DNA from: Clostridia bacterium
GTDB taxonomy: Bacteria; Bacillota; Clostridia; TANB77; CAG-508
Assembly: GCA_017404545.1 (NCBI GenBank)
Contig: JAFRCC010000006.1
Location: 8 to 64,007, forward strand
Direction: 5' to 3'
Length of the DNA stretch: 64,000 bases
In this document: piece after piece, positions 1 through 64,000 of the stretch
Layout of the letters: each line of letters begins with the position of its first letter
Numbering within the stretch: the first letter of the stretch is position 1
Notes under the pieces: generated by a model
What the model saw: the letters and a program-made list of their open reading frames with translations, nothing else
The model's database searches: none
What the model was told of the DNA's origin: nothing
Made by a program: the position numbers and the translations under genes

Positions 1-18
1 AACAACGAATCATTCAGA

Positions 19-222
19 ATGGATCAAATAAATGTCCTAAATAAAAAGGAAACCGTAAAATTCATGGGAAATTACAGAGTTTATGACAGGAAAAATTACA
101 ACTCCATTTCAAGAGAAATCAATACTTTTCTAAAAGAATACGGTGACGTTGACATAAAATCTAAAAAAATCAGAGATAGCGGCATGAAATTTACAGCAGT
201 AAGCTTTAATTTTGAGCTATGA
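19..222 (+). CDS. hypothetical small protein
   Basis: 67-aa ORF at the window edge with no recognisable motif; context unclear. Confidence 0.3.
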   Translation: MDQINVLNKKETVKFMGNYRVYDRKNYNSISREINTFLKEYGDVDIKSKKIRDSGMKFTAVSFNFEL

Positions 223-404
223 AAAGTTTCATTATATACATATAATTCAAAATTTAACAATACCCACCATATTTAAGTATTAGAAAATAATCTCAAATAC
301 AAATAACATACAACTAAAACATAAATGATATAAATTCTTAATTTTAACAATAAATGACGGATATTACCCATATTAATAAATTAAATGATGAAATAAATAA
401 AATA

Positions 405-465
405 AAGCATTATTAATATGAAAAATAAAAGATTAAAGAAATTAATTTTTAATAACTTTTAGTAA
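405..465. repeat. about 58-bp direct repeat, copy A (second copy at 2943-3000, roughly 88% identical)
   Basis: Both copies read ATTATTAATATGAAAAAT(A/C)AAAGATTAAA...TTTTAA(A)TAACTTTTAGT when aligned by eye. Confidence 0.6.
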
Positions 466-667
466 ATTTAATCGAAATATTTATATACTAACAAAAGGGA
501 AATCAACAAAAAATTGTATAGTTACCATTTTATCTGTATTTAAGTGATTAAATAGTATAGTTTGGAAGTAACTATGTTTTTAAAATCTTATTTACAAACA
601 GTGAATAATCAAATTTTTGAATAGTTACCAAATTCCCAAAGAAAATTAAAATAAATTTTTTCACAAA

Positions 668-803
668 ACATTAATCATCAACCGTAATCATCAACCAACT
701 TGATTTTTTTATTTTTAATTAAAATTGTTTAAATCATAAAATAAGTAATTTAAAGAGTTTTTAAAAATTAATCATCAACCAAAAAATATGTTAATCATCA
801 ACC
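668..803. repeat. about 135-bp iteron block upstream of fic with 4 copies of TTAATCATCAACC (671-683, 685-696, 768-780, 791-803)
   Basis: Nearly identical block repeated at 1864-1998 immediately after the fic stop codon. Confidence 0.7.
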
Positions 804-843
804 ACATATAGTATAGTAATTAAGAAAAATAAAAGTTGATACT

Positions 844-1863
844 ATGTTTGAACCTAAATTTACATATACTGATAAAATTGTAAATTACATTGCAGAAATC
901 GCTTCAGCTAAAGAAGTTATCAACAATGCTAAAATAATCCCATTATACGATACCAAATTAAAACAGGACGCTCTTATTAGATCTTCACATTACTCAACAT
1001 CAATTGAAGGAAATCCTTTAAATTTAGACGAAGTAGAAACATTAATCAAAAACAATCAGAAACCAACTACAAAAGCAGAACTGGAAGTATTAAATTATTT
1101 CAATGTATTAAATCATTTAGACCAATATTCAGATAAAACTATTACCCAAAACACAATTTTATCCGTGCATAAAGATCTGACTAAAGATTTATTAAGAAAT
1201 CCAGAATATGAAGGTAAATTTAGGGATACTCGAGTATTTATCGGCAATCTGCATGCTCAAAAAATAAATTACGTGCCACCAGATGCTTATAAAGTGCCTT
1301 ATTTGGTAGAGGAATTATTAGACTGGTTGAACAATTCAACAGATGAAATGTATCCCGTCATTATCGCAGGAATTCTTCATTATGAATTAGTACGTATCCA
1401 CCCATTTGTTGATGGAAATGGGCGTACCAGCAGACTTATGGCAACATTAATTCTATCAGTTCACAAATTTAATATCAATAACTACTTCACTTTAGATGAA
1501 TATTATAATCAGGACAGGCAGGCTTATGTTGATGCCCTACACAGTGCTGATAAAAACCATGACTTGACTAATTGGCTGGAATATTTCTGTGGAGGAGTAT
1601 TATACTCAATTAATAAAGTTAAATCAGAAGTATTGAAATTAGGTGAAATCACATCAAAATATGATAAAACAATTCAATTAACTCCAAATGAAATTTCTGT
1701 ATTAACACTTCTTGAAGAAAAAGGACATATCCAAAACAAAGATATTCAAGAGATGTTAAAAATTACTCCCCAAGCCAGCTATAAAATTATTAGAAAACTA
1801 AAAAATAATGAATTAATTGAAAGTAGAGGAAAAGGTAGAAATACAGAATATATTTTGAAATAA
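844..1863 (+). CDS. fic: Fic/Doc family protein with C-terminal winged-helix domain
   Basis: Canonical Fic motif HPFVDGNGRTSRL. C-terminal region resembles a wHTH (LTPNEISVLTLLEEKGHIQNKDIQEMLKIT...). Confidence 0.85.
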   Translation: MFEPKFTYTDKIVNYIAEIASAKEVINNAKIIPLYDTKLKQDALIRSSHYSTSIEGNPLNLDEVETLIKNNQKPTTKAELEVLNYFNVLNHLDQYSDKTITQNTILSVHKDLTKDLLRNPEYEGKFRDTRVFIGNLHAQKINYVPPDAYKVPYLVEELLDWLNNSTDEMYPVIIAGILHYELVRIHPFVDGNGRTSRLMATLILSVHKFNINNYFTLDEYYNQDRQAYVDALHSADKNHDLTNWLEYFCGGVLYSINKVKSEVLKLGEITSKYDKTIQLTPNEISVLTLLEEKGHIQNKDIQEMLKITPQASYKIIRKLKNNELIESRGKGRNTEYILK

Positions 1864-1998
1864 AACATTAATCATCAACCTTAATCATCAACCATCATGA
1901 ATTTTTTATTTTTAATTAAAATGATTTAATTAATGAAATAAGTAATTTAATGAATTTTAAAAAATTAATCATCAACCAAAAAATATCCTAATCACCAA
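1864..1998. repeat. second copy of the iteron block (TTAATCATCAACC at 1868-1880, 1881-1893, 1965-1977, degenerate copy 1987-1998)
   Basis: Direct repeat of the 668-803 block including the AT-rich internal spacer. Confidence 0.7.
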
Positions 1999-2092
1999 CT
2001 ACAAATATCTTAAATCGAATGCTATGAAGAATATTCAAAACATTTTTATTAAGAAAAACATAATATAATTCTGAAGTGAATGGGGGAAAAAT

Positions 2093-2395
2093 ATGGATTC
2101 TTATTATAAGAGTAAAAAATTAATAATTTATTATTTTATTTCATATATTGCATGTTTTTTCCTTTTTCTAACTTTGTATATTATTTATCAGAATAATATC
2201 TTAATTTTAATCCAGTTAATTGTTTATGCGGGAATTATGAAGATATTTAGTATTAAATTTAGTGACTTAGATTGGAAATTTGAATGCATTAAAAAAGAAT
2301 ATAATGACCTATTTTTTCATGTTACACAAATAATGCCTTTTTTCATGATTTTCTTATGTTACATATCTGTAAAATTACTTAATTATCTCCCATAA
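2093..2395 (+). CDS. small hydrophobic membrane protein
   Basis: ORF with several predicted TM helices and an RBS-like GGGGGAAAAATATG upstream. Confidence 0.4.
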   Translation: MDSYYKSKKLIIYYFISYIACFFLFLTLYIIYQNNILILIQLIVYAGIMKIFSIKFSDLDWKFECIKKEYNDLFFHVTQIMPFFMIFLCYISVKLLNYLP

Positions 2396-2418
2396 TAACA
2401 TAACATTAAATAAATCGA

Positions 2419-2754
2419 ATGTCAATATTCAAAACTAAAAGGAGTGAGATTATGGGATTTTTAGAAAATCGAAGAAAAATTTTTATAACAACAATTTTAC
2501 TTCAAATCTTCACATATCTAATTACATTAGCATTAACACTGACATTAGACAATATTCTTTATTTTGGTTGTAGTTTCCTAATTTATTGCATAATTGGCAG
2601 AATTATGCTTAACCAATTAAATAACTTATATTACAATGAAAAACATGAAGATTATACTGGAGAGTATGATTTTAAATTGGATTTACTTTTTCCATTTGAC
2701 ATTATAATGATTTTAATAAATATAGCTACACTTAAAGTTTTAGGAGTAATTTAA
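2419..2754 (+). CDS. small membrane protein
   Basis: ORF preceded by AAGGAGTGAG; hydrophobic segments. Confidence 0.45.
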   Translation: MSIFKTKRSEIMGFLENRRKIFITTILLQIFTYLITLALTLTLDNILYFGCSFLIYCIIGRIMLNQLNNLYYNEKHEDYTGEYDFKLDLLFPFDIIMILINIATLKVLGVI

Positions 2755-2942
2755 CATTGACGACCACCATTAACTATTGGAAATCTACTTTTGGAAACCA
2801 TTACCTATGTTAAAAAATAATATACTTACCATCCTAAACCAAAAATTAAAAAAATATGCAAATTTGATATTCAATAATTTTAACAATCAGATTATAACTA
2901 TTGCCAATATCAAGAAAATAACAACTGAATTTCATAAAATAA

Positions 2943-3000
2943 TCAATTATTAATATGAAAAATCAAAGATTAAAAGAATTTCTTTTTAAATAACTTTTAG
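2943..3000. repeat. about 58-bp direct repeat, copy B, 180 bp upstream of the integrase gene (candidate att-type sequence)
   Basis: See copy A at 405-465. Confidence 0.6.
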
Positions 3001-3177
3001 TTATAAAAATAGAAAACTTTAAATAGTAACAAAAAGTAACTAATACATATTTTTTAAAATATCTTAAACTTTTGGTGATTCAATAATTTGAAAAATCGGA
3101 TTACTTACCAAATGCTCTCTCTCAAATTATAATATATTTCATTAATATATTATACTTATTGTCAATTAGGTGATAAT

Positions 3178-4290
3178 ATGGATAACGAGCTAGTAAGTGA
3201 AGTGAATATGGTAAAAAATCATTCCGAAGCCACTAAAATTGTTTATGAAAGAGCGGTTAAAAAATATACTGATTTTTGGTCAATGTCTTTGGAAGAACTG
3301 TTAGAAGAGGCGGAAAATGAAGAAGATAAAGGCATAAAATGGAAAAAAAGAAAATTAAAAAGGAGATTGATTCAATATCGACAACATTTACTTGAAAATT
3401 TCTCTTTAAATACAGCGCACATCTATTTCAATCCCATAACAGTTATTTACAGATATTATGAAATAGAAATAATCGATTTACCTAAAATTAACGAAAAAAG
3501 TTTAAAAAAACCAGAACCTATCCAATTCAAAGATTTACCTGATAAAGAAATCATAAGACAAGCTATAAATATTGCAACTCCTACAATGAAAGCAATAATA
3601 TATTTTATGGCGTCTAGCGGTTGTGCTAGAACTGAAACCTTGAATTTAACTATCGGAGATTATATTGGAGCCCTATCAGAATATACAAACAAAACTAACA
3701 TATACGACATAATAAATGAATTAAACGAAAATAATAATATTATTCCAACATTTAGTATTTTAAGACAAAAAACGGGAAAATATTACACTACCTATTGTAG
3801 TCCTGAAGCAGTAAAGGCTATAAATTTATATTTGCTCGATAGAACTGACTATTTAACAGATTATAAACCTTTATTCAGAATAAATTCAATTTATTTTAAT
3901 GCCAAATTTATAGAAATAAATAATAAACTAGGATTAGGAAAAGTAGGCTCTTATAATCGATTTAGAAGCCATATGTTACGTAAGTTTCACGCCTCCGCAC
4001 TATATAACGACGGTATGAGCTTAGATAAAGTCAATGACTTGCAGGGAAAAGCTAAAAACAAAACCGACCAAGCTTATTTTATGACTAATCCCGAAGATTT
4101 AAAACACGAATATATCAAACATCTTCCGGCTGTAACTATAAATCAAGATGTTGAAAAGCTATCTATCAAATCTCCGGAATTTATTCATATGGAAAATGAG
4201 AATAAAGAGTTAAAATCAGATTTAGACGAACTTAAAAGCAAAATTAAAAATATTGAAAATTTCGTTAAAAATTCCGGAGATGTCTTGTAG
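3178..4290 (+). CDS. int: tyrosine recombinase / phage integrase
   Basis: ARTETL region (first Arg). C-terminal HMLRKFHAS...LQGKA...AYF gives the H-x-x-R...H...Y catalytic pattern. Sits at the element boundary. Confidence 0.8.
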   Translation: MDNELVSEVNMVKNHSEATKIVYERAVKKYTDFWSMSLEELLEEAENEEDKGIKWKKRKLKRRLIQYRQHLLENFSLNTAHIYFNPITVIYRYYEIEIIDLPKINEKSLKKPEPIQFKDLPDKEIIRQAINIATPTMKAIIYFMASSGCARTETLNLTIGDYIGALSEYTNKTNIYDIINELNENNNIIPTFSILRQKTGKYYTTYCSPEAVKAINLYLLDRTDYLTDYKPLFRINSIYFNAKFIEINNKLGLGKVGSYNRFRSHMLRKFHASALYNDGMSLDKVNDLQGKAKNKTDQAYFMTNPEDLKHEYIKHLPAVTINQDVEKLSIKSPEFIHMENENKELKSDLDELKSKIKNIENFVKNSGDVL

Positions 4291-4438
4291 ACACAACTTG
4301 AGTTTTTATACATTTCCCTATTTTTTCTATTTTTTTATTTTAAATAACATTTAATAATACAATATATATTCATTAAACATAATTTATATTAGTAAAAACT
4401 TAAATATGTATTATTAACGAATATTAGGAGAAATAATT

Positions 4439-5728
4439 ATGAGTAATAAGAAATCACTAATGTTAATAATATTATCGATTTTTATGATTAGTGTTGTTAT
4501 AGGAGCGGTTTCTGCAAACTCTTCATTTGAAGAAAATTATTCTATAACTGAAACCGATAATACCGTTGCTCCATTGTCCGATATGAACTATTTGACTGAA
4601 TATAGTTCTTATTCAGACGAATCAGATTATAGTTCCGACAATGTTGAAACTACTGTTGATGATGGTACTTCAGACAGCAGTTCTGATGATGATAATGAGA
4701 ATATTGATGAAGAAACTCCTGAATATGACGGAGAATTCATTGTTGAAAATATAACTCAAAAATATGACGGATGGGGGTCTGACATATCCGTCTGGTTACA
4801 AGACAATGATGAAAATCCGCTTATTTTAGGAGATGGAGTTGTAACTCTTCATTGGAGTGATGGGACAATATCAAAACAATATGATAATGATTGGTATAAT
4901 CTCGAAATAATTGCTGATGAAATAAATTACGGCGTTGTTGATTATTCCGTATATGATTACTGGTTGTATGATGATGACGAATACGAGTGGGAAGGATATT
5001 ATTCAATTTTTAACAAGCCGGTAGGAACTTATACTGTAACGGCTGTTTGCAATGATGATGTTTACAATATTAAACCTGCAACATTTACAGTTAAAATTAA
5101 TAAAGGAACAGTTAAATTAACTCCCAAAGCTTATCATTGTGCTAAAGGAGATTATGCTACTTTAAAATGTAACGTCGTCGATTCTTACGGCCAATTTGTC
5201 GATGAAGGTACAGTAACTTTCAAAATTGATGGAAAAGAATACAAAGTAAAAGTATCCCGTGGAGTTGCTACTAAAAAAATAAAATTGTCAAAAGCTAAGA
5301 CTTATAAATATACAGCTACATTCAACGGAGACAATTATGTTTCAAAATCAGGGTCTAGTAGTATATACGTTTATAAAATCACTAAAAAAGCTAGAACTTT
5401 CAAAATTGGAAAATATAAAGCTGTAGTTCCATTAGCCAAATATAAAAAATTGATTAATGCTAAAAATACTAATAAACGTATTAGTTTTCATAACATCTAT
5501 ACTGGTAAAAAAATCACTCAAAAGGTTAAAGTAAACGGAAAATGGAAAACTATGAGAAACGTAAAAGTTTACTTTAATATTGCTTATGGTGGTAAAACTG
5601 GAGGGCAAGATTGCAATCCTAATAAATATTGCATTTATCTAGGAACTAAATATCAAAATCCCGGTTATGATGATTTTAAACCTTGGGTAGACGGGTATAA
5701 AACTAAAACATTACTTACTGATTTTTAA
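4439..5728 (+). CDS. secreted adhesin-like protein with Ig-like domain and Lys/Tyr-rich C-terminus
   Basis: N-terminal signal/TM helix, acidic D/S-rich region, Big-like segment (TVTAVCNDD...KVKVSRGVATKKIKL). Paralogous to 55374-56384. Confidence 0.6.
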   Translation: MSNKKSLMLIILSIFMISVVIGAVSANSSFEENYSITETDNTVAPLSDMNYLTEYSSYSDESDYSSDNVETTVDDGTSDSSSDDDNENIDEETPEYDGEFIVENITQKYDGWGSDISVWLQDNDENPLILGDGVVTLHWSDGTISKQYDNDWYNLEIIADEINYGVVDYSVYDYWLYDDDEYEWEGYYSIFNKPVGTYTVTAVCNDDVYNIKPATFTVKINKGTVKLTPKAYHCAKGDYATLKCNVVDSYGQFVDEGTVTFKIDGKEYKVKVSRGVATKKIKLSKAKTYKYTATFNGDNYVSKSGSSSIYVYKITKKARTFKIGKYKAVVPLAKYKKLINAKNTNKRISFHNIYTGKKITQKVKVNGKWKTMRNVKVYFNIAYGGKTGGQDCNPNKYCIYLGTKYQNPGYDDFKPWVDGYKTKTLLTDF

Positions 5729-5744
5729 TTATTAAATTAAGTAT

Positions 5745-5788
5745 AATCTGTTGAGATTATATCTTAACAGATTTTTTAATCTTTTTTT
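5745..5788 (+). terminator. hairpin (12-bp stem AATCTGTTGAGA/TCTTAACAGATT, loop TTATA) plus T-tract
   Basis: Starts 17 nt after the 4439-5728 stop and is followed by TTTTTTAATCTTTTTTT. Confidence 0.6.
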
Positions 5789-6657
5789 ATAGAGATTTTT
5801 TGAAGGTCGAAATTTACTACTTCTAAGATTTTCAATTATTATACGTTTCCCTATTTTTTTTCTATTTTTTTGAAAACATACGCCATGTGTTTTTGGACTT
5901 TTTGGTGTTCAAACTAACAAAAATTAATTTTATTATTGAATATTGTTCATTAAATCAAAAAGATAACATTTAAATATTCAAATGACAAATCTATAATTGA
6001 CCTTCACTAAAATACTTGAATTGATTTCAAAACGTTATTTTAGGGAAGGTAAAAAAAGTATCAATAGGAGTTTCAAATAAGTTAGAAATTGTTAAAAATC
6101 AGTAAAATTACAAAAAAAGACTGGATTCATAAATAAGGATTATAAAAGTAAAAAAGATATTTACTTTTTGAACAACGAGCTGATAAATATGTTTTTTATT
6201 TATAATCCTCGTAATGGGGTCAGTTAAGAAAGATAAAAAGAGTTAAACGGAGTCGCAAAACCATGTTTAATGCCTTTACTGTTCAAAACTTAACCCAATA
6301 ACTAGTTTATCTTTATAAATATATAAAGATTTGCACTAATATTAGGTTTTTTGAATAGAAAATAAGGTAAACAAATGTATTCAACTTTTTTTATTTTTCG
6401 TTATTTTTTTGTAGGTACTTGAGTTTAGATCAAGAATTACCTCATTACTTGGTTTTATTATTGATATTTTTGAGAGATATGAGAAGGGCTTTTGTTATTT
6501 AAATAACAATTAGTCCTCAATATCGGTATATTTATATGTATAGCGATATAAATTAAGAATTAGATTAATAATTTTTAGTTAAATATTAATCTGCTAGTGA
6601 ATAACGCTCCAATGAGTTATTCGGAGAATGATGAGGAGTTAAGATGGAGTCGCAACC

Positions 6658-6852
6658 ATGTACGAAATAAGAAAATGGGTAATTAAACCAGTCTTGAATG
6701 AGGTTATATATTCTAACCTCAACTTTCAAGCTCTGGAGGAAATACTCGGAGAACTCTCTGATAATATGAGTGAAAAAGAGTTCTTTGATTTATACGAAAT
6801 TGAAGAGCTAGAAACTGGATTAAAGAACAACGAAGTATTATGTTCAATTTAA
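6658..6852 (+). CDS. hypothetical early protein
   Basis: ORF preceded by the conserved GGAGTCGCAACCATG translation-initiation motif. Confidence 0.5.
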   Translation: MYEIRKWVIKPVLNEVIYSNLNFQALEEILGELSDNMSEKEFFDLYEIEELETGLKNNEVLCSI

Positions 6853-6904
6853 TCCTTTAGTTTGTCGAATTTTAAAACAAAAAATAACATTAGGAGTCGC
6901 AACC

Positions 6905-7015
6905 ATGTTAAAAGAAGAAGTTATTGACGGGAAACCTCACGTTCTTGTACCTAAAGAGGTATGGAATGAGATTTGGTCTATATTTGATAAAATTACTGAA
7001 ATGGGGGAGTAAATA
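6905..7015 (+). CDS. small hypothetical protein (36 aa)
   Basis: Third copy of GGAGTCGCAACCATG initiates this ORF (MLKEEVIDGKPHVLVPKEVWNEIWSIFDKITEMGE). Confidence 0.3.
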
Positions 7016-7033
7016 TGAGTATTTACTCTCCAT

Positions 7034-7441
7034 ATGAAGTATATCCTTCTTGGATTGATGAAGTTGAATTATCTTTGTGTGAGAATTGCACTTTTGACTG
7101 CGATATTCACCAATACTGCATTAACGAGGTGGATACTAATGACTAAATCAGTAAATCCTTTTATAGATAACACTGATGGCATTTTAACTCACAGCGGTGA
7201 GATTAAAGTTGCCAAATCAAATGTAGAACAAAAGATTTTAGATATAAGTGATGAAGGTAGCGTTTTAGTGAAAGGTAGAACTAAATCATATCACGCTTTA
7301 GTTCACGTGGAACTGTTACCTTTAATCCAATATGCAGAAAAAGGCGATACTGGCTTTATTAAATTCAGAAACGGTGAAGCCTTTATTGTCGGATTTAGAA
7401 AAAACCTAAAACGAGCTGATAAATATGAGAGATTTAATTAA
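7034..7441 (+). CDS. hypothetical protein
   Basis: ORF in the + strand early operon. Confidence 0.45.
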   Translation: MKYILLGLMKLNYLCVRIALLTAIFTNTALTRWILMTKSVNPFIDNTDGILTHSGEIKVAKSNVEQKILDISDEGSVLVKGRTKSYHALVHVELLPLIQYAEKGDTGFIKFRNGEAFIVGFRKNLKRADKYERFN

Positions 7442-7649
7442 GAATTTGCAAGCTAATTGTCCGGAAAATCATTTCATACAATTAGAAACCGTAAAAGACG
7501 AAACCAAATTTAAAATCCGTAAAAATGATAAACTCGGATTTAAAGGGAAACTAATTTGCATTCACTCTAACGGAGTGGTATCTTGCGTTATTAACCAAGA
7601 TTATATAGTCGCTATTTGTTATTGTAAGGAGTTGCCTAAAAATGAGTAA
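7425..7649 (+). CDS. hypothetical protein
   Basis: ATG embedded in the GAGCTGATAAATATG motif. Confidence 0.5.
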   Translation: MRDLIKNLQANCPENHFIQLETVKDETKFKIRKNDKLGFKGKLICIHSNGVVSCVINQDYIVAICYCKELPKNE

Positions 7650-7779
7650 ACCTGCTAGATTATACCCGAAACCAGAACCGATTGTAATAAACCCTAAAAT
7701 AATTTGGATAGGAAGCTTTATTTTTGCCTTAGTGATGGGTTGGATTGGAATTTCAACTTTATTTTACGGGGTGTTATAA
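7642..7779 (+). CDS. small membrane peptide (45 aa)
   Basis: Strong RBS AAGGAG. Hydrophobic peptide (IWIGSFIFALVMGWIGISTLFYGVL). Its stop overlaps the next start as TAATG. Confidence 0.45.
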   Translation: MSKPARLYPKPEPIVINPKIIWIGSFIFALVMGWIGISTLFYGVL

Positions 7780-8189
7780 TGGGTTTAGATATGTATTTAT
7801 ACGGCGCCACAATTACCTTCGAAGGTGAATCATCTAAAATGAAAATTCAACTTGAAGAGGTCGCTTATTGGAGAAAGCAAAACGCAATCCACAACTGGTT
7901 TGTTAATACCGTTCAAGAAGGCGTAGACAATTGCGCTTTATACGGCGTAAGTGAACGTCATCTCAAAAAGCTCCTAGTCGAATGTAAGAAAGTTCTTGAA
8001 AATCCGACTCCGGAAAATGCTATGAAAATTTTACCAACTCTTGGCGGATTCTTTTTTGGTGGAACTGACTTAACTAATGAATATGAGTTAGAATACTATT
8101 TAGGTGGTTTAAAATACACCGTTGAGCGTATACGTGAATTATTGAAAGAAGATGAATTTGAATACTATTATTATAGTTCAAGTTGGTGA
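7779..8189 (+). CDS. hypothetical protein (start taken at the internal ATG of ORF 7704-8189)
   Basis: ORF. Translational coupling to the upstream peptide suggests 7779 as the start. Confidence 0.45.
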   Translation: MGLDMYLYGATITFEGESSKMKIQLEEVAYWRKQNAIHNWFVNTVQEGVDNCALYGVSERHLKKLLVECKKVLENPTPENAMKILPTLGGFFFGGTDLTNEYELEYYLGGLKYTVERIRELLKEDEFEYYYYSSSW

Positions 8190-8193
8190 TTAG

Positions 8194-8454
8194 ATGGAAA
8201 GTAATGTGATTTTAGAAAATTTTGATAAATTAAACGATGATAACGCAATGTTTGTTGAATTTAAAAACGGAGGTTCATTATTGGTCGATAATACTGATAT
8301 AATCCATGCGACTGGCGATTTAATTGAGATTAAAGCAACTGCTGGAACCTACATAACCAAAGTAGATAATGTAATTGGTTTAAAAATCCTTAATCGTGTA
8401 GATATTGTTAAAAAAGCCCTCTTAGGAGAATTAGTAAGTGAAATAGGTGATTAA
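8194..8454 (+). CDS. hypothetical protein
   Basis: ORF with RBS GGTGAT upstream. Confidence 0.45.
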   Translation: MESNVILENFDKLNDDNAMFVEFKNGGSLLVDNTDIIHATGDLIEIKATAGTYITKVDNVIGLKILNRVDIVKKALLGELVSEIGD

Positions 8455-8456
8455 AT

Positions 8457-9017
8457 ATGGTTAAAGCTGAATTAATGGAAAACACTCCAGTAACTCATGA
8501 AACTGGATTAGTGAATGTAGATAACGTTCCTGATGTAGATACTGCATTAGAACAATGGAACGCTTATCAAGCACTTTGTAAAGGTCTTTTAAATGAAACC
8601 GATTATCAAGACATCGTAGTTAAAGAAAAAGACGCTGACGGAAATTACGTCAAAGTAACTAGGAAATTCAAAAAGAAATCCGCTTGGCAAAAATTGTCTA
8701 GAGCTTTTAATGTTGATACTCACATCGTAGACCGTGAACTTGAAAGAACCAAAATGGGTAGAGTCAGAGAAGCTTATTATTGTGTTCGCGCAACTCTCCC
8801 CAACGGTAGAAGTGTAGAATCAGACGCTTTATGCTCTAGAAGTGAAAGAGGCAAAGACAAAGTCTCCGACCACACTATTATGAGTACTGCTAAAACCCGT
8901 GCTACTAATCGTGCTATTGCTGAATTAATCGGAGCGGGCGAAGTTTCTGCTGAAGAAATGGGAGCTGAAAAAAGACTCGTTGAAAGTCAATCTAAATTTC
9001 TAAAAGAGGGTGAATAA
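8457..9017 (+). CDS. putative single-strand annealing protein (Erf/Rad52-like)
   Basis: C-terminal STAKTRATNRAIAELIGAG resembles the Rad52/Erf hallmark (A.T.A.KRA...G.G). Lies next to the replication genes. Confidence 0.4.
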   Translation: MVKAELMENTPVTHETGLVNVDNVPDVDTALEQWNAYQALCKGLLNETDYQDIVVKEKDADGNYVKVTRKFKKKSAWQKLSRAFNVDTHIVDRELERTKMGRVREAYYCVRATLPNGRSVESDALCSRSERGKDKVSDHTIMSTAKTRATNRAIAELIGAGEVSAEEMGAEKRLVESQSKFLKEGE

Positions 9018-9056
9018 ATATATATTCCCTTCTAATTTTTTTATGAGCTGATAAAT

Positions 9057-9434
9057 ATGATTGAGGAAATTACCAAAGCTGAAGAAAATACTACACCCAA
9101 AATAACCTATCCAGCGTTATTTTACATGGGTTTGAAAGAATTAATACAGACAAAATCTGTTGCATTATTCGAACTAAGGAAACTTGAAAATGATTTGAAC
9201 GACGCTGAAAGAAAGCTATCTCACAAAGAATCTAAGCTCATCTTAACAACTGATTTCAAAGAACTAGGATTAACCAATGAAAAAATGAGGAAATCCTACA
9301 TCTATGACGAGTTATATGATGATAAATGTGATATTGCTGTTATGAAAGGCGATGTTGAAGAAAAAAGAGACACTATTGAAATAATCAACCACTTAATTAG
9401 ACTAAGTGAAATTAAATTGCAAGGAGCGTTATAA
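9057..9434 (+). CDS. hypothetical protein
   Basis: ATG embedded in GAGCTGATAAATATG. Confidence 0.5.
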   Translation: MIEEITKAEENTTPKITYPALFYMGLKELIQTKSVALFELRKLENDLNDAERKLSHKESKLILTTDFKELGLTNEKMRKSYIYDELYDDKCDIAVMKGDVEEKRDTIEIINHLIRLSEIKLQGAL

Positions 9435-9435
9435 A

Positions 9436-9936
9436 ATGAGTTTTAATGACAAACAAAGTATTTTTACTAGCACTGAATTAGATTATGAAGAAATTGTAGA
9501 CATTCCGGACGGATACGAAAAAGCTGAATTGAAAGATTTTGAAGATGGAACTTTAATCACCGGCAGACCTGAAATGTCCTCTGTAACTTCCTACACCTTC
9601 GATGATGATGGTGAGGAAAAAACTGTTAATAGGTTCAAATTATTCATTTTCAAAGATGCAGAACAATTATACGTCGAAATTAATGTAAATCTTAAAAATG
9701 ATGGTGATATTCACAAGAATATACGTAAAGGAAGTGTTTTATTTGACTTCTTAACTAGTATTCTTGAGTTAGAAAATGCCGGGTCAGTCGGAAGATCAAA
9801 TATCATCAGAAACGCCAACTTAGCTGAATATCGTGAGTTCGTAAACAGATTAAGTGAAATGACTATCGAAGTTAAAGAAAAAACTGGAACTTATGTATTC
9901 TACAGTTTTGTAATTAGAGATGTACAAATTGAATAA
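9436..9936 (+). CDS. hypothetical protein (start at ATG 9436 behind AAGGAG, not 9406)
   Basis: ORF. Confidence 0.45.
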   Translation: MSFNDKQSIFTSTELDYEEIVDIPDGYEKAELKDFEDGTLITGRPEMSSVTSYTFDDDGEEKTVNRFKLFIFKDAEQLYVEINVNLKNDGDIHKNIRKGSVLFDFLTSILELENAGSVGRSNIIRNANLAEYREFVNRLSEMTIEVKEKTGTYVFYSFVIRDVQIE

Positions 9937-9956
9937 ATGAACTATTGGAGTAGAAA

Positions 9957-11936
9957 ATGGCTTATAATCCAAAAGGACTGTTAAAAAAGTTCATCGAAGA
10001 TAATTATTCAGATGAAATTGAAGAATGCAAGTCATTACACCGACAGTCCAAAGTTAGTATTGATTTTGTAAAATTGAATCAATACCTCTTAGATGAAAGC
10101 GGTAAAGATTTTTTTCATTGGCGGATGTATTCATTCATTCCCGCTATTGAAGAATTTTACAATACTAACTTAACTCCAAAAGAACATATCAGTTTTAAAT
10201 TCATTAATGTACCTGAAACAGTTGAATTGCATAACTTAGACGCTACTAACAACAAAGAATGGATTTCTTGTAAAGCGATGGTTAAAAACATCACAGATAT
10301 TCGAGTAGACTTGAAACAAGCCGTTTATGAATGTCAAGAATGTCTTAAATTAACCGTCGTTAATGTGGCTGATAGTAATAATATTTTAATTCCGACTGTT
10401 TGTGAAAAATGTCAAGGAAAAAGGTTGAAACTTCTGAAAGATAGTAGCAATTACAGAGATTATCGACTGGTTAAGCTTGAAGAACCTTTAGAACTGCGAA
10501 AGGGAGGCAGTACAAGAGAATTAAAAGGCTATATGCAGGATTATCTTGCGAGCCCTTATCATAATATCAAAGCGGGAGATGTTGTCGATGTTACTGGAGA
10601 ATTTAGGGTTGAACCTCGTAAAGTACGGGGAAAATCAGACGGCTTTGAATTTCTAATCGATATTCATAATATAACTCCCGTTGATGATGCTTTTGAAGAT
10701 TACCGTTTGACTGAATCTGATAAAGAGATGATAATTGAGTTATCTAAAAGGGACGATATTTATGATTTGTTAGTTAATACTCTTGCTCCTGAAATCTTCG
10801 GTCATAAAACTGTCAAAGAAGGCTTAATTTTGCAGTTATTTGAAGGAAGCAGACCGGTCGATGATGTTTTCAAGAATAATAGTATGGAGAGATGGACTTC
10901 TCATATCCTTTTGATAGGTGACCCGGGAATTGGAAAATCTCAATTGGTAACTGCTGTTAATAAAAGAGCTCCTAAAATCATCAGTATTGCAGGAACTAAT
11001 ACAAGCCAATCCGGACTTACAACAAGCGCCGTAAAAGACGAACTAACGGGGACTTGGACGATGGAAGCCGGCGGTGTAATCCTTGCAGATACTGGTTTAT
11101 TGTGTATTGACGAGTTCGACAAATTAACTCCTTCAGCTCAAAAAAGTCTTAATGAACCGATGGAGCAATTATCAGTATCATCTGCTAAAGCCGGTTTGGT
11201 TCAAACTATGACTGCTAGAACCAGTATATTGGCAGTAGCCAATCCTAAGTATTCTAAATTCATGGATTCAAAACCTATGAAAGAACAATTGGATATTGCC
11301 GATTCTACGCTATCTAGGTTTGATTTAATATTTGTTCTAAGGGACAATGTTAATGAAACTAAGGATAGAAATTTGGCTAAAACTCTATTGACTAAAAATT
11401 CTATTGATAATGATGTAGAAACTCTATCTGACGATTGTTTTAAAAAATATATTACTTATATGAAGGCTAATTGCTTTCCAGTTTTGACTGACGAAGTAAT
11501 TGATATTTTATCGGAGTTCTATGTAGAGGTAAGACAACAAGCTAGCAAAAGTTACGATGGCAAACCGATTACTGCAAGGGACTTGAAATCTTTAGAGCGT
11601 TTAACAATTGCCCGTGCTAAATGCGAGGGCAGAACTACAACGAAAGTTGAAGATGCTAAAGAAGCTATACGGATTTATAGTGAAAGTTTATACAGCTTAG
11701 GTTTGGACTTAACAACAGCGGGCGAGCTTGTAGGTGTTGCCTCTAACAAAGAAATGGATATAATTTTGGAAGTTGATAAAATGGTGAAAGCTAAAGCTGA
11801 ATATGAAGGACTTCCTTTGTCTAGTGAAAGTATACAGAATTTAAAACACGAATGCGGAGTATTATGTCAAGGTACTAATCTGGACTATAATGTCGTTGTG
11901 GAAGATGCAATAACGAAATTCGAAAAAAGACTATAA
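9957..11936 (+). CDS. mcm: MCM-family replicative helicase
   Basis: C4 zinc finger (CQEC...CEKC), Walker A ILLIGDPGIGKSQL, Walker B LLCIDEFDKL, arginine finger SRFDLIFVL. Confidence 0.9.
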   Translation: MAYNPKGLLKKFIEDNYSDEIEECKSLHRQSKVSIDFVKLNQYLLDESGKDFFHWRMYSFIPAIEEFYNTNLTPKEHISFKFINVPETVELHNLDATNNKEWISCKAMVKNITDIRVDLKQAVYECQECLKLTVVNVADSNNILIPTVCEKCQGKRLKLLKDSSNYRDYRLVKLEEPLELRKGGSTRELKGYMQDYLASPYHNIKAGDVVDVTGEFRVEPRKVRGKSDGFEFLIDIHNITPVDDAFEDYRLTESDKEMIIELSKRDDIYDLLVNTLAPEIFGHKTVKEGLILQLFEGSRPVDDVFKNNSMERWTSHILLIGDPGIGKSQLVTAVNKRAPKIISIAGTNTSQSGLTTSAVKDELTGTWTMEAGGVILADTGLLCIDEFDKLTPSAQKSLNEPMEQLSVSSAKAGLVQTMTARTSILAVANPKYSKFMDSKPMKEQLDIADSTLSRFDLIFVLRDNVNETKDRNLAKTLLTKNSIDNDVETLSDDCFKKYITYMKANCFPVLTDEVIDILSEFYVEVRQQASKSYDGKPITARDLKSLERLTIARAKCEGRTTTKVEDAKEAIRIYSESLYSLGLDLTTAGELVGVASNKEMDIILEVDKMVKAKAEYEGLPLSSESIQNLKHECGVLCQGTNLDYNVVVEDAITKFEKRL

Positions 11937-11951
11937 GGAGTACTATAATTA

Positions 11952-11990
11952 TTACACGTGTACACGGGTTACACGGGTACCCGTGTAATA
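11952..11990. promoter_or_regulatory. GC-rich palindromic element: ACACGTGT (11954-11961) plus a 20-bp perfect palindrome TTACACGGGTACCCGTGTAA (11969-11988)
   Basis: Read directly. Lies between the mcm stop and the RHH gene start. GC-rich in an AT-rich genome. Confidence 0.6.
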
Positions 11991-12038
11991 TTTACGGACG
12001 GGTGATGCCCTTTTAGAAAAAAAGTATTATTAATCGAG

Positions 12039-12506
12039 GTGGTAAGTATTACTAAAAAGAATTTTACTATAACTGTCGATGAAGATTTGGTAAAAAAGGC
12101 TAAAAAGCAAATACCTAATATAAGTAAATTTGTTGAAGATTGCTTAAAATGTTTCTTAGGTATGGGAAACAAGCAAGTTTCAACAAGTAGACAATACGAA
12201 CTGATACAAACTATAAGTAAATGTCAATTAGAACTGCATTTAATGAATGAGAAAAGTAACATTGAAAAATCTAGAAAAGAAGCTGAAACTGAAGAAATTA
12301 ATCTTGTTTGGAGGAAATTATACGCCGAGTATAGAGATACAAGAAAAATTGACTCTGCTAAGCTAAAAGAGGCTGAAAAAATATTAGGAGTTTCTAGTGA
12401 GGAGCTAACTGATATTATTGAAGTCTTATTTGTCTATCACAACGAAACTGAAATAGACATTACAGATTGGTTCGAGGTTTACAATGAATACGGGTACGGT
12501 GATTGA
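12039..12506 (+). CDS. ribbon-helix-helix (CopG-like) DNA-binding protein with a C-terminal acidic domain; GTG start
   Basis: N-terminus KKNFTITVDEDLVKKAKK...ISKFVEDCLKCFL fits the RHH beta-alpha-alpha pattern. RBS CGAGGTG. Confidence 0.5.
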   Translation: MVSITKKNFTITVDEDLVKKAKKQIPNISKFVEDCLKCFLGMGNKQVSTSRQYELIQTISKCQLELHLMNEKSNIEKSRKEAETEEINLVWRKLYAEYRDTRKIDSAKLKEAEKILGVSSEELTDIIEVLFVYHNETEIDITDWFEVYNEYGYGD

Positions 12507-12584
12507 TAAAATAAGAAACGTTACAACCTAAATAGTCGAATATTATTCAAATTAATCAAAATATCAAAAAACGAGCTGATAAAT

Positions 12585-13118
12585 ATGATTAGTATATATG
12601 AAGATTTTGTAAAGGATTATAATAATCCTAATATCACTGGAGAAGACATTAGGAGATTGAATCACCTAAACGCTCATCAGTATAGCAAATTAAGAGCTAA
12701 AGCATTAGATAATGGTGATATTTCAACTCCTAGACATATGAACACCACCGGCGCTAAATTCTACACTAAAACTAAACGTGGAGATTTTATTGTAAAGAAA
12801 CAATACGGCAACAAGACTGTTTTAGTCGGCAGATTTCCTGATCAAGCTACAGCAGAGATGATAGTATCTTTGTGTAAAAGAGTAAATTGGGATTTAAAAC
12901 AAATATCTAGCGTCATCGACGAAAATAAAGTCAAACCTAAAAACTACACCTACGTCAATGGATATTATATTGTAGAAAAACGAATAAACGGGAAAAGGAT
13001 TGTTTTCTATCGTGGGAAACACGAGGCTGAAGCAATCCATCTAGTAAATGAGCTAAGAAAAAACGATTGGGACAAATCGAAGGTGAATTTAATACTTGAT
13101 GAAATGAGTTTGAACTAA
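12585..13118 (+). CDS. tandem AP2-like DNA-binding domain protein
   Basis: Two repeats resembling AP2/integrase-type DNA-binding domains (GDFIVKKQYGNKTVLVGRFPDQATAEMIV; NGYYIVEKRINGKRIVFYRGKHEAEAIHLV). Start carries the GAGCTGATAAATATG motif. Confidence 0.4.
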   Translation: MISIYEDFVKDYNNPNITGEDIRRLNHLNAHQYSKLRAKALDNGDISTPRHMNTTGAKFYTKTKRGDFIVKKQYGNKTVLVGRFPDQATAEMIVSLCKRVNWDLKQISSVIDENKVKPKNYTYVNGYYIVEKRINGKRIVFYRGKHEAEAIHLVNELRKNDWDKSKVNLILDEMSLN

Positions 13119-13304
13119 TCTATATATCGTGGTGGAACTTTACTAGGAAAAACCAGTTGAATAAATCTCTCAAAGGTCTGATAAATCTAACAGCAAGAGG
13201 TGTAAGCCTCTGTTGTTAAATTTAATCAATCCTTTGATAATTCAATTTTGAAATTTTTTTGAAAATCTAGACGAAAACAACCAAACCATTAGGAGAATGA
13301 TAAA

Positions 13305-13502
13305 ATGATGGATTTAGAAGCCTACGGAATATTAGGATACATAGTTTTAATAGTTTTTATAATTTTAGTGCGTATTGTTGCAGTTATGATAGTAGCAGGC
13401 GCTATTGCTACTTATATTGGCTTAAACGGTCTTTTATGGTGGTGCAGTGCTATTGTAATATTTCTATTAATAAACGCCGTAATAAGTGGATTGAGCAAAT
13501 GA
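13305..13502 (+). CDS. small two-TM membrane protein
   Basis: ORF with RBS AGGAG; strongly hydrophobic. Confidence 0.45.
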   Translation: MMDLEAYGILGYIVLIVFIILVRIVAVMIVAGAIATYIGLNGLLWWCSAIVIFLLINAVISGLSK

Positions 13503-13638
13503 GGAGGGACGATGTTAAATTATATCTTAATAGGAGTTTTATTTTCCTATTTTTTTATTGTAATCTACGCAGGAATTGAAATATTATTTGAGAACTTAAA
13601 CGAATCTGATGAGTAAATAGTAAAGAAGGTGATTAGCA

Positions 13639-14307
13639 ATGAACGTAACAATCGATACTAGGGAAACAGACAGAATACGTCCGGCAATATTTTTCTTTTC
13701 TATTCGTAATAACGTTTCAGTTGAAGAATTGGAAACTGGGGACTATATATTTGAGGACAAGGGAAAACAAGCCGTTTTTGAATATAAAACCATGTCTGAT
13801 TTTATTAATTCAGTTTCAGAAGGTCGAGTGTTTAATCAAGCGATTGATCAAAGTAATGAGTTTATCAATCATTTCGTCATTATAGAAGGCACCGATGAGG
13901 ACAGAAAAAAGGAGTCAGAACGAAAGTATTGGACTAGTGGTGTAAATTTCACTAAAAAACAATTCTACGGTGCAATTGCTAGATTAAATACGTTTACAAC
14001 TGTTCTACGTGTTCCGGATAGAAAAACCGCTTTTGAGGTGATGGAGCAACAAGCTAAAAAATGTTTTGACGACAAAGTGCTCGCTAAGACATTTCCCAAA
14101 TCCGAAGGCAATTCAGCATTCAGATATTTGAGTTATTGTTGTCGAGGAGTGGGCGCTAAAACTGCTGAAAAAATTGTTCAAGAGTTAAAATTAAACAATC
14201 TAGAGGACATTTTAAATCTTAAAAAAGAGGATTTGATGAGCATTCATCGTATCGGTGCGACTACCGCAGATAATATACTTTCGCAAATACGTACGGACAT
14301 TTCATAA
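13639..14307 (+). CDS. XPF/ERCC4-family nuclease-like protein with C-terminal HhH2 domain
   Basis: GDY...EYKTMSDFINS resembles the ERCC4 GDY...ERK...DL motif, with Tyr replacing Arg. C-terminal GVGAKTAEKIVQEL...IHRIGATTADNIL is a tandem helix-hairpin-helix. Confidence 0.5.
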   Translation: MNVTIDTRETDRIRPAIFFFSIRNNVSVEELETGDYIFEDKGKQAVFEYKTMSDFINSVSEGRVFNQAIDQSNEFINHFVIIEGTDEDRKKESERKYWTSGVNFTKKQFYGAIARLNTFTTVLRVPDRKTAFEVMEQQAKKCFDDKVLAKTFPKSEGNSAFRYLSYCCRGVGAKTAEKIVQELKLNNLEDILNLKKEDLMSIHRIGATTADNILSQIRTDIS

Positions 14308-14341
14308 GATTTCAAGCGCTGAAACGTTTAAAAAAAGCATA

Positions 14342-14377
14342 TACATATATGTAACCCCGCTAAATCTATAATTAACG
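14342..14377 (+). promoter_or_regulatory. promoter-like bipartite element TACATATATGTA-N12-CTATAATTAACG
   Basis: Same architecture and spacing as the elements at 53433-53468 and 54212-54247. ATG of the next gene 20 nt downstream. Confidence 0.5.
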
Positions 14378-14396
14378 ACTTATGGAGATGTAAATT

Positions 14397-14873
14397 ATGA
14401 TTCTAGTAAAAAGCGAAATTGAAAACATGAACGTGACTGTAGAAATCGATGAAAACGGAGACCACCACAAATGGAGCGGTTGTCCTTCTATTAACTGTGA
14501 AGGAAACTCTTATCTTTTTGAGTCCTGTGATGTTTTAGCTGTAGTTAAAGCGGTTAAAACCTCCGAAACTGTTGAAGAATTTATCGAAAAAGTTTCTGGA
14601 GATAAGACTTGGAAAAAAGAAAGACTTGCAGAACCAATTATTAAAGCAATTAACAAAAGAGAAGTTGATAAAGTGAAATCCGAAGTAATTAAAGTGTTAG
14701 ATTACAGCTTTACCGACGACAACAAAGAATTATTCGAGTTCAACTCTGAAGATAACGACTGCTTAGACTGTTGCTTAAAACACTACGCTAACGCTTATGA
14801 TGGTAGATTTGATAAACTTGACGAATGCGAACAAATTAGATACTTAGTGCAATCAGCTTTAGCTGATTGCTAA
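14397..14873 (+). CDS. hypothetical Cys-rich protein
   Basis: ORF with RBS GGAGATG. Confidence 0.45.
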   Translation: MILVKSEIENMNVTVEIDENGDHHKWSGCPSINCEGNSYLFESCDVLAVVKAVKTSETVEEFIEKVSGDKTWKKERLAEPIIKAINKREVDKVKSEVIKVLDYSFTDDNKELFEFNSEDNDCLDCCLKHYANAYDGRFDKLDECEQIRYLVQSALADC

Positions 14874-14895
14874 ATTCTTTTATTATGGTGATATT

Positions 14896-15117
14896 ATGTA
14901 CGTTAAAGATTTAAAACAACTCTTGGCTAAATGTGATGAGAACGACGAAATTACTTTCATCTTTGATGAAAGCGAAAGCGTTTCATGGGATAGAGGCAAC
15001 GGCTTGAAAGAAGCAACTCAAGTTAATGTTACCGGCTACAAAATTAACGGTAAAATTGCATTAACCAATGGATTTAGCGCTAAATTGCTTAAAGGAGATG
15101 AAGCTCCTATATTTTAA
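14896..15117 (+). CDS. hypothetical protein
   Basis: ORF with RBS GGTGAT. Confidence 0.4.
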   Translation: MYVKDLKQLLAKCDENDEITFIFDESESVSWDRGNGLKEATQVNVTGYKINGKIALTNGFSAKLLKGDEAPIF

Positions 15118-15378
15118 ATTTTTTAAAAAAGTGGTGATATTATGTTTATCAGTGAAATAGATGTTGTTAAAGAATTTATAGGTGAATACGGGGTTGATTT
15201 AACTTTAGGTGAATTGTTAGAAACCTTAGAGGAAAATGCTGAAATGAACGGGTGGATTGTATGTTAAATGATTTAGTAGTCTACGATATTGATTTATCTG
15301 AAGAGGAATATGGGCTTTTGTTAGAAGATGAAGAATTATGTGAGGAATTTTACGAGGAATTGTTAGAATTGTATTTAG

Positions 15379-15675
15379 GTGATTAAAATGAGTTATTTAG
15401 ATTGGAATACTGAATGTAATGTAATAGATATGCTTAATCGTGAAGCTTATTATGCTTTCAACAGAACTATCGGTTTTAGAGATTCTGAAGTTGTAGATTA
15501 TGAAAGCGACGAAATAATCGAATGCTTTGAGCTAAATTTCATCAATAAGAGCAAAAACATGGAAATCGTCGAGTATTTGAAAAACAAAATGGGTGAATTT
15601 GGTTTGAGTTTCTACAGATTAGATAAAGGAACTTGGCTAGGTGAAGTGCAATACAAACTATACTTCACTAAATAA
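15379..15675 (+). CDS. hypothetical protein
   Basis: ORF with RBS AGGTGAT. Confidence 0.4.
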   Translation: MIKMSYLDWNTECNVIDMLNREAYYAFNRTIGFRDSEVVDYESDEIIECFELNFINKSKNMEIVEYLKNKMGEFGLSFYRLDKGTWLGEVQYKLYFTK

Positions 15676-15703
15676 ATTTATTTTTACGGATAGGTGATTT
15701 AAA

Positions 15704-15931
15704 ATGGTAAGACGTTATTTGAAAACAATTTTGAAAGAACAGAACATCGACTTTGAAGAGGACGAGAACAGCTTTATTATATATTGCGAAGGAAATGAAG
15801 CCAAATTCATGAAGATGTTTGATATAGTGAGTAAACGCATAGAAAATTGGACTTATTATTTGGAACTTCCTTTAAACATCAAAATCGACACTACAACTGA
15901 AAAGATTGTAATAGAGTATTGGGAGGCTTAA
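15704..15931 (+). CDS. hypothetical protein
   Basis: ORF with RBS AGGTGAT. Confidence 0.4.
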   Translation: MVRRYLKTILKEQNIDFEEDENSFIIYCEGNEAKFMKMFDIVSKRIENWTYYLELPLNIKIDTTTEKIVIEYWEA

Positions 15932-16242
15932 AAATGGTTTGGAGAGGAGATATTGAAAAACACTACGAAAATGTTGATAAAACCTACGCTGTCCTCGACC
16001 TCATAGATAATGATCAGATAACAGCAAAAAATGAGTTACGTGAGGTAATCCGTAGAGAACTACAATTATCATGTGAGTGCATCATCGATTGGCTAGATGA
16101 CTCCAATAATGAAAATTCCCGTAAATCCAAAAGATACCTCGAGAGTCTAGAACTAGGATATGATATTTGCGTAGTCCTCGAGGTTAGAACTTTTATTTAT
16201 CAATTACTCGATAAATCATTCTCTGATTTGATTAATTCCTAA
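15919..16242 (+). CDS. hypothetical protein
   Basis: ORF. Confidence 0.4.
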   Translation: MGGLKMVWRGDIEKHYENVDKTYAVLDLIDNDQITAKNELREVIRRELQLSCECIIDWLDDSNNENSRKSKRYLESLELGYDICVVLEVRTFIYQLLDKSFSDLINS

Positions 16243-16537
16243 GATTACTATTTTTTTTCAATGAATTTTACTTTAGAACTATTTTTAATTTTCCGATTAC
16301 ATAACAAATGCTCTCTCGGAAAAAGCGTATATTTTATATTTGTACTAATATACAACTAGGAGTCACATATTTCAGTTCGACTTTTTTTTATTTGTGAAAA
16401 GTTGGTTTTATTGGTGATGGTTGAGAACCTGAAAATGTGACTTCTTACTCTATTTTTAAATTTAGAACGTGCAGATTTTGTTTTATGTTAATAAAAAATC
16501 AAAATTATCCTTTTAAGAAAAATCCGAATAGGATATA

Positions 16538-16945
16538 TTAATATTTGCTATTTATTTTATAAATATCGAATTCTTCAAATATTAATCCAAAAGGCATATT
16601 TAAAAAAATACACCTAGCGCAATTTTCATTAATAAATTCATAAAAGATGGAAGTAATTCTTTTATCTAATCCCCAATCATTTATTCTAGTTGTAAATTTA
16701 TCATCAATTAAATATTTGATAATAAAACTATCTTTTTTAAAATTAATCTGAAATTGAAAGACTTCCCCGTTATATACTAATTCATAATCAATTGTTTTAG
16801 TAACGTAATTATTTTTTAATTCTAATTCAATGAGTTGTTCTAATACTTCATCAAAAGTACAATTTTGCTTTTCTTTGATTTGTTTTAATATATTATAAGT
16901 TTTTATCGGAACTGTAGTGTTGGTTTGATTTATAGGGTTAGGCAT
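16538..16945 (-). CDS. hypothetical protein, downstream partner of a small RHH gene
   Basis: ORF on the minus strand directly abutting a 43-aa RHH-like ORF. Confidence 0.4.
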   Translation of the reverse strand: MPNPINQTNTTVPIKTYNILKQIKEKQNCTFDEVLEQLIELELKNNYVTKTIDYELVYNGEVFQFQINFKKDSFIIKYLIDDKFTTRINDWGLDKRITSIFYEFINENCARCIFLNMPFGLIFEEFDIYKINSKY

Positions 16946-17077
16946 TCATAACAACTCTTTATAATAGGTTTCGGTTAATCGAGTAATTACTTCAGAAATA
17001 GTTTCACTATTATTTATTTTGCATTGCTCTAATTTGTTTTTTGTATTTTTTTTGAAAACTATTGTTTTTCTATTCAT
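16946..17077 (-). CDS. small ribbon-helix-helix-like protein (43 aa; possible antitoxin or regulator)
   Basis: MNRKTIVFKKNTKNKLEQCKINNSETISEVITRLTETYYKELL: beta-strand then two short helices. No gap before the 16538-16945 gene. Confidence 0.35.
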   Translation of the reverse strand: MNRKTIVFKKNTKNKLEQCKINNSETISEVITRLTETYYKELL

Positions 17078-17215
17078 ATTTTATAGATTTATTCTTTCAA
17101 GTTTTTAAATTATCGTTTTGTATAATTCAATAATAAGATTAATCCAACTCATTAACGAAATAAGGCGCTAAGTAATTATTAACCTTCAATAAGGTTGTTG
17201 TTTAATCTTCAGTTG

Positions 17216-18307
17216 TTAATTTTCCATTAAACTTTCTTTTTCGGAGATATAATTTGAATAAATTTGTTTTTGAATATGTTTTTTATATTTAGTTAATTGT
17301 TCTATCTCTAAATTTATCATATATTGTTCCATATACTCATAATCTGGTTCGCCTTTATTGTCAGTAGGAACTAATATTATTTGTTCTCTCATTCTTTTAG
17401 CATTAAATTTATATCCATACATATATTTTACTTTTTGTTTCAGAATTATGGTTTTAAAGAATAATAACACGTGTTTATTGTCAGCATAGTTTTTTAAGTG
17501 AAATCTTTTTACATCATCGCTGAATAAGCAAGTATAAGGATGATAAAAGTTTTCTACTACGCTTCCATTATAATTAACACCTAATACATTTTTATCAATT
17601 GAATTATTGGAATTACTAACGTAATTAGTAATTCCATTGTTTAAATATGTTGCACCAATAAATGGAGTTGAGCCTGGGCTCATATTTGCTTTAGTTAATC
17701 TTTTTCCAGATGAAATTTTAAATAAATCTCGGATATAAAACTGACTCCAATTTTTATTCTCTAATGGTTCTAAGTCCTTATAAGTTAATTTATTTATTTT
17801 TTGATTTAAGTATTCTAAGTATTTATTTAACTTTTCTTGTTCTAAATTTAACATATAATTTCTCATTAAGTCCCAATCAGGATATCCATCGCTTAAAATA
17901 GGTAATTGGATTGTAAGTTCTTCAAATCTAGTTTTTGTTAATCCATACCCGTGGTTGAATATCCCATGATATTTGTTCAGAAGAGATACTATGAAAATCA
18001 TATGGTATTTTGTTAATTCTATAATTGGTCTTAAAACAAAAACGGTACTTTTATTTGCAAAAACTGTGGGCTGATAATAGGATAATCCAGCTCCCCCATC
18101 TCCTTGTTTATTCCAAGTAATAGCATGTTTATCATTAAGTTTTTCAATATTTACAAAAGCATCTACTCCGTTTTTCATCTTTTTTGCAGATATTAGTGGA
18201 TAAGCTCCTTCAGGTAAGTTTTGTGAATCGGAAATATCATTTTCAGTTTCTAATGAAAATATATCAGATACTTTAAAAGTTCCCCAATCTTTATTATAAA
18301 TGTCCAT
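17216..18307 (-). CDS. hsdS: type I restriction-modification specificity subunit (two target-recognition domains)
   Basis: 363 aa with duplicated halves and conserved coiled-coil spacers (LEQEKLNKYLEYLNQKI; LEIEQLTKYKKHIQKQI). Immediately downstream of hsdM. Confidence 0.7.
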   Translation of the reverse strand: MDIYNKDWGTFKVSDIFSLETENDISDSQNLPEGAYPLISAKKMKNGVDAFVNIEKLNDKHAITWNKQGDGGAGLSYYQPTVFANKSTVFVLRPIIELTKYHMIFIVSLLNKYHGIFNHGYGLTKTRFEELTIQLPILSDGYPDWDLMRNYMLNLEQEKLNKYLEYLNQKINKLTYKDLEPLENKNWSQFYIRDLFKISSGKRLTKANMSPGSTPFIGATYLNNGITNYVSNSNNSIDKNVLGVNYNGSVVENFYHPYTCLFSDDVKRFHLKNYADNKHVLLFFKTIILKQKVKYMYGYKFNAKRMREQIILVPTDNKGEPDYEYMEQYMINLEIEQLTKYKKHIQKQIYSNYISEKESLMEN

Positions 18308-20197
18308 TTAATCATCCTCAAAAAGATACTCTTTTCCATGAGATATGAAATCAAATTCAAAGGTTAAATAATCAGCCATTACATTTTCTAATTCATTTTT
18401 ACTAGGAATTTCATCATTAAAATAATAATAAGAGTGTAACCATTCATCATCATCTTTAACTGTTGATTTGACCATAAATTTGCTTTCAGCGTCTTTTTCA
18501 TCTCTCCAACATTGCAATAAATGTTTTCTTCTTTCAGCAACCCTATCGGTTTCGACAATTCCAGTATGCTTTTTCAATCTGTATCCGTCATCTTTAAAAT
18601 TAATAAATTTGCTTCGTTTTTCTGGGGGGTGAGGATTATGAGCTGTGAAAATTGCTATAACTGGATTTACTCCCCGCCTACGAAATACATGTTTTGGATT
18701 GAGAGTAATAACTCCTTCTAAAGTATGCTCTTTCAAAATTTGTTTTTTAATTTCTTTATCATCATCATTTGTCCCGACCATTACTGATTGAGGAACTATA
18801 ACTGCACATTTACCATTATCTCCTAAAGAATCCAGCAATCGTTTGATAAAATTTATTTCAGACGTATCTTGAGAATATGGAGGGTTCATCAAACCAACAG
18901 TATAATTTTCTTTTTTCAAATCATCAACTTCACATCTAAAGAAATCTCTTAATTTAAGATTACTTTTACCATCTCCTCTTAAAATCATATTTGTTGTTGC
19001 TATGGTAAATAAATGAGGTCTTAATTCAATACCGTGTAAATTATTTAATTTTATATTTCTTTTTTCGCCCTCATCTGTTGTCTGAGATATCATTTTATTC
19101 ATTCCAGCAATTAAAAAACTTCCCGTACCACAACAAGGGTCAAATATTTTGTCTGTTGGTTTAATTTCTAATAATTCACAAAATAATTCAGTAATATGTT
19201 TGGGAGTCAATACAATTCCTAATGAACTACCGTCAACTCCACTATATTTAATAAATTCGGTGTAAAAATATCCTAAAATATCGACATTAACGGTAGTTAT
19301 CGATGGGAAAATTTTATTTCTTATAAATTCTGCGAAATATTTGAGGGGTGTTTTTTTTAAGGTTGGGTCTATTGTATTTAATGTTTCATCATCTTTTATT
19401 AATGTAAATTGGTTTAATATGATTTCTTCTTTATCTCCAACTTCACTACTTTGAAGGTTGTCTTTCATTGCTTCGTAGATTTTTTTTCCATCAGTTCCAC
19501 CTTTACGTTTTCCTTTTAAATCATCTAAATTTAAACCTTCATTTAGTGCTAATAATATTGCAGAAACTACTAATGGTTTTTGAGTATCACCTAATTGACC
19601 ATAGTTTCTTAAATGTTTGTTTAATTCTTTTGATTTTTTTATAACTAGTTCTAATTCCAATTCTTTTTGAGAAGGCTCCCCTAATACTTCTTCTTTATAA
19701 TAATCGTTAATATTATCCTCATTAAAATTTTCAAAATCATCTACTTCTTCCAATAATTTATAAGAATTTTCATCAACAAAGATGGGTCTTATAGTAAAAT
19801 TTTCAGTTCCACTACAACCAAAAGCAAAAGCTTTTTTATAAGAGGATTTTTTAAGAATATGGTTTGCGTAGTGCAAAGCTCCATTTTCTGCATAATTTTT
19901 AATAGCATTTTCACTAGATAAATCTAAATTCTTCTGATTATCGTCGAGGTAAAGGGCTTGTTTTGAGGATTCTCTTTTATCTTCGATGACTATTACAAAT
20001 TCTCCAACTAATCCTATAAATTCAGGAAACCCTTTGTTTTCTCCGGGATTACTTTCGATATTTTTTGTCGCTCCGTTTAATGCTTCATCAATTTCAGGAT
20101 TGCTACTTATTTGTTCATCATATTCTATATCAGCGTCCTTTAATAATCCTCGCACTATATCATCAGTCTTTCTCTCACTAACCATTTTCCCACTCAA
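18308..20197 (-). CDS. hsdM: type I N6-adenine DNA methyltransferase subunit, N-terminally extended
   Basis: Motif I DPCCGTGSFL and motif IV LMNPPYS. 629 aa. Confidence 0.8.
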   Translation of the reverse strand: MSGKMVSERKTDDIVRGLLKDADIEYDEQISSNPEIDEALNGATKNIESNPGENKGFPEFIGLVGEFVIVIEDKRESSKQALYLDDNQKNLDLSSENAIKNYAENGALHYANHILKKSSYKKAFAFGCSGTENFTIRPIFVDENSYKLLEEVDDFENFNEDNINDYYKEEVLGEPSQKELELELVIKKSKELNKHLRNYGQLGDTQKPLVVSAILLALNEGLNLDDLKGKRKGGTDGKKIYEAMKDNLQSSEVGDKEEIILNQFTLIKDDETLNTIDPTLKKTPLKYFAEFIRNKIFPSITTVNVDILGYFYTEFIKYSGVDGSSLGIVLTPKHITELFCELLEIKPTDKIFDPCCGTGSFLIAGMNKMISQTTDEGEKRNIKLNNLHGIELRPHLFTIATTNMILRGDGKSNLKLRDFFRCEVDDLKKENYTVGLMNPPYSQDTSEINFIKRLLDSLGDNGKCAVIVPQSVMVGTNDDDKEIKKQILKEHTLEGVITLNPKHVFRRRGVNPVIAIFTAHNPHPPEKRSKFINFKDDGYRLKKHTGIVETDRVAERRKHLLQCWRDEKDAESKFMVKSTVKDDDEWLHSYYYFNDEIPSKNELENVMADYLTFEFDFISHGKEYLFEDD

Positions 20198-20628
20198 AAT
20201 AATAATTCCTTGAGTAAATTTTTATTTATACTATTATTTATAGATGTTTAAAAAGAGATTATATGCATTTAATATTTAATTAAACTAATTTTAAGAGATT
20301 AATATTCAAAATTAATGATTATTAAAGCTTATTTAAAAAATAATTCTAGTATATAAATTTAGGTTTTATGTAAATTAGTTCTTATTTTCAATTATATATA
20401 GTATAATTCCCTAATATTGTATTGGAAACTAAATTTTATAGTTTTCAAACGGAAAATAAGTCAGCAAAACCTAATAGATATTTGTTCAAGTTTTAACCCT
20501 AGTAACTTTATAATTCTTGACTTATTTTCCTTTATTCCTTCCGTTCCTTTTTTTAGTGCCGATGAAATGAATAACGAGTCGGTGAAATTATGAGTATTAA
20601 GATTATTTTTAAGTGAGGTGTCTATTGT

Positions 20629-21426
20629 ATGGCTCTTCACATTGCTTTAGACGGCGTTAATGGCGTTGGAAAAACAACAATGATTGAAAAACTGAAAGAA
20701 TTTTTAGTCAATAAATCATATAACGTCAAGACACTAACCCAACCCGGTTTTAATCCTATCGTATCTATATTAGAAGATTATAATTTAACAATTTCCGAAA
20801 AGGAACTGTTGTTAGCTGTAGACAGAAGTATAACATTTAATTTTGAAAATCTTGATCAATACGATGTCGTTTTGTGGGATAGGAGCATCTTAACAAGTTA
20901 CGCTTATCACACAGACGGAATCGTAAAACCGTCATTTATTCACAATATTAACAAATTTACGCCGGAAATGGATATCATCATCGTCATTACTCATTACGAG
21001 TACACCCAAGAGCAAGATTTTACTAATCGAGTTTGTTATGACCTAATCAAAAAATACGACGTACTCATCGAAGAGTTCAGTAATGCCTTCGAGGTCAAAT
21101 ATCTAGCTGATGATCCAGATAAGATGTTGGAAAATATTGTGGAAATTATTTTTCGTGAACTTCCCACTTGCAGTTGGTGCGGTAGACTGTTTAGAAAATC
21201 CGTTTCAAATAAGAAATATTGTTGTGATAACTGCAAGAAGTTCGCTAAAGAGGAGCAAAACAGAGATAACTTCAGAAATTATTATAATCGTTACAAAGAT
21301 ACAATGAGCGAGTCAAAAAAAGGAGCTTTAGGAAGTAAAGGTGCAAACCTACACGGGAAGGCAAATAAAGACCCCGAAATTGAAGCTCGTTTGATTAACC
21401 GTGAGAAAATGAGATTGGGATTATAA
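20629..21426 (+). CDS. thymidylate (dNMP) kinase-like protein with C-terminal zinc ribbon
   Basis: P-loop LDGVNGVGKTT. TMPK-like WDRSILTSYAYH (DRY...AY motif). C-terminal CSWCG...CCDNCKK. Confidence 0.55.
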   Translation: MALHIALDGVNGVGKTTMIEKLKEFLVNKSYNVKTLTQPGFNPIVSILEDYNLTISEKELLLAVDRSITFNFENLDQYDVVLWDRSILTSYAYHTDGIVKPSFIHNINKFTPEMDIIIVITHYEYTQEQDFTNRVCYDLIKKYDVLIEEFSNAFEVKYLADDPDKMLENIVEIIFRELPTCSWCGRLFRKSVSNKKYCCDNCKKFAKEEQNRDNFRNYYNRYKDTMSESKKGALGSKGANLHGKANKDPEIEARLINREKMRLGL

Positions 21427-21481
21427 AATATCTAATAAGAATACCTTCACCAAATCGAGATGATTTTTATTATAGTTTTTT

Positions 21482-21751
21482 ATGAAGAGGATTGAAGTTA
21501 AAATGTCTAATAAACCTTATTCAAATCTAATCTGTCCGAATTGTGAAAATAAGGGAGATTATGAGCTAGATGATAATGAGGAAATAGTTTGTATTCATTG
21601 CGGACTAGTTATCAAATCTCCATATCCCTATTCAGCAGGTATTAGGTTTAAGACATTAACGGAGATTCTAGACGATAAAAGAAATGAAAGAAAAGAAAAT
21701 AAACGTTGGAGGAGAGAGAATGAGCGACGTAAAAAGTTTCAAAAAATATAG
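21482..21751 (+). CDS. zinc-ribbon protein
   Basis: CPNCEN...CIHCG four-Cys ribbon; basic C-terminus. Confidence 0.45.
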   Translation: MKRIEVKMSNKPYSNLICPNCENKGDYELDDNEEIVCIHCGLVIKSPYPYSAGIRFKTLTEILDDKRNERKENKRWRRENERRKKFQKI

Positions 21752-21953
21752 TTGGTTAATAAGTGCAATATTTGCAGTAATTGTTTTAATTAGCGGTTTA
21801 ACTGCTAATGATATCAGTTTTTTACCGGTAGAACTTCAAGCAAAAGCCGTCGGAGTTATAGGTGCTTGCGCTTTGATTGTAAAAATTTTACCTGAAAATT
21901 ATAGAGTTTATATTGCCGAAAATCTCGTAAGAAACGAATATGAAGGAGAATGA
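21720..21953 (+). CDS. small membrane protein (start at the internal ATG behind GGAGAGAGA)
   Basis: Hydrophobic ORF. Confidence 0.4.
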   Translation: MSDVKSFKKYSWLISAIFAVIVLISGLTANDISFLPVELQAKAVGVIGACALIVKILPENYRVYIAENLVRNEYEGE

Positions 21954-22177
21954 TTATGTCTAATGAGAGAACTCCATATTTACAAGAATTAATCAGATTA
22001 TCTTCAAAAGCAACATTAGTAATTGCTAGCCACCTCTTTAATGAGGAATACGACCCCGAAGATACTTATAAAGATATAAGAGAGGCTTTAAAATTCTTGA
22101 AAAATGACGATAAATTAATCGTGAATGAAAAGGAAATCGATGAGGAATTTATTGAAATAAGTATTGAATTGAGATGA
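21950..22177 (+). CDS. hypothetical protein
   Basis: ORF. Confidence 0.4.
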   Translation: MIMSNERTPYLQELIRLSSKATLVIASHLFNEEYDPEDTYKDIREALKFLKNDDKLIVNEKEIDEEFIEISIELR

Positions 22178-22521
22178 TAAAAATGAGCAAACCTTTAACA
22201 GAAATAATTCCTTGGAGGCGTACAATTTGGACTTACGGGTTTGTAAAGACTACTTTGTCCGGTTCCTTAATATCTACCGGCGTTGTACTAATCTTTAACG
22301 GAGTTACAAATCATCCGTTGTTTCACGGAATTAACGAAATTGCTATAATTTGCGGGTTCATTGCTATAATTCTCGCAATAGCGGTTATAACTAGTATAGA
22401 TAAGTACAAGGAAAAGACCAAAAGAGAGGAGCTTGAAGCGATAGATAAACAAATTGACGATAGAGCACATGAGATAGCTGAACAGAAGGTCTTAGAATAT
22501 CTTGATAGAATGAGTAAATAA
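22174..22521 (+). CDS. membrane protein
   Basis: ORF with TM helices. Confidence 0.4.
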   Translation: MIKMSKPLTEIIPWRRTIWTYGFVKTTLSGSLISTGVVLIFNGVTNHPLFHGINEIAIICGFIAIILAIAVITSIDKYKEKTKREELEAIDKQIDDRAHEIAEQKVLEYLDRMSK

Positions 22522-22536
22522 AGGAGGCTTCAAATT

Positions 22537-23190
22537 ATGGCTGAAGTTGGTAAAATTAATATTAATGAATTGGTATCTCCGGAATGGAATCCACGGGAAA
22601 TTTCCGACGACGAAATGGAAAAGTTAAAAACTAGTTTAAAAGAGTTCGGTTATGTAGATTACTTAGTCGTTAATAAGGTCAATAATCATATAGTCGGTGG
22701 AAACCAAAGGTATCATGCTCTAAAAGAGATGGGATTTGAGGAACTTGATGTAATATTTATTGAAGAAAGTGATTTAAATAGGGAAAAGACACTCAACATC
22801 GCACTCAATAAAATTTCCGGAGATTGGGACAACGAAAGACTTGAAGAATTATTAAATGAGTTAAATACTGCGGATATTGAATTAATCCTTACAGGGTTTG
22901 ACGAATTTGAATTAGAAGGATTATTATTTGATACTGACGAGGACTTAGACGACGAAGTTGTAGATAGAAGTATTGAAGAGGCTTTTAATAATATTTATGA
23001 AGGTTTAAGCGAGAATGAGGAACTAAACGACGCCAAATCAGACAATCGTATTATTAGTTTCTATACGGCTGATGAAGATTTGTATTATAAGTTCCTAAAC
23101 TATTTAGGATTAAATTCAATAAAGCTCGATAAAAAAAGAAATGTACGTTTGGAGGACTTAGAATGTTTAAAAGAACCGGTCATGGACTAA
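22537..23190 (+). CDS. ParB-like nuclease domain protein (possible small terminase or DNA-binding function)
   Basis: NPREIS...L..SL.EFGYVDYLVVNKVNNHIVGGNQRYHALKEMGFEELDVIF matches the ParB N-terminal/sulfiredoxin-like fold. Confidence 0.6.
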   Translation: MAEVGKININELVSPEWNPREISDDEMEKLKTSLKEFGYVDYLVVNKVNNHIVGGNQRYHALKEMGFEELDVIFIEESDLNREKTLNIALNKISGDWDNERLEELLNELNTADIELILTGFDEFELEGLLFDTDEDLDDEVVDRSIEEAFNNIYEGLSENEELNDAKSDNRIISFYTADEDLYYKFLNYLGLNSIKLDKKRNVRLEDLECLKEPVMD

Positions 23191-24395
23191 ATCTCACTAG
23201 TATATTTTTAATTTGCCCTATTCCAGTAAGCATGGACGTTTATCCGGTTTGTACTTTTAATTGTCTTTATTGCTTTGGAAAGGCTTCAGTCTCAAAGAAA
23301 AACAGAACTCAACTGAATACTCCTAAGCCTGAAACTCTCGATAATTTCTTAACAAAGCATCTCGCTGAAGCTCCTAAAGAATTAAATCAAGAGGAAAAAT
23401 TTGTAAAATGGTACATTCATAACAGAAAAGCAGTTCAAATAGGTGTGGTTAGTGATCCTTTTGACTTCTTAGAGTATAAATACGGATATACTTATGATAT
23501 TCTACAAGTTTTCAGCAAGCATCACTATCCTATCAGATTAAGTACAAAAGGTGTACTTTACGCTAAAAATAAATATCTGAAACTGTTCCGGGAAAATAGG
23601 GACGTTTGGAAACTCGGAGTAAGTCTGTTTACTAAAGATGAGGAAACTCTCACCAATGTAGAAAAAAACGGGTTTTCATACAATAAGAGATTAAAAGCAA
23701 TACGTAAAGCGGTAAATAATAGTATCGATGTTGTAGTACGTTTCGGACCATATATTCCGGGAATTAATGAGGATTATGAGGAAATAATGGCTGATTTGCA
23801 TGACGCTGGAGTTAAAGATTTTCAGCTAAGGAACTTTGAAAAGTCTCCGTTTTTAACTAACGCTGAAAAGAAAAATTACGAAAAACTAAATCAAATCAGT
23901 AAAATCGATTTAAACAAATTCTGTAAAAATCACATGAGTAAAGAGCGCCACGGTGAATTAAGTTACACTAAAAGCGTAGAATACACTAAGAAGTTCAGGA
24001 AAATAGCAGAAAAATACGGTATGAACTTCTATACTCAAAATGACCCGGCTAGAGTTCACGGATTAAGTGAGAATTGTTGTGCAGTTAAAGAGGACTTTAT
24101 TTTGAAGGATTACAATTTGTGTTCTGCACTGTTCGTTGCTAAAGAAAAAGGTGAGGTTCACTATGAAGATGTCGCTAAGAATTTTAACCATTTGTTAGGT
24201 GATATTCCAACAGCGAACACTTGTTTTTTCACTGAATCTAAGAAATTAGTTCATCTTAAAGATTTATTCCAAAACGCTTGGAACAATCCAAAATCCCGTA
24301 GAGGATTATGTAAAAGATTTGGTTATCATCTTTTACCAGACAGAGTAGATGAAAACGGAAACATAGTATACAAGATTGATGAAAAACGCTTATAA
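23163..24395 (+). CDS. radical SAM protein, SplB-like (COG1533 DNA-repair-photolyase-like)
   Basis: CTFNCLYC gives the CxxxCxxC cluster motif, embedded in VYPVCTFNCLYCFG as in SplB-like radical SAM proteins. Confidence 0.55.
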   Translation: MFKRTGHGLNLTSIFLICPIPVSMDVYPVCTFNCLYCFGKASVSKKNRTQLNTPKPETLDNFLTKHLAEAPKELNQEEKFVKWYIHNRKAVQIGVVSDPFDFLEYKYGYTYDILQVFSKHHYPIRLSTKGVLYAKNKYLKLFRENRDVWKLGVSLFTKDEETLTNVEKNGFSYNKRLKAIRKAVNNSIDVVVRFGPYIPGINEDYEEIMADLHDAGVKDFQLRNFEKSPFLTNAEKKNYEKLNQISKIDLNKFCKNHMSKERHGELSYTKSVEYTKKFRKIAEKYGMNFYTQNDPARVHGLSENCCAVKEDFILKDYNLCSALFVAKEKGEVHYEDVAKNFNHLLGDIPTANTCFFTESKKLVHLKDLFQNAWNNPKSRRGLCKRFGYHLLPDRVDENGNIVYKIDEKRL

Positions 24396-24418
24396 AAATT
24401 GAGGGAGGTGAGTATACT

Positions 24419-25048
24419 TTGAAAACTGATGAGGAATATCTACAATTGGCTGAAAAATACGAGAGTTTACAAAAATTGCCTCGTGAAAAGGTTCCTTCTT
24501 GGAGAAAAAGATGCTGTTACCTCCTTGCCGGAGCTAAAAGGAGCTTAGCCTATGTTGCAGAAAATGAAATGGGAGTGACCCAAGATGACCCGGATTTTCC
24601 CAAAGCGATTAGTTCCCTAAAGAATCTATCCTCAAAGCACGAGTGGGTAATGTGGAGTCAGTTATTCGATATTGAAGAGCAATCAATTAAGCTAGAAAAA
24701 AGGCAAAACAAATTCGATGAGCTAGAGGACGTTGAACTGAAGATGCTTGAGATTGTAATTAAATCTTTAAGTAAGTTCATTGCCGAGTTCGTCCGGAACC
24801 CCGTTAAAAAGGACGGTGATGAGTATAGTCTTATGAGTAAGATTGATTTGTATAATAAGATTTTATCAGCGTTTGATAAGGCTGATGTTATTTTACGCCG
24901 TTTAACAGGACAACCTTTGGAATATACTAGAATTGATAGTAATAATGTTATCGATGTTAAAGCTAAGGTTAGTGAGGTTAAGACTCTAAAAGATGAAGAG
25001 GCTGAAGCTGAAGAATACTTTAAAAAATTAGAATCTGAAATGAAATAA
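24419..25048 (+). CDS. hypothetical protein (possible small terminase subunit by position)
   Basis: ORF immediately upstream of the large terminase. Confidence 0.3.
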   Translation: MKTDEEYLQLAEKYESLQKLPREKVPSWRKRCCYLLAGAKRSLAYVAENEMGVTQDDPDFPKAISSLKNLSSKHEWVMWSQLFDIEEQSIKLEKRQNKFDELEDVELKMLEIVIKSLSKFIAEFVRNPVKKDGDEYSLMSKIDLYNKILSAFDKADVILRRLTGQPLEYTRIDSNNVIDVKAKVSEVKTLKDEEAEAEEYFKKLESEMK

Positions 25049-25218
25049 ATAGAAATTGTTTTTTTATTTTAGTTTAATGTTACTAAGGCGATGAATTAAT
25101 TTTAGGTTTCATCGACACTTTGAGAATTATTACAATATGACTTAATATTTTTTAGTTGAACTGATTTTAGTGTTTGAATTATTAGGTCAGAAGTTAATTA
25201 AAACCTATTGATTTTGAG

Positions 25219-26598
25219 TTGGATATTATGAATATTGCAGAGAGTACGGATTGGGACGGAATTTGGCACAACCAAAGAAACCACTTCAAAGCAACTATTT
25301 ATAATAACGACTTTATACCTCATAAACCATTCACTAATCAAGTAAAATTTCTTATTTATCCTTCTGAAGAACTCTTTTATGGAGGACAGGCTGGAGGAGG
25401 CAAGAGCGATTGTTTACTCATGTCTGCATTGCAATACGTTGAGGACAAGCATATTCCCGAAGGTGAGAACAAATTAAATTATAATGCTTTAATCATTAGG
25501 CGTACTTTAGAGGACTTAGATATGCCTAATGCTATTATGGATAGGGCTAAACAATGGTTATTACCTCTTGAAGATAAATTAGGCGTAGTTTGGAAAGAAA
25601 AAAAGAAACGTTTCATATTTCCAAGCGGTGCAACTTTAACTTTCAGATACCTCTCTCATAATAAACACTTGAACAGCTATCAGGGAGCTGAATTGCAATT
25701 TGTTGGCTTTGATGAGCTGACACAATTTCCGGAAAATCAATATCAATACTTACATTCTAGACTAAGGAAATTGGAGGACAGCGATATTCCAATTAGAATG
25801 AGAAGTGCAAGCAATCCCGGTGGAATAGGTCATGATTGGGTGAAAAAAAGATTTATCGATGAGGAAAGTTCATTACCATTCATTCCCTCATCTTATACTG
25901 ATAATAAATACCTAAATCAAAAAGAGTACGTAAAGCAATTAGATAAGCTAGACGAACTAACAAAACTTCAACTCAAATACGGTGATTGGAACGCTATATT
26001 AAAAGAAGGTTTGTTAATTAATCGAGACGGATTGAAATCAGCGTTAATATCCTACAATATCTATAAGGATTGGCAACCGGCGTTTTGTAGTATCGGAATC
26101 GACCCCGCTAGTACTGGAAACGATAAATTTGCTATGAGTTGTCTAGTATATTTTAACAATGGAAATATTGTATTAGTTGATCTAGACGCCACCCCTTCTG
26201 CGTTTCCTGAAGAAAGACTTAAAAACTTCATAATTCGCAACGCTAAGTGGAATCCTTACGTCGTTAATTTCGAACAAGAGCCCGGAAGTGATTCAACTTA
26301 CGCTTTAAAACATTGGCAAGGCGTACTAAAGGATTTAGTCAGTAAATACGGAATTATAGTCAAAAAAACTCAATCTAGTAACAGCAAATACAATAGAGCA
26401 AGACCTACCGCTAATTTAATCAGACAAAATAGATTATTCTTTGATGATAGAATAAATCCTGAAAGATTAAGAGCTTTATTCAATCAATATGTTTATATTC
26501 ACCCCGATAAAGAAGTAATGAAAGAATATCCGAGCCCTGATGAATTAGATAGTTTAGGATATGGATTTATGGAGATACAGAATATTATTAGATTATAA
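25219..26598 (+). CDS. terL: terminase large subunit
   Basis: Walker A GGQAGGGKSD, Walker B VGFDELTQF; size and position. Confidence 0.85.
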   Translation: MDIMNIAESTDWDGIWHNQRNHFKATIYNNDFIPHKPFTNQVKFLIYPSEELFYGGQAGGGKSDCLLMSALQYVEDKHIPEGENKLNYNALIIRRTLEDLDMPNAIMDRAKQWLLPLEDKLGVVWKEKKKRFIFPSGATLTFRYLSHNKHLNSYQGAELQFVGFDELTQFPENQYQYLHSRLRKLEDSDIPIRMRSASNPGGIGHDWVKKRFIDEESSLPFIPSSYTDNKYLNQKEYVKQLDKLDELTKLQLKYGDWNAILKEGLLINRDGLKSALISYNIYKDWQPAFCSIGIDPASTGNDKFAMSCLVYFNNGNIVLVDLDATPSAFPEERLKNFIIRNAKWNPYVVNFEQEPGSDSTYALKHWQGVLKDLVSKYGIIVKKTQSSNSKYNRARPTANLIRQNRLFFDDRINPERLRALFNQYVYIHPDKEVMKEYPSPDELDSLGYGFMEIQNIIRL

Positions 26599-26652
26599 TA
26601 ATTTGTTATTAAATAGTTATAACTAAATATAACAAAATAAATAATCTATTTC

Positions 26653-27405
26653 ATGAGCGATAACAATAAAGTTCAAGAATTAAACAAAAATGAAATAATC
26701 CAAAAAGAAAAACCTCAAAAGGTAATTAAAACTGAAAATAAAGCATTAAAATTTGTTGAAGATAAACTAAATAATTTCATTAATGATGGTAATGATTCTC
26801 CTAAGGAAATTATAACCGAACCAAAGAAAATTAAAAAAGATAATGAGGAATATGATTTTTCTTGTAGTATAGATGAAGTAAGAACTAATTGGAGAGGTAT
26901 AGAAAAAGAAGATAGGAGAAAATGTTATGTAAAAGTTTTAAATGATAGATTAATTCTTGATAAAACCGGTATAATGATTCAAAGCGATTTAGGAAGCAGA
27001 ACAATTTATTATTCAGATATAAGTAGCATAGATTTTGATAAATCCGGCGTATTTCACGTTACTAATTCTGTTAAAATTATTATGAGAGGTGGAGAATTTA
27101 TTACTTTAATACATGTAAATCAGTTAAAATATAATTTAATCAATAGAAAATGGAAAAAATATAAAGAAAATAAAGATAATGTGAAAAATTCTAATTTAGA
27201 TGAATCTCAAAGCCTCGCTGATGAACTAATTAAATATTCAGAATTATACGAAAAAGGATTTATTTCTGAAGATGAATTTAATACTTTAAAACAAAAATTA
27301 ATAAATTCTCCTACAGAGTCCTCAAATAACTATTGTGGAAATTGTGGTGCGGAGATTGTAGATGATTCTAATTTCTGTACTAATTGCGGAAATAAAATTA
27401 AATAA
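26653..27405 (+). CDS. hypothetical protein with SHOCT-like motif and C-terminal zinc ribbon
   Basis: LIKYSELYEKGFISEDEFNTLKQKLI followed by CGNCG...CTNCG. Confidence 0.4.
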   Translation: MSDNNKVQELNKNEIIQKEKPQKVIKTENKALKFVEDKLNNFINDGNDSPKEIITEPKKIKKDNEEYDFSCSIDEVRTNWRGIEKEDRRKCYVKVLNDRLILDKTGIMIQSDLGSRTIYYSDISSIDFDKSGVFHVTNSVKIIMRGGEFITLIHVNQLKYNLINRKWKKYKENKDNVKNSNLDESQSLADELIKYSELYEKGFISEDEFNTLKQKLINSPTESSNNYCGNCGAEIVDDSNFCTNCGNKIK

Positions 27406-27416
27406 GATTTATAATA

Positions 27417-27517
27417 GCAGATGCTAATCAAAGATGGAGTGAAAATTTCCTTTAAACATCAGTATCATAATTATTGAGCTTTTGAATTTAACTTCTAATG
27501 TTCAAATTAGCATCTGC
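27417..27517. terminator. large hairpin (12-bp perfect inverted repeat GCAGATGCTAAT / ATTAGCATCTGC) between convergent genes
   Basis: Read directly; lies between the 26653-27405 (+) stop and the 27578-28147 (-) stop. Confidence 0.4.
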
Positions 27518-27577
27518 AATAATAGGTTTTTATTCCGAGATTAATTAATTTATCTACTTTTTTATGGAATTTTTTTG

Positions 27578-28147
27578 TTATTCCCATCCGTCATCGATTT
27601 TTCCACATTTATTTTCATTTACAATATTATAAAACAAACTAGCCAATTCTTTTTTATCAAATAAAACATTATATCTAACCGTATTACAAGTTATTAAAAC
27701 TTTTTTCTGGTTTAATTCAACATCAGTGATTGTATCCCAAGCTATTCTCATATCTTCTGATTTATTTAAAGCTTTTTTAAATACTAATCCATTATCCGGA
27801 ATATATAATTCAGATTTCACTCTTAATTGTTTTTTAGAAGTTTTAGTGTGCCCGCTACCATATAAATTATATCCGTGTATTTCATAGACAGTTTCAGGCA
27901 AAGTAACATAAACCGGAACAGTTAATTTATATAATAAATGAGGTCTTTGATTAAAGAATTCATCTACTAAATCAAATGTAGTGTCAGTAATCGGGTTCAA
28001 CCCCTTACTTTCGACAAATTCCTGAAAATAATTAAAAGAAATTCCAAATTCTTTACTTTTTTTTCTAGCGACTGCAAATGGATTTCCATCACCCATTATG
28101 TCATTTTTAGCTTTTTTCAATTTTTTAAACATATTCGGTTCCTTCAC
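27578..28147 (-). CDS. hypothetical protein encoded on the opposite strand inside the packaging module (moron-like)
   Basis: Only minus-strand gene between 20.6 and 56.4 kb; followed by a 270-bp AT-rich intergenic region. Confidence 0.5.
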   Translation of the reverse strand: MKEPNMFKKLKKAKNDIMGDGNPFAVARKKSKEFGISFNYFQEFVESKGLNPITDTTFDLVDEFFNQRPHLLYKLTVPVYVTLPETVYEIHGYNLYGSGHTKTSKKQLRVKSELYIPDNGLVFKKALNKSEDMRIAWDTITDVELNQKKVLITCNTVRYNVLFDKKELASLFYNIVNENKCGKIDDGWE

Positions 28148-28417
28148 TACAATTATTATCTAAATATATATCGATAATAAATTATAATTTTATCTATCTA
28201 TTTTTATCAATTTATTTTATTTTTTCTAATACTTTTGTTTTAATCAGCTCTTGCTATTTTTATTAGAGTATATATTGAAGGTACGTTTAATTTAACTAAT
28301 TTAACTTTTGAGAAAAATGTTACTTCATCTTGTGCGAATTTTAGTGAATTATCTTACCATTTTGTTTTTCCTTCGATAATGTACCTTCATCATTCCTTTA
28401 TTTAGAGCTGATTTATT

Positions 28418-29755
28418 ATGAAAATTAATTATACTCCGTTGAATAGTAGTTTAGATATTAACAAAAGACAAATTCAAATGAGTATAGCTCCAAAAACCAC
28501 TAAGGAGGACAAGGATTACAAATACCGCATTGATCCTATTGTCCCCGTTAGTATAGCTCAAAACTTAATCTTGCAGAACAATCGTCTTGATAAATCTATT
28601 CGTATCTTAGCTCAAGATGTAATCTTAAATGAGTTTACTTATTTATCTGATACGGAAAATGAGATTGAAAATACTGTTTCTAGCTTTTGGAAAAATAATA
28701 TAAACGAACTCTATAAACAATTGCAAGAATATTATTCTTACGGTTTCGGAGCTTCAGAGATAATATTTGATGAAAAAACCGGATTGCCTAAAGAGTTGTA
28801 TCAAATTCCCGCCGAAACCTTATTCATCAAACAAGAATCTAATAGAGATGGAACTTACAGTTATTACGCCATTCAAAAGATTGACGGAAAATCAGACGTT
28901 AAGATGAAACTCAGTCGTTTCGAGTATGATCAAGAGGACGATGACTTACCAGTTTGCTTTTGGTTAGGTGGTGGTAAGACCAGTGAGTTTTATGAGATTC
29001 CTTATTGGTTACCTGCATTTAACAGTATATCTGCTAAAGTAGCTTTGGACGAGTTAAATGCTAAAAAAATCAATGAAGGGAACTTAATGAGTGGAATACT
29101 TGTTATAAGACGTCCGCCTGCTTTTGAGGGTCAAAAAGAAAAAACTAAAAAAGACCTCGAAGACCAAATGACTGACGCCGGAACTGGTATTTTAGTAATG
29201 GACTTAGAGAGCTTCAACGCTGATATTCCTTTAGAAGTTCAATATGTTCCGATTAGTGAGCAAAATTATTCCTATTTATCAGAATTGGCTGACCGTTGCG
29301 ATGAGGACATTTTGGCTTGTTTTAGTATTCCTAAAGTCCGATTAATGATTGATGACGTTACAGAGTCAATGAATAGTCAAAAATCCAATACTATTTATGA
29401 AATTTATACTAAGAGTTTGGAAAATGAACAATTACCTTTCGAGATTGAAATCAACAAATTCAACAGGAAATACTTCAAGTACACTGGCGTAATCGATATA
29501 GAAACCCCAATTTTTAGTGATAAAAAGGACGTTGAAGTTACATCAATATTAAATCTCTTCAATAACGGCATATTAACGTTAGGAGAGACCATTAAAGCAG
29601 TTAGCGTTTATTATCCAAAACTAGCCTTGGAGTATAATGAGACTAATCCATTATTTAATGAGCGTTATTACAATGGAAGGTTATTAGGTACAAACGAATA
29701 TTCTAGTGAAGAATTTAGTGAGATTGAAGGTGTTATGAAATGGTTTCAACCTTGA
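28418..29755 (+). CDS. portal protein (by position and size)
   Basis: 445-aa ORF immediately after terminase; acidic C-terminus. Confidence 0.5.
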   Translation: MKINYTPLNSSLDINKRQIQMSIAPKTTKEDKDYKYRIDPIVPVSIAQNLILQNNRLDKSIRILAQDVILNEFTYLSDTENEIENTVSSFWKNNINELYKQLQEYYSYGFGASEIIFDEKTGLPKELYQIPAETLFIKQESNRDGTYSYYAIQKIDGKSDVKMKLSRFEYDQEDDDLPVCFWLGGGKTSEFYEIPYWLPAFNSISAKVALDELNAKKINEGNLMSGILVIRRPPAFEGQKEKTKKDLEDQMTDAGTGILVMDLESFNADIPLEVQYVPISEQNYSYLSELADRCDEDILACFSIPKVRLMIDDVTESMNSQKSNTIYEIYTKSLENEQLPFEIEINKFNRKYFKYTGVIDIETPIFSDKKDVEVTSILNLFNNGILTLGETIKAVSVYYPKLALEYNETNPLFNERYYNGRLLGTNEYSSEEFSEIEGVMKWFQP

Positions 29756-30579
29756 GCCGTAAATACTGGGAACGTAAATCTCTCATAGAAAAAAGACAGA
29801 ATAGGCTGTCCGCTTATTATATTCAAGTCTACAATAATAACGTCATTGATAAGTTCATTAAAGATTATCTTAATGATGAAAACGCTCCTAGACCAACTCA
29901 AGCAATGTTATATGGTGATTTATACGTATTGAATAAACCGGAAGTTTATAAACAATACAATAGAATCATCAACTCAAAGTATACTAGCGATTCTGCATTG
30001 CAAAATATGATATTACGTAATAAGGCTGATGCTCGTTTGAATACTATTGTAGAAACTGAACTAAAGCGTATTAATAAGAATTTAGATTATACTGAAAAGG
30101 TTTTAGGAACTCATGAATTGAATTTAAAAGAGTATCAGAAAATTGCTCAACGTGAAAAAGCAATTGCTAATCGTAAAAATATCATGGAAAGGAGCGTTAA
30201 AGATGTAGATTTCATTAGGAGCAAATTTGGAATAAATATTGATTCTAATGTATTTACTTACAGAGATTTGGATATAACTGCCGAAGCTCTCAATAGACAA
30301 ACTCAAATGGGTTCTAGCTTTGACGAATACGACGCTATCAATCAAGAAGCAAGGCTTAATGGATTACCTGACGTTTATACTGAAAAAGAGTGGATTTGGA
30401 CTAACGAAGGTCAAACTACAAGGCATTCAAGTAACGACGGTCAAACCGTTGGATTTTATGATTACTTTCAATGTATACATGACGTTACTGGCGATGTTGA
30501 ACCCTTAATGTATCCTTGCGACCCTAACGGTAGTTTTGAGAACACTTGGATTTGTTATTGTCAATTCAGAGCATTTTAA
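29740..30579 (+). CDS. minor head / head morphogenesis protein (by position)
   Basis: ORF overlapping the portal stop. Confidence 0.35.
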   Translation: MVSTLSRKYWERKSLIEKRQNRLSAYYIQVYNNNVIDKFIKDYLNDENAPRPTQAMLYGDLYVLNKPEVYKQYNRIINSKYTSDSALQNMILRNKADARLNTIVETELKRINKNLDYTEKVLGTHELNLKEYQKIAQREKAIANRKNIMERSVKDVDFIRSKFGINIDSNVFTYRDLDITAEALNRQTQMGSSFDEYDAINQEARLNGLPDVYTEKEWIWTNEGQTTRHSSNDGQTVGFYDYFQCIHDVTGDVEPLMYPCDPNGSFENTWICYCQFRAF

Positions 30580-30760
30580 TATATATTCCTTTATTAATTT
30601 TTATACCATAAATTCACCAATCTAATTATTCCAATTGGACTGATTAATCTTAAATCAGTTCAATTGTTCTTTTTGTTTATTTTAATCAGTCCATAGTGGT
30701 ATTTTTATCTAGTTCGAGTCTAGACGCTATGATTTAGAAAAATGAAAGAGAGGCATTTAA

Positions 30761-31756
30761 TTGAACGAAGCAACTTATGTTACTGGTGTTGTAATTGCTA
30801 ACGGTGTCCCGGATTCCGACGGGGATTGCCTTGATAAAAAAGACATCAAAACAATCTTTACAAAATATCTCAATCGAGATACCGATGTAATGCACACTAG
30901 AATCAAAAATGAAGGTGTAGAGGTTTTAGCTAACTGGATTACTGAAACAGACACCGAAATTAACGGAAAAATTGTTCCTTCAGGTTCTTGGATGGCTACT
31001 TTCGCAGTAACGAATGAAGAACTATTATCTTCAATAAAAGATGGTAGTATTTCAGGAATAAGTCTTGGAAGTGTATCTGAAGAGGCGATGACTAAGAAAT
31101 ATTGGTTTATTAACAAATCAATACACTACGAGGACTTAGATGATATGGAAGAAGTAATCCCGTTGTTTATATCTTTCGTAGACAAAGGAGCAAATCAATA
31201 TGGTTTGCAGATTGAGGATTACAACATTTATATTAATAAAAACGATAAAACTGGTGGAAATATGACTAATGAAGATAAAACTGAAGATGCAATGATTCCA
31301 ATATCAGCGCTCGGTAAATTAAAAGATATTTTCAGTATCAACAAAAATCAAGACGATACTGACGAAAAACCCGATGATGTTGATATTAATAAAGACGAAA
31401 CTATTGATGATACAGCTCCGGAAGGAGATGTTACCAATAAAGAATTATTAGAACAATTACCTGCATTATTAAAAACCGCTGTTGTAGAAGCATTCAAAGA
31501 AGTCGCAGAAACAAAAACCGATGATTCTACAATCGATAAAGCTGACGATAATGACGAGGACGATGATGACTCTGATGATGTAGAAATTAATAAAAACGAA
31601 GATAAAGATGACGATTCTACTGAAGATGAAACTGACGACGTTGAGATTAACAAAAGGCAAACTAGTATGACTGACGTTGTTGTAGATACTACTTCCTCAT
31701 CTGATTTCTACAAAAGAACCGGTAGAGATCACTTAGGTAGAAAAATTAGAAGTTAA
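30761..31756 (+). CDS. prohead protease / scaffold-like protein with a highly acidic C-terminal half (TTG start)
   Basis: Position before the capsid gene. D/E-rich low-complexity tail typical of scaffolds. Confidence 0.4.
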   Translation: MNEATYVTGVVIANGVPDSDGDCLDKKDIKTIFTKYLNRDTDVMHTRIKNEGVEVLANWITETDTEINGKIVPSGSWMATFAVTNEELLSSIKDGSISGISLGSVSEEAMTKKYWFINKSIHYEDLDDMEEVIPLFISFVDKGANQYGLQIEDYNIYINKNDKTGGNMTNEDKTEDAMIPISALGKLKDIFSINKNQDDTDEKPDDVDINKDETIDDTAPEGDVTNKELLEQLPALLKTAVVEAFKEVAETKTDDSTIDKADDNDEDDDDSDDVEINKNEDKDDDSTEDETDDVEINKRQTSMTDVVVDTTSSSDFYKRTGRDHLGRKIRS

Positions 31757-31786
31757 ACTTACAAATTATTTGAAGAGCTGATAAAT

Positions 31787-33184
31787 ATGTCTGTAGAAGT
31801 TGTAACAAAAGAGACAATTGATAAAAATTTGCCATTTATTTTAAAATGGTCTAAAAATCCTAAAACTAACGGAGGCGCTATCAATCCGGGTTGGAAACAA
31901 CAAACTGAAATTGATAGGTTCCTTGAATTAGTTGAAAATACTCCTAGTATATTAAACGATGCTAGATTTATCCAAATGGAAAGTATAGAACACGATATTT
32001 CATACTTACGTGTTAAAGCTAGATTGCAATCAATGAAAAAACTTAGCGGTGATAATAAAGGTGCTCCTTTACAAAAAGAATATACTACTGATTTAGACGA
32101 AGTTGTACCTGAATTTAGCCGTTCTAAACTCGAAGCTGAACCATTTTCAATATTCACTTACACTAGTAAATTGTTCTTAAAAACTAATATTGAAAAAGAG
32201 TCCTTTTTACCACACATGGAAGCAATCTTAGCTGAAAGAGCCGGTTATTCTGCCGAAAATATTGGTATGTACGGTATTAAAAACGACAATACAACCAGTA
32301 CCGACGGAATACATCAAATTAACGGTGTTTTCAAACAATTACAAGACATCGCAAGTACCTACGAAACCAACGTAGCAATCGACCGTAAAGCTCCGATGGG
32401 TTATTTCAAAGACATCGACGCCTCAAAAGATTTAGTAAAACAAATCAAAAGAATGATTACTCAATTTACTAAACAAAGAGGTAAAAGGTCTAAAGCTAAA
32501 ATCTACGTTTCTACTGAATTAGAAGGTCTTTTAATTGAAGAAGCAGACCAAAGACCAACCGAACGTGGAGATAACCTTTATTTCGATGATAACGGACAAT
32601 TAACCTTATGGGGCGTTCCTATTGCTCAAGCTGATTTCTTAGACGAACCCGACAACGGATTTGATGAACAAATCTTAATGGCTGACCCAGATTCTATTGT
32701 ATTTGGTTTCTTAAATGAAATTGAATCTGAAAACGATTATGAGTTATCCGCAAAAGCTTACTTGTCTACTGTGGACGTCTACTTCGATGTATTAATCTTG
32801 TATAATAAAGACGTTCTCGCTGCTAGAATCATTAATATTCCTTCCGCAGTTATAGACGATGAGGAAACTGAAGAAGAAAATACTTCTTCTCAAACCTCAA
32901 CTCAAGAAGATACATCTTCCCAAACTTCTAATGAAATAGAAACTCCAACAACCCGTAACATTAATTTTGTAATTAATGACGGAACTGACGCAATACAAGG
33001 CGCTACTGTAACTATCGGTGAGATAACTGGTACTACTGGTAGTCAAGGCGGTTGTACATTACAAGGAGTAAGCGATGGTGAAAATTCCGTAACTGTTGAA
33101 GCTGAAGGTTATACTACCAAAACTGAAACTATCACTGTTTCCGAGTCTGATACTTCATTTACCATCAGTTTAGTGAGTGCATAA
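31787..33184 (+). CDS. major capsid protein with C-terminal Ser/Thr linker and Ig-like domain
   Basis: Position after protease/scaffold. Start carries GAGCTGATAAATATG. C-terminal Big-like segment (GATVTIGEITGTTGSQGGCTLQGVSDGENSVTVEAEGYTTKTETITV). Confidence 0.55.
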   Translation: MSVEVVTKETIDKNLPFILKWSKNPKTNGGAINPGWKQQTEIDRFLELVENTPSILNDARFIQMESIEHDISYLRVKARLQSMKKLSGDNKGAPLQKEYTTDLDEVVPEFSRSKLEAEPFSIFTYTSKLFLKTNIEKESFLPHMEAILAERAGYSAENIGMYGIKNDNTTSTDGIHQINGVFKQLQDIASTYETNVAIDRKAPMGYFKDIDASKDLVKQIKRMITQFTKQRGKRSKAKIYVSTELEGLLIEEADQRPTERGDNLYFDDNGQLTLWGVPIAQADFLDEPDNGFDEQILMADPDSIVFGFLNEIESENDYELSAKAYLSTVDVYFDVLILYNKDVLAARIINIPSAVIDDEETEEENTSSQTSTQEDTSSQTSNEIETPTTRNINFVINDGTDAIQGATVTIGEITGTTGSQGGCTLQGVSDGENSVTVEAEGYTTKTETITVSESDTSFTISLVSA

Positions 33185-33271
33185 ATATTTTCTTAGAGAT
33201 TGGTTTTTCTCAACTGATTTTACCTATTGAATAATCAATCTCTTGAGTAATTATTTCGACATCTTTTTCTG

Positions 33272-33682
33272 TTGGTGGTGTTTAGAATGGATGAAGAGAC
33301 AATAATTAAAGAGGTGTTATTTAAACTCGATAATTGGATTGTAGGCGATGTAGATAATAGCGAGGATTTACTTGAAAGTAATTCGGATTTATACGATGAT
33401 ATGACTTATAACAAGAAAACATCAACTGAAGAAATCCTACATTTCTACGACGTAGCGACAAATTATGCTCGCTCCTATACTCAATTAACTGATTTTTCAG
33501 ACATTCCTATTAGCGATACTGCTTTAATATTGTGGACTGCCGGTTTATTATGGCGTAAATACGACGTAAGACCTAATGAACAAATTGATGAATCATATCC
33601 TATCGGTTACGGAGACTCATTAATTATTCAAGCTAAAGAGATGTTAAAACCTTATAAAAAATATAGTTTCAATATTTTCTAG
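33272..33682 (+). CDS. head-tail connector/completion protein (by position)
   Basis: ORF. Confidence 0.3.
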   Translation: MVVFRMDEETIIKEVLFKLDNWIVGDVDNSEDLLESNSDLYDDMTYNKKTSTEEILHFYDVATNYARSYTQLTDFSDIPISDTALILWTAGLLWRKYDVRPNEQIDESYPIGYGDSLIIQAKEMLKPYKKYSFNIF

Positions 33683-33696
33683 TTTTAGGTGATAAT

Positions 33697-34224
33697 ATGG
33701 GTGCTTGGGACGAATTAGATACAAAAGTCAATATAAATCTCAATACTGATGAATTAGACGAGTTTATTGAGTTTTTAGAGTCCGACCCCATATTTGAACC
33801 GGCGGTGGAACTCGCTCATAAATATAGAAACGGAATTGTAGAAGGTTCTAAAATAGGAGCTAAAAGAGTTTCTGAAACTAATAAATCCTTACAAGAATTA
33901 GCGATAGCAACTAACGCTACATTTACTTCAACCAGTAATGGAAGTTTATTGCGTAGTATTGAAATCGAAGAGGAATCTGAAACTTCTTTTATCATCGGAA
34001 CTAATATTGCTCATTTTTATCCATTATGCGTTGAAAAAGGAAGGCGTGAAGTTAGACCAGTTTATAAGAAAGTTCTGCATTGGTATACCTTATCGGGCGA
34101 TGAGGTATTCAGTAAATATAGTTCACCGGCTCCTCCTAGACCTTTTGTAAAACCGGCTTTTGAGGAAACTACTAGCAGAGCTGTAGATATTGTTAAAGAG
34201 GCGATTTATGATGCTACAATCTGA
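33697..34224 (+). CDS. head-tail joining protein (by position)
   Basis: ORF with RBS AGGTGAT. Confidence 0.3.
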   Translation: MGAWDELDTKVNINLNTDELDEFIEFLESDPIFEPAVELAHKYRNGIVEGSKIGAKRVSETNKSLQELAIATNATFTSTSNGSLLRSIEIEEESETSFIIGTNIAHFYPLCVEKGRREVRPVYKKVLHWYTLSGDEVFSKYSSPAPPRPFVKPAFEETTSRAVDIVKEAIYDATI

Positions 34225-34681
34225 TGAAATCATATTAAGAATATTATTAAAAGCTAAAAGCGAGGGAAATTCCATATTACAGCATTTTAAAATTGGATTT
34301 CCCTCTAAACAAGTTGTTCAAGAAAGCAATAGTATATTCATCGGAGCTGTGGATAGTGAGTCTAACATTGAGGGCTTTGAGTTTTCCAGTTTTACTGATC
34401 TAGTTGAAGTGCTTATTGTTACTAAGAACCGAGATTATTTGGAATCTATCAAAATCATCAAAATAGTATCAAAAGAAATTACTAAACTAATCTATGAAAA
34501 TGTAGATTTATTTGATAATAAGCCAATTATACGTAATTTAACACCTGAATACAACCGAGATTTTGTTTTAACTAGAGGTCATTTGAGAGTTCAAGTTAAA
34601 TCACAACCAGAGTCATTAGTTCCAACGGAAGATGAATATACTTTATGCAATATTCTATTAGAAAAAATTGAAGAAAAGTGA
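34190..34681 (+). CDS. tail completion protein (by position)
   Basis: ORF. Confidence 0.3.
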   Translation: MLKRRFMMLQSDEIILRILLKAKSEGNSILQHFKIGFPSKQVVQESNSIFIGAVDSESNIEGFEFSSFTDLVEVLIVTKNRDYLESIKIIKIVSKEITKLIYENVDLFDNKPIIRNLTPEYNRDFVLTRGHLRVQVKSQPESLVPTEDEYTLCNILLEKIEEK

Positions 34682-34687
34682 GTTTTT

Positions 34688-34852
34688 ATGTCAAAATTTG
34701 ATTTAGAAAAAGAATTAGATGATTTACTTTGTCCTAATATGTTTAAATCCGGTTTGAAGTATTACATTTCATCTAATAATCTGAAGATTACTAATAAAAA
34801 AGAATTTGAAAAAGTGATTAAAGAATACGCTAATTTGAAAATAGGAGGTTAA
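34688..34852 (+). CDS. small hypothetical protein (54 aa)
   Basis: ORF MSKFDLEKELDDLLCPNMFKSGLKYY... filling the gap before the major tail gene. Confidence 0.3.
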   Translation: MSKFDLEKELDDLLCPNMFKSGLKYYISSNNLKITNKKEFEKVIKEYANLKIGG

Positions 34853-34855
34853 AAA

Positions 34856-35890
34856 ATGGGAGTTTTACCTAAAGTTCAAGTTTATATGAAGAAAAATCCT
34901 GTAAAAAGCCGTTCCGGAGTAGCATCTAAAATTGCAGTAATTGGAGCTTTTGAGAATATTTCTGAAAATCCTATTTTATGTAATGGTCTTGATGAAGCTT
35001 ACGAGCTTTTAGGTGATGATACTGAAAATTATATTGGTAACGATTGTCTAGAAGTATTGTTTTACGGAGCTTCAAGCGTTTTAGCAGTAAATATTACAAC
35101 TAGTTCCGGTTCCGGTGAAAATATAACTATTAATAAAGATTTAACCACTGCTAAATTGACTTCTGCTTTAGCTAAAATAAGTGGTGAAGATTTTGACATG
35201 TTATACGTTTGTGGAGTTATAGACAATAATACTATTCCGATTATTACCGGATTTTTAGATACAAGATTTTTAAATAAACAACCCGCCGGATACGTAGCTT
35301 ATTATGATGGAAATCCTGAATTAGCCGGAGATTTCTGTTACGGATTGTTAAAGCAACAATTAACTATTAATGATACTTTATTATCTCAAATTAAAAGTGG
35401 AGCTTATTATTGTGCTATTTTAGCGAGTTTAAACGTTGGAAACAGTATGACTATGAAAGTTGTACCTCAAGTAACTGCCGTTACTCCGGAATTAACATTT
35501 GAAACTGGAAGTACTGGTTTAAGTTACTTAACTTCAGGAATAACTGTTTTTAGATGTTTAGACCGTGGAAATAACAAATACGTAGTTGTTAATAGTGAAC
35601 AACCTAACGGATTGGATTTATATATTAATCGTGTTCGTGATTACGTAGTTAAAGAAATGGCGTTACATCAATTCTTAGGTAATAGAAACCGCAAAGCAAG
35701 TTTAAATGAAATTAAACAAGAAGTAGACAGAGTTAAAGACAGATGCGTTAATACTCTTGATTTGCTTGAAGATATTGAATATGACGTCGTAAAGAAAAAT
35801 GCAAAATGCGTTGATATTAACATCACTAAATTGTTATTTGCTGATATTATTACAGAAATTGACGTTTACATTACAATTGAGGTGGAATAG
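34856..35890 (+). CDS. major tail protein (tube or sheath-like)
   Basis: 344-aa ORF upstream of the chaperone-like ORFs and the tape measure; RBS AGGAGG. Confidence 0.4.
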   Translation: MGVLPKVQVYMKKNPVKSRSGVASKIAVIGAFENISENPILCNGLDEAYELLGDDTENYIGNDCLEVLFYGASSVLAVNITTSSGSGENITINKDLTTAKLTSALAKISGEDFDMLYVCGVIDNNTIPIITGFLDTRFLNKQPAGYVAYYDGNPELAGDFCYGLLKQQLTINDTLLSQIKSGAYYCAILASLNVGNSMTMKVVPQVTAVTPELTFETGSTGLSYLTSGITVFRCLDRGNNKYVVVNSEQPNGLDLYINRVRDYVVKEMALHQFLGNRNRKASLNEIKQEVDRVKDRCVNTLDLLEDIEYDVVKKNAKCVDINITKLLFADIITEIDVYITIEVE

Positions 35891-36286
35891 ATGGCTAATA
35901 AGGAAGTTATTATTGATGGTAAAAAGATGATGTACGGAACATCAGCTAAAGCAAGCCCGGAGACCAATACTTCCACTACTTCAACTTTTGATGGAGTTAT
36001 CAATGAGGGATTAGACGACGTCCCTTGGAGTCTTGAGTTTTCAAAATTAAGATACGAAGGTTTGGCGTCTCATAGAGAGATGTCTGAAACCTTAGACCAA
36101 ATGATTAGTATTCCTAAAATGATTACTATTCGTGAAACTGTTATTAGCGCTGATGAAACCTATACTATTGTTGATAACTACTTCGATTGTCTAGTTAATG
36201 GTAATGACTACGAAGTAAAACCGGAAGATAAGACTGTTGAAAATCTTAAGTTTAAATCAAGTCGTCGTGAAAGGAAATATGAATAA
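35891..36286 (+). CDS. tail assembly chaperone-like protein (by position)
   Basis: Small ORF between the major tail gene and the tape measure. Confidence 0.3.
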   Translation: MANKEVIIDGKKMMYGTSAKASPETNTSTTSTFDGVINEGLDDVPWSLEFSKLRYEGLASHREMSETLDQMISIPKMITIRETVISADETYTIVDNYFDCLVNGNDYEVKPEDKTVENLKFKSSRRERKYE

Positions 36287-36396
36287 AAACGGTACCAACT
36301 GTTTTTATTCATTCTTTTTTTTTAAATTTTTATTCAATTTAATTTTTTAAGAGAATTTTAATGTTTATAGTTATATTAAACTAGGAGGATTTTATA

Positions 36397-36810
36397 ATGT
36401 CCGTAAAAGATGAAAAAGAAAAGGAATTAGAACATTTAAGTCAAGAAACTGAAATCTTCGAGTTGGATCAAGTAATTAGTGAAGGGGTTAATGCTAAAAT
36501 TCCGTTTACCTTTACCTATCCAAATACTAACAAAAAAGTCGGAGTCTTAGTCAGGCCTTTGTCTACTAATGAATATCAGAGAGCAATTTTATCCAGTAAA
36601 AAACTAAAAACTAACTTTTTAATCGAGTTAGCTAAATTAGGTGTTTATAGAATGGACGAATCCAGATTTCCTGAAGAGTTAATAATGGATTTACCTGCCG
36701 GAGTAATTACTATGATTACTAATGAAATTAACCGTATTAGCGGTGTAGAATTAGTTGATGGTTCTGAAGAAGTCCAACAACAAATATTCGACGACTTAAT
36801 GGGGTTTTAA
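36397..36810 (+). CDS. tail assembly protein (by position)
   Basis: ORF with RBS AGGAGG. Confidence 0.3.
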   Translation: MSVKDEKEKELEHLSQETEIFELDQVISEGVNAKIPFTFTYPNTNKKVGVLVRPLSTNEYQRAILSSKKLKTNFLIELAKLGVYRMDESRFPEELIMDLPAGVITMITNEINRISGVELVDGSEEVQQQIFDDLMGF

Positions 36811-36985
36811 ACCTAGAAAATGGAAAATTAAGACACTTAACTCAATTATACATAGCCGGATACAAACTAAACAACGGCAATATTGAAAACCTAACAAATT
36901 TACAAAAAATAGCGATAATTTGTATGAAAGAAATTAGCAGAAATCACAGTTTAAAAAATAAAGCATTTTTCGTAGTTGATTAAAA

Positions 36986-39247
36986 ATGGCAGAAAATAAC
37001 TTAGATATCAATGTTAGAGCTAAAGCTGACAAAACCGAAGTAGAGGACTTGTCAGATGCAATAAATACTCTAAAAGAAAAAGACAATAATGTAGATATTG
37101 CCGTTAATGTTGATAATTCTGAAATTGATGATGCTGAAGAGTCTAGCGAAAATCTAAGCGATTCAATGGAAAATGCTTCAGATAGCGCTGATAATCTAAG
37201 TTCTTCAATAGGGAATGTTGATAGTTCACCTATCGATGACGTCTCAAGTTCCGCGGGAGATGCTGATGAGAATTTGGATAGCGCTAGCGGTTCTGCTGAA
37301 AATCTACAAGTCAGTATTTCAAATATCGACCCTTCAATTTTTGAACAATTAGTCGATTCAATAAGGGCGTCTGCTGAAGAGATGGAGAATTTAAAGAATA
37401 ATACTGACGACGCTAACACTAGCATGACTATGGTTGATGCTATGGCTAGTGCAACATTATCGGCTGGAGTAACTAGTGGGTTTATGTCCGCTTCAAATTC
37501 CGCCGGAAATTATACTGATACTATGGTTCGTTTAGGCTACGCATTGAGCGATACTAGTATGACTGCGGAACAAGCTGAACAAAGATACGGAAGTTTAATT
37601 TCAACTATGGTTTCTGAAACCGGTAGAGGTGCTGGAGCTGTACGTTCTCATTTAATTAGTTTAGGAAATGTAGGAATTACAAATGAGCAAATATTAAAAG
37701 ACAGTTTTGAAGGAATTTCTAAAGCGTCTTTTCAAATGGGTGAAAATCTCGAAACTATGGAGATGAAATTTCAAGCAATTGCACTCACTGGTATGGCAGG
37801 TAAAAGACAATTAAAGTCTTTTGGTCTTGAAACTAAAGATTTAGCTGACGTTATGGGAGTTTCTGTTGATGAGGTTTCAGATAAATTCAAGAATTTAGAT
37901 GCCGAGTCTAGAGCTTCAATTTTATCTACAGCTTTGAATATGAAATACGGTTCAGAAGTAACTGAAAATTACAAAAACAGTTATGAACATCTCATCGATT
38001 CTCTAAATAGGGCAAAAGATTATTTCATCAGAGTTGTAGGTGAGGCGTTATTACCTATTTTAATTCCGACTATTCAAAATACTGCAAATATTATCAATAC
38101 TCTAGCGGGAGCGTTTCGAGGACTTCCTGACCCAATCAAGGGAGTAATTGGTTCTGCTCTTAGTTTAGTTGCGGGAGTTACTGCTATTGGTTTGGGAATA
38201 TCAGCGACTACTAAGTTTATTTCAGCAGCGATTGGCCCTTTCCTCAAATTAGCTCAATCCGAGCGTGCCGTAGCGATAGCCCAATGGTTACTCAATGCGG
38301 CGATGGACGCTAACCCTATCGTGTTAATTACAATTGCGATAATTGCTTTAATTGCGATTCTAGCTTATTTGTATTTCAACAACGAACAAGTAAGACAAGC
38401 GATTGATAATTTAGGTCAAAGCTTTATTAACGCCGGTCAAATAATCTATTCTAGCGTTTTAAACTTTGTAAATTGGGTAGTTAGTCAATTACAATTTCTT
38501 TATAATTATATTATGACTTTAGGCGGTTTATTAGATTCCAACGTTTCAATTACGGGAAATAATATTATAGATAGCGTTATAGCAGTCATGTATTTTATTG
38601 CAACTTTGCCTTATCAATTATCGGTTATTTTCATTAATATGATTGCTAAAACTTTGGGCTTTGGGAATAACTTTGTTCAAAGAATGTTTAGTGCTGGATT
38701 AAATTCAGTTACTAGATTTATGGGTCAAATAACAACCCTTCCGTCTAGATTTATGACTGAATTAAATAAAATGTTATCGGCGGTTAATACGTGGGCGTCT
38801 ACTTTGCCTGCTAAATTTTGGGAAGCGGGAGTAAACGCTGTTAAAAACTTCTTATCAGCATTAGGAATTAATTCTCCCGGAACTATGCAAAAGAAATTGA
38901 TTAAAGAGATGGAAGATACCGGCTCAAGAATACCAATTGCTAGTGAAGGAATTATCAAAAACTTAGGAGTTGTTGCTAAAAACGCTGTTAAATCCTTTGG
39001 AAATCCTAAATTTGATGTAGGATTTAATACGGGTGATTTAAATGAGATAAAATCCGGTAATTTAGAGATATCCAATACCAGTTTATTAGAGTTATTATCA
39101 TCTAGCGGTAATAACGGCAATGGAAAAACAATTAATCTTACTCTAAATGTCGGTACTGTTGATAAAAGGGAGAGAGTTGATGAAATTATTGATGCTGTTC
39201 GTGAATATTTCTTATGGGATAATACAACAGCAGGGAGGACTGTATGA
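36986..39247 (+). CDS. tail tape measure protein
   Basis: 753 aa with an acidic N-terminal region, central hydrophobic TM segments (VIGSALSLVAGVTAIGLGI...IVLITIAIIALIAILAYLYF), and a position typical of tape measure proteins. Confidence 0.7.
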   Translation: MAENNLDINVRAKADKTEVEDLSDAINTLKEKDNNVDIAVNVDNSEIDDAEESSENLSDSMENASDSADNLSSSIGNVDSSPIDDVSSSAGDADENLDSASGSAENLQVSISNIDPSIFEQLVDSIRASAEEMENLKNNTDDANTSMTMVDAMASATLSAGVTSGFMSASNSAGNYTDTMVRLGYALSDTSMTAEQAEQRYGSLISTMVSETGRGAGAVRSHLISLGNVGITNEQILKDSFEGISKASFQMGENLETMEMKFQAIALTGMAGKRQLKSFGLETKDLADVMGVSVDEVSDKFKNLDAESRASILSTALNMKYGSEVTENYKNSYEHLIDSLNRAKDYFIRVVGEALLPILIPTIQNTANIINTLAGAFRGLPDPIKGVIGSALSLVAGVTAIGLGISATTKFISAAIGPFLKLAQSERAVAIAQWLLNAAMDANPIVLITIAIIALIAILAYLYFNNEQVRQAIDNLGQSFINAGQIIYSSVLNFVNWVVSQLQFLYNYIMTLGGLLDSNVSITGNNIIDSVIAVMYFIATLPYQLSVIFINMIAKTLGFGNNFVQRMFSAGLNSVTRFMGQITTLPSRFMTELNKMLSAVNTWASTLPAKFWEAGVNAVKNFLSALGINSPGTMQKKLIKEMEDTGSRIPIASEGIIKNLGVVAKNAVKSFGNPKFDVGFNTGDLNEIKSGNLEISNTSLLELLSSSGNNGNGKTINLTLNVGTVDKRERVDEIIDAVREYFLWDNTTAGRTV

Positions 39248-40098
39248 GCTTTTTTAGTATAATTAGTGCTGAAGAAATTGATTATGGTTCTAGTCCAATG
39301 AATTTAAAGGTTATTCAAGGAACCGGTGTTGAGGTCATTCCTGATCTGAATATTAATGTTAATTCCCTCAATAACGGGAATAAATATTTCTTAAATAATG
39401 GATACGGTGGAATAACCTTCAAAATCGACGTTATAATCAATAAAAATGATATATTCACTACTTATAGGTCTGAATCAATTCCATTAACTTTTTCAATAAC
39501 AAATGGCGTAGGTTCTTACTTGGGCGGTGGAGTTCAAATTTCTCAAATCCGTACGTCAGTTATTGATAAATTACATGAGTGGATTACAACTATGACTCCG
39601 GTTTATGTCGTAACTGATGCAATTGATATTCCTAACGGAAGATATATCATTTCAAAAAACAGTAGCAGAAAACAAACTTATCGTGAAAATACTGTTTGGA
39701 CGTTGGAATTTACTGAATTTAAAGGAATTAACATCACTAAATATAAAAATGACAATAAATACGTTGATAAGGCTAAAAAGAATTACGCTAAAGCCAAAGC
39801 AAAAGCTAAAAAAGCTCAAAGTAAGAAGGCTAAGGCTAACAACGCAAACAAAAATAAGCTAAAAAAATGCAAATTGGCTAATCTGAAATATGGTCTTAAA
39901 AAGAGTAATTGTGTCAAATATATGCAAACGGTGTTATATAAGAAGGGTTATTTGACTAAAAAACAAGTAGACGGTTGGTTCGGGCCAATAACCAAGAATG
40001 CACTCAAAAAATTTCAAAAAAAGTATCAAAAGAAATACAAACTAAAAATCAATGGAAAAGTCGATAAGGCAACTTTAAAAGCATTAATAAACGTATAA
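39244..40098 (+). CDS. tail/baseplate protein with C-terminal peptidoglycan-binding-like (PG_binding_1) domain
   Basis: C-terminal LKYGLKKSNCVKYMQTVLYKKGYL...DGWFGPITKNALKKFQKKY...INGKVDKATLKAL matches the PG_binding_1 pattern. Confidence 0.5.
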   Translation: MSFFSIISAEEIDYGSSPMNLKVIQGTGVEVIPDLNINVNSLNNGNKYFLNNGYGGITFKIDVIINKNDIFTTYRSESIPLTFSITNGVGSYLGGGVQISQIRTSVIDKLHEWITTMTPVYVVTDAIDIPNGRYIISKNSSRKQTYRENTVWTLEFTEFKGINITKYKNDNKYVDKAKKNYAKAKAKAKKAQSKKAKANNANKNKLKKCKLANLKYGLKKSNCVKYMQTVLYKKGYLTKKQVDGWFGPITKNALKKFQKKYQKKYKLKINGKVDKATLKALINV

Positions 40099-40113
40099 TG
40101 GAGGTTAATATCA

Positions 40114-42462
40114 ATGGCAGTCGGAAGCGTTGTCGAGAAAGTGTATTATGATGTTAATCTCGTGCAAAACCAATCATTTATTTACGTTGGACGTATGAAA
40201 AACGCTAAGGCTATGGCTCTTAGTAAAGATTATTGGAATAATAGTATTACTATCTATTGGTCTAAATATCAAATTAAAGAAACGGACATGAGGCAAAAAA
40301 CCGCCTCCTTCACTAGTCCTCATTATTTTGATTTAACTAGCGGTTTACACTGCGTATTAATAACCTCACCTTATCACGAGGACTTCGGAGGCATCATATT
40401 ATCAGTAAGTTACGATAAATCAACCGGATTATATGAATACCAATGTCAAGATTTCAGTAGAAAATACCAAAGTAAATTTAACCTAATTTCAGTAAATAAC
40501 AATTTTTACGATTTATTAAGATTATTCCTCACTCAATTCGGTTGTAGTAACGGAAAAGGTAGAGTTTCAACAAGTAAATTAAAAAATTTCAAATATAACC
40601 TTACTGGATTGAGGCCTAAGCTTTATTACGACCAAGAAATTTGGGAAAATGGAATTAAATTTAATCCGATGACTTATACCAAACAAATGGTTTTCAAAGA
40701 CGTATCTTATATTGAGGCAATACGTGATTTAGTATTCAGTACCGGAGCATATATCGATGTATATTTCAATAAATACGGCGTACTACAAATACAACCATTT
40801 AGCAAACAAGATTGGTTAAGAAATGGTATTTATTTAACTACTCCTGAATTGGCTAGTAGGAAGTTCAAATTTGATACAACCAATATTATTACTGGAGTTG
40901 TAGTTAATTCTGAAGACCGTTTAAGTTCCGGACGTTACTATTCAAGTAATAAAATTGTAAGGCTAGACTTATCAGCATTTTTCGGTGATTTAACTACTAC
41001 AATTGATAACCCTAATAAATCTTCAAGTTCATCATCTACAAGCTCCGTTTCTACTAAAAAATCAACCAATACTAAGAAAAAAGAGGGAACCGGAATAACA
41101 GTTTTCATGAATATTGATAATATCCATTCTAAATCAAGAGATATGAAACTAATGAAGGATATTGCAGGATATCTCAAGAAAAGAGGTTATAAAGTAGAAA
41201 TCGGAGGTATCGGGCCAGGTTATCATTATTCCCAAATTAATCGTGTTAAGAAAAATGGAATTTATTTGTGTATTTACGGCGGTGCTTGTGCCGGAACTCT
41301 AAGAGAACATTGGACTAGTAACCATTACAAAAGCGTTCTTAAAAAGAAAAATGCTAAAATGGTAGTTGCATTTTTATCTCCGCCTAGTACCAATATTCAC
41401 AATTTAAAATGGTTACCTCGTGCTCATGATGATAATTTCAGTCCTAGAAGTTTTAAAGGTGTAAGTAATCCGGAAAAACAATTGTTGAATGCCGGAATTG
41501 GAGTTGTAATTGGTAAAAACGCTAAGGAAATAGCAACCAAATTCCCTAATTTTAAATCCTCAACCACTAAGAAAACTACAACTTCAGCATCTCCTATTAA
41601 CACTTCAACAGCTACCTATATCAATAATGAGATGACTAGTGCTCGAAATAGAATGACTGAAAGTATCCGTGATTTATTAAGCTTTAAATTAACATTACCT
41701 CTAGGAAATCCATTGTTAAAAAAATTACATACAAATATGTTTCTTTACACTGAATTACCGGACGAATTTGTTTTAGAGAACTTCTCAACAATAGCGGAAG
41801 TTTTAAACTCAACTTATAATCGTTACGTTGGTTATTCATTGAATAGATGGTATGTTGAAGCGGTTACTATTACTAATGATGGTTCTAAATTCGACGCTGA
41901 AGTTGAACTTAATCCGTTTCCTAGTAGCGTTAAAAAATATCGTGAAAGCAGAGTTAAATTGGAAGATGACTATAAATCAGCCTCCAAATCAACTAGTAAA
42001 AAATCAACCACCTCTACAAAAAATACTACTCTAAAAGGTGGAGAGGGCAAAACAATCGATAATCTTGTTAAAAAGATTATTGGTTCCGAAACCGATGATT
42101 TGAAAAAAGCTAAATTAATTCACGAATGGCTACGTAAAAACGTCAGATATGCTAGATATGAGTGTACTAAGTACAATACGCCGGAAAAATGTTATAAAAA
42201 TAGAAGGCATCTTAATTGTGCAGATACTGCAAGATTAACCGCTAGTATGATGAGAAGTGCAGGCTTAAAATGTTATGTCGTTCACCGTACTTATAACGGC
42301 GGTCATTTCTGGACTATTATTGAAATTAACGGTAAAAAGTACGCTAGTGATCAAACCGGCAACGGTTCAGCATTTAATACAGTATGGGCAAAATCCGGAA
42401 GGGTAAAAGTGTCTAACGGTGGAACTTATTCAAGGAAAAATGGAAAAGTTCCGGATTGTTAA
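40114..42462 (+). CDS. tail-associated (Tal/hub-like) protein with C-terminal transglutaminase-like cysteine peptidase domain
   Basis: C-terminal NCADTARLTASMMRSAGLKCYVVH...GHFWTIIEINGKKYASDQTG fits the transglutaminase-core Cys/His/Asp pattern. Ser/Thr-rich linkers. Confidence 0.55.
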   Translation: MAVGSVVEKVYYDVNLVQNQSFIYVGRMKNAKAMALSKDYWNNSITIYWSKYQIKETDMRQKTASFTSPHYFDLTSGLHCVLITSPYHEDFGGIILSVSYDKSTGLYEYQCQDFSRKYQSKFNLISVNNNFYDLLRLFLTQFGCSNGKGRVSTSKLKNFKYNLTGLRPKLYYDQEIWENGIKFNPMTYTKQMVFKDVSYIEAIRDLVFSTGAYIDVYFNKYGVLQIQPFSKQDWLRNGIYLTTPELASRKFKFDTTNIITGVVVNSEDRLSSGRYYSSNKIVRLDLSAFFGDLTTTIDNPNKSSSSSSTSSVSTKKSTNTKKKEGTGITVFMNIDNIHSKSRDMKLMKDIAGYLKKRGYKVEIGGIGPGYHYSQINRVKKNGIYLCIYGGACAGTLREHWTSNHYKSVLKKKNAKMVVAFLSPPSTNIHNLKWLPRAHDDNFSPRSFKGVSNPEKQLLNAGIGVVIGKNAKEIATKFPNFKSSTTKKTTTSASPINTSTATYINNEMTSARNRMTESIRDLLSFKLTLPLGNPLLKKLHTNMFLYTELPDEFVLENFSTIAEVLNSTYNRYVGYSLNRWYVEAVTITNDGSKFDAEVELNPFPSSVKKYRESRVKLEDDYKSASKSTSKKSTTSTKNTTLKGGEGKTIDNLVKKIIGSETDDLKKAKLIHEWLRKNVRYARYECTKYNTPEKCYKNRRHLNCADTARLTASMMRSAGLKCYVVHRTYNGGHFWTIIEINGKKYASDQTGNGSAFNTVWAKSGRVKVSNGGTYSRKNGKVPDC

Positions 42463-42881
42463 AGGAGGTTGAGTCATTTATGGAACAAATAGTAGAATTA
42501 GGAGCTGATTTAAACTGCAATTGGGAATTTAAAGACGGAGATTTACAAATTGTTGAAAATAAAGAGAATTTAGTTCAGGCAATTTTAAATCGATTAAATT
42601 GTTCATATGATAGTTTGGATTTGTTCTATTATGATTACGGTAGTGTAATATCCAATTTTCTAGGTTGGAAAAAGTCAGATAAAACTTTAGAGTTCATAAG
42701 ATTGGAAGTTGAAAACACTTTAGGTCAAGAACCTCGATTAAACAATTTTAACGTTGAAGTGTCCTATAAAAGTGATGGTAAAGTTTTAATCGAATTATAC
42801 GTTGTTTTTGATGATGAAACTGATTTAACTATGAGTTTAGTGTTAGAAAAAGGAGGCGAAGTCATTGCCACTGGAGAATGA
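42456..42881 (+). CDS. gp25/GPW-like baseplate wedge protein
   Basis: LVQAILNRLNCSYDSLDLFYYDYGS...LGQEPRL matches the GPW/gp25 pattern, including the EPR motif. Confidence 0.5.
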   Translation: MLKEVESFMEQIVELGADLNCNWEFKDGDLQIVENKENLVQAILNRLNCSYDSLDLFYYDYGSVISNFLGWKKSDKTLEFIRLEVENTLGQEPRLNNFNVEVSYKSDGKVLIELYVVFDDETDLTMSLVLEKGGEVIATGE

Positions 42882-44031
42882 AAGCTTTTATAATTTACTC
42901 GGAGATGAAATTTCACGTGAAAGTATCGTAGAAAAAATGATTGAATATTACAATCAGAAGCTCGAAATTGGGGAGACAAAAGTTACAGACTTCAACGAAG
43001 GTTCTGAAATAAGAAACCTCTTAGAATCCTTTGCTGTTGATTTATATGATTTGATGGAAGATAATTATGAGGCTACTAAAATTGCTTTTATTTCAACCGC
43101 TTACGGAGAATGGCTTGATTTACACGGGGAAAATCCATTAGTCAATTTAGCACGTGATACTGGTTCTGAAGCCGTTGGATTGGTAACTTTTACTATTCCC
43201 GATGCTAGAGCGGTTGATATTATAATTCCTGAAGAAACTATTTTGCTTTGTGAAGAAAATGATTTAGAATACATTACTGATTCAGAAGCAATCATAGTTT
43301 CCGGAGATACAAGCGTAGATGTTTATTGTACTTGCTTAACTGTTGGAGAGGACGGAAATTGTGGAGCAAATACAATAACTACAATTGATGATGATAATAT
43401 TGATGATACTGTTGAAGTAAACAACCCCGAAGCTTTTAGTGAAGGTAGCGACTATGAGGAAGATGACGAGTACAGAGAACGTCTTTTAAGTGCTATTAGA
43501 ATTGATAATTTCGGCAGTATTGGTTATTATCAAGAGTTAGGAACTAATATTGACGGAGTTCATGACATTTTACTAATCGAAGATGAAACATATACTCGTA
43601 AAATCCTTGTAAACGGAGATGAAAAACCCGTCTCTGATGAAGTTCTAGTGAATGTTTTAAAAGAGTTCACCCGACCGGAAAATATAGTGTTGGGGCACAA
43701 TTTTATTGTTGATTCTCCGGATTATCTGACTTTAAATTTGAATTTAGATTTGATAGTTGAATATGAATTTGAAGATGAATTAATTATCGATAGATTAAAC
43801 TCATTTTTCAACGGCGGTATAACTAGCGACGGTTATGATTTCAGCGGTTGTTTTATCGGTGAGAATTTAAATGAAACTCATTTATATTCTTGTTTGGAAA
43901 GCTTAGATGGAATTATAAGAGCCTCTGCAACAACCGATGAAGATGCTCCTTTAAGTTCTCTAACTGTTAATAGTAACGAAGTCATAAAACTCGGTGAAAT
44001 TACAATTAATCAGACAATTTATGAGGAATAA
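42865..44031 (+). CDS. baseplate J-like protein
   Basis: 388-aa ORF directly after the gp25-like gene, matching the W-J order of Mu/P2-type baseplates. Confidence 0.4.
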   Translation: MPLENESFYNLLGDEISRESIVEKMIEYYNQKLEIGETKVTDFNEGSEIRNLLESFAVDLYDLMEDNYEATKIAFISTAYGEWLDLHGENPLVNLARDTGSEAVGLVTFTIPDARAVDIIIPEETILLCEENDLEYITDSEAIIVSGDTSVDVYCTCLTVGEDGNCGANTITTIDDDNIDDTVEVNNPEAFSEGSDYEEDDEYRERLLSAIRIDNFGSIGYYQELGTNIDGVHDILLIEDETYTRKILVNGDEKPVSDEVLVNVLKEFTRPENIVLGHNFIVDSPDYLTLNLNLDLIVEYEFEDELIIDRLNSFFNGGITSDGYDFSGCFIGENLNETHLYSCLESLDGIIRASATTDEDAPLSSLTVNSNEVIKLGEITINQTIYEE

Positions 44032-44039
44032 GAGGTGAA

Positions 44040-44513
44040 ATGATGTCTAATTATGGAGAGGAAATTTTAGATAGATTACCTGAAAATTCTAACTTGAAAA
44101 TAAGCAATAATCCGGCTCGTAAAGTTATTGATTATACTTTAGGTGAATGGTTAGACAATTTTGTAGATGAAGATATTTTTGAGGAATTGTTTTTAAATGA
44201 GTCTAAAGGAAGGTATATTGATTGCCACGGTCGAGAATATGGAGTTTATCGTAAGCTCAATGAAAGCGATGACGATTACAAAAGACGGATTATTTATCAA
44301 ATTATGGGTCATTTAACCGTCGATTATTTGATTAATATTTATGGTGTTGATTTATACGTAAATATTCCAAATTATAATCCTAATTCTAATGTATTAACTA
44401 GTGATAATTATTATATTCACGGGGAAAATGGATTTATGGCGTCCGCTGATGAAATTACTAAATCAATATTGAATAAGAAATTTGTTTTGGGAAGTGGTAT
44501 TAGATGGCTTTAA
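44040..44513 (+). CDS. baseplate/tail protein (gpI-like by position)
   Basis: ORF. Confidence 0.25.
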   Translation: MMSNYGEEILDRLPENSNLKISNNPARKVIDYTLGEWLDNFVDEDIFEELFLNESKGRYIDCHGREYGVYRKLNESDDDYKRRIIYQIMGHLTVDYLINIYGVDLYVNIPNYNPNSNVLTSDNYYIHGENGFMASADEITKSILNKKFVLGSGIRWL

Positions 44514-44707
44514 GTCCGTATTTTACTGATGAGGAATTGATAAGTCAAATCAGACTTCAATTTGATTATGAGGATATGTGGGATATTGATTTTACTACTA
44601 TTTTTCAAACTATTGAAGATATAGGAGATTATTTTAGTCTTAATTTTAGAAATAGGTGTTTCCGTATTGATAAGATTACGGGAATTGTTATTGAGGTGGA
44701 ATCATGA
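44504..44707 (+). CDS. hypothetical small tail protein
   Basis: ORF. Confidence 0.25.
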   Translation: MALSPYFTDEELISQIRLQFDYEDMWDIDFTTIFQTIEDIGDYFSLNFRNRCFRIDKITGIVIEVES

Positions 44708-46530
44708 GCTTTTTAACCGTCGAAGATGTAAATTCAACCCTAATAAAATATCATAATATCAACCTATTTCATACAATAAACACTAGAAATATCGATATAG
44801 ATGAGTTTGAAGGGGTAAAATATGATTTTTGCATCGTAAATCATGGTATTAGTGGTAATAACCACACCTTTGAGTTCAATATTGTTAATAGTAATTGGAC
44901 GGGCGCTTATTACTTTTTAGATGAAAATGACAATTATTTAGATTTAGACGCTACATATGACAGTAACGATAATGTTTTAACATTTACTACCACCCACGAA
45001 AGCGTAAAATTGATTTTATATTGTTCTAGTCTTGCCGATGAGTTTAATATTGTTAGATTAACTTGGAGACCAATCTCACTTAATACTCTTGTAACTTCAT
45101 CTATTGAAAATATAATTGAAGATATTCCAGTTATGAGTTTGAATAATGAAGATTTATACGGTAAAAGATATGTAATTCAAAATACTAATGAAACTCACGG
45201 AGAATATTTCAATTTAAATAGTGATAATCAGCCTACATTTGCCCAAACGGCAAATTCTAATTCTAATAAAACTGCAATAAGTTATAACGGAGCTAAATTT
45301 TACTATGATTGTTTTGTTAAAAAGATTGCTCCAAATATTGAAATTAACAACGATTTAACAGTGGGGAAAATAAACCGTGTAGAATTATCAGTTTCTTATG
45401 ATCTTACTGACGTAAATAATGTTATCTCAATACCTTCTTTGGCCGGATATGTTTATTATGAAGATAAAACAATCCCGATTCAATTAGACTCAAATACTGG
45501 GAACTATTATTTTGATTTAGATTTATTGGAAAAATCTAATAATAATCACGTTAAATTGTCATTAGAGATTTTAGAAACGGATTATGTTCAAGGAAAACTT
45601 TATAATTTCGTTATAGCCTCTGAATATGTTTCTGTTGATAACGTTTCTGACTTTATTAGGGAGCTCGGAAGTAATGGTTGTAAGATTATCGAGCTAGCAA
45701 ATGACTTTACTTTGTTTGATGACGTTACTGTTTATCATGATATAATTATATACGGTAAAGACCATTCATTGAATTTAAACGAACATTCTTTTATTTTAAA
45801 CGAGGGTTTGACTTTAAAAGTAAATAAGATATCCTTTAATAACGGGGACAACGCCATTATTCAAAACGATAATACAAATTTAGAACTAACTGATTGTACT
45901 TTTTACAATTGTAAATCTAGGAACTATAACAATATAGGTTCTTGTATTTTCTGTGATGTGAACTTGGAAAGTTTGTCTGTCGATGATGATTTCACTACTA
46001 ATTTGTATAATTGTACCTTTATCAACAATCATTCAGCGATTCTACACGGAGGACAATTAACAGTAGATAATTGTAAATTCCTCAACAATATTTTAGAGGT
46101 TGTTGATATGAATAATCCGGCGTTCCTTTATCAAGTAAGCGGGGACGCTTCAATTTCAAATAGTATTTTTGATATTGATTATTCAAATAAAAATGGATTA
46201 TGTACTAATAGTCAAAATATTGGTTTTGCTCAAGCCTTATTCATGTGCGGTCAGTTAGCAACAATTAACAGAGCTAATTATACTTATTTACAATCCGATG
46301 ATACTTTACCATTCTTCGAATCACCTTATAACAATAAAGCTCATTTATTCGTGAAATATTATTATTCCCAAATTAGCGCTTGCGTATTTGCTAGTCCCGT
46401 TCTTAATTATGAAGATAAATCTTGTTGTCATGCAGTTAGCGGGGTTGATTGGGTTTTCAAAAATAATGTTCAAATTACTCGTGCAGACTGGGAAAGTGAG
46501 AATAATATAAATAAAATTGATTGGGAGTGA
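44704..46530 (+). CDS. tail fiber/spike protein with right-handed parallel beta-helix repeats
   Basis: Repeated N-x-T/C motifs typical of beta-helix/pectate-lyase-like folds (LTDCTFYNCKS, NCTFINNHSAILHGGQLTVDNCKFLNN). Confidence 0.5.
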   Translation: MSFLTVEDVNSTLIKYHNINLFHTINTRNIDIDEFEGVKYDFCIVNHGISGNNHTFEFNIVNSNWTGAYYFLDENDNYLDLDATYDSNDNVLTFTTTHESVKLILYCSSLADEFNIVRLTWRPISLNTLVTSSIENIIEDIPVMSLNNEDLYGKRYVIQNTNETHGEYFNLNSDNQPTFAQTANSNSNKTAISYNGAKFYYDCFVKKIAPNIEINNDLTVGKINRVELSVSYDLTDVNNVISIPSLAGYVYYEDKTIPIQLDSNTGNYYFDLDLLEKSNNNHVKLSLEILETDYVQGKLYNFVIASEYVSVDNVSDFIRELGSNGCKIIELANDFTLFDDVTVYHDIIIYGKDHSLNLNEHSFILNEGLTLKVNKISFNNGDNAIIQNDNTNLELTDCTFYNCKSRNYNNIGSCIFCDVNLESLSVDDDFTTNLYNCTFINNHSAILHGGQLTVDNCKFLNNILEVVDMNNPAFLYQVSGDASISNSIFDIDYSNKNGLCTNSQNIGFAQALFMCGQLATINRANYTYLQSDDTLPFFESPYNNKAHLFVKYYYSQISACVFASPVLNYEDKSCCHAVSGVDWVFKNNVQITRADWESENNINKIDWE

Positions 46531-46538
46531 ATAGAAAA

Positions 46539-48122
46539 ATGTATTTTTCAAATATTAATAATCCGGAGTTAAAACAATTTCATAAAGTTATCCCTTATAA
46601 TTTCAATATGAGTTTAACAGACGCTTTATCATCTGATTTGTTCTATATTGAAACAGTAATTCCTAATTCAATATATCGTATTTATTTACTGTTTTATTGT
46701 GATAAAATAACTTCTAGTAACGTTAATGATGTGATTTTGGAAAATAAATGTATTATCTGTAATAAGACTAGTGAAGAAACCTATTTTAATTTCGTTTCTA
46801 ACGATAATGATAAGTTTATCTTAAATCAAAAAACCGGATACTACTCATTTGAGGATACTTTAAGCGATGAGGATTATAACGCTATTGTTCAGTTATTGAG
46901 AGCAAATAATTCTTTTGAAGAAAATATCCAAATTAATAACAGTATTGTAAACGGAGATTATGGAACTTATATTTTCAATCTAAAATCAACTACTATCGTT
47001 GATAATGGAGTTTTGATCACTAACGAGACATTATCTAGTATAGGTACTGTTAAACTAATGAGCCCTACATTTAAAAACAGCAGTTATCAATTAAAATTAA
47101 CAGTATACAGTTTATCCGACGTTAATGTTTGTAATGAGTCTAATGATGATAATATTGAAAAAACTGAACTAATAATTGATTTAGTTGAAGGTTCAGAGGT
47201 AAATATTCCTTTTAATACCTTAGATTTGAATTGTATTGTAGGATTTAACGCCGTTGTTAATATTGCTCATGATTTACCCGTTATCACTTATTCTCAAGAT
47301 ATAATTTTAACTAGCGATAAATCACAGTGCGTTATTGGAGATACTCTCAATTTAAACGCTTTATACTTGGAAGATGATTCTCCATTGGAAAATGAAGTAA
47401 TTACCTTTAAAAACGGAACTGAAATATTGGGAACTGGAACAACCGATTCTAACGGGATTGCAAATTTCCAATATACAATTTTAAACGATTCTACATTGAA
47501 TATTGTTGCAATTAACAGTGCAGGAAAGATTATTTCAAATAATATAGAAATAGATGTATCTAATAAACTAAGTACCATCTCTTTGGAAGTTTCTAAAAGT
47601 CTTGTTAATGTAGGTGATGTAGTCGTTATTTCCGGTTATCTTCTTAGTGGTTCAGAACCATTATCAAATTATGAAGTTAAAATCTTAAACGGTGATGAAT
47701 TATTTGTAAATCGTACAACCGACGCTAACGGAAGATATTATATAAATTTAAGTGTTGGTAACGTATTAGATTATGATTTAAAAGCTGTTTTTGATGGGGA
47801 TTCAACATATAGTAGCTCTCAAAGTCAATATGTTCACGTCAGAAGCGCTAAATTAGCCGTTAGTTTTCAAGCTATTAGGTGGGGTATAACTGAATACGCA
47901 TTTATTACTGGAAAAATGATTTCTTCAGATGGTAATTTATTAACTAATGCCCCTATCTCTATTTATTGGAAGGGCTCGTCTTATGAAGATGTTTCTGAAA
48001 CTAGAACTGCTACTGACGGAACTTTTGCCGGAAGGCGTCTTAGTAATGGGCAAATTGAATATATTGTTGTTGTATTTGAGGGAGACGAAACTCACCAACC
48101 AGTTACAGCAGTTTGGGGGTGA
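46539..48122 (+). CDS. tail fiber / adhesin-like protein with Ig-like repeats (ATG 46539 preferred over TTG 46521)
   Basis: RBS GGGAGTGA. Repeated Big-like segments (e.g. VISGYLLSGSEPLSNYEVKILNGDELFVNRTTDANGRYYINLSV). Confidence 0.45.
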   Translation: MYFSNINNPELKQFHKVIPYNFNMSLTDALSSDLFYIETVIPNSIYRIYLLFYCDKITSSNVNDVILENKCIICNKTSEETYFNFVSNDNDKFILNQKTGYYSFEDTLSDEDYNAIVQLLRANNSFEENIQINNSIVNGDYGTYIFNLKSTTIVDNGVLITNETLSSIGTVKLMSPTFKNSSYQLKLTVYSLSDVNVCNESNDDNIEKTELIIDLVEGSEVNIPFNTLDLNCIVGFNAVVNIAHDLPVITYSQDIILTSDKSQCVIGDTLNLNALYLEDDSPLENEVITFKNGTEILGTGTTDSNGIANFQYTILNDSTLNIVAINSAGKIISNNIEIDVSNKLSTISLEVSKSLVNVGDVVVISGYLLSGSEPLSNYEVKILNGDELFVNRTTDANGRYYINLSVGNVLDYDLKAVFDGDSTYSSSQSQYVHVRSAKLAVSFQAIRWGITEYAFITGKMISSDGNLLTNAPISIYWKGSSYEDVSETRTATDGTFAGRRLSNGQIEYIVVVFEGDETHQPVTAVWG

Positions 48123-48126
48123 ATAA

Positions 48127-50799
48127 ATGAGTAAAAGAACCTTAGCTGATGAAATGATAACTTTAATTCAAAGTGAATCAAATAACAATCCCGCTCCTAA
48201 ACCCTGCAAAATAGTTGGCAATTATGGAACTAATCCTTATTGCGACGTAGAAGTTGAAGATTTAGGTAAATTAATCCATAAAAAAACAATAGGCAGTACA
48301 GAAATAGGTTCAGAAGGTATTATTTGCTTTTTAAACGGAGATTTAAATCAAGGAATTGTAATAACTCACGATGAAACAGCTCCAATAATTGAATGGTTTA
48401 ATCAAAATAATATAATCGATTTATTGTACTATCTCGAAAATTACGGTAAAAAGTCAGATAAATCCTATTATTTGTTTAGAGGTGATTGTTGGACTATTAA
48501 CAATAATTTCGAATCTAGCGCCTCAATTACTAGTAAAACCGACAAGGATTTTACCGTTACTGGAACATTCCGAACTAGAAATGATATTGTAGGTATTTAT
48601 TGGAACTCGGAAGATGTTATTCAACACCCGTATATCAGTTATGGTTCTATAACTGATTATTCTGACGTAATCTTAGAGTTTGATTATGAAATGAGCGGTT
48701 GTAAAGATTTTTCTAATGGAGTTATAAGTATTACTGTCGGAATGAATGACGGTTCAACATATTATATGACTATGAACCGTTTTATTGAAGATAATCATGT
48801 TACTCTTGATTTTAATAATCTTACTTTACTAGCTGGAAATGTTTATATTGATTCTGAAGGTGAGGAAATAGAGATTACAGAAACAACTCCCTTAGACGTA
48901 ACTGATGTAAAATATATTATGTTTGTTATAGTTCCTTCTAACTATGTAGAAAACAAAGAACAATATACAATTATTAGAAATACGGACTTTACTTGTAAGA
49001 TAAGCAATATTGAAGTTACTAATGGTGAAATTTGTAAAGAGTATATACCGTTAGACCCTCAAGAATATCGATTGTGTGAAGGTTATGACGATTTTTATGA
49101 TTTGAACCCTTATAGAGTTTGTAGGGAAATGAGGAAACTAGGATATGTAAATTGGATTGATTTATATATCGGCGCCTCTCATTTTTACGAAAAAAGCGGG
49201 ACTGTTGGAGATTTAATAACTATATCTGAAACTTTGAATCATACTCAAACAGAAAAAATGGTTTTAAATCAAAAAGTACCCTTGAATAGAGCTTTTACTA
49301 CTTGGTTGGATTGTTATTCTCGTGAATTAAAAGCTAACGGTAGTGATAAGCTTGTTGTTAGTGTATCTATGGAGAATTTGCAGTGCCCTACTAGTTGGAG
49401 ACAAAAAGCCTGTAATGGAAATTACGCTTTAACCGGTTGGGTTCCCTCTACTTTCTTTTATAGTCCTTGTAATCCGGAAGTATTGTCTTATATGCAGTCC
49501 GTTAGTGAAGCTTGTCTTGATATAGTTGTAGCTAATGATTTACAACCTATTCTTCAGATGGGTGAGGCTTGGTGGTGGTGGAATGAAAACGATAAACCTA
49601 ATCAACCGCCTTGTTTTTATGACGATTCTACTAGAAACAGTTATTATAAAGAGTTCGGTGAGAATATTCCGGAATATTCGTCATCTTGGGAAAATTACGA
49701 TAATAAACTCACTTCTTGGCTCAATAAACAATTAGTTAAATATAGTGATGGGTTAAGAGAGGTTGTAAAAGATTCTAAGTATAAAAACGGCTTGTATATG
49801 GCTTTATTTTTCCCTCCTTCCGTTACTGATGTTGATAGGGTTCCGGCTATGATGAGAGAGGTTAATTTTTTGAAAGATGCTTATACTCCTTTGAAATTAG
49901 ATGTTTTACAGCTAGAAGATTATGATTGGGTTACTGGCGAGAGCGTACATCATGATGAAGTCTACTCGTTAGGTCAAGAATTAGGATTTAGTGAGGATAG
50001 ATTACATTATTTTGGAGGTTTTGTTCAGTATCCTGAAGATGCGCCTAAGTTTTGGAATTTAATCTCTAAATCAATGGAAACTGCAATAAATAAGAAATTT
50101 AAAGAAGTCTTTGTTTGGGCGGGTTCTCAAGTAAGACGGGACGGAAAATTCATAGGTCATTACGCTTATGAGCTAATACAAAGATTGTTAGATAAAATTC
50201 CGGACGTTAAAGCTTATGATGATTCTGATTTGGTTTCTAGAATAACTAGTGCTGAAGGACAAATTACTACGATGGGAGGGCGAGTTTCTACTTTAAATGG
50301 AGAATTAACTACTCTAGACGGCAAAGTAACTACTTTAGAAGGTCAAGTATCAACTTTAGATGGAGAACTGACTACTTTGGAGGGTCAAGTTTCTACTTTA
50401 GATGGTGAAGTAACAACCTTAGAAGGTCAAATAACACCAATAGTTGATAGTGGGTGGGTTAATTTGAGTTTAACCGGTAATTTTTACAATTTTGATTCTA
50501 CTAATAGTGTAAAATACCGTAAATATGGAAGTGAGGTTCAAATTACTGGACTTCCAGTGTTAAATGCCTATCCTTCTGCGCTAACTGAATTAATCATTGG
50601 AACGTTGCCTAGTGGTTTTAGACCAATCCGTGACGTATCTTTTGTTTGTGAGTTAAAAGACGATGATAAGCTGTGGACTTGTACCGTAAAGTCTAACGGA
50701 GAGGTTACTTTCAACCGTTTGAGAGATAATACTGGTTTTGTTGCCGGAACTGCTTTTGCAGACGTTTTAAAATTAAATGTTAATTTCTTAATTGACTAA
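48127..50799 (+). CDS. large tail fiber protein with trimeric coiled-coil stalk and C-terminal receptor-binding-like head
   Basis: 890 aa containing seven TLxGxxT heptads and a central Trp-rich region (GEAWWWWNEND). Confidence 0.55.
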   Translation: MSKRTLADEMITLIQSESNNNPAPKPCKIVGNYGTNPYCDVEVEDLGKLIHKKTIGSTEIGSEGIICFLNGDLNQGIVITHDETAPIIEWFNQNNIIDLLYYLENYGKKSDKSYYLFRGDCWTINNNFESSASITSKTDKDFTVTGTFRTRNDIVGIYWNSEDVIQHPYISYGSITDYSDVILEFDYEMSGCKDFSNGVISITVGMNDGSTYYMTMNRFIEDNHVTLDFNNLTLLAGNVYIDSEGEEIEITETTPLDVTDVKYIMFVIVPSNYVENKEQYTIIRNTDFTCKISNIEVTNGEICKEYIPLDPQEYRLCEGYDDFYDLNPYRVCREMRKLGYVNWIDLYIGASHFYEKSGTVGDLITISETLNHTQTEKMVLNQKVPLNRAFTTWLDCYSRELKANGSDKLVVSVSMENLQCPTSWRQKACNGNYALTGWVPSTFFYSPCNPEVLSYMQSVSEACLDIVVANDLQPILQMGEAWWWWNENDKPNQPPCFYDDSTRNSYYKEFGENIPEYSSSWENYDNKLTSWLNKQLVKYSDGLREVVKDSKYKNGLYMALFFPPSVTDVDRVPAMMREVNFLKDAYTPLKLDVLQLEDYDWVTGESVHHDEVYSLGQELGFSEDRLHYFGGFVQYPEDAPKFWNLISKSMETAINKKFKEVFVWAGSQVRRDGKFIGHYAYELIQRLLDKIPDVKAYDDSDLVSRITSAEGQITTMGGRVSTLNGELTTLDGKVTTLEGQVSTLDGELTTLEGQVSTLDGEVTTLEGQITPIVDSGWVNLSLTGNFYNFDSTNSVKYRKYGSEVQITGLPVLNAYPSALTELIIGTLPSGFRPIRDVSFVCELKDDDKLWTCTVKSNGEVTFNRLRDNTGFVAGTAFADVLKLNVNFLID
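50284..50430 (+). repeat. 7 x 21-bp tandem repeat inside the tail fiber gene, encoding the heptad stalk
   Basis: gtttctactttaaatggagaa / ttaactactctagacggcaaa / gtaactactttagaaggtcaa ... read directly. Confidence 0.8.
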
Positions 50800-50813
50800 A
50801 AGAGCTGATAAAT

Positions 50814-51800
50814 ATGATAAAGAAAAGCGAAATTAAGCTAATTGCTGAAAAAATCAAAGAATATGTAGAAAAAAATAAGGAAATACCCAATTCAATAGAA
50901 GTAAATAAGAAAAAATACTCAAAAACCGAGTGTTTATACATTTTAGGATATGCTATTGATCATCTAAATGAAAATTTTGATTTTAAAAGCGGTAAAGTAG
51001 CAAGTAATCCTGTAATTACTGTCATTAATGAAGATATTTATGAGTCTGATTATAAAGACCAATCTAAAAGATTATGCCAATATTTAAATCAAAACGGTAA
51101 AGCTCCGAATTACATTAAATCAGTTAAATCCTCAACTAAGATTTCGCCGGATTTGGAGTTGTACGCTTTTGCTAAAATAATCGATTATTATTACAAAAAT
51201 AAAAGATTGCCTAATTATTGCAATTATAATTCTAGCGTATTGGCTAGCGTTAAGTCCAGTAAAAACAATTGCAGTAATCCTTATAAATCATCTCCTCACC
51301 CTACTAAAAAGGGTTGCGATGCTATGGGTCAAAATACTGGTTATTTTTGTGCAATTTGTGCACTGCAACATTCTTTATTCAAATTCGGTATCTACGTTTC
51401 TCAAAGCCAATTAGCAAAATGGGCGGGGACAACTAGCTCCGGAACTTCTCATCAAGGAATCCGTACTGCCGTTGCAATGGTAAACAGTAAATATCACGTT
51501 AATATTTCCGTAGATGAGAAAAACTTCAGTGATTTAGGTTTAGAAGGGTTGGCAAAACTTATCTGTAAAAGTAACGTTGATGTGATAATTCATTTGTTAT
51601 ATCGTCTTAAATACGGTCATTATGAGTCAATTAACGAAATTGACGTGAAAAATAAGATGTTTAAGATTTTAAACTCACTTGGAAACAAATGCTCTGGTGG
51701 TTGCTATTGCGGTTACGTTGAGGATAGATCATTAGCTGTAGAAAAATCATATATCGGTGGAATTAGTCAGAAATCCATCATTATTTTAACTAAAAATTAG
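50814..51800 (+). CDS. pei: pseudomurein endoisopeptidase (Pei-like lysin) with two N-terminal pseudomurein-binding repeats
   Basis: Two PMBR-like repeats (IKLIAEKIKEYVEKNKEIPNSIEVNKKKYSKTECLYILGYAI; LCQYLNQNGKAPNYIKS...LELYAFAKIIDYYYKNKRLPNYCNY). C-terminal Cys/His peptidase-like domain (GYFCAICALQHS...HLLYRLKYGHYESIN). Start in GAGCTGATAAATATG. Confidence 0.75.
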   Translation: MIKKSEIKLIAEKIKEYVEKNKEIPNSIEVNKKKYSKTECLYILGYAIDHLNENFDFKSGKVASNPVITVINEDIYESDYKDQSKRLCQYLNQNGKAPNYIKSVKSSTKISPDLELYAFAKIIDYYYKNKRLPNYCNYNSSVLASVKSSKNNCSNPYKSSPHPTKKGCDAMGQNTGYFCAICALQHSLFKFGIYVSQSQLAKWAGTTSSGTSHQGIRTAVAMVNSKYHVNISVDEKNFSDLGLEGLAKLICKSNVDVIIHLLYRLKYGHYESINEIDVKNKMFKILNSLGNKCSGGCYCGYVEDRSLAVEKSYIGGISQKSIIILTKN

Positions 51801-51808
51801 GTGAAAAT

Positions 51809-51997
51809 ATGAACGTTATTGTTAAAAAAATACATGAAATCCATTTAGATTATCAACAAAGGCAAGTTTCTAAGTTGTATAAGTCAGAAGGATTAACAAA
51901 AAGAGTCTTAAATAAGCAAAGAAAGATTAATGAAAAAAGAAATGAGCTAGATTTACCTGATAGGTATGAGAGGCAATATAAAAGGTTTGTACAATGA
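51809..51997 (+). CDS. hypothetical basic protein
   Basis: ORF with RBS AGGTGAAAATATG. Confidence 0.35.
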   Translation: MNVIVKKIHEIHLDYQQRQVSKLYKSEGLTKRVLNKQRKINEKRNELDLPDRYERQYKRFVQ

Positions 51998-52278
51998 ATA
52001 TTTTAGTTTTGATTAAAGAATTAGATTCTACGCCTTTAGATAGGGAAATAAGAAACGGAGGAGGTCATGGTGATATAATTAGTTTCTATAATGAAACTGG
52101 TAATGACTATGATTTAATCATAGAGGGTGTTGAATATTCAAGAGTAGTTCAGGCATGTGTTATTTTTAAAGACCGTTCTTATTATCTCTACATTCAACAC
52201 GGTGAAAATCCTAACTTAATTAAGTTAGATGTAGATAGTATAGAAGAAATTAATTGTATTCCGTCATTAGTTGAATAA
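51994..52278 (+). CDS. hypothetical protein
   Basis: ORF. Confidence 0.35.
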   Translation: MNILVLIKELDSTPLDREIRNGGGHGDIISFYNETGNDYDLIIEGVEYSRVVQACVIFKDRSYYLYIQHGENPNLIKLDVDSIEEINCIPSLVE

Positions 52279-52369
52279 CTCCCTCCCGTATTTTTGAATA
52301 AAAATATTTAAAATGTATAAAAACAAATTTATACCCATATTGCTATCAAAATATGCGCGAGGGTCAATT

Positions 52370-53242
52370 ATGAAAAACACTAAAAAGCTGATATTGCTAT
52401 TAGTATTGTCTATTTTTCTTGTGGGTATGTTGATGGGGTCAGCAACAGCAACTCATACAGTTAAAGTAGGTAAATATACTGGAACAATATCGGATAATGA
52501 TTATAAAAAATTACAAAATGCTAAAAGTAAAAATAAGGATTGTTCCGTTCTTAATGTTAAATCTAATAATAAAGGATATAGTATGGCAATTTACTATAAC
52601 ACCTTTTCGGGTTATGAGCCAATGTCCGGAATTACATTTGAAAAAGGATTTTTGGGTAGTGTATGGAAAAACGGTGAAGAATCTCCGATAATTGCTTATA
52701 AAAAAGCCACTATATCATCTAAAACCACAACAAATACTAAAAAAAATACTGTTTACACAAAACCACATACTTACAATCTGGGAGGATATAAAGTAACAGT
52801 TTCAGCTAAACAATATACTCAATTGAAGAAACATAAGAATACAAATACTTTATATATTGCTTATAAGAATATTGGCAATAAAAATGTTAAAGTTCCTAAG
52901 TATAAGACTGTGAAAAAGAAAGTATGGGAGACTAAATTAGTATTGGATGAAAAATTAGTTTATAGTTCCGATTGGTCTGATTCTACTTGGTATGAATATC
53001 ATGCTGATAGATACAGTAAAGCCGGTTGGAAATATTATGGAAGTAAAACTGTAGAATCCAATAATGGCCATGTTATTAAATATTATCAGAAATATAAAAA
53101 ACAAGTAACTAAAAACGTTAAAGTTAAAAATGGTTATAAAACGGTTAAAGTTCCAATTAAAGCTGAAATTTGGTCTAATGGAATGTATAAATTATATGAT
53201 AAGAACGGATATTTCTATAAATCCGGTAAAGTAAATATTTAA
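52370..53242 (+). CDS. secreted Lys/Tyr-rich protein (start at ATG 52370; the ORF track extends it to 52313)
   Basis: Signal/TM helix MKNTKKLILLLVLSIFLVGMLMGSATA. C-terminus K/Y-rich like 4439-5728 and 55374-56384. Confidence 0.5.
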   Translation: MKNTKKLILLLVLSIFLVGMLMGSATATHTVKVGKYTGTISDNDYKKLQNAKSKNKDCSVLNVKSNNKGYSMAIYYNTFSGYEPMSGITFEKGFLGSVWKNGEESPIIAYKKATISSKTTTNTKKNTVYTKPHTYNLGGYKVTVSAKQYTQLKKHKNTNTLYIAYKNIGNKNVKVPKYKTVKKKVWETKLVLDEKLVYSSDWSDSTWYEYHADRYSKAGWKYYGSKTVESNNGHVIKYYQKYKKQVTKNVKVKNGYKTVKVPIKAEIWSNGMYKLYDKNGYFYKSGKVNI

Positions 53243-53278
53243 ACCAATAGCTAAGCTATTGGTCTTTTTTTGTTTTTT
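53243..53278 (+). terminator. perfect hairpin ACCAATAGCT-A-AGCTATTGGT followed by TCTTTTTTTGTTTTTTG
   Basis: Read directly; begins at the stop codon of the upstream gene. Confidence 0.7.
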
Positions 53279-53432
53279 GTCTAATTTTTTCAAGTGTATG
53301 AAATAGTTTATTTTAACTTTTTTTCTATTGATTATTTTCATTAATTAATTTAACTAATTGTTCTCTGATTAAATACTGCTTAACTAACTCACTTATTTTT
53401 TTTATTAAATTTAAGCATTTACAACGTCGTAA

Positions 53433-53468
53433 TACATATATGTACTAGAGTTCTATCTATAACTATCG
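53433..53468 (+). promoter_or_regulatory. promoter-like bipartite element TACATATATGTA-N12-CTATAACTATCG, followed by a small hairpin CGGA-TTACG-TCCG
   Basis: Identical architecture at 14342-14377 and 54212-54247. Confidence 0.5.
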
Positions 53469-53543
53469 GATTACGTCCGGTGAGAACTTGAATTTATTTA
53501 TAACTTCAAGTGAACTGTTAAAAATGATGGAGAATTGATTTAA

Positions 53544-53708
53544 ATGATTGACGTATATGTAAAAAACTATAACGAAACTTTTGCTATAATCATCGACGGA
53601 GTAATTGTTGATTTTACTACTGTTTATGATGAAGTTGAAAATTTAATCTTAGAAGTTTGTGATGAATTAGGAATTGATACTTGGGATATTAACGTTCAAG
53701 AAAATTAA
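53544..53708 (+). CDS. small hypothetical protein (54 aa)
   Basis: ORF MIDVYVKNYNETFAIIIDGVIVDF... downstream of the promoter-like element. Confidence 0.3.
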   Translation: MIDVYVKNYNETFAIIIDGVIVDFTTVYDEVENLILEVCDELGIDTWDINVQEN

Positions 53709-53726
53709 GAATAACGAGCTGATAAT

Positions 53727-54116
53727 ATGAACAGAGCTGAATACTTAACTGAATTAATGAAAAGAGATGTGGAATCTATTGTAACTGCTGAAGAAGATGT
53801 TAAAGATATGGAGTTAAAATTAATCGTAGAGCTTAAAAAAGCTGAAGAAAAATGTGATGCTTATGAGGAAATGTACGAAGATGACGAAGGACTTATAATG
53901 TCTGCTTATACTGAATACGAAAGAGTTAGAAGTCCTATAACTCAATTAGAGTCTTTAGTTCAAGACTTCAAAATTAGCTTAATCGACCACTACGAACAAT
54001 TGTTAATAGAAAAAAGAGCCTATAATGAGGAAATCCGCAAAGCTTTGGCTACTGCTAAATATAATGTCGTTAAAATGGACGAAACTGTAGAAATTATTAA
54101 AGGTGTTTTAATCTAA
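53727..54116 (+). CDS. hypothetical acidic protein
   Basis: ATG in the 14-nt variant motif GAGCTGATAATATG. Confidence 0.45.
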   Translation: MNRAEYLTELMKRDVESIVTAEEDVKDMELKLIVELKKAEEKCDAYEEMYEDDEGLIMSAYTEYERVRSPITQLESLVQDFKISLIDHYEQLLIEKRAYNEEIRKALATAKYNVVKMDETVEIIKGVLI

Positions 54117-54211
54117 ACACCTATTATTTTTTTTCAATAAAATCCGTTGAATTATTGTAAAACCTCACCAAATATTATGATTTTAAAATTCAATCATTTA
54201 CGTTGGAGTAA

Positions 54212-54247
54212 TACATATATGTAGCGCTGTCCTAACTATAACTATCG
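54212..54247 (+). promoter_or_regulatory. promoter-like bipartite element TACATATATGTA-N12-CTATAACTATCG, followed by a hairpin CGAGA-N9-TCTCG
   Basis: Third copy of the conserved element. Confidence 0.5.
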
Positions 54248-54289
54248 AGAGTTAAATTATCTCGTGAAATAATTAAGGAGCTGATAAAT

Positions 54290-54604
54290 ATGAAAAACTT
54301 TGTTAAAATTATGGAAAACGTTGAAAACCTTGTAAAAGGCTGTGAAGGATATGTTGAATACGGATTTATTCCTGACGAAAATGTCGTTAGTGTAAGAGTA
54401 TTTGAATATGATGATTACGCTGAATATTGCGATGATTTAGAATACTACAACTTTACTCTCGTATTTTCCGAGTTATTCGAACAAATCAAAACCCAATGCA
54501 ATGACCTTGCAGAAAACATAAAATCCTACGTACCAACTGATGCGGATAAAATGTGCTACGGATATTTCAACTACCGTGAAATTCTCATAACTCCTCGTGA
54601 CTAG
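54290..54604 (+). CDS. hypothetical protein
   Basis: ATG in AGGAGCTGATAAATATG. Confidence 0.45.
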   Translation: MKNFVKIMENVENLVKGCEGYVEYGFIPDENVVSVRVFEYDDYAEYCDDLEYYNFTLVFSELFEQIKTQCNDLAENIKSYVPTDADKMCYGYFNYREILITPRD

Positions 54605-54613
54605 GTGATCTAA

Positions 54614-54850
54614 ATGTATGGATTTAACTTTATTATCAGAAATGATATGAAAGTATCTTTTTTCATTGATAAAAATGACGAATTTTACCATTGGCAATAT
54701 ATTAATGGATTTAATTATGATTTGGACGACTTTGAAAGGGATTTGATTAATAAATTTGGTAAAGATTTCTTAATCCGGACGGTTAAAGAGATGGCGGTTT
54801 ATGAAACTAAGAGATTAAACGGTCATATTGAATTGGTGAGGTTTGAATAA
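54614..54850 (+). CDS. hypothetical protein
   Basis: ORF with RBS AGGTGAT. Confidence 0.4.
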   Translation: MYGFNFIIRNDMKVSFFIDKNDEFYHWQYINGFNYDLDDFERDLINKFGKDFLIRTVKEMAVYETKRLNGHIELVRFE

Positions 54851-55280
54851 GATGTCCGATTATACTACTGTGAGGATTAAAAAATCCTCACTCGAAAAAA
54901 TCAATAAAATGAAAGGGGAACACGGGTCAGTTGCCGATGTTGTTGAAAAACTTCTAAGTTCTGTAGGAGGTTGTAGTATTGACGATATTCTTGAGATTAA
55001 CAGAGATAGCGTTGCTATAACTTTAGAATACTTATTTTTTGATGGAAAAAGTTTTCATCTAGCCAATGAGTATTATATTACTTTTCAAGAACTAAGATTA
55101 AGCAAAGTTGGTGATACTTTCACTGCAAATCAAAATCCGGCTGATGATAGTTATTCCCTCGATACCGCTGAAGTTTTATTTGTTGATGAACGTTCCGTCT
55201 TAGTTAGAGTAACTGAAACTTTGAAAAGTGAAAATCAGGAAACTTCCGTTGTTCATATGGAGCATGTGGATTTGTTTTAA
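54843..55280 (+). CDS. hypothetical protein
   Basis: ORF. Confidence 0.4.
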   Translation: MNKMSDYTTVRIKKSSLEKINKMKGEHGSVADVVEKLLSSVGGCSIDDILEINRDSVAITLEYLFFDGKSFHLANEYYITFQELRLSKVGDTFTANQNPADDSYSLDTAEVLFVDERSVLVRVTETLKSENQETSVVHMEHVDLF

Positions 55281-55373
55281 TTTTATCTATTTTTTATTCG
55301 AAGTCAAGAAATAATCTTGACATTTTTCTATTTTTAATAAATTATTTTAATAACAAAATATATACCTTTATTC

Positions 55374-56384
55374 ATGAAATATAATAGATTGGTTGTGTTG
55401 GGACTTGTTTTAATTGTTCTATTTTTAAGTATTGGAGTAACAACTGCAAATGAAAATACTACTTTAGAAGGTGTAGAATCTAATGTAGAGGATACTTTAA
55501 TGAGTTATGATGAAAATTTAGGGGAATATGGGGATTATGGGGAAAACTATAATGCTAGAATCATAGCTAACAACGTAACAGTAGAATATGATGATGAATA
55601 TGAACTATCAATCTATATTGTTGATAATAACAATAATCCAATAGAAATGGCGGAACCTTATTTTGAAGATTATTTAAATTCATGGTACGATTCTAACGGA
55701 TATTATTATTTTTATCCAAGTAATTATGATGTAGGAACTCATAATGTTACATTTACTCTTGACGACGGTCTTTATAAAGCAGAACCCGTTTCAATTAATA
55801 TGAAAATTGTTAAATCTGTATTTTATGGCGAAATTACTTGTAAATCTTATTGGGGAACTACTAAAAGCACTTTAACAATGAAAGCAACCGTTTATAATCC
55901 TTATGGAAGTTTTTATGAAGAGGGTTATGTTACTTTTAAAGTTAATGGAAAATCTTATAAAGTTAAAACTAAAGGTGGCGTAGCAACTAAAACAATAAAA
56001 ATTAAAAAATCCGGAACTTATACCTATACTGCAAAATTTATTAATAACAATTACAAATCATCAGGAGTAACTGGTAAAGCCAAATTATATGTTAAAAAAT
56101 ATAAAAAATATTATACATTTACAGCAAAAGATTATGATAAACATAAAACTACTGGTAAATTGATATATAAATTACCTTATAAGTATTATCTGAAATTATT
56201 AACTGCAAAAAGTAAAGGAAAAACTTGTTATTTGAATTTCAAAAGTAAAGTCAAAGTTTATGGAAATAAATGGTATAAAACCAGATGTGGATTTGATTTA
56301 AATAAAAAAGGTAAATTAACATTTACTTATGAGGTAGATACTTATTCCCATCCTGTTTTTGCATATAAAGTATATAATTTGTAG
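55374..56384 (+). CDS. secreted adhesin-like protein with Ig-like domain and Lys/Tyr-rich C-terminus (paralog of 4439-5728)
   Basis: Signal/TM helix. Big-like segment GEITCKSYWGTTKSTLTMKATVYNPYGSFYEEGYVTFKVNGKSYKVKTKGGVATKTIKIKK aligns with the 4439-5728 protein. Confidence 0.55.
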   Translation: MKYNRLVVLGLVLIVLFLSIGVTTANENTTLEGVESNVEDTLMSYDENLGEYGDYGENYNARIIANNVTVEYDDEYELSIYIVDNNNNPIEMAEPYFEDYLNSWYDSNGYYYFYPSNYDVGTHNVTFTLDDGLYKAEPVSINMKIVKSVFYGEITCKSYWGTTKSTLTMKATVYNPYGSFYEEGYVTFKVNGKSYKVKTKGGVATKTIKIKKSGTYTYTAKFINNNYKSSGVTGKAKLYVKKYKKYYTFTAKDYDKHKTTGKLIYKLPYKYYLKLLTAKSKGKTCYLNFKSKVKVYGNKWYKTRCGFDLNKKGKLTFTYEVDTYSHPVFAYKVYNL

Positions 56385-56653
56385 ATTTAGATAAATTCAA
56401 ATGAAAATACTTATATTAGTCCATTGAAATAATTTATTTTAAGTTCATTGATTATTCTACTCATTGGCTTGATTATTTTAATAACTGGAACTTAATTAAC
56501 TGTTGTTTAACTCAATCAATCTTTTGTTTATTCAATATTGAAATTGAATATCTCCGAGAGCCAATCCAAATTTTGAGTTTGAAGAGATTCTGAAGAGGTT
56601 CCGAAGATGTACTGAAATTCAATTTATATAGGGAATTTTATAAACTAATATTC

Positions 56654-56809
56654 ATGACTACAATAACAATCGAAGTATTAAAGAAAATAATTGAAAACCT
56701 CCCCGACGATTATAATGTTGAATTTGACAACGGGAAAAACAAACTTCAAATTGCTGATAAAGTAGAAATTGATGTTGGTTTGAAAAAGTTGATTTTAAAA
56801 AAGTATTAA
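56654..56809 (+). CDS. small hypothetical protein (51 aa)
   Basis: MTTITIEVLKKIIENLPDDYNVEFDNGKNKLQIADKVEIDVGLKKLILKKY has balanced composition, unlike the overlapping minus-strand ORF. Confidence 0.25.
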   Translation: MTTITIEVLKKIIENLPDDYNVEFDNGKNKLQIADKVEIDVGLKKLILKKY

Positions 56810-56884
56810 AATAGTTCTTAATTTCAATTATATATACTATTAACGCCCATAGTTCTAAATAGGCACAAAAAGGAATTTGGTTCA

Positions 56885-56908
56885 TTGTGGAGATATGATT
56901 CTCCACAA
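56885..56908. promoter_or_regulatory. perfect inverted repeat TTGTGGAGA-TATGAT-TCTCCACAA upstream of hsp20
   Basis: Read directly. A related GTGGA...TCCAC hairpin sits at the hsp20 stop. Confidence 0.4.
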
Positions 56909-57229
56909 TTTTATGATCACTATTTTGATTTTTCGTGTAGCTCGTTGATGGTTCTTGGTGTTATAAAAAATGGTTTAATGAACTTTTATTTTATTTGCAT
57001 TTTACCTTTTTGTGTCTGTTTATTTTCCTCCGAGATTTTTATTATATTGTTTATTATTTATTTAAAATTGTTGAATAATTATTTAATATTTCTACATTGA
57101 ACGATATTGAATAAATTTAAAAACAATTAAATACAAAGTATTAACAATAGAGAAAGTATAAGTATAGGATATTTTGAAATATATCTAATACATACTTATA
57201 GAAAATTCATCTATAGGAGTGTGAAAAAT

Positions 57230-57823
57230 ATGGTAGATTCTGAAACCATTGAAGCAAAAATTTCTGATAAAAAAGAAGAATTTGAAGAAAAAGTAGATGA
57301 AAAAGTCGAAGAAGGAAAAGAAAAATTCGAAGAGAAAAAAGAAAAATACGAAGAAAGAAAAGAAAAAGGAAAAAATATTGCTGATAATGTAATTAACGAT
57401 TTATACAGAACCATTGATGAGGTCAAAGACAACCTCAAAAACATGCAAAAATCTGCTGATGAAAGATATGCCAACTACAAAAAATCAACTGTCCAAACAT
57501 TAGACGTTGATCTTGTTGAAACCAAAGATATCTACTACATCAAAGCAGCAGTACCTGGTGCTGAAAAAGAAGATGTGTTGATTGAAGCTGGTGACAACGA
57601 CATTACTATTGAAACCACTTTCAAACCATACATTGAAGAATTCGCAGAAGATGAAGAAGCTGAATTAATCGCTTCTAGCATCAAAGCCGGAAGATGTGTT
57701 AAAACAATCAGATTCGAAAACAGCCTTGATTTAGAAAACATCACTGCAAAATTCGCAAACGGAATCGTTACTATAACCATTCCAAAACTAATCATACCAA
57801 AACATAAAATCAATGTGGAATAG
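57230..57823 (+). CDS. hsp20: small heat-shock protein Hsp20/alpha-crystallin family (ATG 57230 preferred over GTG 57221)
   Basis: K/E-rich N-terminus then alpha-crystallin domain (DVDLVETKDIYYIKAAVPGAEKEDVLIEA...GIVTITIPK). RBS AGGAGTG. Confidence 0.8.
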   Translation: MVDSETIEAKISDKKEEFEEKVDEKVEEGKEKFEEKKEKYEERKEKGKNIADNVINDLYRTIDEVKDNLKNMQKSADERYANYKKSTVQTLDVDLVETKDIYYIKAAVPGAEKEDVLIEAGDNDITIETTFKPYIEEFAEDEEAELIASSIKAGRCVKTIRFENSLDLENITAKFANGIVTITIPKLIIPKHKINVE

Positions 57824-57850
57824 TCTCCACATTTTATCCCTTTTTTTAAA
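57813..57850 (+). terminator. hairpin ATGTGGA-ATAGTC-TCCACAT plus T-tract at the hsp20 stop
   Basis: Read directly. Confidence 0.45.
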
Positions 57851-58102
57851 AATTAATATCTTACTTAATGATTTAAGAAGTTTTAATTTCTTTTTCAATC
57901 ATTACAATTTAATCATCCATGAAAAATTAATTAGACCATTTTCTTTGTAAATCATTATCATTATACTTGATTTTTTCCTGGCATTCACTATATTTTGATA
58001 CTCCTTCCTCAAACCATTTTAAACACATGTCTTTATTTTTGTTATAATGTTCGCAGTCCAAATGGATGTTTTCTTCAGCCATATTAAAACACTTCCTTAT
58101 TT

Positions 58103-59113
58103 TTAATATCTTACTTTACCAATGTGTCTTGTTGCACCAGGATCTTCACCATTGAAGTGAGCCAAGTAATATACAAACCATTCAAGTGGAATTACAAAGA
58201 TGAATGGAGACAATAACTTATCAACATCAGCATAATCCTTTAAGTCATAGATTATTGATTTGGCTTCAAGGTTTTTACAGAAATCAATAGCTTTTTGTGT
58301 GATTTCATCAGATTTTAAATCAGATGTTAAAAAGATTACCGGAACATCCTTTTCTGCCCTTTCAATCAGACCATGTCTGAATTCTGCTGAATATTCAGGA
58401 CAAGCATGTTTGATTGCTCCTTCCATAAGCATGGTCATGGCCAATTTGTATGAAAGACCAAAGTTAGGTCCACTTCCCAAACAGTAGAAAATGTCTTCAT
58501 CTTTAAACTCTTCGGCCAACACTTTATTTTCATCTTCAGTTGCAACCAAAAGTTTTTCAAGCATTTTAGGCATTTCAGCTAATTGTGCCAGCAGCTCTGA
58601 TTTTTCCTCATAATCTGATGCCTTAAATAAGATTTGATATAAACAGGCAAGCTGGGTAATGTATGTTTTAGTACCTAAAATTGCAGTTTCTCTTTCACAT
58701 CTTGTAACAATTGGAGTTTTTGCTTCTTTAATCATGGAACTGTCAGGCTCGTTTGAAATGGATACTGTGTGTATTCCAAATTCATTGCATCTTCTTAAAG
58801 ATGCAAGAGTATCAGCAGTTTCACCTGACTGAGAAGTAAAAATAGCTATGGAGTTTTCATCATTTACCAATTTCTTGTTGTAGTAAAATTCATAACCAGT
58901 ATAGACTTCTATGTTCATGTTAGTACTGGACATCCTAATTGCATCCCTAACACTGTAACAAGTTGAAATAGAACTACCGCAACCAATTAAATAGATTTTA
59001 TCCACTTGTGAAATTAAATCAGACACGTCATCCATCTTTGGCATTTCACTTTCAAATGTTTTTTTAAGTGAATCAGGTTGTTCCATCATTTCGTCATACA
59101 TTTTATATTTCAT
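58103..59113 (-). CDS. SIS-domain sugar-phosphate isomerase/aminotransferase-like protein (two SIS domains)
   Basis: [10 protein letters not shown]...[11 protein letters not shown] and [19 protein letters not shown] are SIS-fold phosphosugar-binding motifs. Confidence 0.6.
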
Positions 59114-59204
59114 AGCTAAAACTCCTTTAAATTTAATAAATAATATTAATATATTGTTAATAGATATATAAAAATGTTTTTTAGAAAATAATTAAAATGA
59201 TATT

Positions 59205-59831
59205 ATGGAAATAGATTTAGCTTTAATTGGAATGGAAAAAGGAAAACAATATGAAACAATTATTACTACAAAAAATAGTGACAATATTCAAAATGCAGCA
59301 CCTATTGGAGTAATATGCTCCGGAAAGGATAAAGTTTTATGCCGAATTTTCAAAGGAGGAAAAACTTTAGAAAATATATGTAATCAAAAAGAGTTTACTG
59401 TAAATATCACTCATGACCCAGAATTATTTATGTTATCGACTTTAGGAAATCTTCCAGAAGAGTATTTTAACCAAGATAACTCAATTAAAGACATTGATGC
59501 TTATTTTAAATGCAAAGTTGTTTCTTTTAAAGAAGCTGTTAAACAAAGTGACCCCATTAAAAAGAAAGGTGAAGCGATTGTTATCAAATCAGAAGTTACA
59601 GAATTGATTATAAATAACGATATCAAAGCGTTCAACCGTGGTTTTGGATATGTTATCGAATCATTATCAAATTATTCCCGTTTTGATTTGGTGGATGAAG
59701 ATAAAAAACAGGAATACATTAAAACATTTAGAGAAGCCAACAGAATTGTTAGAAAAATAGGGTATAAAAAAGACATTGCATCAATGAATGCAATAAAAAA
59801 TAAAATAAAAGAAAAAGGATATGATGTTTAA
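59205..59831 (+). CDS. DUF447-family protein (split-barrel, flavin-reductase-like)
   Basis: Sequence family recognised from memory; 208 aa. Confidence 0.4.
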
Positions 59832-61549
59832 TTTTTAATAACATCAATAAATTCAAATGAATCTCCATCAAACAAACCTTGATCTGAAATTTTTAATGAT
59901 GGAATAACTAAAAGCGCCATAAATGCCATTGTCATAAATGGTGCATCAAGTGTACATCCTAAAGCAGCAGCCATCTTATGTAAGGTATCTAACTTTTCTG
60001 CAACAACAAAAGCGTCTTCATTGCTCATAAGCCCTGCGATTGGAAGTGAAAGTGAATCTCTAAAGTCTTCACTTACAACGGCAAATCCACCTTTATTGTC
60101 AATGACTTCATTTACAGCTTCAGCCATCATTTCAGAGTCATATCCAACTACAACAATATTGTGTGAGTCATGAGCTACAGAAGAAGCGATGGCGCCTTTT
60201 TTAAGATTGAAACCAGTTATGAATGCATTGGTTATTGCTTCACCACCATATCTTTCAACAACAGCTATTTTCAATACATCCTGATAAATGTCTGACTGAA
60301 CTTTGCCCTCTTTAACTTTCAGCTTTGCAGTTGTCTTTTTGGTTAGAAGTTCACCATTATAACATTTGATTACATTGACTTCACATTCATTGCCATCGAA
60401 ATAAACATCAAAGTCTTCAGGTGATTTTTGAGAAACGTTCATTGAATTTGTGGTTTCAACATCCTCAACATCAAACAATACTTCTTCACCGTCAAATACA
60501 CATTGCCCGTCAATGTATGTTTTTAAGACATTCAAATCGCGTAAACTGTCAATTACTACAAAATCAGCTTTGCCCCCAGTTACGATAGCTCCGCCTTCAA
60601 GGCCAAAATGATTTGCAGGATTAATAGTTACCATTTCAATTGCCTGAATAACATCAATTCCAAGTTCTGCTGCCTTTTTGATTGATTTGTTTAAATGTCC
60701 ATCAATTAAGTCGTTAGGATGCTTGTCATCACTTACAATAAAGTCAAATATTGGGGAGTGCAATCTTCTCTCGATTATCTCAGTTGGTATGATACTGAAA
60801 CCATCCTGTTTTTTCAGGTGGTTTAACTTCTCTGAAAAATCAAAGAGAGCTTCCATATTTTTAGCAGATGATCCATCACGAACCATAATTTTCATACCTT
60901 TCTGCTTTTTCTCCATAGCTTCATTGAAATTACTGCATTCGTGATCAGTTACTATACGTTGAGCGATATATTTATCCAAATCTCTACCAGTTACAAGTGG
61001 CGCATGACCATCAATAGGTTTTCCAGACTGTCTTGCAAGCTCAAGTTTTCTTAAGACTTCCTCATCCCCTCCGATAACACCAGGGAAGTTCATCATCTCA
61101 GCAAGACCGACAACCTCATCCTTTTGAAGCAAATAGCTAATATCTTCAGCATCCAAAACAGCGCCTGATGTTTCAAATGCAGTTGCCGGAACACAGGAAG
61201 GTGCTGTAAAATAAAAGTTGAATGGAACTTTTGAAGCATTGTCAATCATGAATTCAATACCGTCGATTCCTGAAACGTTTGCAATTTCATGAGGATCACA
61301 TACAACTGCAGTGGTACCGTGTCTTACAGCAATTTTTGCAAATTGCTGCGGTGTAATCATACTGCTTTCAATATGAATGTGAGAATCAATAAAACCTGGA
61401 ACCAATAATCCATCCACATCAATTTTTGTCTCTTCAGTAACAACAATCGGAAGTATTTCCTTAAAAATACCTTCTTCAATTGTTATTCTTGCCGGATAAA
61501 TAGATTCTGTTAAAACATCTAAAATATAAGCTGTAAATTTCATTTTCAT
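59828..61549 (-). CDS. ade: adenine deaminase
   Basis: [14 protein letters not shown] metal-binding motif as in bacterial AdeC; about 570 aa; amidohydrolase fold. Confidence 0.8.
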
Positions 61550-62769
61550 TCCTCATGCAAAGCGTTATAAAGAAGTGGCAGAAATGTACCAATGTCTGTA
61601 ACAATACCCACTACCTGAGCACTACCCCTATCAGACAGTTTAGTAACTGTAGATGGATTGATATCCACACAGATACTTTTAACTCTAGATGGGAGCAGAT
61701 TACCTGTAGCGATTGAATGAAGCATTGTTGCAATCATAATTACCATATCAACTTCTTGAGCATAATGACGCATTAACTTTTGTGACTCTGCAGTATCAGT
61801 TATAACATCAGGAAGAGGCCCATCATCACGAATAGACCCTGCAAGAACATAAGGAACATTGTTTTTAATACACTCATACATGATTCCACCAGTCAAAGTT
61901 CCATCTTCAACTGCATTTTTAATAGAACCTGAATTGTTAATCCTATTAATGGCCCTCATGTGGTGAGTGTGTCCATGTGCTACGATTTTACCGGTTTCAA
62001 CTTCAATACCTAATGAAGTACCAAACAAATTAGATTCAATGTCGTGAGTAGCTAAAGCATTTCCCGCCATAATGACATCAATGTATCCTTCCCTAACCAA
62101 AGCAGCTAAGAATTTACCTGAACCAGTGTGTACAATAGCTGGTCCTCCAACAATACCTATTTTTCCACCTTTAGCCTTGATTTCCTTCATTTCACGAGCA
62201 ATACCATTAATTAAGTTCATTAATGGTTTTTCAGAAGACACTTCACTGTTCATGAACTCGAATACCTGCTGTTCATCTCTTGATCTGTGAGGAGGTGTAA
62301 CTTTAACACCATCAAGACCAACGACGATCTTATCTCCAGCTTTAATTTCTGCAATTGGCTTTACAAAAGCTCTTTTTTCATCTTCATCAACTACAACCAA
62401 ACAGTCCATTTCAATTTCTTCAACAGGAATCCAATTCCCATCATAGAAAATATGAGTAGTATGATTAGATGAGGAATAAAAACCTTCAGGAGCAACTTTA
62501 TCTTTAGTTGATGCAACAAGATTAACTTCTTTAATATCATCGATTGATGCACCAAGAACAGACAATTCATCTAAAATAGACTCTAATAATTCGGGAGAAT
62601 CTGCTGAAACTTCAATTTTTGCATGACTTACATCTGATTTTTTACGCCCAACATCGATTTCCAATATGTCAAATTCTCCGCCTTTGTCCATAATTATGCC
62701 CATTGTTTTAGTTAAAGTCAATGAGTCAATAATATGGCCAGAAAGCTCTATAGTTCTTTTATTATCCAT
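61546..62769 (-). CDS. conserved archaeal protein (TIGR00300 / LOR-SDH-like Rossmann protein; function uncertain)
   Basis: 407 aa with glycine-rich [15 protein letters not shown]. Family recalled from memory only. Confidence 0.35.
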
Positions 62770-62897
62770 AATATTTGCTCCAATTAGTTAATATTATAGA
62801 TATATGTTTTGGTGATATTTAATGGTATTGAAAATATGAAATTTGCTAAAAAAAGAAATCTATAAAAATAAAAAAAAGTTAGACTCAAATATTGAGC

Positions 62898-63986
62898 CTA
62901 AAGTCCAAAGAACAGGTATATTATAAATACAATAACCATTAACCAGATTCCCCAACTTAACTCTTTTGATTTTCCACTAGCTAAGCTTGCAATTGCGTAA
63001 ACAACGAATCCCCAAGCGATACCTAATGAAATGGAGTAAGTTAAAATCATCATGATAATGGTCATGAATACGGAAGCTGCAACAACAAGACTGTCCCATT
63101 GAATTTCTTTTAATTGTACAATCATTAAAATACCAACAATTACTAATGCAGCACAAGTAACAGGAGAGGTAAATAAACCTAAAATCAATGGTGTGAAGAA
63201 TATTGATAAAATAAATAAGATACCAGTAACGATAGCAGTTAAACCGGTTTTACCACCTAAACCAATACCAGTTGCACTTTCTACATATGCGGTTACTGTA
63301 CTGGTACCGAATATTGCACCGACAATACCACCAACAGCATCTGCTAAAAATGCGTTTTCAATTCCAACAGCCTGACCTTCCTCATCGATGAAACCACATT
63401 GTCTACCTAATGCCATTAAAGTTCCTGTTGTATCGAAAAATGTAACAAATACAAGTGAGAACAACATCATGATTAAGTTTGGAATATTAGTAAACAATTG
63501 TCCGAATCCATTTACAAATCCACCGAACAGGGATAAGTCAAAAGTAGTGGTAATGAATTCTGAAGGAACTGTAGGCATTAACATATCTCCTGCACCAAAT
63601 CCGAGTGCAGTAAATATTACACCGATTATGGCGGTAACAACTAATCCTACAAATACTGCAGCAGGGAATTCTCTTACATATAAAATTAAAGTAATTACAA
63701 TACCGATTAATGCAAGAAGAGCTGGAGCAGCCACAAGGTTACCCATTGAAACAAATGTTGATGGATCAGCTACAATAATTCCCGCACCTTTTAAACCTAA
63801 AAATGCCAAGAAGAATCCGATTGCAGCACCAATACCTAGTTTTAAGTCAAGAGGTATGATGTTTAAAATAGCTTCCCTTAATCCTGAAACAGTAATAATT
63901 AAAAAGATTATACTTGAAATGAATACTGCTGCGAGTGCAGTTTCCCAAGTGTTTCCCATTGTTAAAATGATTGTATATGTAAACAA
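62898..63986 (-). CDS. NCS2-family purine permease (AzgA/PbuG-like), N-terminus likely beyond the window
   Basis: Many TM helices and NCS2-like motifs; adjacent to adenine deaminase. Confidence 0.7.
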   Translation of the reverse strand: MFTYTIILTMGNTWETALAAVFISSIIFLIITVSGLREAILNIIPLDLKLGIGAAIGFFLAFLGLKGAGIIVADPSTFVSMGNLVAAPALLALIGIVITLILYVREFPAAVFVGLVVTAIIGVIFTALGFGAGDMLMPTVPSEFITTTFDLSLFGGFVNGFGQLFTNIPNLIMMLFSLVFVTFFDTTGTLMALGRQCGFIDEEGQAVGIENAFLADAVGGIVGAIFGTSTVTAYVESATGIGLGGKTGLTAIVTGILFILSIFFTPLILGLFTSPVTCAALVIVGILMIVQLKEIQWDSLVVAASVFMTIIMMILTYSISLGIAWGFVVYAIASLASGKSKELSWGIWLMVIVFIIYLFFGL

Positions 63987-64000
63987 TGCATTTAGTCCCA

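Follow-up and report, generated by a model that had tools for sequence, protein, structure and literature searches.

A probable BcgI-like Type IIB restriction-modification system carried by a tailed Methanobrevibacter provirus

Background

The archetype of the two-chain Type IIB restriction-modification (R-M) enzymes is BcgI from Bacillus coagulans. Its A subunit combines a PD...EXK nuclease with an NPPY methyltransferase (MTase) and its B subunit is HsdS-like. The behavior of BcgI has been described (PMC3592470, PMC4027205) and includes assembly as A2B, a need for S-adenosylmethionine (SAM), a requirement for two sites, and double-sided cleavage. Glu53 of BcgI lies within the PD..EXK motif and the E53A mutation abolishes cleavage (PMC3592470). 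The BcgI MTase is active only on hemimethylated sites (PMC4027205). Cryo-EM structures of a further Type IIB enzyme, BsaXI (8W0P, 8W2P, 8W2Q), show an (RM)2S complex in which the RM chain consists of an N-terminal PD-(D/E)xK domain, a multi-helical connector and an MTase, and residues D90, E105 and K107 are essential for cleavage.

This kind of system is also known from integrated viruses. The record for Staphylococcus aureus phage phi-42 (X94423) is titled 'restriction modification system', and its system appeared in the literature under the name Sau42I, described as BcgI-like (Dempsey 2005, as cited in PMC6532042). In a related Staphylococcus phage the gene pair is annotated bcgIA/bcgIB. R-M systems have been reported in archaeal head-tailed proviruses (PMC11375127, PMC11705971), and a BcgI-like system in a methanogen virus is not described in the literature on these viruses cited here.

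The provirus and its ends

The window, by which we mean the whole 64,000-nucleotide stretch of DNA analyzed, contains a 54-kb tailed provirus of Methanobrevibacter. The backbone comprises an MCM helicase, ERCC4 and a radical-SAM protein, and the virus has archaeal promoters. Related viruses share the gene order of its replication and packaging modules. When the left and right ends of the window were searched directly against each other for attachment repeats, only chance 13-15-mers were returned. The core was identified after recovery of a contig with an empty site (L244), which corresponds to window positions 669-3052 joined to 57182-58213 at 99.7-99.8% with a 16-nt overlap. The empty site occurs in contigs other than the one analyzed here, and sample ERZ28653819 contains both genotypes, lysogen and empty-site.

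3037-3052, plus strand: attL core TAACTAATACATATTT, left end of the ~54.1-kb provirus, from the empty-site contig
57182-57197, plus strand: attR core TATCTAATACATACTT, right end of the provirus, from the empty-site contig

The whole provirus therefore lies inside the window, both ends included. A search for hsdR-like genes found none in the whole window, and no HsdR, ResIII or helicase-type gene on the provirus. This agrees with the earlier note, which had treated the element as a provirus and reported no hsdR. Because both ends are inside the window, an hsdR gene just outside it on the same element is ruled out. An Rfam scan of the window identified no RNA families. In IMG/VR no relatives of the Tmk-like flanking protein were found, and the large terminase was used in its place.

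Within the provirus we confirmed the four minus-strand ORFs proposed earlier (18308-20197, 17216-18307, 16946-17077 and 16538-16945). The spacers around these antisense genes are AT-rich, as had been noted, with a GC content of 21-25% compared with 31% for the provirus.

The large gene encodes a nuclease fused to a methyltransferase

The largest of the four genes had been described as a 629-aa HsdM with an N-terminal extension, belonging to a type I system that lacks HsdR.

18308-20185, minus strand: predicted A (RM) subunit of a BcgI-like Type IIB enzyme, 625 aa from ATG
19976-20026, minus strand: nuclease catalytic motif P54-E55-x12-E68-D69-K70 (PEFIGLVGEFVIVIEDK), predicted from alignments and fold
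18875-19141, minus strand: MTase catalytic region, with motif I (DPCCGTG) at 19121-19141 and motif IV (NPPY) at 18875-18886

The longest version of the ORF (18308-20197) does encode 629 aa counted from a TTG. The predicted true start is the ATG at 20185, giving 625 aa, since an identical protein in the database and every aligned homologue have their N-terminus at this position. The protein consists of an N-terminal PD-(D/E)XK nuclease, a helical connector, a gamma-class N6-adenine MTase and a C-terminal tail, so that a single polypeptide carries the nuclease motif (aa 54-70) together with the MTase motifs DPCCGTG and NPPY.

Judging from alignments and the structural model, the supposed extension, which makes up the first ~150 residues, is a conserved PD-(D/E)XK nuclease domain. 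The speculative suggestion that GEFVIVIEDKRE could be an E-x-K nuclease motif was correct and is the key to the locus. In alignments of 20 and 24 A sequences, both of which take in the phi-42 ORF, G52, P54, E68 and K70 are invariant and E55 and D69 are at least 90% conserved. The pattern P[DE]..[DE]xK is retained in all IMG/VR relatives in which the N-terminus is covered (70/70). An AF2 model of the domain has a pLDDT of 89, and its top Foldseek matches are all PD-(D/E)XK nucleases, including Hjc/Hje, RecU, HincII and cap-snatching endonucleases, at probabilities up to 0.97 and marginal E-values (~1e-2). Glu53 of BcgI and D90/E105/K107 of BsaXI are the presumed equivalents of the PE...EDK motif residues. 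There is no detectable sequence similarity between the nuclease domains of RM.BsaXI and A; searched with an A-family profile, RM.BsaXI matches in the connector and MTase (E = 7e-13). The MTase domain is recognized by Pfam N6_Mtase (E = 2e-33), and both of its motifs, which the earlier note had reported, are invariant in an alignment of A homologues.

Full-length comparisons place A among nuclease-MTase fusions. The PADLOC profile REase_MTase_IIG (PDLC03602) matches residues 6-627 to profile positions 2-631 of 637 with E = 4e-165, far more strongly than the MTase_I profiles (E = 3e-42), and A is 44% identical over its full length to the RM ORF of phi-42 (X94423). The dN/dS ratio is 0.08-0.12, with 0.08 for A and 0.10 for the nuclease domain, indicating purifying selection.

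A type I HsdM and HsdS pair without HsdR, confined to protective or epigenetic methylation or borrowing the HsdR of the host, would account for several annotations of this locus. Pfam detects only N6_Mtase and Methylase_S, the solved structures that best match A by sequence are type I HsdM subunits, and public annotation of A reads 'N-6 DNA methylase/HsdM'. However, the HsdM-like portion is limited to residues ~290-530, and the domain preceding it is a nuclease under purifying selection. The strength of the fusion profile and the homology to the phi-42 ORF likewise argue against a type I pair. A type I system has a separate HsdR with an ATP-dependent translocase and an HsdM without a nuclease, and neither is found here. 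The type I label is wrong because the 'extension' is a conserved nuclease domain, and with the nuclease fused to A an HsdR is not needed. Reviving this reading would require a catalytically dead nuclease, which is unlikely with all motif residues intact, and we regard it as extremely improbable.

The specificity subunit and the mobile cassette

The gene following A encodes a protein with two Pfam Methylase_S stretches, in agreement with its original description.

17216-18307, minus strand: predicted B (S) specificity subunit, 363 aa, two target-recognition domains (TRDs) with helical spacers between them
17224-20246, minus strand: A+S cassette, with a promoter-like TATAAATA box at 20223-20230

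The S protein matches PADLOC Specificity_II (PDLC03591; E = 1e-85, residues 8-336 to profile positions 7-330 of 341) and is 31% identical to the phi-42 S ORF over its full length. The two genes abut without a gap (TAAATG), and from the sequence of the junction (GAGGATGATTAAATG) S is predicted to be translationally coupled to A.

A locus on the Methanobrevibacter olleyae chromosome (L009) is 84% identical to the cassette over 3,030 nt, and the TATA boxes of the cassette fall inside this common segment. The A+S cassette thus appears to be mobile, with its own promoter-like box. In a sister provirus the same slot holds an A+S cassette at backbone-level identity. The S protein is 81% identical to the M. 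olleyae copy and 78% identical to the sister-provirus copy, and in these comparisons the TRDs are better conserved than the helices. An identical A protein is found in 20 contigs, and each of the six listed, from six different samples, has it in the same provirus context. Relatives occur in at least 98 viral contigs, with S directly downstream of A in 66 of 72 IMG/VR relatives. Relatives are also found as bare A+S pairs, and a 64% identical A homologue sits in a TIR/DpnII/McrBC defense island.

Proposed function

We estimate a probability of nearly nine in ten that A and S together make up a complete BcgI-like R-M enzyme of the two-chain Type IIB kind, serving as defense cargo of the provirus, an assignment to the BcgI family that draws on profiles, the phi-42 locus and annotation, the link to BcgI itself being indirect. 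The kind of system is already known, as is its carriage by prophages from Staphylococcus, and in this respect the finding is an ordinary one.

By analogy to BcgI and BsaXI, the two TRDs of subunit B would read a bipartite site, and the complex, with A2B composition, would methylate this site in the DNA of the host and the provirus and cut incoming DNA on either side of it where the site is unmodified. The lytic genes of the provirus lie on the other strand from the cassette, as is usual when cargo is expressed in the lysogen. This orientation, together with the promoter-like boxes, suggests that the cassette is expressed in the lysogen. The most likely role would be to shield the lysogen from other viruses and foreign DNA, and the system may also stabilize the provirus and pre-methylate virion DNA. 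The restriction of the BcgI MTase to hemimethylated sites leaves unexplained how such a system is established in a naive host after lysogenization.

It is also conceivable that the nuclease has decayed and that the pair acts mainly as a virus-borne MTase guarding virion DNA from a host R-M system of the same specificity. The likeness of S, TRDs included, to a chromosomal Methanobrevibacter system means that virus DNA methylated at that site would be immune in such hosts, and archaeal viruses often carry MTases for protection from host R-M (PMC11375127, PMC13465236). However, the catalytic motif is intact and the nuclease domain has a dN/dS of 0.10. Additionally, self-protection and restriction are compatible, so that counter-defense is better seen as an added benefit of a complete R-M enzyme than as an alternative to it. 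We consider a decayed nuclease very unlikely.

A separate pair of small genes

Downstream on the same strand are two small genes that the earlier note had joined to the R-M genes in one island, and had interpreted as a ribbon-helix-helix (RHH) gene with a partner.

16946-17077, minus strand: 43-aa putative minimal RHH-type protein, first gene of its own unit
16538-16945, minus strand: 135-aa protein with a predicted N-terminal RHH-type (DUF7557/VapB-like) region and a ~85-aa C-terminal domain, abutting the 43-aa gene

The RHH assignment of the 43-aa protein is weakly supported by matches to DUF7557 (E = 7e-4; 19.4 bits against a cut-off of 25) and VapB_antitox (E = 0.02), and an RHH profile found no matches among solved structures. 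Its relatives are 73-81% identical, and the gene has a dN/dS of 0.09-0.16. A conserved TATA box, ATTTAAAAA (17102-17110), is located ~27 nt upstream of the ATG with no Shine-Dalgarno sequence. The two genes form a transcription unit of their own, probably leaderless, and the 43-aa protein is probably a DNA-binding regulator.

The 135-aa protein belongs to an orphan family that comprises 13 clusters; a set of 1.84 billion proteins contains only 21 representatives of it. In distant members, residues ~10-45 score above the DUF7557 threshold in Pfam (27.7-29.9 bits), and VapB_antitox scores reach 27.5 of 27.9 bits; the window protein itself scores below the cut-offs. A profile-profile comparison of the 43-aa RHH with the 135-aa N-terminus was not significant. 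The C-terminal domain is modeled at a pLDDT of ~90 and has no significant fold matches in PDB or BFVD. A 588-aa ankyrin protein retrieved in the profile search with the 135-aa family was rejected as spurious.

A small RHH gene abutting a larger gene is the classic antitoxin-toxin layout, and the gapless junction of the two genes (TGAATG), which had been described correctly, conforms to it. The weak VapB_antitox matches point in the same direction, and VapB-like antitoxins are known from the variable region of Methanobrevibacter virus MSTV1 (PMC11375127). However, the 135-aa protein has no matches to toxin families such as PIN, RelE, MazF or HEPN in Pfam, NCBIfam, PADLOC or PHROG and no fold match, and its own N-terminus is predicted to be RHH-type, which makes the toxin-antitoxin reading unlikely. 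The 43-aa protein would moreover consist of an RHH domain and nothing else, which leaves no space for a tail that binds a toxin. Besides having a promoter of its own, the pair is present in at least four other archaeal virus contigs that lack R-M genes. Conversely, A+S are found without the pair at 80 of 80 IMG/VR loci, in the sister provirus and at the M. olleyae chromosomal locus. The R-M genes and the 43-aa/135-aa pair are two independently distributed modules, not one island. We therefore think it improbable that the pair is a type II toxin-antitoxin system or a controller for the R-M genes; the two proteins are most likely DNA-binding regulators outside the R-M system.

A repeated element near the integrase gene

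A 22-nt sequence occurs twice in the provirus, with 0 matches expected by chance.

3100-3121, plus strand: copy 1, located 48 nt inward from attL, with the int ATG 57 nt downstream
16296-16317, plus strand: copy 2 ATTACATAACAAATGCTCTCTC, followed by a BRE/TATA-like box at 16325-16340

The repeat is real, although the coordinates first given for it (3101-3122 and 16297-16318) were off by one. Copy 1 is immediately upstream of a TATA-like box. Copy 2 is oriented toward the antisense block, and the segment around it differs between sister proviruses. A copy with one mismatch is found in a further sequence (L013), where it precedes an integrase homologue (35% identity) by 58 nt. The repeat had been taken as a sign of recombinational acquisition of the R-M genes. 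However, the sister provirus shares the A+S cassette but has no such repeat flanking it, and ahead of int genes the motif recurs as a conserved element, at a distance of ~57 nt. It is thus an int-proximal element and not an insertion scar, and it may have a role in integrase binding. We considered the two copies as attachment sites of a nested 13-kb element (int to 16.3 kb), which was rejected from the synteny of the replication and packaging modules. An IMG/VR scan with the exact 14-mer CCAAATGCTCTCTC gave more than 120 matches and was uninformative, as in a collection of this size a given 14-mer should turn up many times by chance.

One speculative possibility, to which we give a small but appreciable chance, is that the 43-aa/135-aa pair is an undescribed regulatory module of tailed methanogen viruses, for example a lysogeny or immunity switch, with the 22-nt ATTACWTAMCAAATGCTCTCTC as its operator. 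The copy at the int promoter in the attL arm would then be an operator site, and the other copy would head an antisense promoter into the block of RHH, 135-aa and R-M genes. Such a promoter would link expression of the integrase with shutdown of the lysogen-expressed cargo.

Implications for annotation

Protein database searches identified over 6,500 full-length homologues of A, and nearly all named relatives are labeled "N-6 DNA methylase/HsdM". With this label, complete BcgI-like systems are counted as orphan or incomplete type I methylases. Correcting this common error bears on tallies of defense systems in archaeal genomes and viruses. The locus also documents a lineage of tailed Methanobrevibacter proviruses in which a fixed cargo slot holds a restriction system in common with host chromosomes. 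This matters for virus-host dynamics in rumen and gut methanogens and for attempts at their genetic transformation.

Comparison with described systems

The MTase domain and S are homologous to HsdM and HsdS of type I R-M systems. In contrast to those systems, the one described here has neither an HsdR nor a translocase, and its nuclease is fused to the MTase. BsaXI shares the domain order of A, but RM.BsaXI is 916 aa with a 'knob' and a 'paddle', and the 625-aa A is too short to hold both in full. The architecture is the same as that of BcgI. The lengths of 625 and 363 aa compare with 637 and 341 for the PADLOC profiles, and the published A2B mass of BcgI (182.4 kDa) fits chains of about this size.

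Methanobrevibacter viruses such as MSTV1 and the 'Usuviridae' likewise have a hypervariable cargo slot with RHH/VapB-like genes and MTases (PMC11375127, PMC11705971), but the provirus in the window is of a different lineage, as marked by its MCM, ERCC4 and radical-SAM backbone.

Sau42I of phi-42 is likewise a two-gene A(RM)+B(S) system in an integrated tailed virus. The PEF...EDK, DPCxGxG and NPPY motifs align between the two systems, and the proteins are 44% and 31% identical over their full lengths. The TRDs differ, so that the specificity of the system in the window is presumably different. The host in this case is an archaeon, and the virus carries an MCM helicase and archaeal promoters.

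A BcgI-like gene pair on the minus strand

Re-derivation of the coordinates placed four minus-strand ORFs where the earlier note had reported them.

18308-20197, minus strand, large gene (A), 629 aa if counted from a TTG
17216-18307, minus strand, S gene, 363 aa
16946-17077, minus strand, 43-aa ribbon-helix-helix (RHH)-type gene
16538-16945, minus strand, 135-aa gene

The TTG start and 629-aa length first given for A need revision, since an identical database protein, like every homologue in the alignment (N-terminus MxNE[KR]), begins at the ATG at 20185, which yields 625 aa. A runs into S without a gap (…GAT GAT TAA ATG…), and the 43-aa gene abuts the 135-aa gene in the same manner (…TTA TGA ATG…). 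The antisense block has negative GC skew, and its GC content is 28% in the restriction-modification (R-M) genes, 22% in the RHH/135-aa pair and 21-25% in the spacers, compared with 31% for the provirus.

Pfam identifies only N6_Mtase (residues 305-444 of A) and Methylase_S in the two proteins, which accounts for both the public annotation and the initial reading of the pair as type I hsdM and hsdS. That reading is not sustained. The 629-aa version of A matches the PADLOC profile for Type IIG/IIB RE-MTase fusions end to end (PDLC03602, E = 4e-165; residues 6-627 against positions 2-631 of 637), whereas the best MTase_I profile is far weaker (E = 3e-42). S matches a Type II specificity subunit profile of 341 positions (PDLC03591, E = 1e-85). 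The nearest phage DNA matches are in the Staphylococcus phi-42 group. Full-length comparison with the two ORFs of phi-42 record X94423, deposited under the title 'restriction modification system', gives identities of 44% for A and 31% for S. That phage's system was published under the name Sau42I and described as BcgI-like (Dempsey 2005, cited in PMC6532042), and the gene pair in a related Staphylococcus phage is annotated bcgIA/bcgIB.

The N-terminus of A contains a well-conserved nuclease motif. The segment 'GEFVIVIEDKRE', suggested earlier to be E-x-K nuclease-like, corresponds to P54-E55…E68-D69-K70. Alignments of 20 and 24 homologues show no variation at G52, P54, E68 and K70; conservation is at least 90% at E55 and D69, in the YAxNGAxHYA and FAFGCSG blocks further downstream, and in the methyltransferase motifs DPCxGTG and NPPY. 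In BsaXI the N-terminal PD-(D/E)xK site requires D90, E105 and K107 (PMC11997821). A confident AlphaFold model of A residues 1-200 (pLDDT 89, pTM 0.82) places P54-E55 before the first strand and E68-x-K70 at the end of the second. A Foldseek search of the PDB with this model ranks Hjc/Hje resolvases, RecU, HincII and bunyavirus cap-snatching endonucleases at the top. Each of these is a PD-(D/E)XK enzyme; probabilities go up to 0.97, but E-values are only ~1e-2. The A-family profile matches RM.BsaXI over positions 176-524, starting ~110 residues nearer the N-terminus than matches to type I HsdM, and so takes in the helical connector between the nuclease and methyltransferase domains.

Comparison of the provirus copy with one from a chromosome gave dN/dS values of 0.08 (A), 0.10 (nuclease domain of A alone) and 0.12 (S). 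The intact motif and the value for the nuclease domain argue against a methylase-only remnant. From sequence and modelled structure, we conclude that A and S are predicted to form a complete, selectively maintained BcgI-like Type IIB R-M system.

By analogy with BcgI and BsaXI, an A2B complex would use the two TRDs of the S protein (B) to recognize a bipartite site, methylate adenines on both strands, and cut both strands on either side of unmodified sites. TATAAATA boxes lie 26-45 nt upstream of start codons, within the segment that moves with A and S. The 3' end of A contains GAGGATGAT, a Shine-Dalgarno-like sequence through which S is likely translationally coupled to A. All lytic genes are on the other strand, an arrangement that suggests expression of A and S from the provirus. 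The system would then shield the lysogen against other viruses and mark progeny DNA.

The provirus and its host

The element is a tailed archaeal provirus, and its genes include those for an integrase, MCM helicase, ERCC4 nuclease, TerL, portal, tape measure and non-contractile tail sheath protein. The public record (64,081 nt; proteins MBQ34079xx) is labelled 'MAG: Clostridia bacterium'. However, a TIGR00300-family protein in the host flank is a 100% match to a Methanobrevibacter sp. MAG protein, and because the host genes are those of Methanobrevibacter the label is evidently a binning or taxonomy error.

Provirus-free contigs with the same host genes were recovered (gene order SIS-HSP20-100 aa-100 aa-Fic). 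The empty site aligns with 669-3052 and 57182-58213 at 99.7-99.8% identity, and the two segments overlap by 16 nt.

3037-3052, attL core, TAACTAATACATATTT, 16-nt overlap in the empty-site alignment
57182-57197, attR core, TATCTAATACATACTT, 16-nt overlap in the empty-site alignment

This alignment gives a provirus of ~54.1 kb that lies entirely within the window. Between these ends there is no gene for HsdR, ResIII or a helicase-type restriction protein. The absence of hsdR noted from the window is thus borne out, and, as the element ends at 3037 and 57197, the prospect of an hsdR just outside the window on the same element falls away. One empty-site contig and one lysogen contig (L244 and L005) represent the same Methanobrevibacter locus in a single metagenome sample, ERZ28653819, so the provirus is polymorphic, and probably active, in that population.

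To the immediate left of attL is a full-length SoFic-type defence gene (Fic/DOC plus winged HTH; 844-1863, plus strand; PADLOC E = 5e-57), bracketed by direct repeats of 78-85% identity (362-501/2899-3039 and 640-810/1837-2007). It is host-side, because the empty-site contigs have it too.

Distribution of the gene pair

The identical A protein occurs on 20 contigs, and the six contexts viewed, from six samples, are all in this provirus. An 88%-identical copy resides among housekeeping genes in the Methanobrevibacter olleyae chromosome, where DNA identity of 84% extends across 17224-20246, from ~50 nt upstream of A through the end of S and no further. In a sister provirus (L239, GCA_964297575.1; TerL 88%, radical SAM 92% and ERCC4 84% identical) A (87%) and S (78%) occupy the same slot in the same orientation. 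Homology is unbroken from 21945 to 17222 at 78%, comparable to the backbone, ends where S ends, and restarts near 15981. This continuity indicates that A and S were already present in the common ancestor of both viruses, and that the variation lies in the stretch after S. In relatives further removed (TerL 65-84%) the ERCC4-Tmk interval has no R-M genes, and in one of them it holds other small antisense ORFs.

Among the three S copies the TRDs are 78-93% identical, compared with 56-72% for the helical spacers; specificity is therefore probably the same. The chromosomal S is nearer to that of L239 than to that of the window. A 64% homologue lies within a TIR/DpnII/McrBC-like defence island. At least 98 IMG/VR viral contigs encode relatives. 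Among the 80 fetched, P[DE]…[DE]xK is retained in all 70 with the N-terminus covered, and an S gene follows directly in 66 of the 72 loci with enough downstream sequence.

In L239 (12983-19000), a second R-M system, a DpnII-family endonuclease with a D12-class Dam-like methyltransferase, and a DUF7004 gene lie downstream of the BcgI-like pair. The slot thus acts as a small defence island in this virus lineage.

The RHH/135-aa pair

The 135-aa protein belongs to an orphan family: a word-indexed search returned 13 clusters, and an exhaustive profile search of 1.84 billion proteins returned 21 representatives, the true members all being ~130-140 aa. In other contigs the pair (41-45 aa and 131-140 aa, abutting or overlapping) is found at a divergent junction adjoining the packaging block of tailed-virus genomes with TerL, RecT, HNH and an integrase homologue. 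DNA identity of these loci to the window is 70-72%, limited to 16554-17092. The pair had been grouped with the R-M island. However, these viruses have no BcgI-like genes, and at all 80 IMG/VR loci fetched, at the M. olleyae locus and in L239, A and S stand without the pair beside them. The pair is a separate module.

In all relatives a TTTAAATA-type TATA box lies ~27 nt upstream of the ATG of the 43-aa gene and no Shine-Dalgarno sequence precedes it, the pattern expected of a leaderless first gene. The 43-aa protein matches DUF7557 and VapB_antitox weakly. Distant members of the 135-aa family score 27.7-29.9 bits against DUF7557, passing the Pfam threshold of 25, and 27.5 of 27.9 bits against VapB_antitox, at residues ~10-45. 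The DUF7557 scores indicate that the partner is itself probably RHH-type, with an extra ~85-aa domain (modelled at pLDDT ~90) that has no significant match in the PDB or BFVD. Profile-profile comparison of the two proteins was not significant. Both genes are under purifying selection.

The abutting arrangement had suggested a toxin-antitoxin pair. With an RHH-type partner and no structural match for its extra domain, this is unlikely. A role as R-M controller is also unlikely, the pair and the R-M genes each occurring without the other; we read the pair as putative DNA-binding regulators of the virus.

A 22-nt repeat

A degenerate 22-nt pattern has two exact matches in the window and none in 100 shuffles. 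The repeat is therefore real, with coordinates one base off from those first reported.

3100-3121, copy 1, 48 nt inward from attL, with a TATA-like box immediately after it and 57 nt separating it from the int ATG downstream
16296-16317, copy 2, in the segment that differs between the sister proviruses, followed by AAAGCGTATATTTTATA and an RBS-like TAGGAG

No ORF follows AAAGCGTATATTTTATA and TAGGAG at copy 2. In an unrelated virus contig, a copy of the core with one mismatch precedes an integrase homologue (35% identity, E = 2e-68) by 58 nt. The core is also present in a related Methanobrevibacter provirus, where it marks the left edge of antisense cargo of another kind, and ~460 nt past the RHH/137-aa pair in a further contig. 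The repeat had been taken as a sign of recombinational acquisition of the R-M genes. However, it is not the att core, which lies at 3037-3052 and 57182-57197, and it does not flank A and S, so it is no evidence on their acquisition. It may serve either as an operator of the int promoter or as an arm-type site for the integrase.

Other features of the provirus

A ParB_N-domain protein gene and an overlapping radical SAM gene (92% identical in L239) occupy 22537-24395 on the plus strand, with a thymidylate-kinase-like protein bearing a C-terminal zinc-finger tail encoded upstream (20629-21426). The match of the ParB_N protein to ParB-MTase fusion profiles is confined to their N-terminal part, and L239 has an extra ParB_N-N6_N4_MTase fusion. 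This region may be a DNA-modification module. Many plus-strand gene starts (7410, 9034, 12570, 31764, 50769, 54275 and 6144) carry (A)GAGCTGATAAATATG, an unusually uniform translation-initiation context common to several provirus modules. The intergenic element ATACATATATGTA…CTATAACTATCG occurs three times on the plus strand (14341-14382, 53394-53473 and 54173-54252; up to 75 nt at 75% identity) and looks promoter-like.

Within the gene for the 890-aa non-contractile tail sheath protein, a 21-nt unit repeated in tandem (50254-50444, plus strand) encodes heptad-like repeats (DUF7310 coiled-coil region), and one more copy of the unit lies in the gene for a 336-aa Ig-like protein (55458-55489). 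A second off-strand gene (27578-28147, minus strand, 189 aa), between the packaging genes and the portal gene, is kept in metagenomic copies of the provirus. Its product has no match in Pfam or PADLOC, and it may be a further cargo gene.

Comparison with known systems

Prophage-borne BcgI-like systems are already known, Sau42I being one. Archaeal proviruses are reported to carry defence genes, R-M systems among them (PMC11705971), and Methanobrevibacter viruses to have variable regions with RHH/VapB-like genes and methyltransferases (PMC11375127). Type IIB and BcgI are both absent from a review of archaeal R-M systems (PMC11033074). Given these precedents, a methanogen virus lineage that stably carries a BcgI-like system adds a new example to a kind already described. 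The locus lacks the defining feature of type I R-M systems. In its predicted working it resembles BcgI, Sau42I and BsaXI, and it has all of the sequence-level defining features of two-chain Type IIB systems tested here.

Follow-up and report, generated by a model that had tools for sequence, protein, structure and literature searches.

An overlapping ParB and radical SAM gene pair ahead of the packaging region in a Methanobacteriales provirus: a putative core for DNA base modification

The locus and its host

What a radical SAM enzyme might be doing directly upstream of the terminase genes of a virus is the question raised by the 64,000-nucleotide stretch of DNA analysed here (the window). The initial annotation placed three genes ahead of the terminase, encoding a dTMP kinase-like protein, a ParB-like nuclease and a radical SAM enzyme resembling spore photoproduct lyase (SPL), and suggested DNA repair, DNA or nucleotide modification, or anti-defence as possible functions of the last. 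The window represents a provirus whose host is a methanogen of the Methanobacteriales: the nearest relatives of its large terminase subunit (TerL) are those of the Methanobacteriales viruses PhiF3, psiM100 and psiM2 (35-39% identity), and it encodes a pseudomurein-binding lysin, two features that are counted as evidence for an anaerobic host. The three reading frames were all confirmed, in position and in domain content, on the plus strand, within the following arrangement:

20629..21426, plus strand: dTMP kinase-like protein with a Cys4 zinc ribbon, 265 aa; first gene of the rightward block (Pfam, NCBIfam and PHROG)
21482..21751, plus strand: small TFIIB-type zinc-ribbon protein, 89 aa (Pfam Zn_Ribbon_TF, 4e-6, just under the cutoff)
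21720..22521, plus strand: three small ORFs of about 77, 73 and 112 aa (ORF list; gene calls in the identical contigs L088-L092)
22537..23190, plus strand: ParB N-domain protein, 217 aa (Pfam ParB_N, phrog_620)
23163..24395, plus strand: SPL-like radical SAM enzyme, 410 aa (Pfam PF04055, Radical_SAM)
24419..25048, plus strand: terminase small subunit, TerS (phrog_6299, 6e-7; position directly 5' of TerL)
25219..26598, plus strand: terminase large subunit, TerL (Pfam Terminase_6N and Terminase_3; phrog_979, 8e-65)

The ParB-like and radical SAM genes sit ahead of the packaging genes, with TerS and then TerL directly 3' of the radical SAM gene, and the 3' end of the ParB gene overlaps the start of the radical SAM gene by 28 nt.

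The ParB-like and radical SAM proteins

The radical SAM protein exceeds the cutoff of the Pfam Radical_SAM profile (45.7 against 29.5 bits, E = 1e-11). Its cluster motif, MDVYPVCTFNCLYCFG, is of the CxxxCxxC type, and the iron-sulphur assignment originally made was borne out, the three cysteines (C30, C34 and C37) being invariant among 47 family members (alignment A2). In 47 members C18, C305, C306 and a WGGLSDPF-type motif are also more than 90% conserved, and the protein has a conserved WN (373/374) alongside CC (305/306), with a C-terminal domain unlike that of SPL. The family comprises 3559 representatives at E < 1e-3, or 278 at E < 1e-30, and is present on at least 346 viral contigs; no functional annotation was found for it, and a tblastn search against GenBank phages gave no match. 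Among the sources named for its members are Methanobrevibacter, Prevotella and Bacteroides fragilis, while the TerL proteins of other loci are related to those of phages of Flavonifractor, Butyrivibrio, Faecalibacterium and C. difficile. With only 22-29% identity to the main clade, the window enzyme may have a different function from its bacterial-phage relatives.

When the AF2 model of the protein (pLDDT 90) was searched with Foldseek, it matched SPL and NifB, with SPL the solved structure of best coverage (TMq 0.45-0.48). The enzyme shares the CxxxCxxC radical SAM core of SplB (PDB 4FHC-4FHG) and, on the function proposed below, would share a DNA substrate and thymine methyl radical chemistry, but it is only 14% identical, and its context is one of modification rather than repair. 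The description of the protein as SplB/COG1533-like holds for resemblance in fold and clade and not for membership: COG1533-type families are its best NCBIfam matches, far under their cutoffs (PA0069, the highest, reaches 60.9 bits against 360), and no SPL-named model is among these matches. A virus-borne repair enzyme of the SPL type could be read from the structural coverage, from these COG1533-type matches and from one homologue that its source names 'DNA repair photolyase'. Such a role is very improbable given the profile results, hosts that would inhabit gut or rumen free of UV light, and a setting of glycosyltransferase and kinase fusions, ParB and terminase that makes no sense for repair.

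The ParB-like protein scores above the Pfam ParB_N cutoff (34.6 against 26.3 bits, E = 2e-8), matches phrog_620 (4e-39) and the methyltransferase N-domain family phrog_498 (2e-38), and carries WNPR and GGNQR motifs, without a detectable HTH domain. The ParB domain first proposed is thus retained, but evidence of a nuclease was not found. On sequence comparison its N-domain most resembles the ParB domains that occur in fusion with DNA methyltransferases of phages (45-49% identity). In those fusions too a ParB N-domain is the accessory of a DNA-modifying unit, although the catalytic partner is a different one and ParB is here a separate protein.

Gene neighbourhoods of the radical SAM family

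Gene content within ±10 kb was compared at 83 loci representing 27 lineages. ParB is found in 22 lineages, TerL in 20, a TET-associated glycosyltransferase (TAGT) in 15, a P-loop kinase in 13, an amino-acid:DNA transferase (AADT) in 9, this last assignment being weak (E = 2e-4, under the Pfam cutoff), and a SAM synthetase-like gene, often 3' of the radical SAM gene, in 7. The suggestion that viral packaging regions seldom contain radical SAM enzymes does not apply to this family, whose gene typically lies one to four genes upstream of TerL (20/27 lineages).

The ParB-like protein behaves as an obligate partner of the radical SAM enzyme. In 22 of the 27 lineages, and 22 of the 23 with enough upstream sequence, a member of the cluster to which the window protein belongs is encoded 5' of the radical SAM gene; four of the five lineages lacking it have less than 3 kb of upstream sequence. 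The two genes keep company beside TerL genes of at least four unrelated types, with overlapping reading frames in the window and related loci, and the functional unit is this overlapping pair rather than the trio originally described. It is highly unlikely that ParB serves packaging or partition, for example in handling a pac site, with the radical SAM gene an unrelated passenger: the pair does lie immediately 5' of TerS and TerL, and ParB-like genes close to terminases are common in phages, but neither the persistence of the overlapping pair beside unrelated terminases nor the insertion of modification cassettes between its two genes is expected on that basis.

These cassettes are swappable, and consist of TAGT, or a P-loop kinase with AADT, or GNAT. 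Locus L006 reads rSAM2-ParB-TAGT-rSAM and L007 reads rSAM2-ParB-kinase-AADT-rSAM-SAMS, yet the two radical SAM proteins share 88% identity; the same is true of L042 and L044, with different cassettes and 92% identity. The enzyme is therefore independent of whichever tailoring step is present. Many loci, including a B. fragilis prophage, read ParB-AADT-kinase-rSAM; 12 of the 27 lineages lack TAGT, and the window, L069 and L054 are minimal loci in which ParB and the radical SAM gene occur with neither AADT, kinase nor TAGT. TAGT also occurs as a fusion partner, either before or after the radical SAM domain, and the order in one protein is kinase-rSAM-TAGT. Of the functions originally suggested, these neighbourhoods and fusions strongly favour DNA modification, and do not favour DNA repair or metabolism at the nucleotide level.

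The kinase-like protein

The first gene of the block encodes, as was proposed, a dTMP kinase-like domain fused to a Cys4 ribbon. The match to Pfam Thymidylate_kin is above cutoff (42.2 against 27 bits, residues 7-119), that to the PHROG thymidylate kinase spans residues 2-174, and the P-loop (DGVNGVGKTT) and DR motif (WDRSILTSYAY) of dTMP kinases (TIGR00041/PF02223) fall within the kinase domain (residues 1-175). Unlike those enzymes, the protein is under the TIGR00041 equivalog cutoff (44.4 against 83.25) and is fused to a zinc ribbon with a basic tail. The four cysteines of this C-terminal CxxC...C...C ribbon are all invariant in 22 homologues. Homologues form 74 clusters, and in one clade of them the P-loop and the DR arginine are lost, while the C-terminal ribbon and tail stay invariant throughout the family (alignment A5).

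Synteny with the module is seen in three Methanobacteriales-type viruses (L093, L096 and L097). The gene is absent from all bacterial-phage loci of the module, is replaced by a DNA methyltransferase gene in L004, whose radical SAM protein is 86% identical to that of the window, and is separated from ParB by four small ORFs. The P-loop is the sole similarity between the protein and the module's own P-loop kinases. It is a lineage-specific neighbour tied to the module by lineage synteny only, and no conserved part of it.

Of the small ORFs, the zinc-ribbon gene directly 3' of the kinase-like gene recurs at this position in related archaeal viruses (L088-L097), and its product is a possible late-gene regulator. 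The other three gave no Pfam or PHROG match of note; one or two appear membrane-like. In L096, a dCTP deaminase/dUTPase gene adjoins the kinase-like gene.

Chemistry on nucleotides or sugar nucleotides, in which a free dNMP would be modified and then phosphorylated by the kinase-like protein, or an unusual sugar donor made for the glycosyltransferase, would accommodate the position of this gene in the window and related archaeal viruses, its L096 neighbour, and the cytidylyltransferase and HAD/kinase-like genes that accompany TAGT in six lineages. It is nonetheless quite improbable, as some members of the kinase-like family have lost the P-loop and DR arginine, the gene is dispensed with in L004 and the bacterial phages, TAGT is likewise inconstant, and a near-universal ParB partner suggests a DNA substrate.

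Proposed function

The ParB-like and radical SAM proteins are proposed to form a two-protein core for DNA base modification that would place an initial handle on pyrimidines without oxygen, most likely by converting the thymine methyl group to 5-hydroxymethyluracil (5hmU), a prediction to which we give about an even chance. The TAGT and kinase/AADT cassettes need a hydroxymethyl acceptor, and the absence of another source nearby points to the radical SAM enzyme as its origin: neither the neighbour clusters (±10 kb) nor the window ORFs scanned contained a TET_JBP protein or a hydroxymethylase resembling thymidylate synthase, although a hydroxymethylase could lie farther out in those phage genomes, and for singleton neighbours the Pfam census covers the best 25 of 46 families and a weak TET_JBP match could be hidden. 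No radical SAM enzyme is known to hydroxylate a DNA base.

The two genes would be translated in a coupled manner and expressed together with the packaging genes. If the ParB-dependent thymine dioxygenases of phages are a guide, the ParB-like protein, as a putative DNA-loading or activating partner, would engage viral DNA and recruit or activate the radical SAM enzyme. The motif and fold suggest that C30/C34/C37 hold a [4Fe-4S] cluster for the reductive cleavage of SAM, and the resulting 5'-deoxyadenosyl radical would take hydrogen from the methyl group at C5 of a thymine that has flipped out. A thymine-methyl radical is also handled by SPL. One has been postulated for Pseudomonas phage M6 gp53 (PMC8989533). 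Oxidation of this radical, possibly via a candidate C18/C305/C306 site, and its trapping by water or another nucleophile would yield 5-hydroxymethyluracil or an equivalent handle without oxygen. The cassettes of bacterial phages would elaborate this handle, whereas in the window provirus, which has no cassette, the simple product would be final. The modified DNA would then enter the capsid and should withstand restriction.

The closest parallel in gene context is with the thymine dioxygenases, which co-occur with glycosyltransferases, ParB, terminases, P-loop kinases and AADTs (PMC13229309). In their 5mYOX/TET-JBP clade C1 a small ParB N-domain activator adjoins the base-modifying enzyme, and they act post-replicatively, with variable downstream tailoring enzymes, as is envisaged here. 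The catalytic protein is by contrast a radical SAM enzyme rather than an Fe(II)/2-oxoglutarate dioxygenase, with no PF12851 protein found either in the scanned ORFs of the window or in the listed neighbour families, and the hosts, where inferable, are strict anaerobes in which an oxygen-dependent enzyme could not work.

Standing against this proposal is M6 gp53, the only characterised relative, which is a tailoring isomerase and no initiator. This N-alpha-glycinylthymine isomerase is also a radical SAM enzyme of the SPL type; it works on groups attached at C5 of thymine in DNA, and its gene accompanies those for a P-loop 5-hmdU kinase and an amino-acid:DNA transferase (PMC8989533). Were the window family to act similarly, rearranging or trimming a group put on thymine by kinase and AADT, with 5hmU supplied by genes elsewhere, the homology of the cores (hhalign probability 97.4%, E = 1e-11) and the correspondence between ParB-AADT-kinase-rSAM loci and the M6 gp51/gp53/gp54 enzyme set (PMC8989533) would be explained. 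We consider this improbable. The alignment is confined to the radical SAM core (20% identity), and direct sequence similarity is marginal (E = 0.014); gp53 has a 120-residue N-terminal extension, a different C-terminus and no ParB partner in its cluster, and needs a pre-formed glycinyl-thymine, whereas the 88-92% identical radical SAM proteins include some with TAGT-only cassettes, and the minimal loci have none. No PLP decarboxylase family was seen in the neighbour Pfam scans (for singletons, the best 25 of 46 families).

Alternatively, the pair may perform ParB-assisted radical SAM modification of DNA by another chemistry, such as C-methylation, methylthiolation, adenosylation or cross-linking, unrelated to hydroxymethyl-pyrimidines and merely co-located with other modification genes. 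ParB pairing and the pre-terminase position point to DNA as the likely substrate and nothing more, and the enzyme's extra conserved cysteines are reminiscent of covalent catalysis of the RlmN/Cfr type. ParB-like partners also serve other chemistries, as in the methyltransferase fusions and in 7-deazaguanine (DpdA/DpdB) systems, of which DpdB is probably ParB-like: the related archaeal virus L097 has at the same site ParB beside a gene that we take to be DpdA and a YhhQ-type transporter gene. This alternative is unlikely, if less so than those above, as it leaves the physical TAGT and kinase fusions unexplained and gives no account of cassettes whose hydroxymethyl acceptor has no other nearby source.

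Conclusions

The ParB and radical SAM pair is a fixed core of base-modification clusters in hundreds of uncultured viruses, the hosts of which are apparently microbes of oxygen-free habitats. If thymine is hydroxylated as proposed, the pair may be an oxygen-independent counterpart of the TET/JBP-type thymine oxidases of other phages.

A ParB-like and a radical SAM protein encoded in tandem

The three open reading frames that the initial annotation placed ahead of the terminase are found in the place it assigned to them:

20629-21426: dTMP-kinase-like protein with a C-terminal Cys4 ribbon, 265 aa
22537-23190, plus strand: ParB-like protein, 217 aa
23163-24395, plus strand: radical SAM protein, 410 aa

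The second and third of these probably constitute a DNA-modification module. The third matches the radical SAM domain (PF04055) at 45.7 bits against a cutoff of 29.5, and the cysteine motif on which this assignment was originally based, C30-x3-C34-x2-C37, is invariant in the six closest members and in an alignment of 47 full-length ones, where K129 and P196 are invariant too. Conserved in more than 90% of the 47 aligned members are C18, D25, G94, E104, R176, R193, C305, C306, W373 and N374, while the GGE-like motif, WGGLSDPF in the family consensus, reads IGVVSDPF in the window. The gene overlaps the ParB-like gene by 28 nt, the ParB stop lying past the radical SAM start, and the protein's N-terminal extension is genuine, because its C18 and P21 are conserved in distant homologues. 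An AF2 model of the protein (pLDDT 90) agrees with the partial TIM-barrel fold of the superfamily and retrieves radical SAM enzymes throughout its top Foldseek matches. The window enzyme is predicted to cleave SAM reductively.

The proposed likeness to the SplB/COG1533 group stands as a resemblance in fold to spore photoproduct lyase (SPL), but does not extend to membership of a curated family. SPL is the best-covering solved structure for the model (TMq 0.48, E 9e-7), beside generic radical SAM matches, and the likeness is one of fold only, at 14% identity. The NCBIfam models of the COG1533 group score far below their cutoffs (PA0069, 60.9 bits against 360; Rv2578c, 46 bits against 430), no SPL-named NCBIfam model is among the matches at E<=0.1, and a phmmer search of PDB sequences gives no match at E<=1. 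DNA repair of the SPL type, the function which this fold might suggest, is extremely unlikely, as it would leave unaccounted for both the pairing with ParB and the fusions of family members to a glycosyltransferase and a kinase. A defence-system identity was also considered and rejected, there being no PADLOC match to the protein.

The ParB domain of the partner is equally clear (PF02195, 34.6 bits against a cutoff of 26.3), with the ParB/Srx signature motifs WNPR and GGNQR. The match is to the N-domain only, however, and the scores for the equivalog TIGR00180 (22.8 against 58.45) and for Noc (33.7 against 315) are low; no HTH family is detected in the protein with Pfam at E<=0.1. Lacking an HTH match and falling far under the equivalog cutoffs, it cannot be identified as a chromosome-partition ParB. 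TerS and TerL are encoded directly 3' of the radical SAM gene, a position that might suggest a ParB serving packaging alone. This is scarcely credible, because ParB and the radical SAM protein stay paired across four TerL types and because cassettes are inserted between the two genes.

The provirus and its host

The module lies within a provirus of roughly 55 kb, whose principal features are:

3178-4290: integrase
9957-11936: MCM helicase
13639-14307: ERCC4/HhH nuclease
up to about 57 kb: head and tail genes
from about 58.1 kb, minus strand: cellular-type metabolic genes (SIS-domain protein, adenine deaminase, ArgZ-like)

The TerL is nearest to those of the Methanobacteriales viruses PhiF3, psiM100 and psiM2 (35-39% identity). 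The lysin at 50814-51800 combines pseudomurein-binding repeats with a C39-like peptidase domain, and is of the endoisopeptidase type expected of Methanobacteriales viruses. The pseudomurein-binding lysin and the TerL relatives imply that the host is a pseudomurein-walled methanogen, and hence a strict anaerobe.

Several other genes of this region are of separate interest. Just upstream of the cluster and transcribed divergently is an apparently complete two-subunit restriction-modification system (17216-20197, minus strand). Its 629-aa protein aligns along the whole length with a Type IIG REase-MTase model (E 4e-165), and the match of its 363-aa protein is to a Type II specificity subunit (E 1e-85). 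In the related viral locus L093 an HpaII-type endonuclease and a pair of C5 methyltransferases are encoded at this position, so that the site in the window looks like a variable restriction-modification island. Next to the end of the provirus that bears the integrase lies a gene (844-1863) for a Fic/DOC protein whose C-terminal domain is a winged helix; the protein matches the PADLOC SoFic defence model at 5e-57. Between TerL and the portal gene an insertion (26653-27405) encodes a protein of 250 aa in which a SHOCT domain is combined with a zinc ribbon at the C-terminus; a 189-aa gene follows on the opposite strand (27578-28147).

Extent of the radical SAM family

A word-index search with the window protein returned only five relatives, a number that is misleadingly low next to an exhaustive profile search, in which 3559 representatives were found at E<1e-3 and 278 at E<1e-30, the alignments being mostly full-length. 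A second profile search recovered at least 1683 clusters at E<=1e-10. With a 13-member subset of the 47-member alignment as query, at least 346 IMG/VR viral contigs were found to encode a family member, and the exact sequence of the window protein is present on 21 metagenomic contigs. One scan of genome contigs gave only two distant partial relatives, and tblastn of the window protein and one central member against 50,697 GenBank phage records gave no match. Matches to the whole cluster by blastn are confined to the ParB domain of methyltransferases. Inteins interrupt the gene in three members (P0009, P0023 and P0026); one of these inteins contains a LAGLIDADG domain and another an endonuclease domain.

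The only source names attached to family members are 'DNA repair photolyase' and 'hypothetical protein', the latter from Methanobrevibacter sp., Prevotella sp. and Bacteroides fragilis. No description of the family was found in the searchable literature, a scope outside which the key comparative-genomics paper of 2013 lies. Iyer et al. 2013 reportedly defined both TAGT, the TET-associated glycosyltransferase, and modification neighbourhoods of this type. Phage hypermodification clusters containing ParB, kinases, TAGT and the amino-acid:DNA transferase AADT are of an already known kind; the new variant is the radical SAM protein as an invariant core, in viruses of anaerobes that include archaeal viruses.

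Conservation and exchange in the gene neighbourhood

Genes within ±7 kb of 83 radical SAM loci, which fall into 27 lineages when grouped at 80% identity of the radical SAM protein, were clustered and labelled using Pfam and cluster-derived HMMs.

Recurrent neighbours of the radical SAM gene, by lineage
ParB-like, same cluster as that of the window: 22/27
TerL: 20/27
TAGT: 15/27
P-loop kinase, AAA_18/Ploopntkinase3-type: 13/27
AADT, weak match: 9/27
SAM synthetase-like gene, directly downstream: 7/27
Second small radical SAM: 6/27
HAD/kinase-like: 6/27
Cytidylyltransferase: 6/27
GNAT: 5/27

Of the five ParB-less lineages, four have less than 3 kb of upstream sequence. The common gene order is ParB, a variable cassette, the radical SAM gene, sometimes a SAM synthetase, TerS and TerL; the module is complete in a prophage of a cultured B. 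fragilis isolate, to which protein P0346 with the NCBI tag ACIXT9_02270 belongs, and there the order is ParB-AADT-kinase-radical SAM-TerS-TerL-portal. The long members of the family are fusions with TAGT (PF20691) at either end of the radical SAM domain, and one protein combines P-loop kinase, radical SAM and TAGT.

Inside single 80%-identity groups some loci take the glycosylation route and others the kinase/AADT route. Despite 88% identity between their large radical SAM proteins, locus L006 has the order second radical SAM-ParB-TAGT-radical SAM, and L007 second radical SAM-ParB-kinase-AADT-radical SAM-SAM synthetase; the cassettes of L042 and L044 likewise differ at 92% identity. At the other extreme are minimal loci consisting of ParB and the radical SAM gene alone, namely the window, L069 and L054. 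Neighbour-derived HMMs detect neither the kinase of the cassettes nor AADT anywhere in the window, nor any of the tailoring enzymes of phage thymidine-hypermodification clusters, be it 5-HMUDK with AADT or a glycosyltransferase, unlike the situation in the bacterial-phage relatives, which carry such enzymes. The cassette swaps and minimal loci imply that the radical SAM protein does not act on the product of any particular tailoring step, and it therefore acts either ahead of these steps or independently of them.

Further radical SAM genes accompany some loci. A paralogue of about 280 aa is often found just upstream of ParB (for instance L006:4812-5654 and L007:2019-2876), matching the first two thirds of the large protein at E about 1e-30, and in L001, L093 and L095 the large one is followed by a separate protein of radical SAM-SPASM type. 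At L097:8883-11834, from an archaeal-type virus related to the provirus, a small paralogue (278 aa) occupies the ParB/large radical SAM site in place of the large protein, next to a ParB with 72% identity to that of L093, a Vut_1/YhhQ-type transporter and a 251-aa, putatively DpdA-like protein; this set may be a 7-deazaguanine DNA-modification module with the same ParB type. In a B. fragilis-type prophage an ASCH-domain protein (L099:5228-5908) lies a few genes upstream of ParB-AADT-kinase-radical SAM; domains of the ASCH type have been suggested to read modified bases.

The kinase-like protein is a lineage-specific neighbour

Both domains ascribed to the kinase-like protein are present in the window copy. 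The first matches Pfam Thymidylate_kin (42.2 against a cutoff of 27, residues 7-119), with a PHROG thymidylate-kinase family covering residues 2-174, and the second is the C-terminal Cys4 ribbon. The score against the TIGR00041 dTMP-kinase equivalog, at 44.4 bits, misses the cutoff of 83.25. The protein has 74 homologue clusters at 43-97% identity. Although the window copy retains both the P-loop and the DR arginine, a family alignment reveals that the P-loop has become DGIYVNVNH in seven homologues, and that in many others G, T, D or Q-T stands in place of the arginine. By contrast, the C-terminal 90 residues are near-invariant, the invariant part of the family being the zinc ribbon and the segment EEQNRxNFRNYYxRYKDTMSE...GALGSKGANLHG. 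An invariant tail attached to decaying kinase motifs implies that the conserved function resides in the tail and not in kinase activity, which is possible for the window copy. In the clade in which the P-loop GxGKT has become YVNVNH, three members have lost a part of the kinase domain as well.

Co-occurrence of the three genes is seen in related archaeal-type viruses, but the kinase-like gene is found in no bacterial-phage locus. In the former the order kinase-like gene, TFIIB-type zinc ribbon, small ORFs, ParB, radical SAM and terminase is kept, though the kinase-like proteins are 48-69% and the radical SAM proteins 22-27% identical to those of the window. In L004, with a radical SAM protein 86% identical, an N6/N4 methyltransferase stands upstream in place of the kinase-like gene. 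The position of this gene beside the module is hence lineage synteny, and we regard its product as a neighbour whose role is probably in nucleic-acid binding or regulation. An identity as the 5-hmdU kinase of the module was rejected, since the protein has only the P-loop in common with the kinases that adjoin the radical SAM gene elsewhere, and since its catalytic motifs are unconserved. In one related virus the second gene upstream of the kinase-like one is of the dCTP deaminase/dUTPase family (L096:6207-6773), a hint that in that lineage the kinase-like gene is part of a nucleotide-pool module. For the radical SAM protein itself, chemistry at the level of nucleotides or sugar nucleotides is very unlikely, given the pairing with ParB and the decay of the kinase motifs.

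Comparison with known systems and a proposed mechanism

The neighbourhood matches that of the phage TET/JBP-type thymine dioxygenases (5mYOX). A 2026 study found that one 5mYOX subclass needs an adjacent ParB-like activator and is linked to P-loop kinases and AADTs, and that the commonest neighbours on 5mYOX contigs are glycosyltransferases (31%), ParBs (27%) and terminases (19%) (PMC13229309). The likeness, which is one of neighbourhood, consists of a ParB beside a base-modifying enzyme, with glycosyltransferase, kinase, AADT and terminase around the radical SAM gene too. The difference is that a radical SAM protein takes the place of the dioxygenase: neither TET/JBP (PF12851) nor a thymidylate-synthase-like hydroxymethylase is found in the scanned ORFs of the window, in the recurrent neighbour clusters, or in 145 further neighbour proteins among the best 25 of 46 families.

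TAGT requires a hydroxymethyl-pyrimidine in DNA. The same requirement applies to hmU-type P-loop kinases and AADTs (PMC8989533, PMC13229309). Known makers of such handles are thymidylate-synthase-like enzymes or O2-dependent TET/JBP dioxygenases. Every host that can be inferred for the family is a strict anaerobe, namely the methanogen of the window and, from source names, Methanobrevibacter, Prevotella and B. fragilis; the TerL relatives of other loci are from phages of Flavonifractor, Butyrivibrio, Faecalibacterium and C. difficile. In hosts of this strictly anaerobic kind, a dioxygenase that depends on O2 cannot function. Radical SAM enzymes stand in for oxygenases in anaerobes elsewhere, as in tetrapyrrole synthesis.

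We tentatively propose, as a reading that may well prove wrong, that the radical SAM protein and ParB are an O2-independent counterpart of TET/JBP. With SAM and water as reagents, they would turn the thymine (or 5mC) of duplex DNA into a handle of the hydroxymethyl type. By analogy with the 5mYOX activator, ParB would load on DNA or present it to the enzyme, which would cleave SAM and then abstract hydrogen from the thymine C5-methyl. The thymine-methyl radical that this would form is the intermediate of SPL. It has also been postulated for gp53, the radical SAM glycinylthymine isomerase of phage M6 (PMC8989533). The radical would be oxidised, perhaps via three extra conserved cysteines, and trapped by water, and the product would be 5hmU or an equivalent handle. 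With no tailoring enzyme in the window, a simple product would be final there. The frequent SAM synthetase-like neighbour fits stoichiometric use of SAM. The case for the statement as a whole, in which ParB and the radical SAM protein form a base-modification core that turns the thymine methyl into a 5hmU-type handle without O2, seems to us evenly balanced.

Two other readings concern the chemistry itself. gp53 has been called the first radical SAM enzyme shown to help install a DNA modification (PMC8989533), and an hhalign comparison supports core homology with the present family (probability 97.4%, E 1e-11, 241 columns), restricted to the radical SAM core; the direct match of the family profile to gp53 is weak (E 0.014), and the window differs in having no substrate-supplying kinase and AADT. 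A tailoring isomerase of this type is distinctly improbable, in view of the cassette swapping, the minimal loci and the occurrence of near-identical radical SAM proteins with TAGT-only cassettes. Some other ParB-assisted radical chemistry on DNA, which would retain the pairing, is a less improbable alternative, albeit still an unlikely one, and leaves the TAGT and kinase fusions unaccounted for.

A widespread, unannotated core of ParB and a radical SAM protein acting as an O2-independent counterpart of TET/JBP would explain how viruses of strict anaerobes come by the handle. If confirmed, the chemistry of the module would be new. It would represent a new reaction type for radical SAM enzymes on DNA, and would extend ParB-controlled base modification past the dioxygenases, with potential use in anaerobic DNA-labelling tools. 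In viruses of anoxic environments such as gut and rumen, those infecting methanogenic archaea among them, the handle would supply both glycosylation of the base-J type and hypermodification with amino acids. Modified DNA would be predicted both for viruses of methanogens and for abundant phages of the gut and rumen, with a bearing on their evasion of restriction and on biases in their sequencing and assembly.

Follow-up and report, generated by a model that had tools for sequence, protein, structure and literature searches.

A probable tail-tip peptidase and a separate PeiR-type lysin in a Methanobrevibacter provirus with a myovirus-type baseplate

In Staphylococcus phage 812 (Kayvirus) the gp110 hub is a gp27-like, channel-forming protein at the tip of a contractile tail that bears extra domains, including a saposin-like clamp and a CHAP domain, a papain-superfamily cysteine peptidase with a Cys-His-Glu site, which shows zymogram activity at the tube tip and is carried into the wall; the tube initiator of this phage has a C-terminal helical handle along the hub (PMC13433997). 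T4 gp27-gp5 lysozyme offers a looser likeness. Bacterial tube initiators of the Pvc7/Afp7/Alg7 type combine an N-terminal tail-tube fold with a small C-terminal domain of a wall-binding family, a LysM-like domain that makes protein-protein contacts inside the baseplate; in PVC, the interface between baseplate and trunk is stabilised by that of Pvc7, which binds Pvc12 and Pvc4 (PMC12546770). Among viruses of the Methanobacteriales, PeiW and PeiP (Peptidase_C71; PDB 8jx4, 8z4f) are soluble endolysins with pseudomurein-binding repeats (PMBR) and a transglutaminase-like catalytic domain with a C-H-D triad (PMC2989375). PeiR, from the phi-mru provirus of Methanobrevibacter ruminantium, instead joins two N-terminal PMBR to a C-terminal C39-like clan CA peptidase and lyses M. 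ruminantium (PMC6189367), and PeiR-like lysins are reported to be typical of animal-gut methanogen viruses (PMC11375127). Adhesin-like proteins of the TG type (group III) in Methanobrevibacter and Methanosphaera also end in a transglutaminase domain and additionally carry Big repeats and PMBR (PMC11532034); these are host-chromosome surface proteins of unassigned function and not virion parts.

The window analysed here, a stretch of DNA of 64,000 nucleotides, is a provirus of the gut methanogen Methanobrevibacter with a myovirus-type baseplate. Positions 36986-51800 appear to be the baseplate-to-lysis section of this provirus in a Methanobrevibacter chromosome, and are read here as encoding an entry enzyme at the tail tip and a separate exit lysin, two ways past the pseudomurein wall. 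This reading, to which as a whole we give a probability of roughly 0.6, would place the locus beside the known hub-borne bacteriophage lysins, as an archaeal variant of them. The three wall-related domains that a first-pass annotation had called in this section are confirmed, with matching ORF boundaries; all of their scores exceed the curated Pfam cut-offs, which rules out chance matches, and each is also kept in hundreds of metagenomic homologues. The interpretation placed on them in that annotation is supported in part.

Baseplate genes and the tube initiator

All features given below lie on the forward strand. The order of the tail genes is fixed as tape measure, tube initiator and hub. 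The tape measure protein (36986..39247) has a weak Pfam TMP_2 match and matches to PHROG tape-measure families with E-values down to 3.6e-17. Downstream of the hub lie a gp25-like sheath initiator (42456-42881; weak Pfam matches to Sheath_initiator and GPW_gp25, PHROG baseplate E 8e-11) and a Baseplate_J wedge protein (42865-44031; Pfam E 3e-26, PHROG baseplate E 2e-50), and the presence of these two genes (42456..44031) points to a baseplate of the contractile type. The ORF list contains no separate spike/weld genes between the hub and gp25 genes, in contrast to phage 812. A sheath candidate gave a match below threshold and none in PDB and PHROG searches, and it is from the baseplate genes that the tail is taken to be probably contractile.

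The 284-aa product of the ORF at 39244-40098, previously labeled simply a tail protein, can now be specified by Foldseek as the baseplate tube initiator. Its first 160 residues (39244..39723; AF2 pLDDT 85.5) are predicted to adopt a tail-tube fold, matching diffocin 8v3w_G, pyocin R2 6u5b_g, E217 8eon_A and phiCD508 9g8s_S, as well as the Alg7/Pvc7-type chains 7aeb_M, 6j0n_b and 9qgl_7A; matches in BFVD are named 'contractile injection system tube protein N-terminal domain' and 'DNA circulation N-terminal'. A Lys/Ala-rich, 'handle'-like helical linker follows (aa 161-214, 39724..39885), in which AF2 places, at low confidence, a helix over aa 172-193. The C-terminal domain (aa 224-281, 39913..40086) is a PG_binding_1 domain (Pfam E 1.9e-12; 47.6 bits, cut-off 23) with a three-helix AF2 prediction and PHROG matches to the cell-wall-binding regions of endolysins. 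It is found in nearly all of 198 homologues, its DGWFGPIT motif being conserved among relatives. The architecture is reminiscent of the Pvc7/Afp7/Alg7-type proteins (PMC12546770), with the differences that a three-helix bundle of the PG_binding_1 family stands in place of LysM, that a long Lys-rich helix is present and that the host is an archaeon.

This PG_binding_1 domain would either hold the baseplate core together or help to keep the tail tip on the wall. The former alternative, to which we give almost even odds, sees the domain as a structural part of the baseplate that would never touch the host wall, a replacement for the LysM-like domain with which bacterial tube initiators grip wedge and sheath initiator. 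It is favored by the tube-initiator fold of the N-terminal 160 residues with their Pvc7/Alg7-type matches, by the contacts of the Pvc7 LysM-like domain with Pvc12 and Pvc4 (PMC12546770), by the resemblance of the helix at aa 172-193 to the phage 812 handle (PMC13433997), and by the retention of the domain in nearly every relative despite other changes, as would be expected of a core structural part. However, PG_binding_1 and LysM are unrelated folds that share the binding of wall glycans, and their exchange at one site hints that binding matters. The profile core is well above threshold, the binding motif DG-aromatic-aromatic-G-x-x-T is present in 30 of 32 relatives, and the linker is long, Lys-rich and of variable length (77 to 103 aa between the tube domain and the DG motif in relatives; 28% K+R).

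The first-pass annotation had proposed that the domain was adapted to pseudomurein, a claim that the analysis does not support, its site being that of the baseplate-contact LysM-like domain of bacterial systems (PMC12546770). Retargeting to pseudomurein or another polymer of the Methanobrevibacter wall, with the domain anchoring the tail tip during penetration, is a tentative alternative that we consider somewhat doubtful. The Pfam score and the retained motif speak for it, as do the pseudomurein-walled archaeal, rather than bacterial, host, the wide occurrence of the domain family in Methanobrevibacter proviruses and its adjacency to a hub bearing wall-directed domains. Conversely, the literature searched showed no link between PG_binding_1 and pseudomurein, the validated pseudomurein binder is the PMBR, present in this virus on the lysin, and the position of the domain has the structural precedent noted above.

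The central hub and its transglutaminase-like domain

The adjacent ORF (40114-42462) encodes a 782-aa protein whose AF2 model (pLDDT 83.5) identifies it as the central baseplate hub with a gp27/VgrG fold; Foldseek favors such a myovirus hub over the siphovirus Tal protein to which it had been likened earlier. Its matches to 7aef_q, 8v3w_H (diffocin hub), 9euf_E (phage 812 hub) and 1wru (Mu gp44), with E-values of 2e-10 to 7e-9, extend over about 610 columns across both predicted halves of the fold, D1 (aa 17-303, 40162..41022) and D3 (aa 497-626, 41602..41991). The hub is encoded by one fused gene in 13 of 26 related loci and by two adjacent genes in the other 13, where a gene for D3 and the transglutaminase domain directly follows one for D1 and D2.

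D2 is an uncharacterized alpha/beta (flavodoxin-like) insertion (aa 322-480, 41077..41553) that recovered no Pfam match at E<=1 and has weak fold matches to 1y80 and type II dehydroquinases in Foldseek. It is the most conserved domain of the hub (dN/dS 0.02-0.03), with D335 (41116-41118), G390 and D439 (41428-41430) invariant in the alignment of relatives and H371 (41224-41226) nearly so. Its family comprises 319 clusters and is found in hubs, in the Tal-position protein of a siphovirus and in host adhesin-like proteins. Three virus lineages, and host adhesin-like proteins with PMBR, have D2 together with the transglutaminase domain; the extra domain of the hub is one common to methanogen adhesin-like proteins, unlike the saposin-like clamp of phage 812.

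The C-terminal domain D4 (aa 636-782, 42019..42459) is identified by Pfam, profile and fold searches as a transglutaminase-like cysteine peptidase domain, matching Transglut_core at aa 650-738 (E 1.2e-11; 45.2 bits, cut-off 23) and DUF553 (E 4e-7). Across an alignment of 19 sequences with identities as low as 22%, invariance is limited to N701-C702, H731, G740 and D746, which define a candidate triad of C702 (42217-42219), H731 (42304-42306) and D746 (42349-42351), the codons having been checked. The earlier view that the tail-tip protein ends in such a domain, and that this is not the lysis enzyme, is borne out, and the domain is probably catalytically competent, to judge from its sequence. 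Like gp110 of phage 812, the hub would carry a papain-superfamily cysteine peptidase into the wall, with its activity predicted from sequence, a transglutaminase fold and Cys-His-Asp in place of CHAP and Cys-His-Glu, and archaeal pseudomurein as the presumed substrate.

An unlikely alternative is that D4 does not cut the wall and is a transglutaminase cross-linking virion and wall or virion proteins, a tail maturation protease, or an amidase acting on, for example, a surface glycoprotein. The fold family takes in cross-linking transglutaminases and PNGase, and PNGase 2f4m is the top PDB match of the D4 profile (1.9e-7), followed by 3isr (2.1e-7), PeiW 8jx4_A (4.6e-7) and the pseudomurein endoisopeptidase 8z4f_B (7.7e-5); D4 is about as close to PNGase and an uncharacterized bacterial transglutaminase-like protease as to PeiW, and Foldseek recovers 4xz7, 3isr and 7pjo. 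Unlike PeiW and PeiP, the hub gives no match to Pfam Peptidase_C71 from D4 and none to PMBR anywhere on the protein, and D4 is part of a virion structural protein; the Methanobrevibacter surface proteins with transglutaminase domains are classed as adhesin-like and not lytic (PMC11532034). Against this, the four significant matches include solved pseudomurein endoisopeptidases, with Cys and His, and so the nucleophile, aligned; the nearest host relatives bear PMBR blocks beside the domain; and a tail-tip site in two tail types and three lineages fits the known hub- and Tal-borne lysins (PMC13433997).

The recurrence of the domain strengthens the earlier idea of a separate virion-borne entry enzyme. 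D4 evolves with dN/dS of 0.04-0.20, and of the 26 related loci whose hub region is complete, 23 have the domain; another two give matches below threshold, and the profile search detected none in the hub of L026. It stays through the exchange of lysins, being kept with C39 lysins (L002, L006, L014, L016, L019, L020, L022) and with a C71 lysin (L012). In an unrelated siphovirus-type Methanobrevibacter provirus, D2 and the transglutaminase domain lie on the Tal-position protein. Caudoviricetes sp. vir080 (BK063677), a human-gut Methanobacteriales virus, is the sole phage-collection record matching the domain (31% identity); there it occupies a separate 355-aa protein annotated as hypothetical, whose gene immediately follows the one in the tube-initiator position and precedes that of an adjoining D2-bearing protein, and the 160-aa tube-initiator-position protein, in contrast to that described here, is devoid of PG_binding_1. 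A tie to pseudomurein comes from the host adhesin-like protein P0427, in which Big repeats and D2 are joined by three blocks of PMBR and by a transglutaminase domain that the viral domain HMM recovers at 3.6e-22.

The lysin, the fibre-like protein and the host

The lysin is encoded at 50814-51800 (328 aa). Its N-terminal region (aa 1-150, 50814..51263) contains two pseudomurein-binding repeats (Pfam PMBR E 8e-15, in two stretches), as had been annotated; the accompanying view of its catalytic domain as a second transglutaminase fold does not hold. Assignment to the PeiW/PeiP-type, transglutaminase-like Peptidase_C71 was rejected, with no C71 match and a Pfam Peptidase_C39 match instead at aa 173-277 (E 3e-5; 24.3 bits, cut-off 22), pointing to a PeiR-type, C39-like domain (aa 155-326, 51276..51791; compare PMC6189367) with C179 (51348-51350) as candidate nucleophile together with H269 (51618-51620). 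PDB 22oc_A, 'P210 WT', is matched at E 2.1e-33 in an alignment that pairs the Cys and His motifs, the catalytic domain is 45% identical to that of the vir080 lysin, and the 705 homologues are mostly of the PMBR plus C39 type. The protein resembles PeiR in architecture (PMC6189367), with the difference that it belongs to a provirus with a myovirus-type baseplate. Since the lysin is of the PeiR and not the PeiW type, hub D4 is the sole transglutaminase/PeiW-like domain in the window.

Immediately upstream, within the span covered by the first-pass annotation and unmentioned there, lies the gene for an 890-aa fibre-like protein (48127..50799) with a TIM barrel of the N4 gp64/gp65 type, a coiled coil and a C-terminal head domain. 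It matches Pfam TIM-barrel_NCTSP (E 5.6e-70) and NCTSP_N (E 1.6e-14), Gp64 in PDB (9lc0_M, E 1e-28), the P22 gp26-like coiled coil 4lin and the PHROG family 'tail sheath and receptor binding protein'. It is probably a receptor-binding protein, and is possibly directed at a glycan.

Genes for integrase, MCM helicase, terminase, portal, protease and capsid proteins also lie in the window, Methanobrevibacter housekeeping genes begin at about 58 kb, and genome comparison gives Methanobrevibacter MAGs as the nearest relatives. That the element is instead a Clostridia prophage whose PG_binding_1 binds ordinary murein, as the public record would have it (contig proteins MBQ3407944, MBQ3407988 and MBQ3408001 are deposited as 'MAG: Clostridia bacterium'), is highly improbable, given that the flanking housekeeping proteins fall in clusters of at least 90% identity with proteins of Methanobrevibacter gottschalkii and Methanobrevibacter sp., that the element encodes an archaeal MCM helicase and pseudomurein-binding repeats, and that every named relative comes from Methanobrevibacter.

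Entry and exit through the pseudomurein wall

In the two-enzyme reading the hub, as a virion component with a gp27/VgrG-type fold into which D2 is inserted, would form the channel, with the D4 peptidase (C702/H731/D746) tethered at its C-terminus, the site of a spike or enzyme in other systems. Contraction of the tail would drive the hub into the wall, where D4 might then cut the peptide cross-links of pseudomurein locally and allow passage of the tube, by the same logic as the 'cleaver' CHAP of the phage 812 hub or the gp5 lysozyme of T4. For exit, the PeiR-type endolysin, with its two pseudomurein-binding repeats and C39-like cysteine peptidase, would lyse the cell from within. The probable tail-tip peptidase provides a testable answer to the question of how viruses of methanogens enter through the archaeal pseudomurein wall.

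The provirus and its host

The window contains a provirus, which encodes an integrase (3178-4290), an archaeal MCM helicase (9957-11936), a large terminase (25219-26598) and, ahead of the tail genes, a portal, an XkdF-type protease and a capsid protein. On the + strand the tape measure gene (36986-39247) is followed in order by the genes for a 284-aa protein, a 782-aa protein, a gp25-like sheath initiator, a Baseplate_J protein, fibre-like proteins and a lysin, and housekeeping genes begin at ~58 kb. The flanking housekeeping proteins share at least 90% and up to complete identity with Methanobrevibacter proteins and cluster with those of Methanobrevibacter gottschalkii and Methanobrevibacter sp., while the nearest genomic relatives of the 782-aa protein come from Methanobrevibacter MAGs of goat and other ruminant guts. 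The host is Methanobrevibacter. In the NCBI deposit the proteins of the contig (MBQ3407944, MBQ3407988, MBQ3408001; contig 115,102 bp; examples at 9957-11936, 50814-51800 and 58103-59113) are labelled "MAG: Clostridia bacterium". A clostridial origin as per the public label is rejected since the housekeeping proteins match Methanobrevibacter; the contig looks like Methanobrevibacter sequence mis-binned into a bacterial MAG, and we take the label as a binning error. At the nucleotide level, the region had no match in the phage collection.

Several further genes of the window deserve mention. Inside the provirus, on the - strand, an N6 DNA methylase/MmeI-like gene and a type I specificity-subunit gene occupy a segment (16538-20197) of reversed GC skew and lower GC, and are probably restriction-modification cargo. 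A Fic/DOC protein with a MarR-type HTH is encoded at the left edge of the window (844-1863), and two Big-domain proteins at 4439-5728 and 55374-56384.

The baseplate hub and its C-terminal transglutaminase-like domain

The 782-aa ORF (40114-42462) had been described in the first-pass annotation as a Tal-like protein with a transglutaminase-like C-terminus. Its boundaries and C-terminal domain are borne out (Transglut_core at aa 650-738, E 1.2e-11; also DUF553, both above their curated cut-offs), but the protein is a myovirus-type hub rather than a siphovirus Tal, as indicated by fold matches over its D1 and D3 domains. The structural model (pLDDT 83.5) has four domains, of which D1 (aa 17-303) and D3 (aa 497-626) jointly align with central hubs from contractile systems across ~610 columns (AlgoCIS, diffocin, phage 812, Mu gp44 and VgrG; E 2e-10 to 7e-9). 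In all, Foldseek recovered 34 matches at E<=2e-5 to phage, tailocin, eCIS and T6SS hubs. The remaining two domains are D2, an α/β insertion, and the transglutaminase-like D4 (aa 636-782); all four show dN/dS of 0.02-0.20, pointing to strong purifying selection with dS near saturation. The gene lies between that of the tube initiator and those of the gp25-like and Baseplate_J proteins, the former weak in Pfam and matching a PHROG baseplate protein at 7.8e-11, the latter a wedge component recognized at 3.4e-26. The gene in the sheath position (34856-35890; 344 aa) matches Phage_sheath_1 only at E 0.009, below the cut-off, and no convincing counterpart of it turned up in Pfam, PHROGs, NCBIfam or PDB. 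Further downstream, an 890-aa fibre-like protein (48127-50799) combines a TIM barrel like that of phage N4 gp64/gp65 ("non-contractile tail sheath"; Pfam E 5.6e-70; PDB 9lc0_M E 1e-28) with a coiled coil resembling P22 gp26 and a head domain at the C-terminus, with only its first ~100 residues common to the fibre genes of related loci. It may represent a fourth surface-directed module.

The D4 match to Transglut_core (PF01841; aa 650-738) scores 45.2 bits against a curated cut-off of 23, and its fold matches those of 4xz7 (a TGase), 3isr and CPR-C4 7pjo (Foldseek; E 1e-4 to 2e-3). Alignment of a catalytic Cys, His and Asp, which had been proposed earlier as a check on this C-terminus, was achieved: C702, H731 and D746 are invariant and in conserved order in 19 diverse sequences, down to 22% identity to the window protein, the only other invariant columns being N701 and G740. 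A single-sequence search of D4 against PDB gave nothing useful; a profile of the D4 family sequences was needed, and this recovered four significant hits, namely PNGase (1.9e-7), the bacterial transglutaminase-like cysteine protease 3isr (2.1e-7), PeiW (8jx4_A; 4.6e-7) and a second pseudomurein endoisopeptidase (8z4f_B; 7.7e-5), with all of which the nucleophilic Cys and the His of D4 are aligned. The homology of D4 to PeiW and PeiP is distant, and no closer than that to other transglutaminase-like enzymes. The hub showed no match to Peptidase_C71 (PF12386) in Pfam at E<=0.1, which makes D4 a distant relative rather than a member of the PeiW family. Moreover, while PeiW and PeiP bear N-terminal pseudomurein-binding repeats (PMBR), a Pfam search detected none on the hub. 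The reaction of the C71 enzymes PeiW and PeiP is the cleavage of the ε(Ala)-Lys isopeptide bond in pseudomurein. Their C-H-D triad is homologous to that of transglutaminases (PMC2989375), and they have been assayed under reducing, anoxic conditions with synthetic peptides (PMC4592898). D4 is conserved and is probably an active cysteine peptidase.

The lysin and the related loci

The ORF at 50814-51800 had been proposed to encode a Pei lysin, with the hub domain as a second peptidase of the same transglutaminase-like kind. The boundaries and the PMBR stood up to scrutiny (two stretches, E 8e-15, above the curated cut-off), whereas the peptidase proved to be a Peptidase_C39 domain of the PeiR rather than the PeiW type (E 3e-5; 24.3 bits against a cut-off of 22). 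The lysin is accordingly not of the transglutaminase type, and the hub carries the only transglutaminase/PeiW-like domain in the virus. Its architecture, two PMBR followed by a C39-like clan CA peptidase, is the same as that of PeiR (PMC6189367) and unlike that of PeiW; C179 and H269 of the catalytic domain lie in motifs that align with the solved structure 22oc_A, which the domain matches at E 2e-33. Viruses of animal-gut methanogens are reported typically to have lysins of the PeiR type (PMC11375127). Certain relatives of ~572-588 aa (P0294, P0297, P0299 and a protein encoded at 11482-13248 of L033, a siphovirus-type Methanobrevibacter provirus) display an additional N-terminal DUF4015 "putative glycosyl hydrolase" region preceding the PMBR and C39 domains, at E-values of 1e-5 to 1e-3 that are near or below the cut-off, and these may be bifunctional pseudomurein lysins. 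No obvious holin was found, the two small ORFs directly after the lysin (51809-51997 and 51994-52278) looking hydrophilic. Directly after the lysin region there is also a gene for a 309-aa protein with an N-terminal hydrophobic segment (52313-53242).

Thirty related loci were collected from IMG/VR and genomes for comparison, 26 of them with a complete hub region. An HMM of D4 detected the transglutaminase domain in 23 of these 26; two of the other three have sub-threshold Transglut_core matches and one has none. The hub is a single gene in 13 of the 26 and is split in the other 13 (L003, L014, L016-L023, L025, L028 and L029; hub region at ~9900-12450 in most) into a D1+D2 gene and an adjacent or slightly overlapping D3+transglutaminase gene, the break falling exactly 3' of D2. 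Homologues of ~490 aa might have been taken as hubs devoid of the peptidase, but this was rejected, as D3 and the transglutaminase domain are there encoded by a separate neighboring gene. The downstream lysin is of the PeiR type in seven loci and of the PeiW type (Peptidase_C71; PF12386 at 1.9e-11) in L012, with the transglutaminase domain of the hub being retained. The exit enzyme is thus exchangeable and the tail-tip enzyme is not, a pattern that fits two different jobs. Separately, the tape measure protein of L033 (3-1640) shows a match to the transglutaminase-domain HMM over 68 residues (E 3e-11), reminiscent of those bacteriophage tape measures that carry embedded wall-hydrolase motifs.

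Candidate wall-targeting modules and a possible role in entry

D2 (aa 322-480; window 41077-41553) is the most conserved part of the hub. No Pfam family matches it even at E<=1, and its fold matches are generic flavodoxin-like ones only. D335, G390 and D439 are invariant and H371 nearly so; its identification as a GATase1/DJ-1-like hydrolase with a GxCxG nucleophile elbow was rejected, since wider alignments show no conservation of C392. Searching 1.84 billion representative proteins with a D2 profile gave a family of 319 clusters, whose named members come from Methanobrevibacter and Methanosphaera only. Members occur at the C-terminus of Big-repeat and β-helix adhesin-like proteins encoded amid housekeeping genes, and one host protein combines D2 with Big repeats, three pseudomurein-binding blocks and a transglutaminase domain, which is recognized by the HMM of the viral D4 at 3.6e-22. 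Among viruses, a siphovirus-type Methanobrevibacter provirus encodes D2 together with a transglutaminase domain in a 1057-aa protein in the Tal position. In the human-gut Methanobacteriales virus vir080 (Caudoviricetes sp.), the sole match in the phage collection, the transglutaminase- and D2-bearing proteins are encoded by neighboring genes that immediately follow the one in the tube-initiator position. D2 is thus common to virus tail-tip proteins and host adhesin-like proteins, often next to transglutaminase domains, and the co-occurrence of the two in three virus lineages and in host surface proteins that bear PMBR, the validated pseudomurein-binding repeat, links them to the wall through association.

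The second domain of interest lies in the 284-aa protein (39244-40098), whose gene is directly after the tape measure; its boundaries and PG_binding_1 domain agree with the first-pass annotation (aa 224-281, E 1.9e-12). The match to PF01471 covers profile positions 5-57 of 57 with 47.6 bits against a curated cut-off of 23. The AlphaFold model (pLDDT 85.5) comprises a β-rich region (aa 1-160), a long Lys/Ala-rich helix and a C-terminal three-helix domain (aa 222-233, 248-260 and 275-283). The N-terminal domain matches chains of diffocin, pyocin R2, phages E217 and phiCD508 and the Pvc7/Alg7 type in PDB, as well as viral proteins named contractile-injection-system tube domains in BFVD (Foldseek), and these tail-tube fold matches identify the protein as a baseplate tube initiator of the T4 gp48/gp54 and Pvc7 type. 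A tblastn search with it against the phage collection recovered no match. Of 198 homologues, nearly all have the PG_binding_1 domain. In the 284-aa protein it contains the sequence DGWFGPIT, and the pattern DG-aromatic-aromatic-GxxT is kept in 30 of 32 aligned relatives, conforming to the D-G-hydrophobic-hydrophobic-GxxT signature that, from the literature on KZ144-type endolysins, we take to be the PG_binding_1 motif. The tube initiators of PVC, AFP and AlgoCIS possess a C-terminal LysM-like domain, which binds the wedge and sheath initiator and stabilizes the baseplate (PMC12546770). In the present protein that position is occupied instead by PG_binding_1, an unrelated fold. We tentatively rank first, at somewhat under even odds, that the domain is a structural part of the baseplate; binding of the wall is a possible function that we place slightly behind it. 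Both D2 and PG_binding_1 are candidate new modules for targeting pseudomurein.

Bacteriophages are well known to carry wall hydrolases on their hub and Tal proteins, and transglutaminase-like pseudomurein endoisopeptidases have precedent as exit lysins. To our knowledge, the wall enzymes so far described from methanogen viruses are limited to PeiW, PeiP and PeiR, all of them exit lysins. What is new here is the combination of a transglutaminase-fold peptidase on an archaeal-virus tail-tip protein, a methanogen-specific domain that host adhesin-like proteins also carry, and PG_binding_1 in the LysM position of the tube initiator; the literature searched, exclusive of the methanogen-virus compendium of Medvedeva et al. 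2023, contained no description of it. In phage 812 the hub bears a CHAP domain with zymogram activity that is pushed into the wall at the tip of the tube (PMC13433997). By analogy, a trimeric hub would place three peptidase domains at the tail tip, where they might cut pseudomurein cross-links locally during penetration, with the PeiR-type lysin acting at exit. In this scheme we infer tail contraction (the sheath candidate being unconfirmed), a full-length hub in the virion, an active D4 and pseudomurein as its substrate. A more far-reaching proposal, to which we assign a probability of about 0.2, is that the tail tip is a pseudomurein-specific penetration device built from the kinds of parts that also make up host surface proteins, in which D2 would be a new Methanobacteriales-specific wall-binding or second hydrolytic domain acting with the transglutaminase-fold endoisopeptidase, and PG_binding_1 would have been retargeted to pseudomurein. 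If true, it would provide the first virion-associated pseudomurein hydrolase, a new family of wall-targeting domains and a second pseudomurein-binding module besides PMBR.

As predicted from sequence, the candidate hub peptidase domains are diverse and free of pseudomurein-binding repeats, and could thereby enlarge the small pool of candidate rumen anti-methanogen enzymes. According to a 2024 review, the entry of archaeal viruses across the host wall is unknown (PMC10791045); the predicted tail-tip peptidase of several Methanobrevibacter virus lineages offers a concrete candidate for this step.
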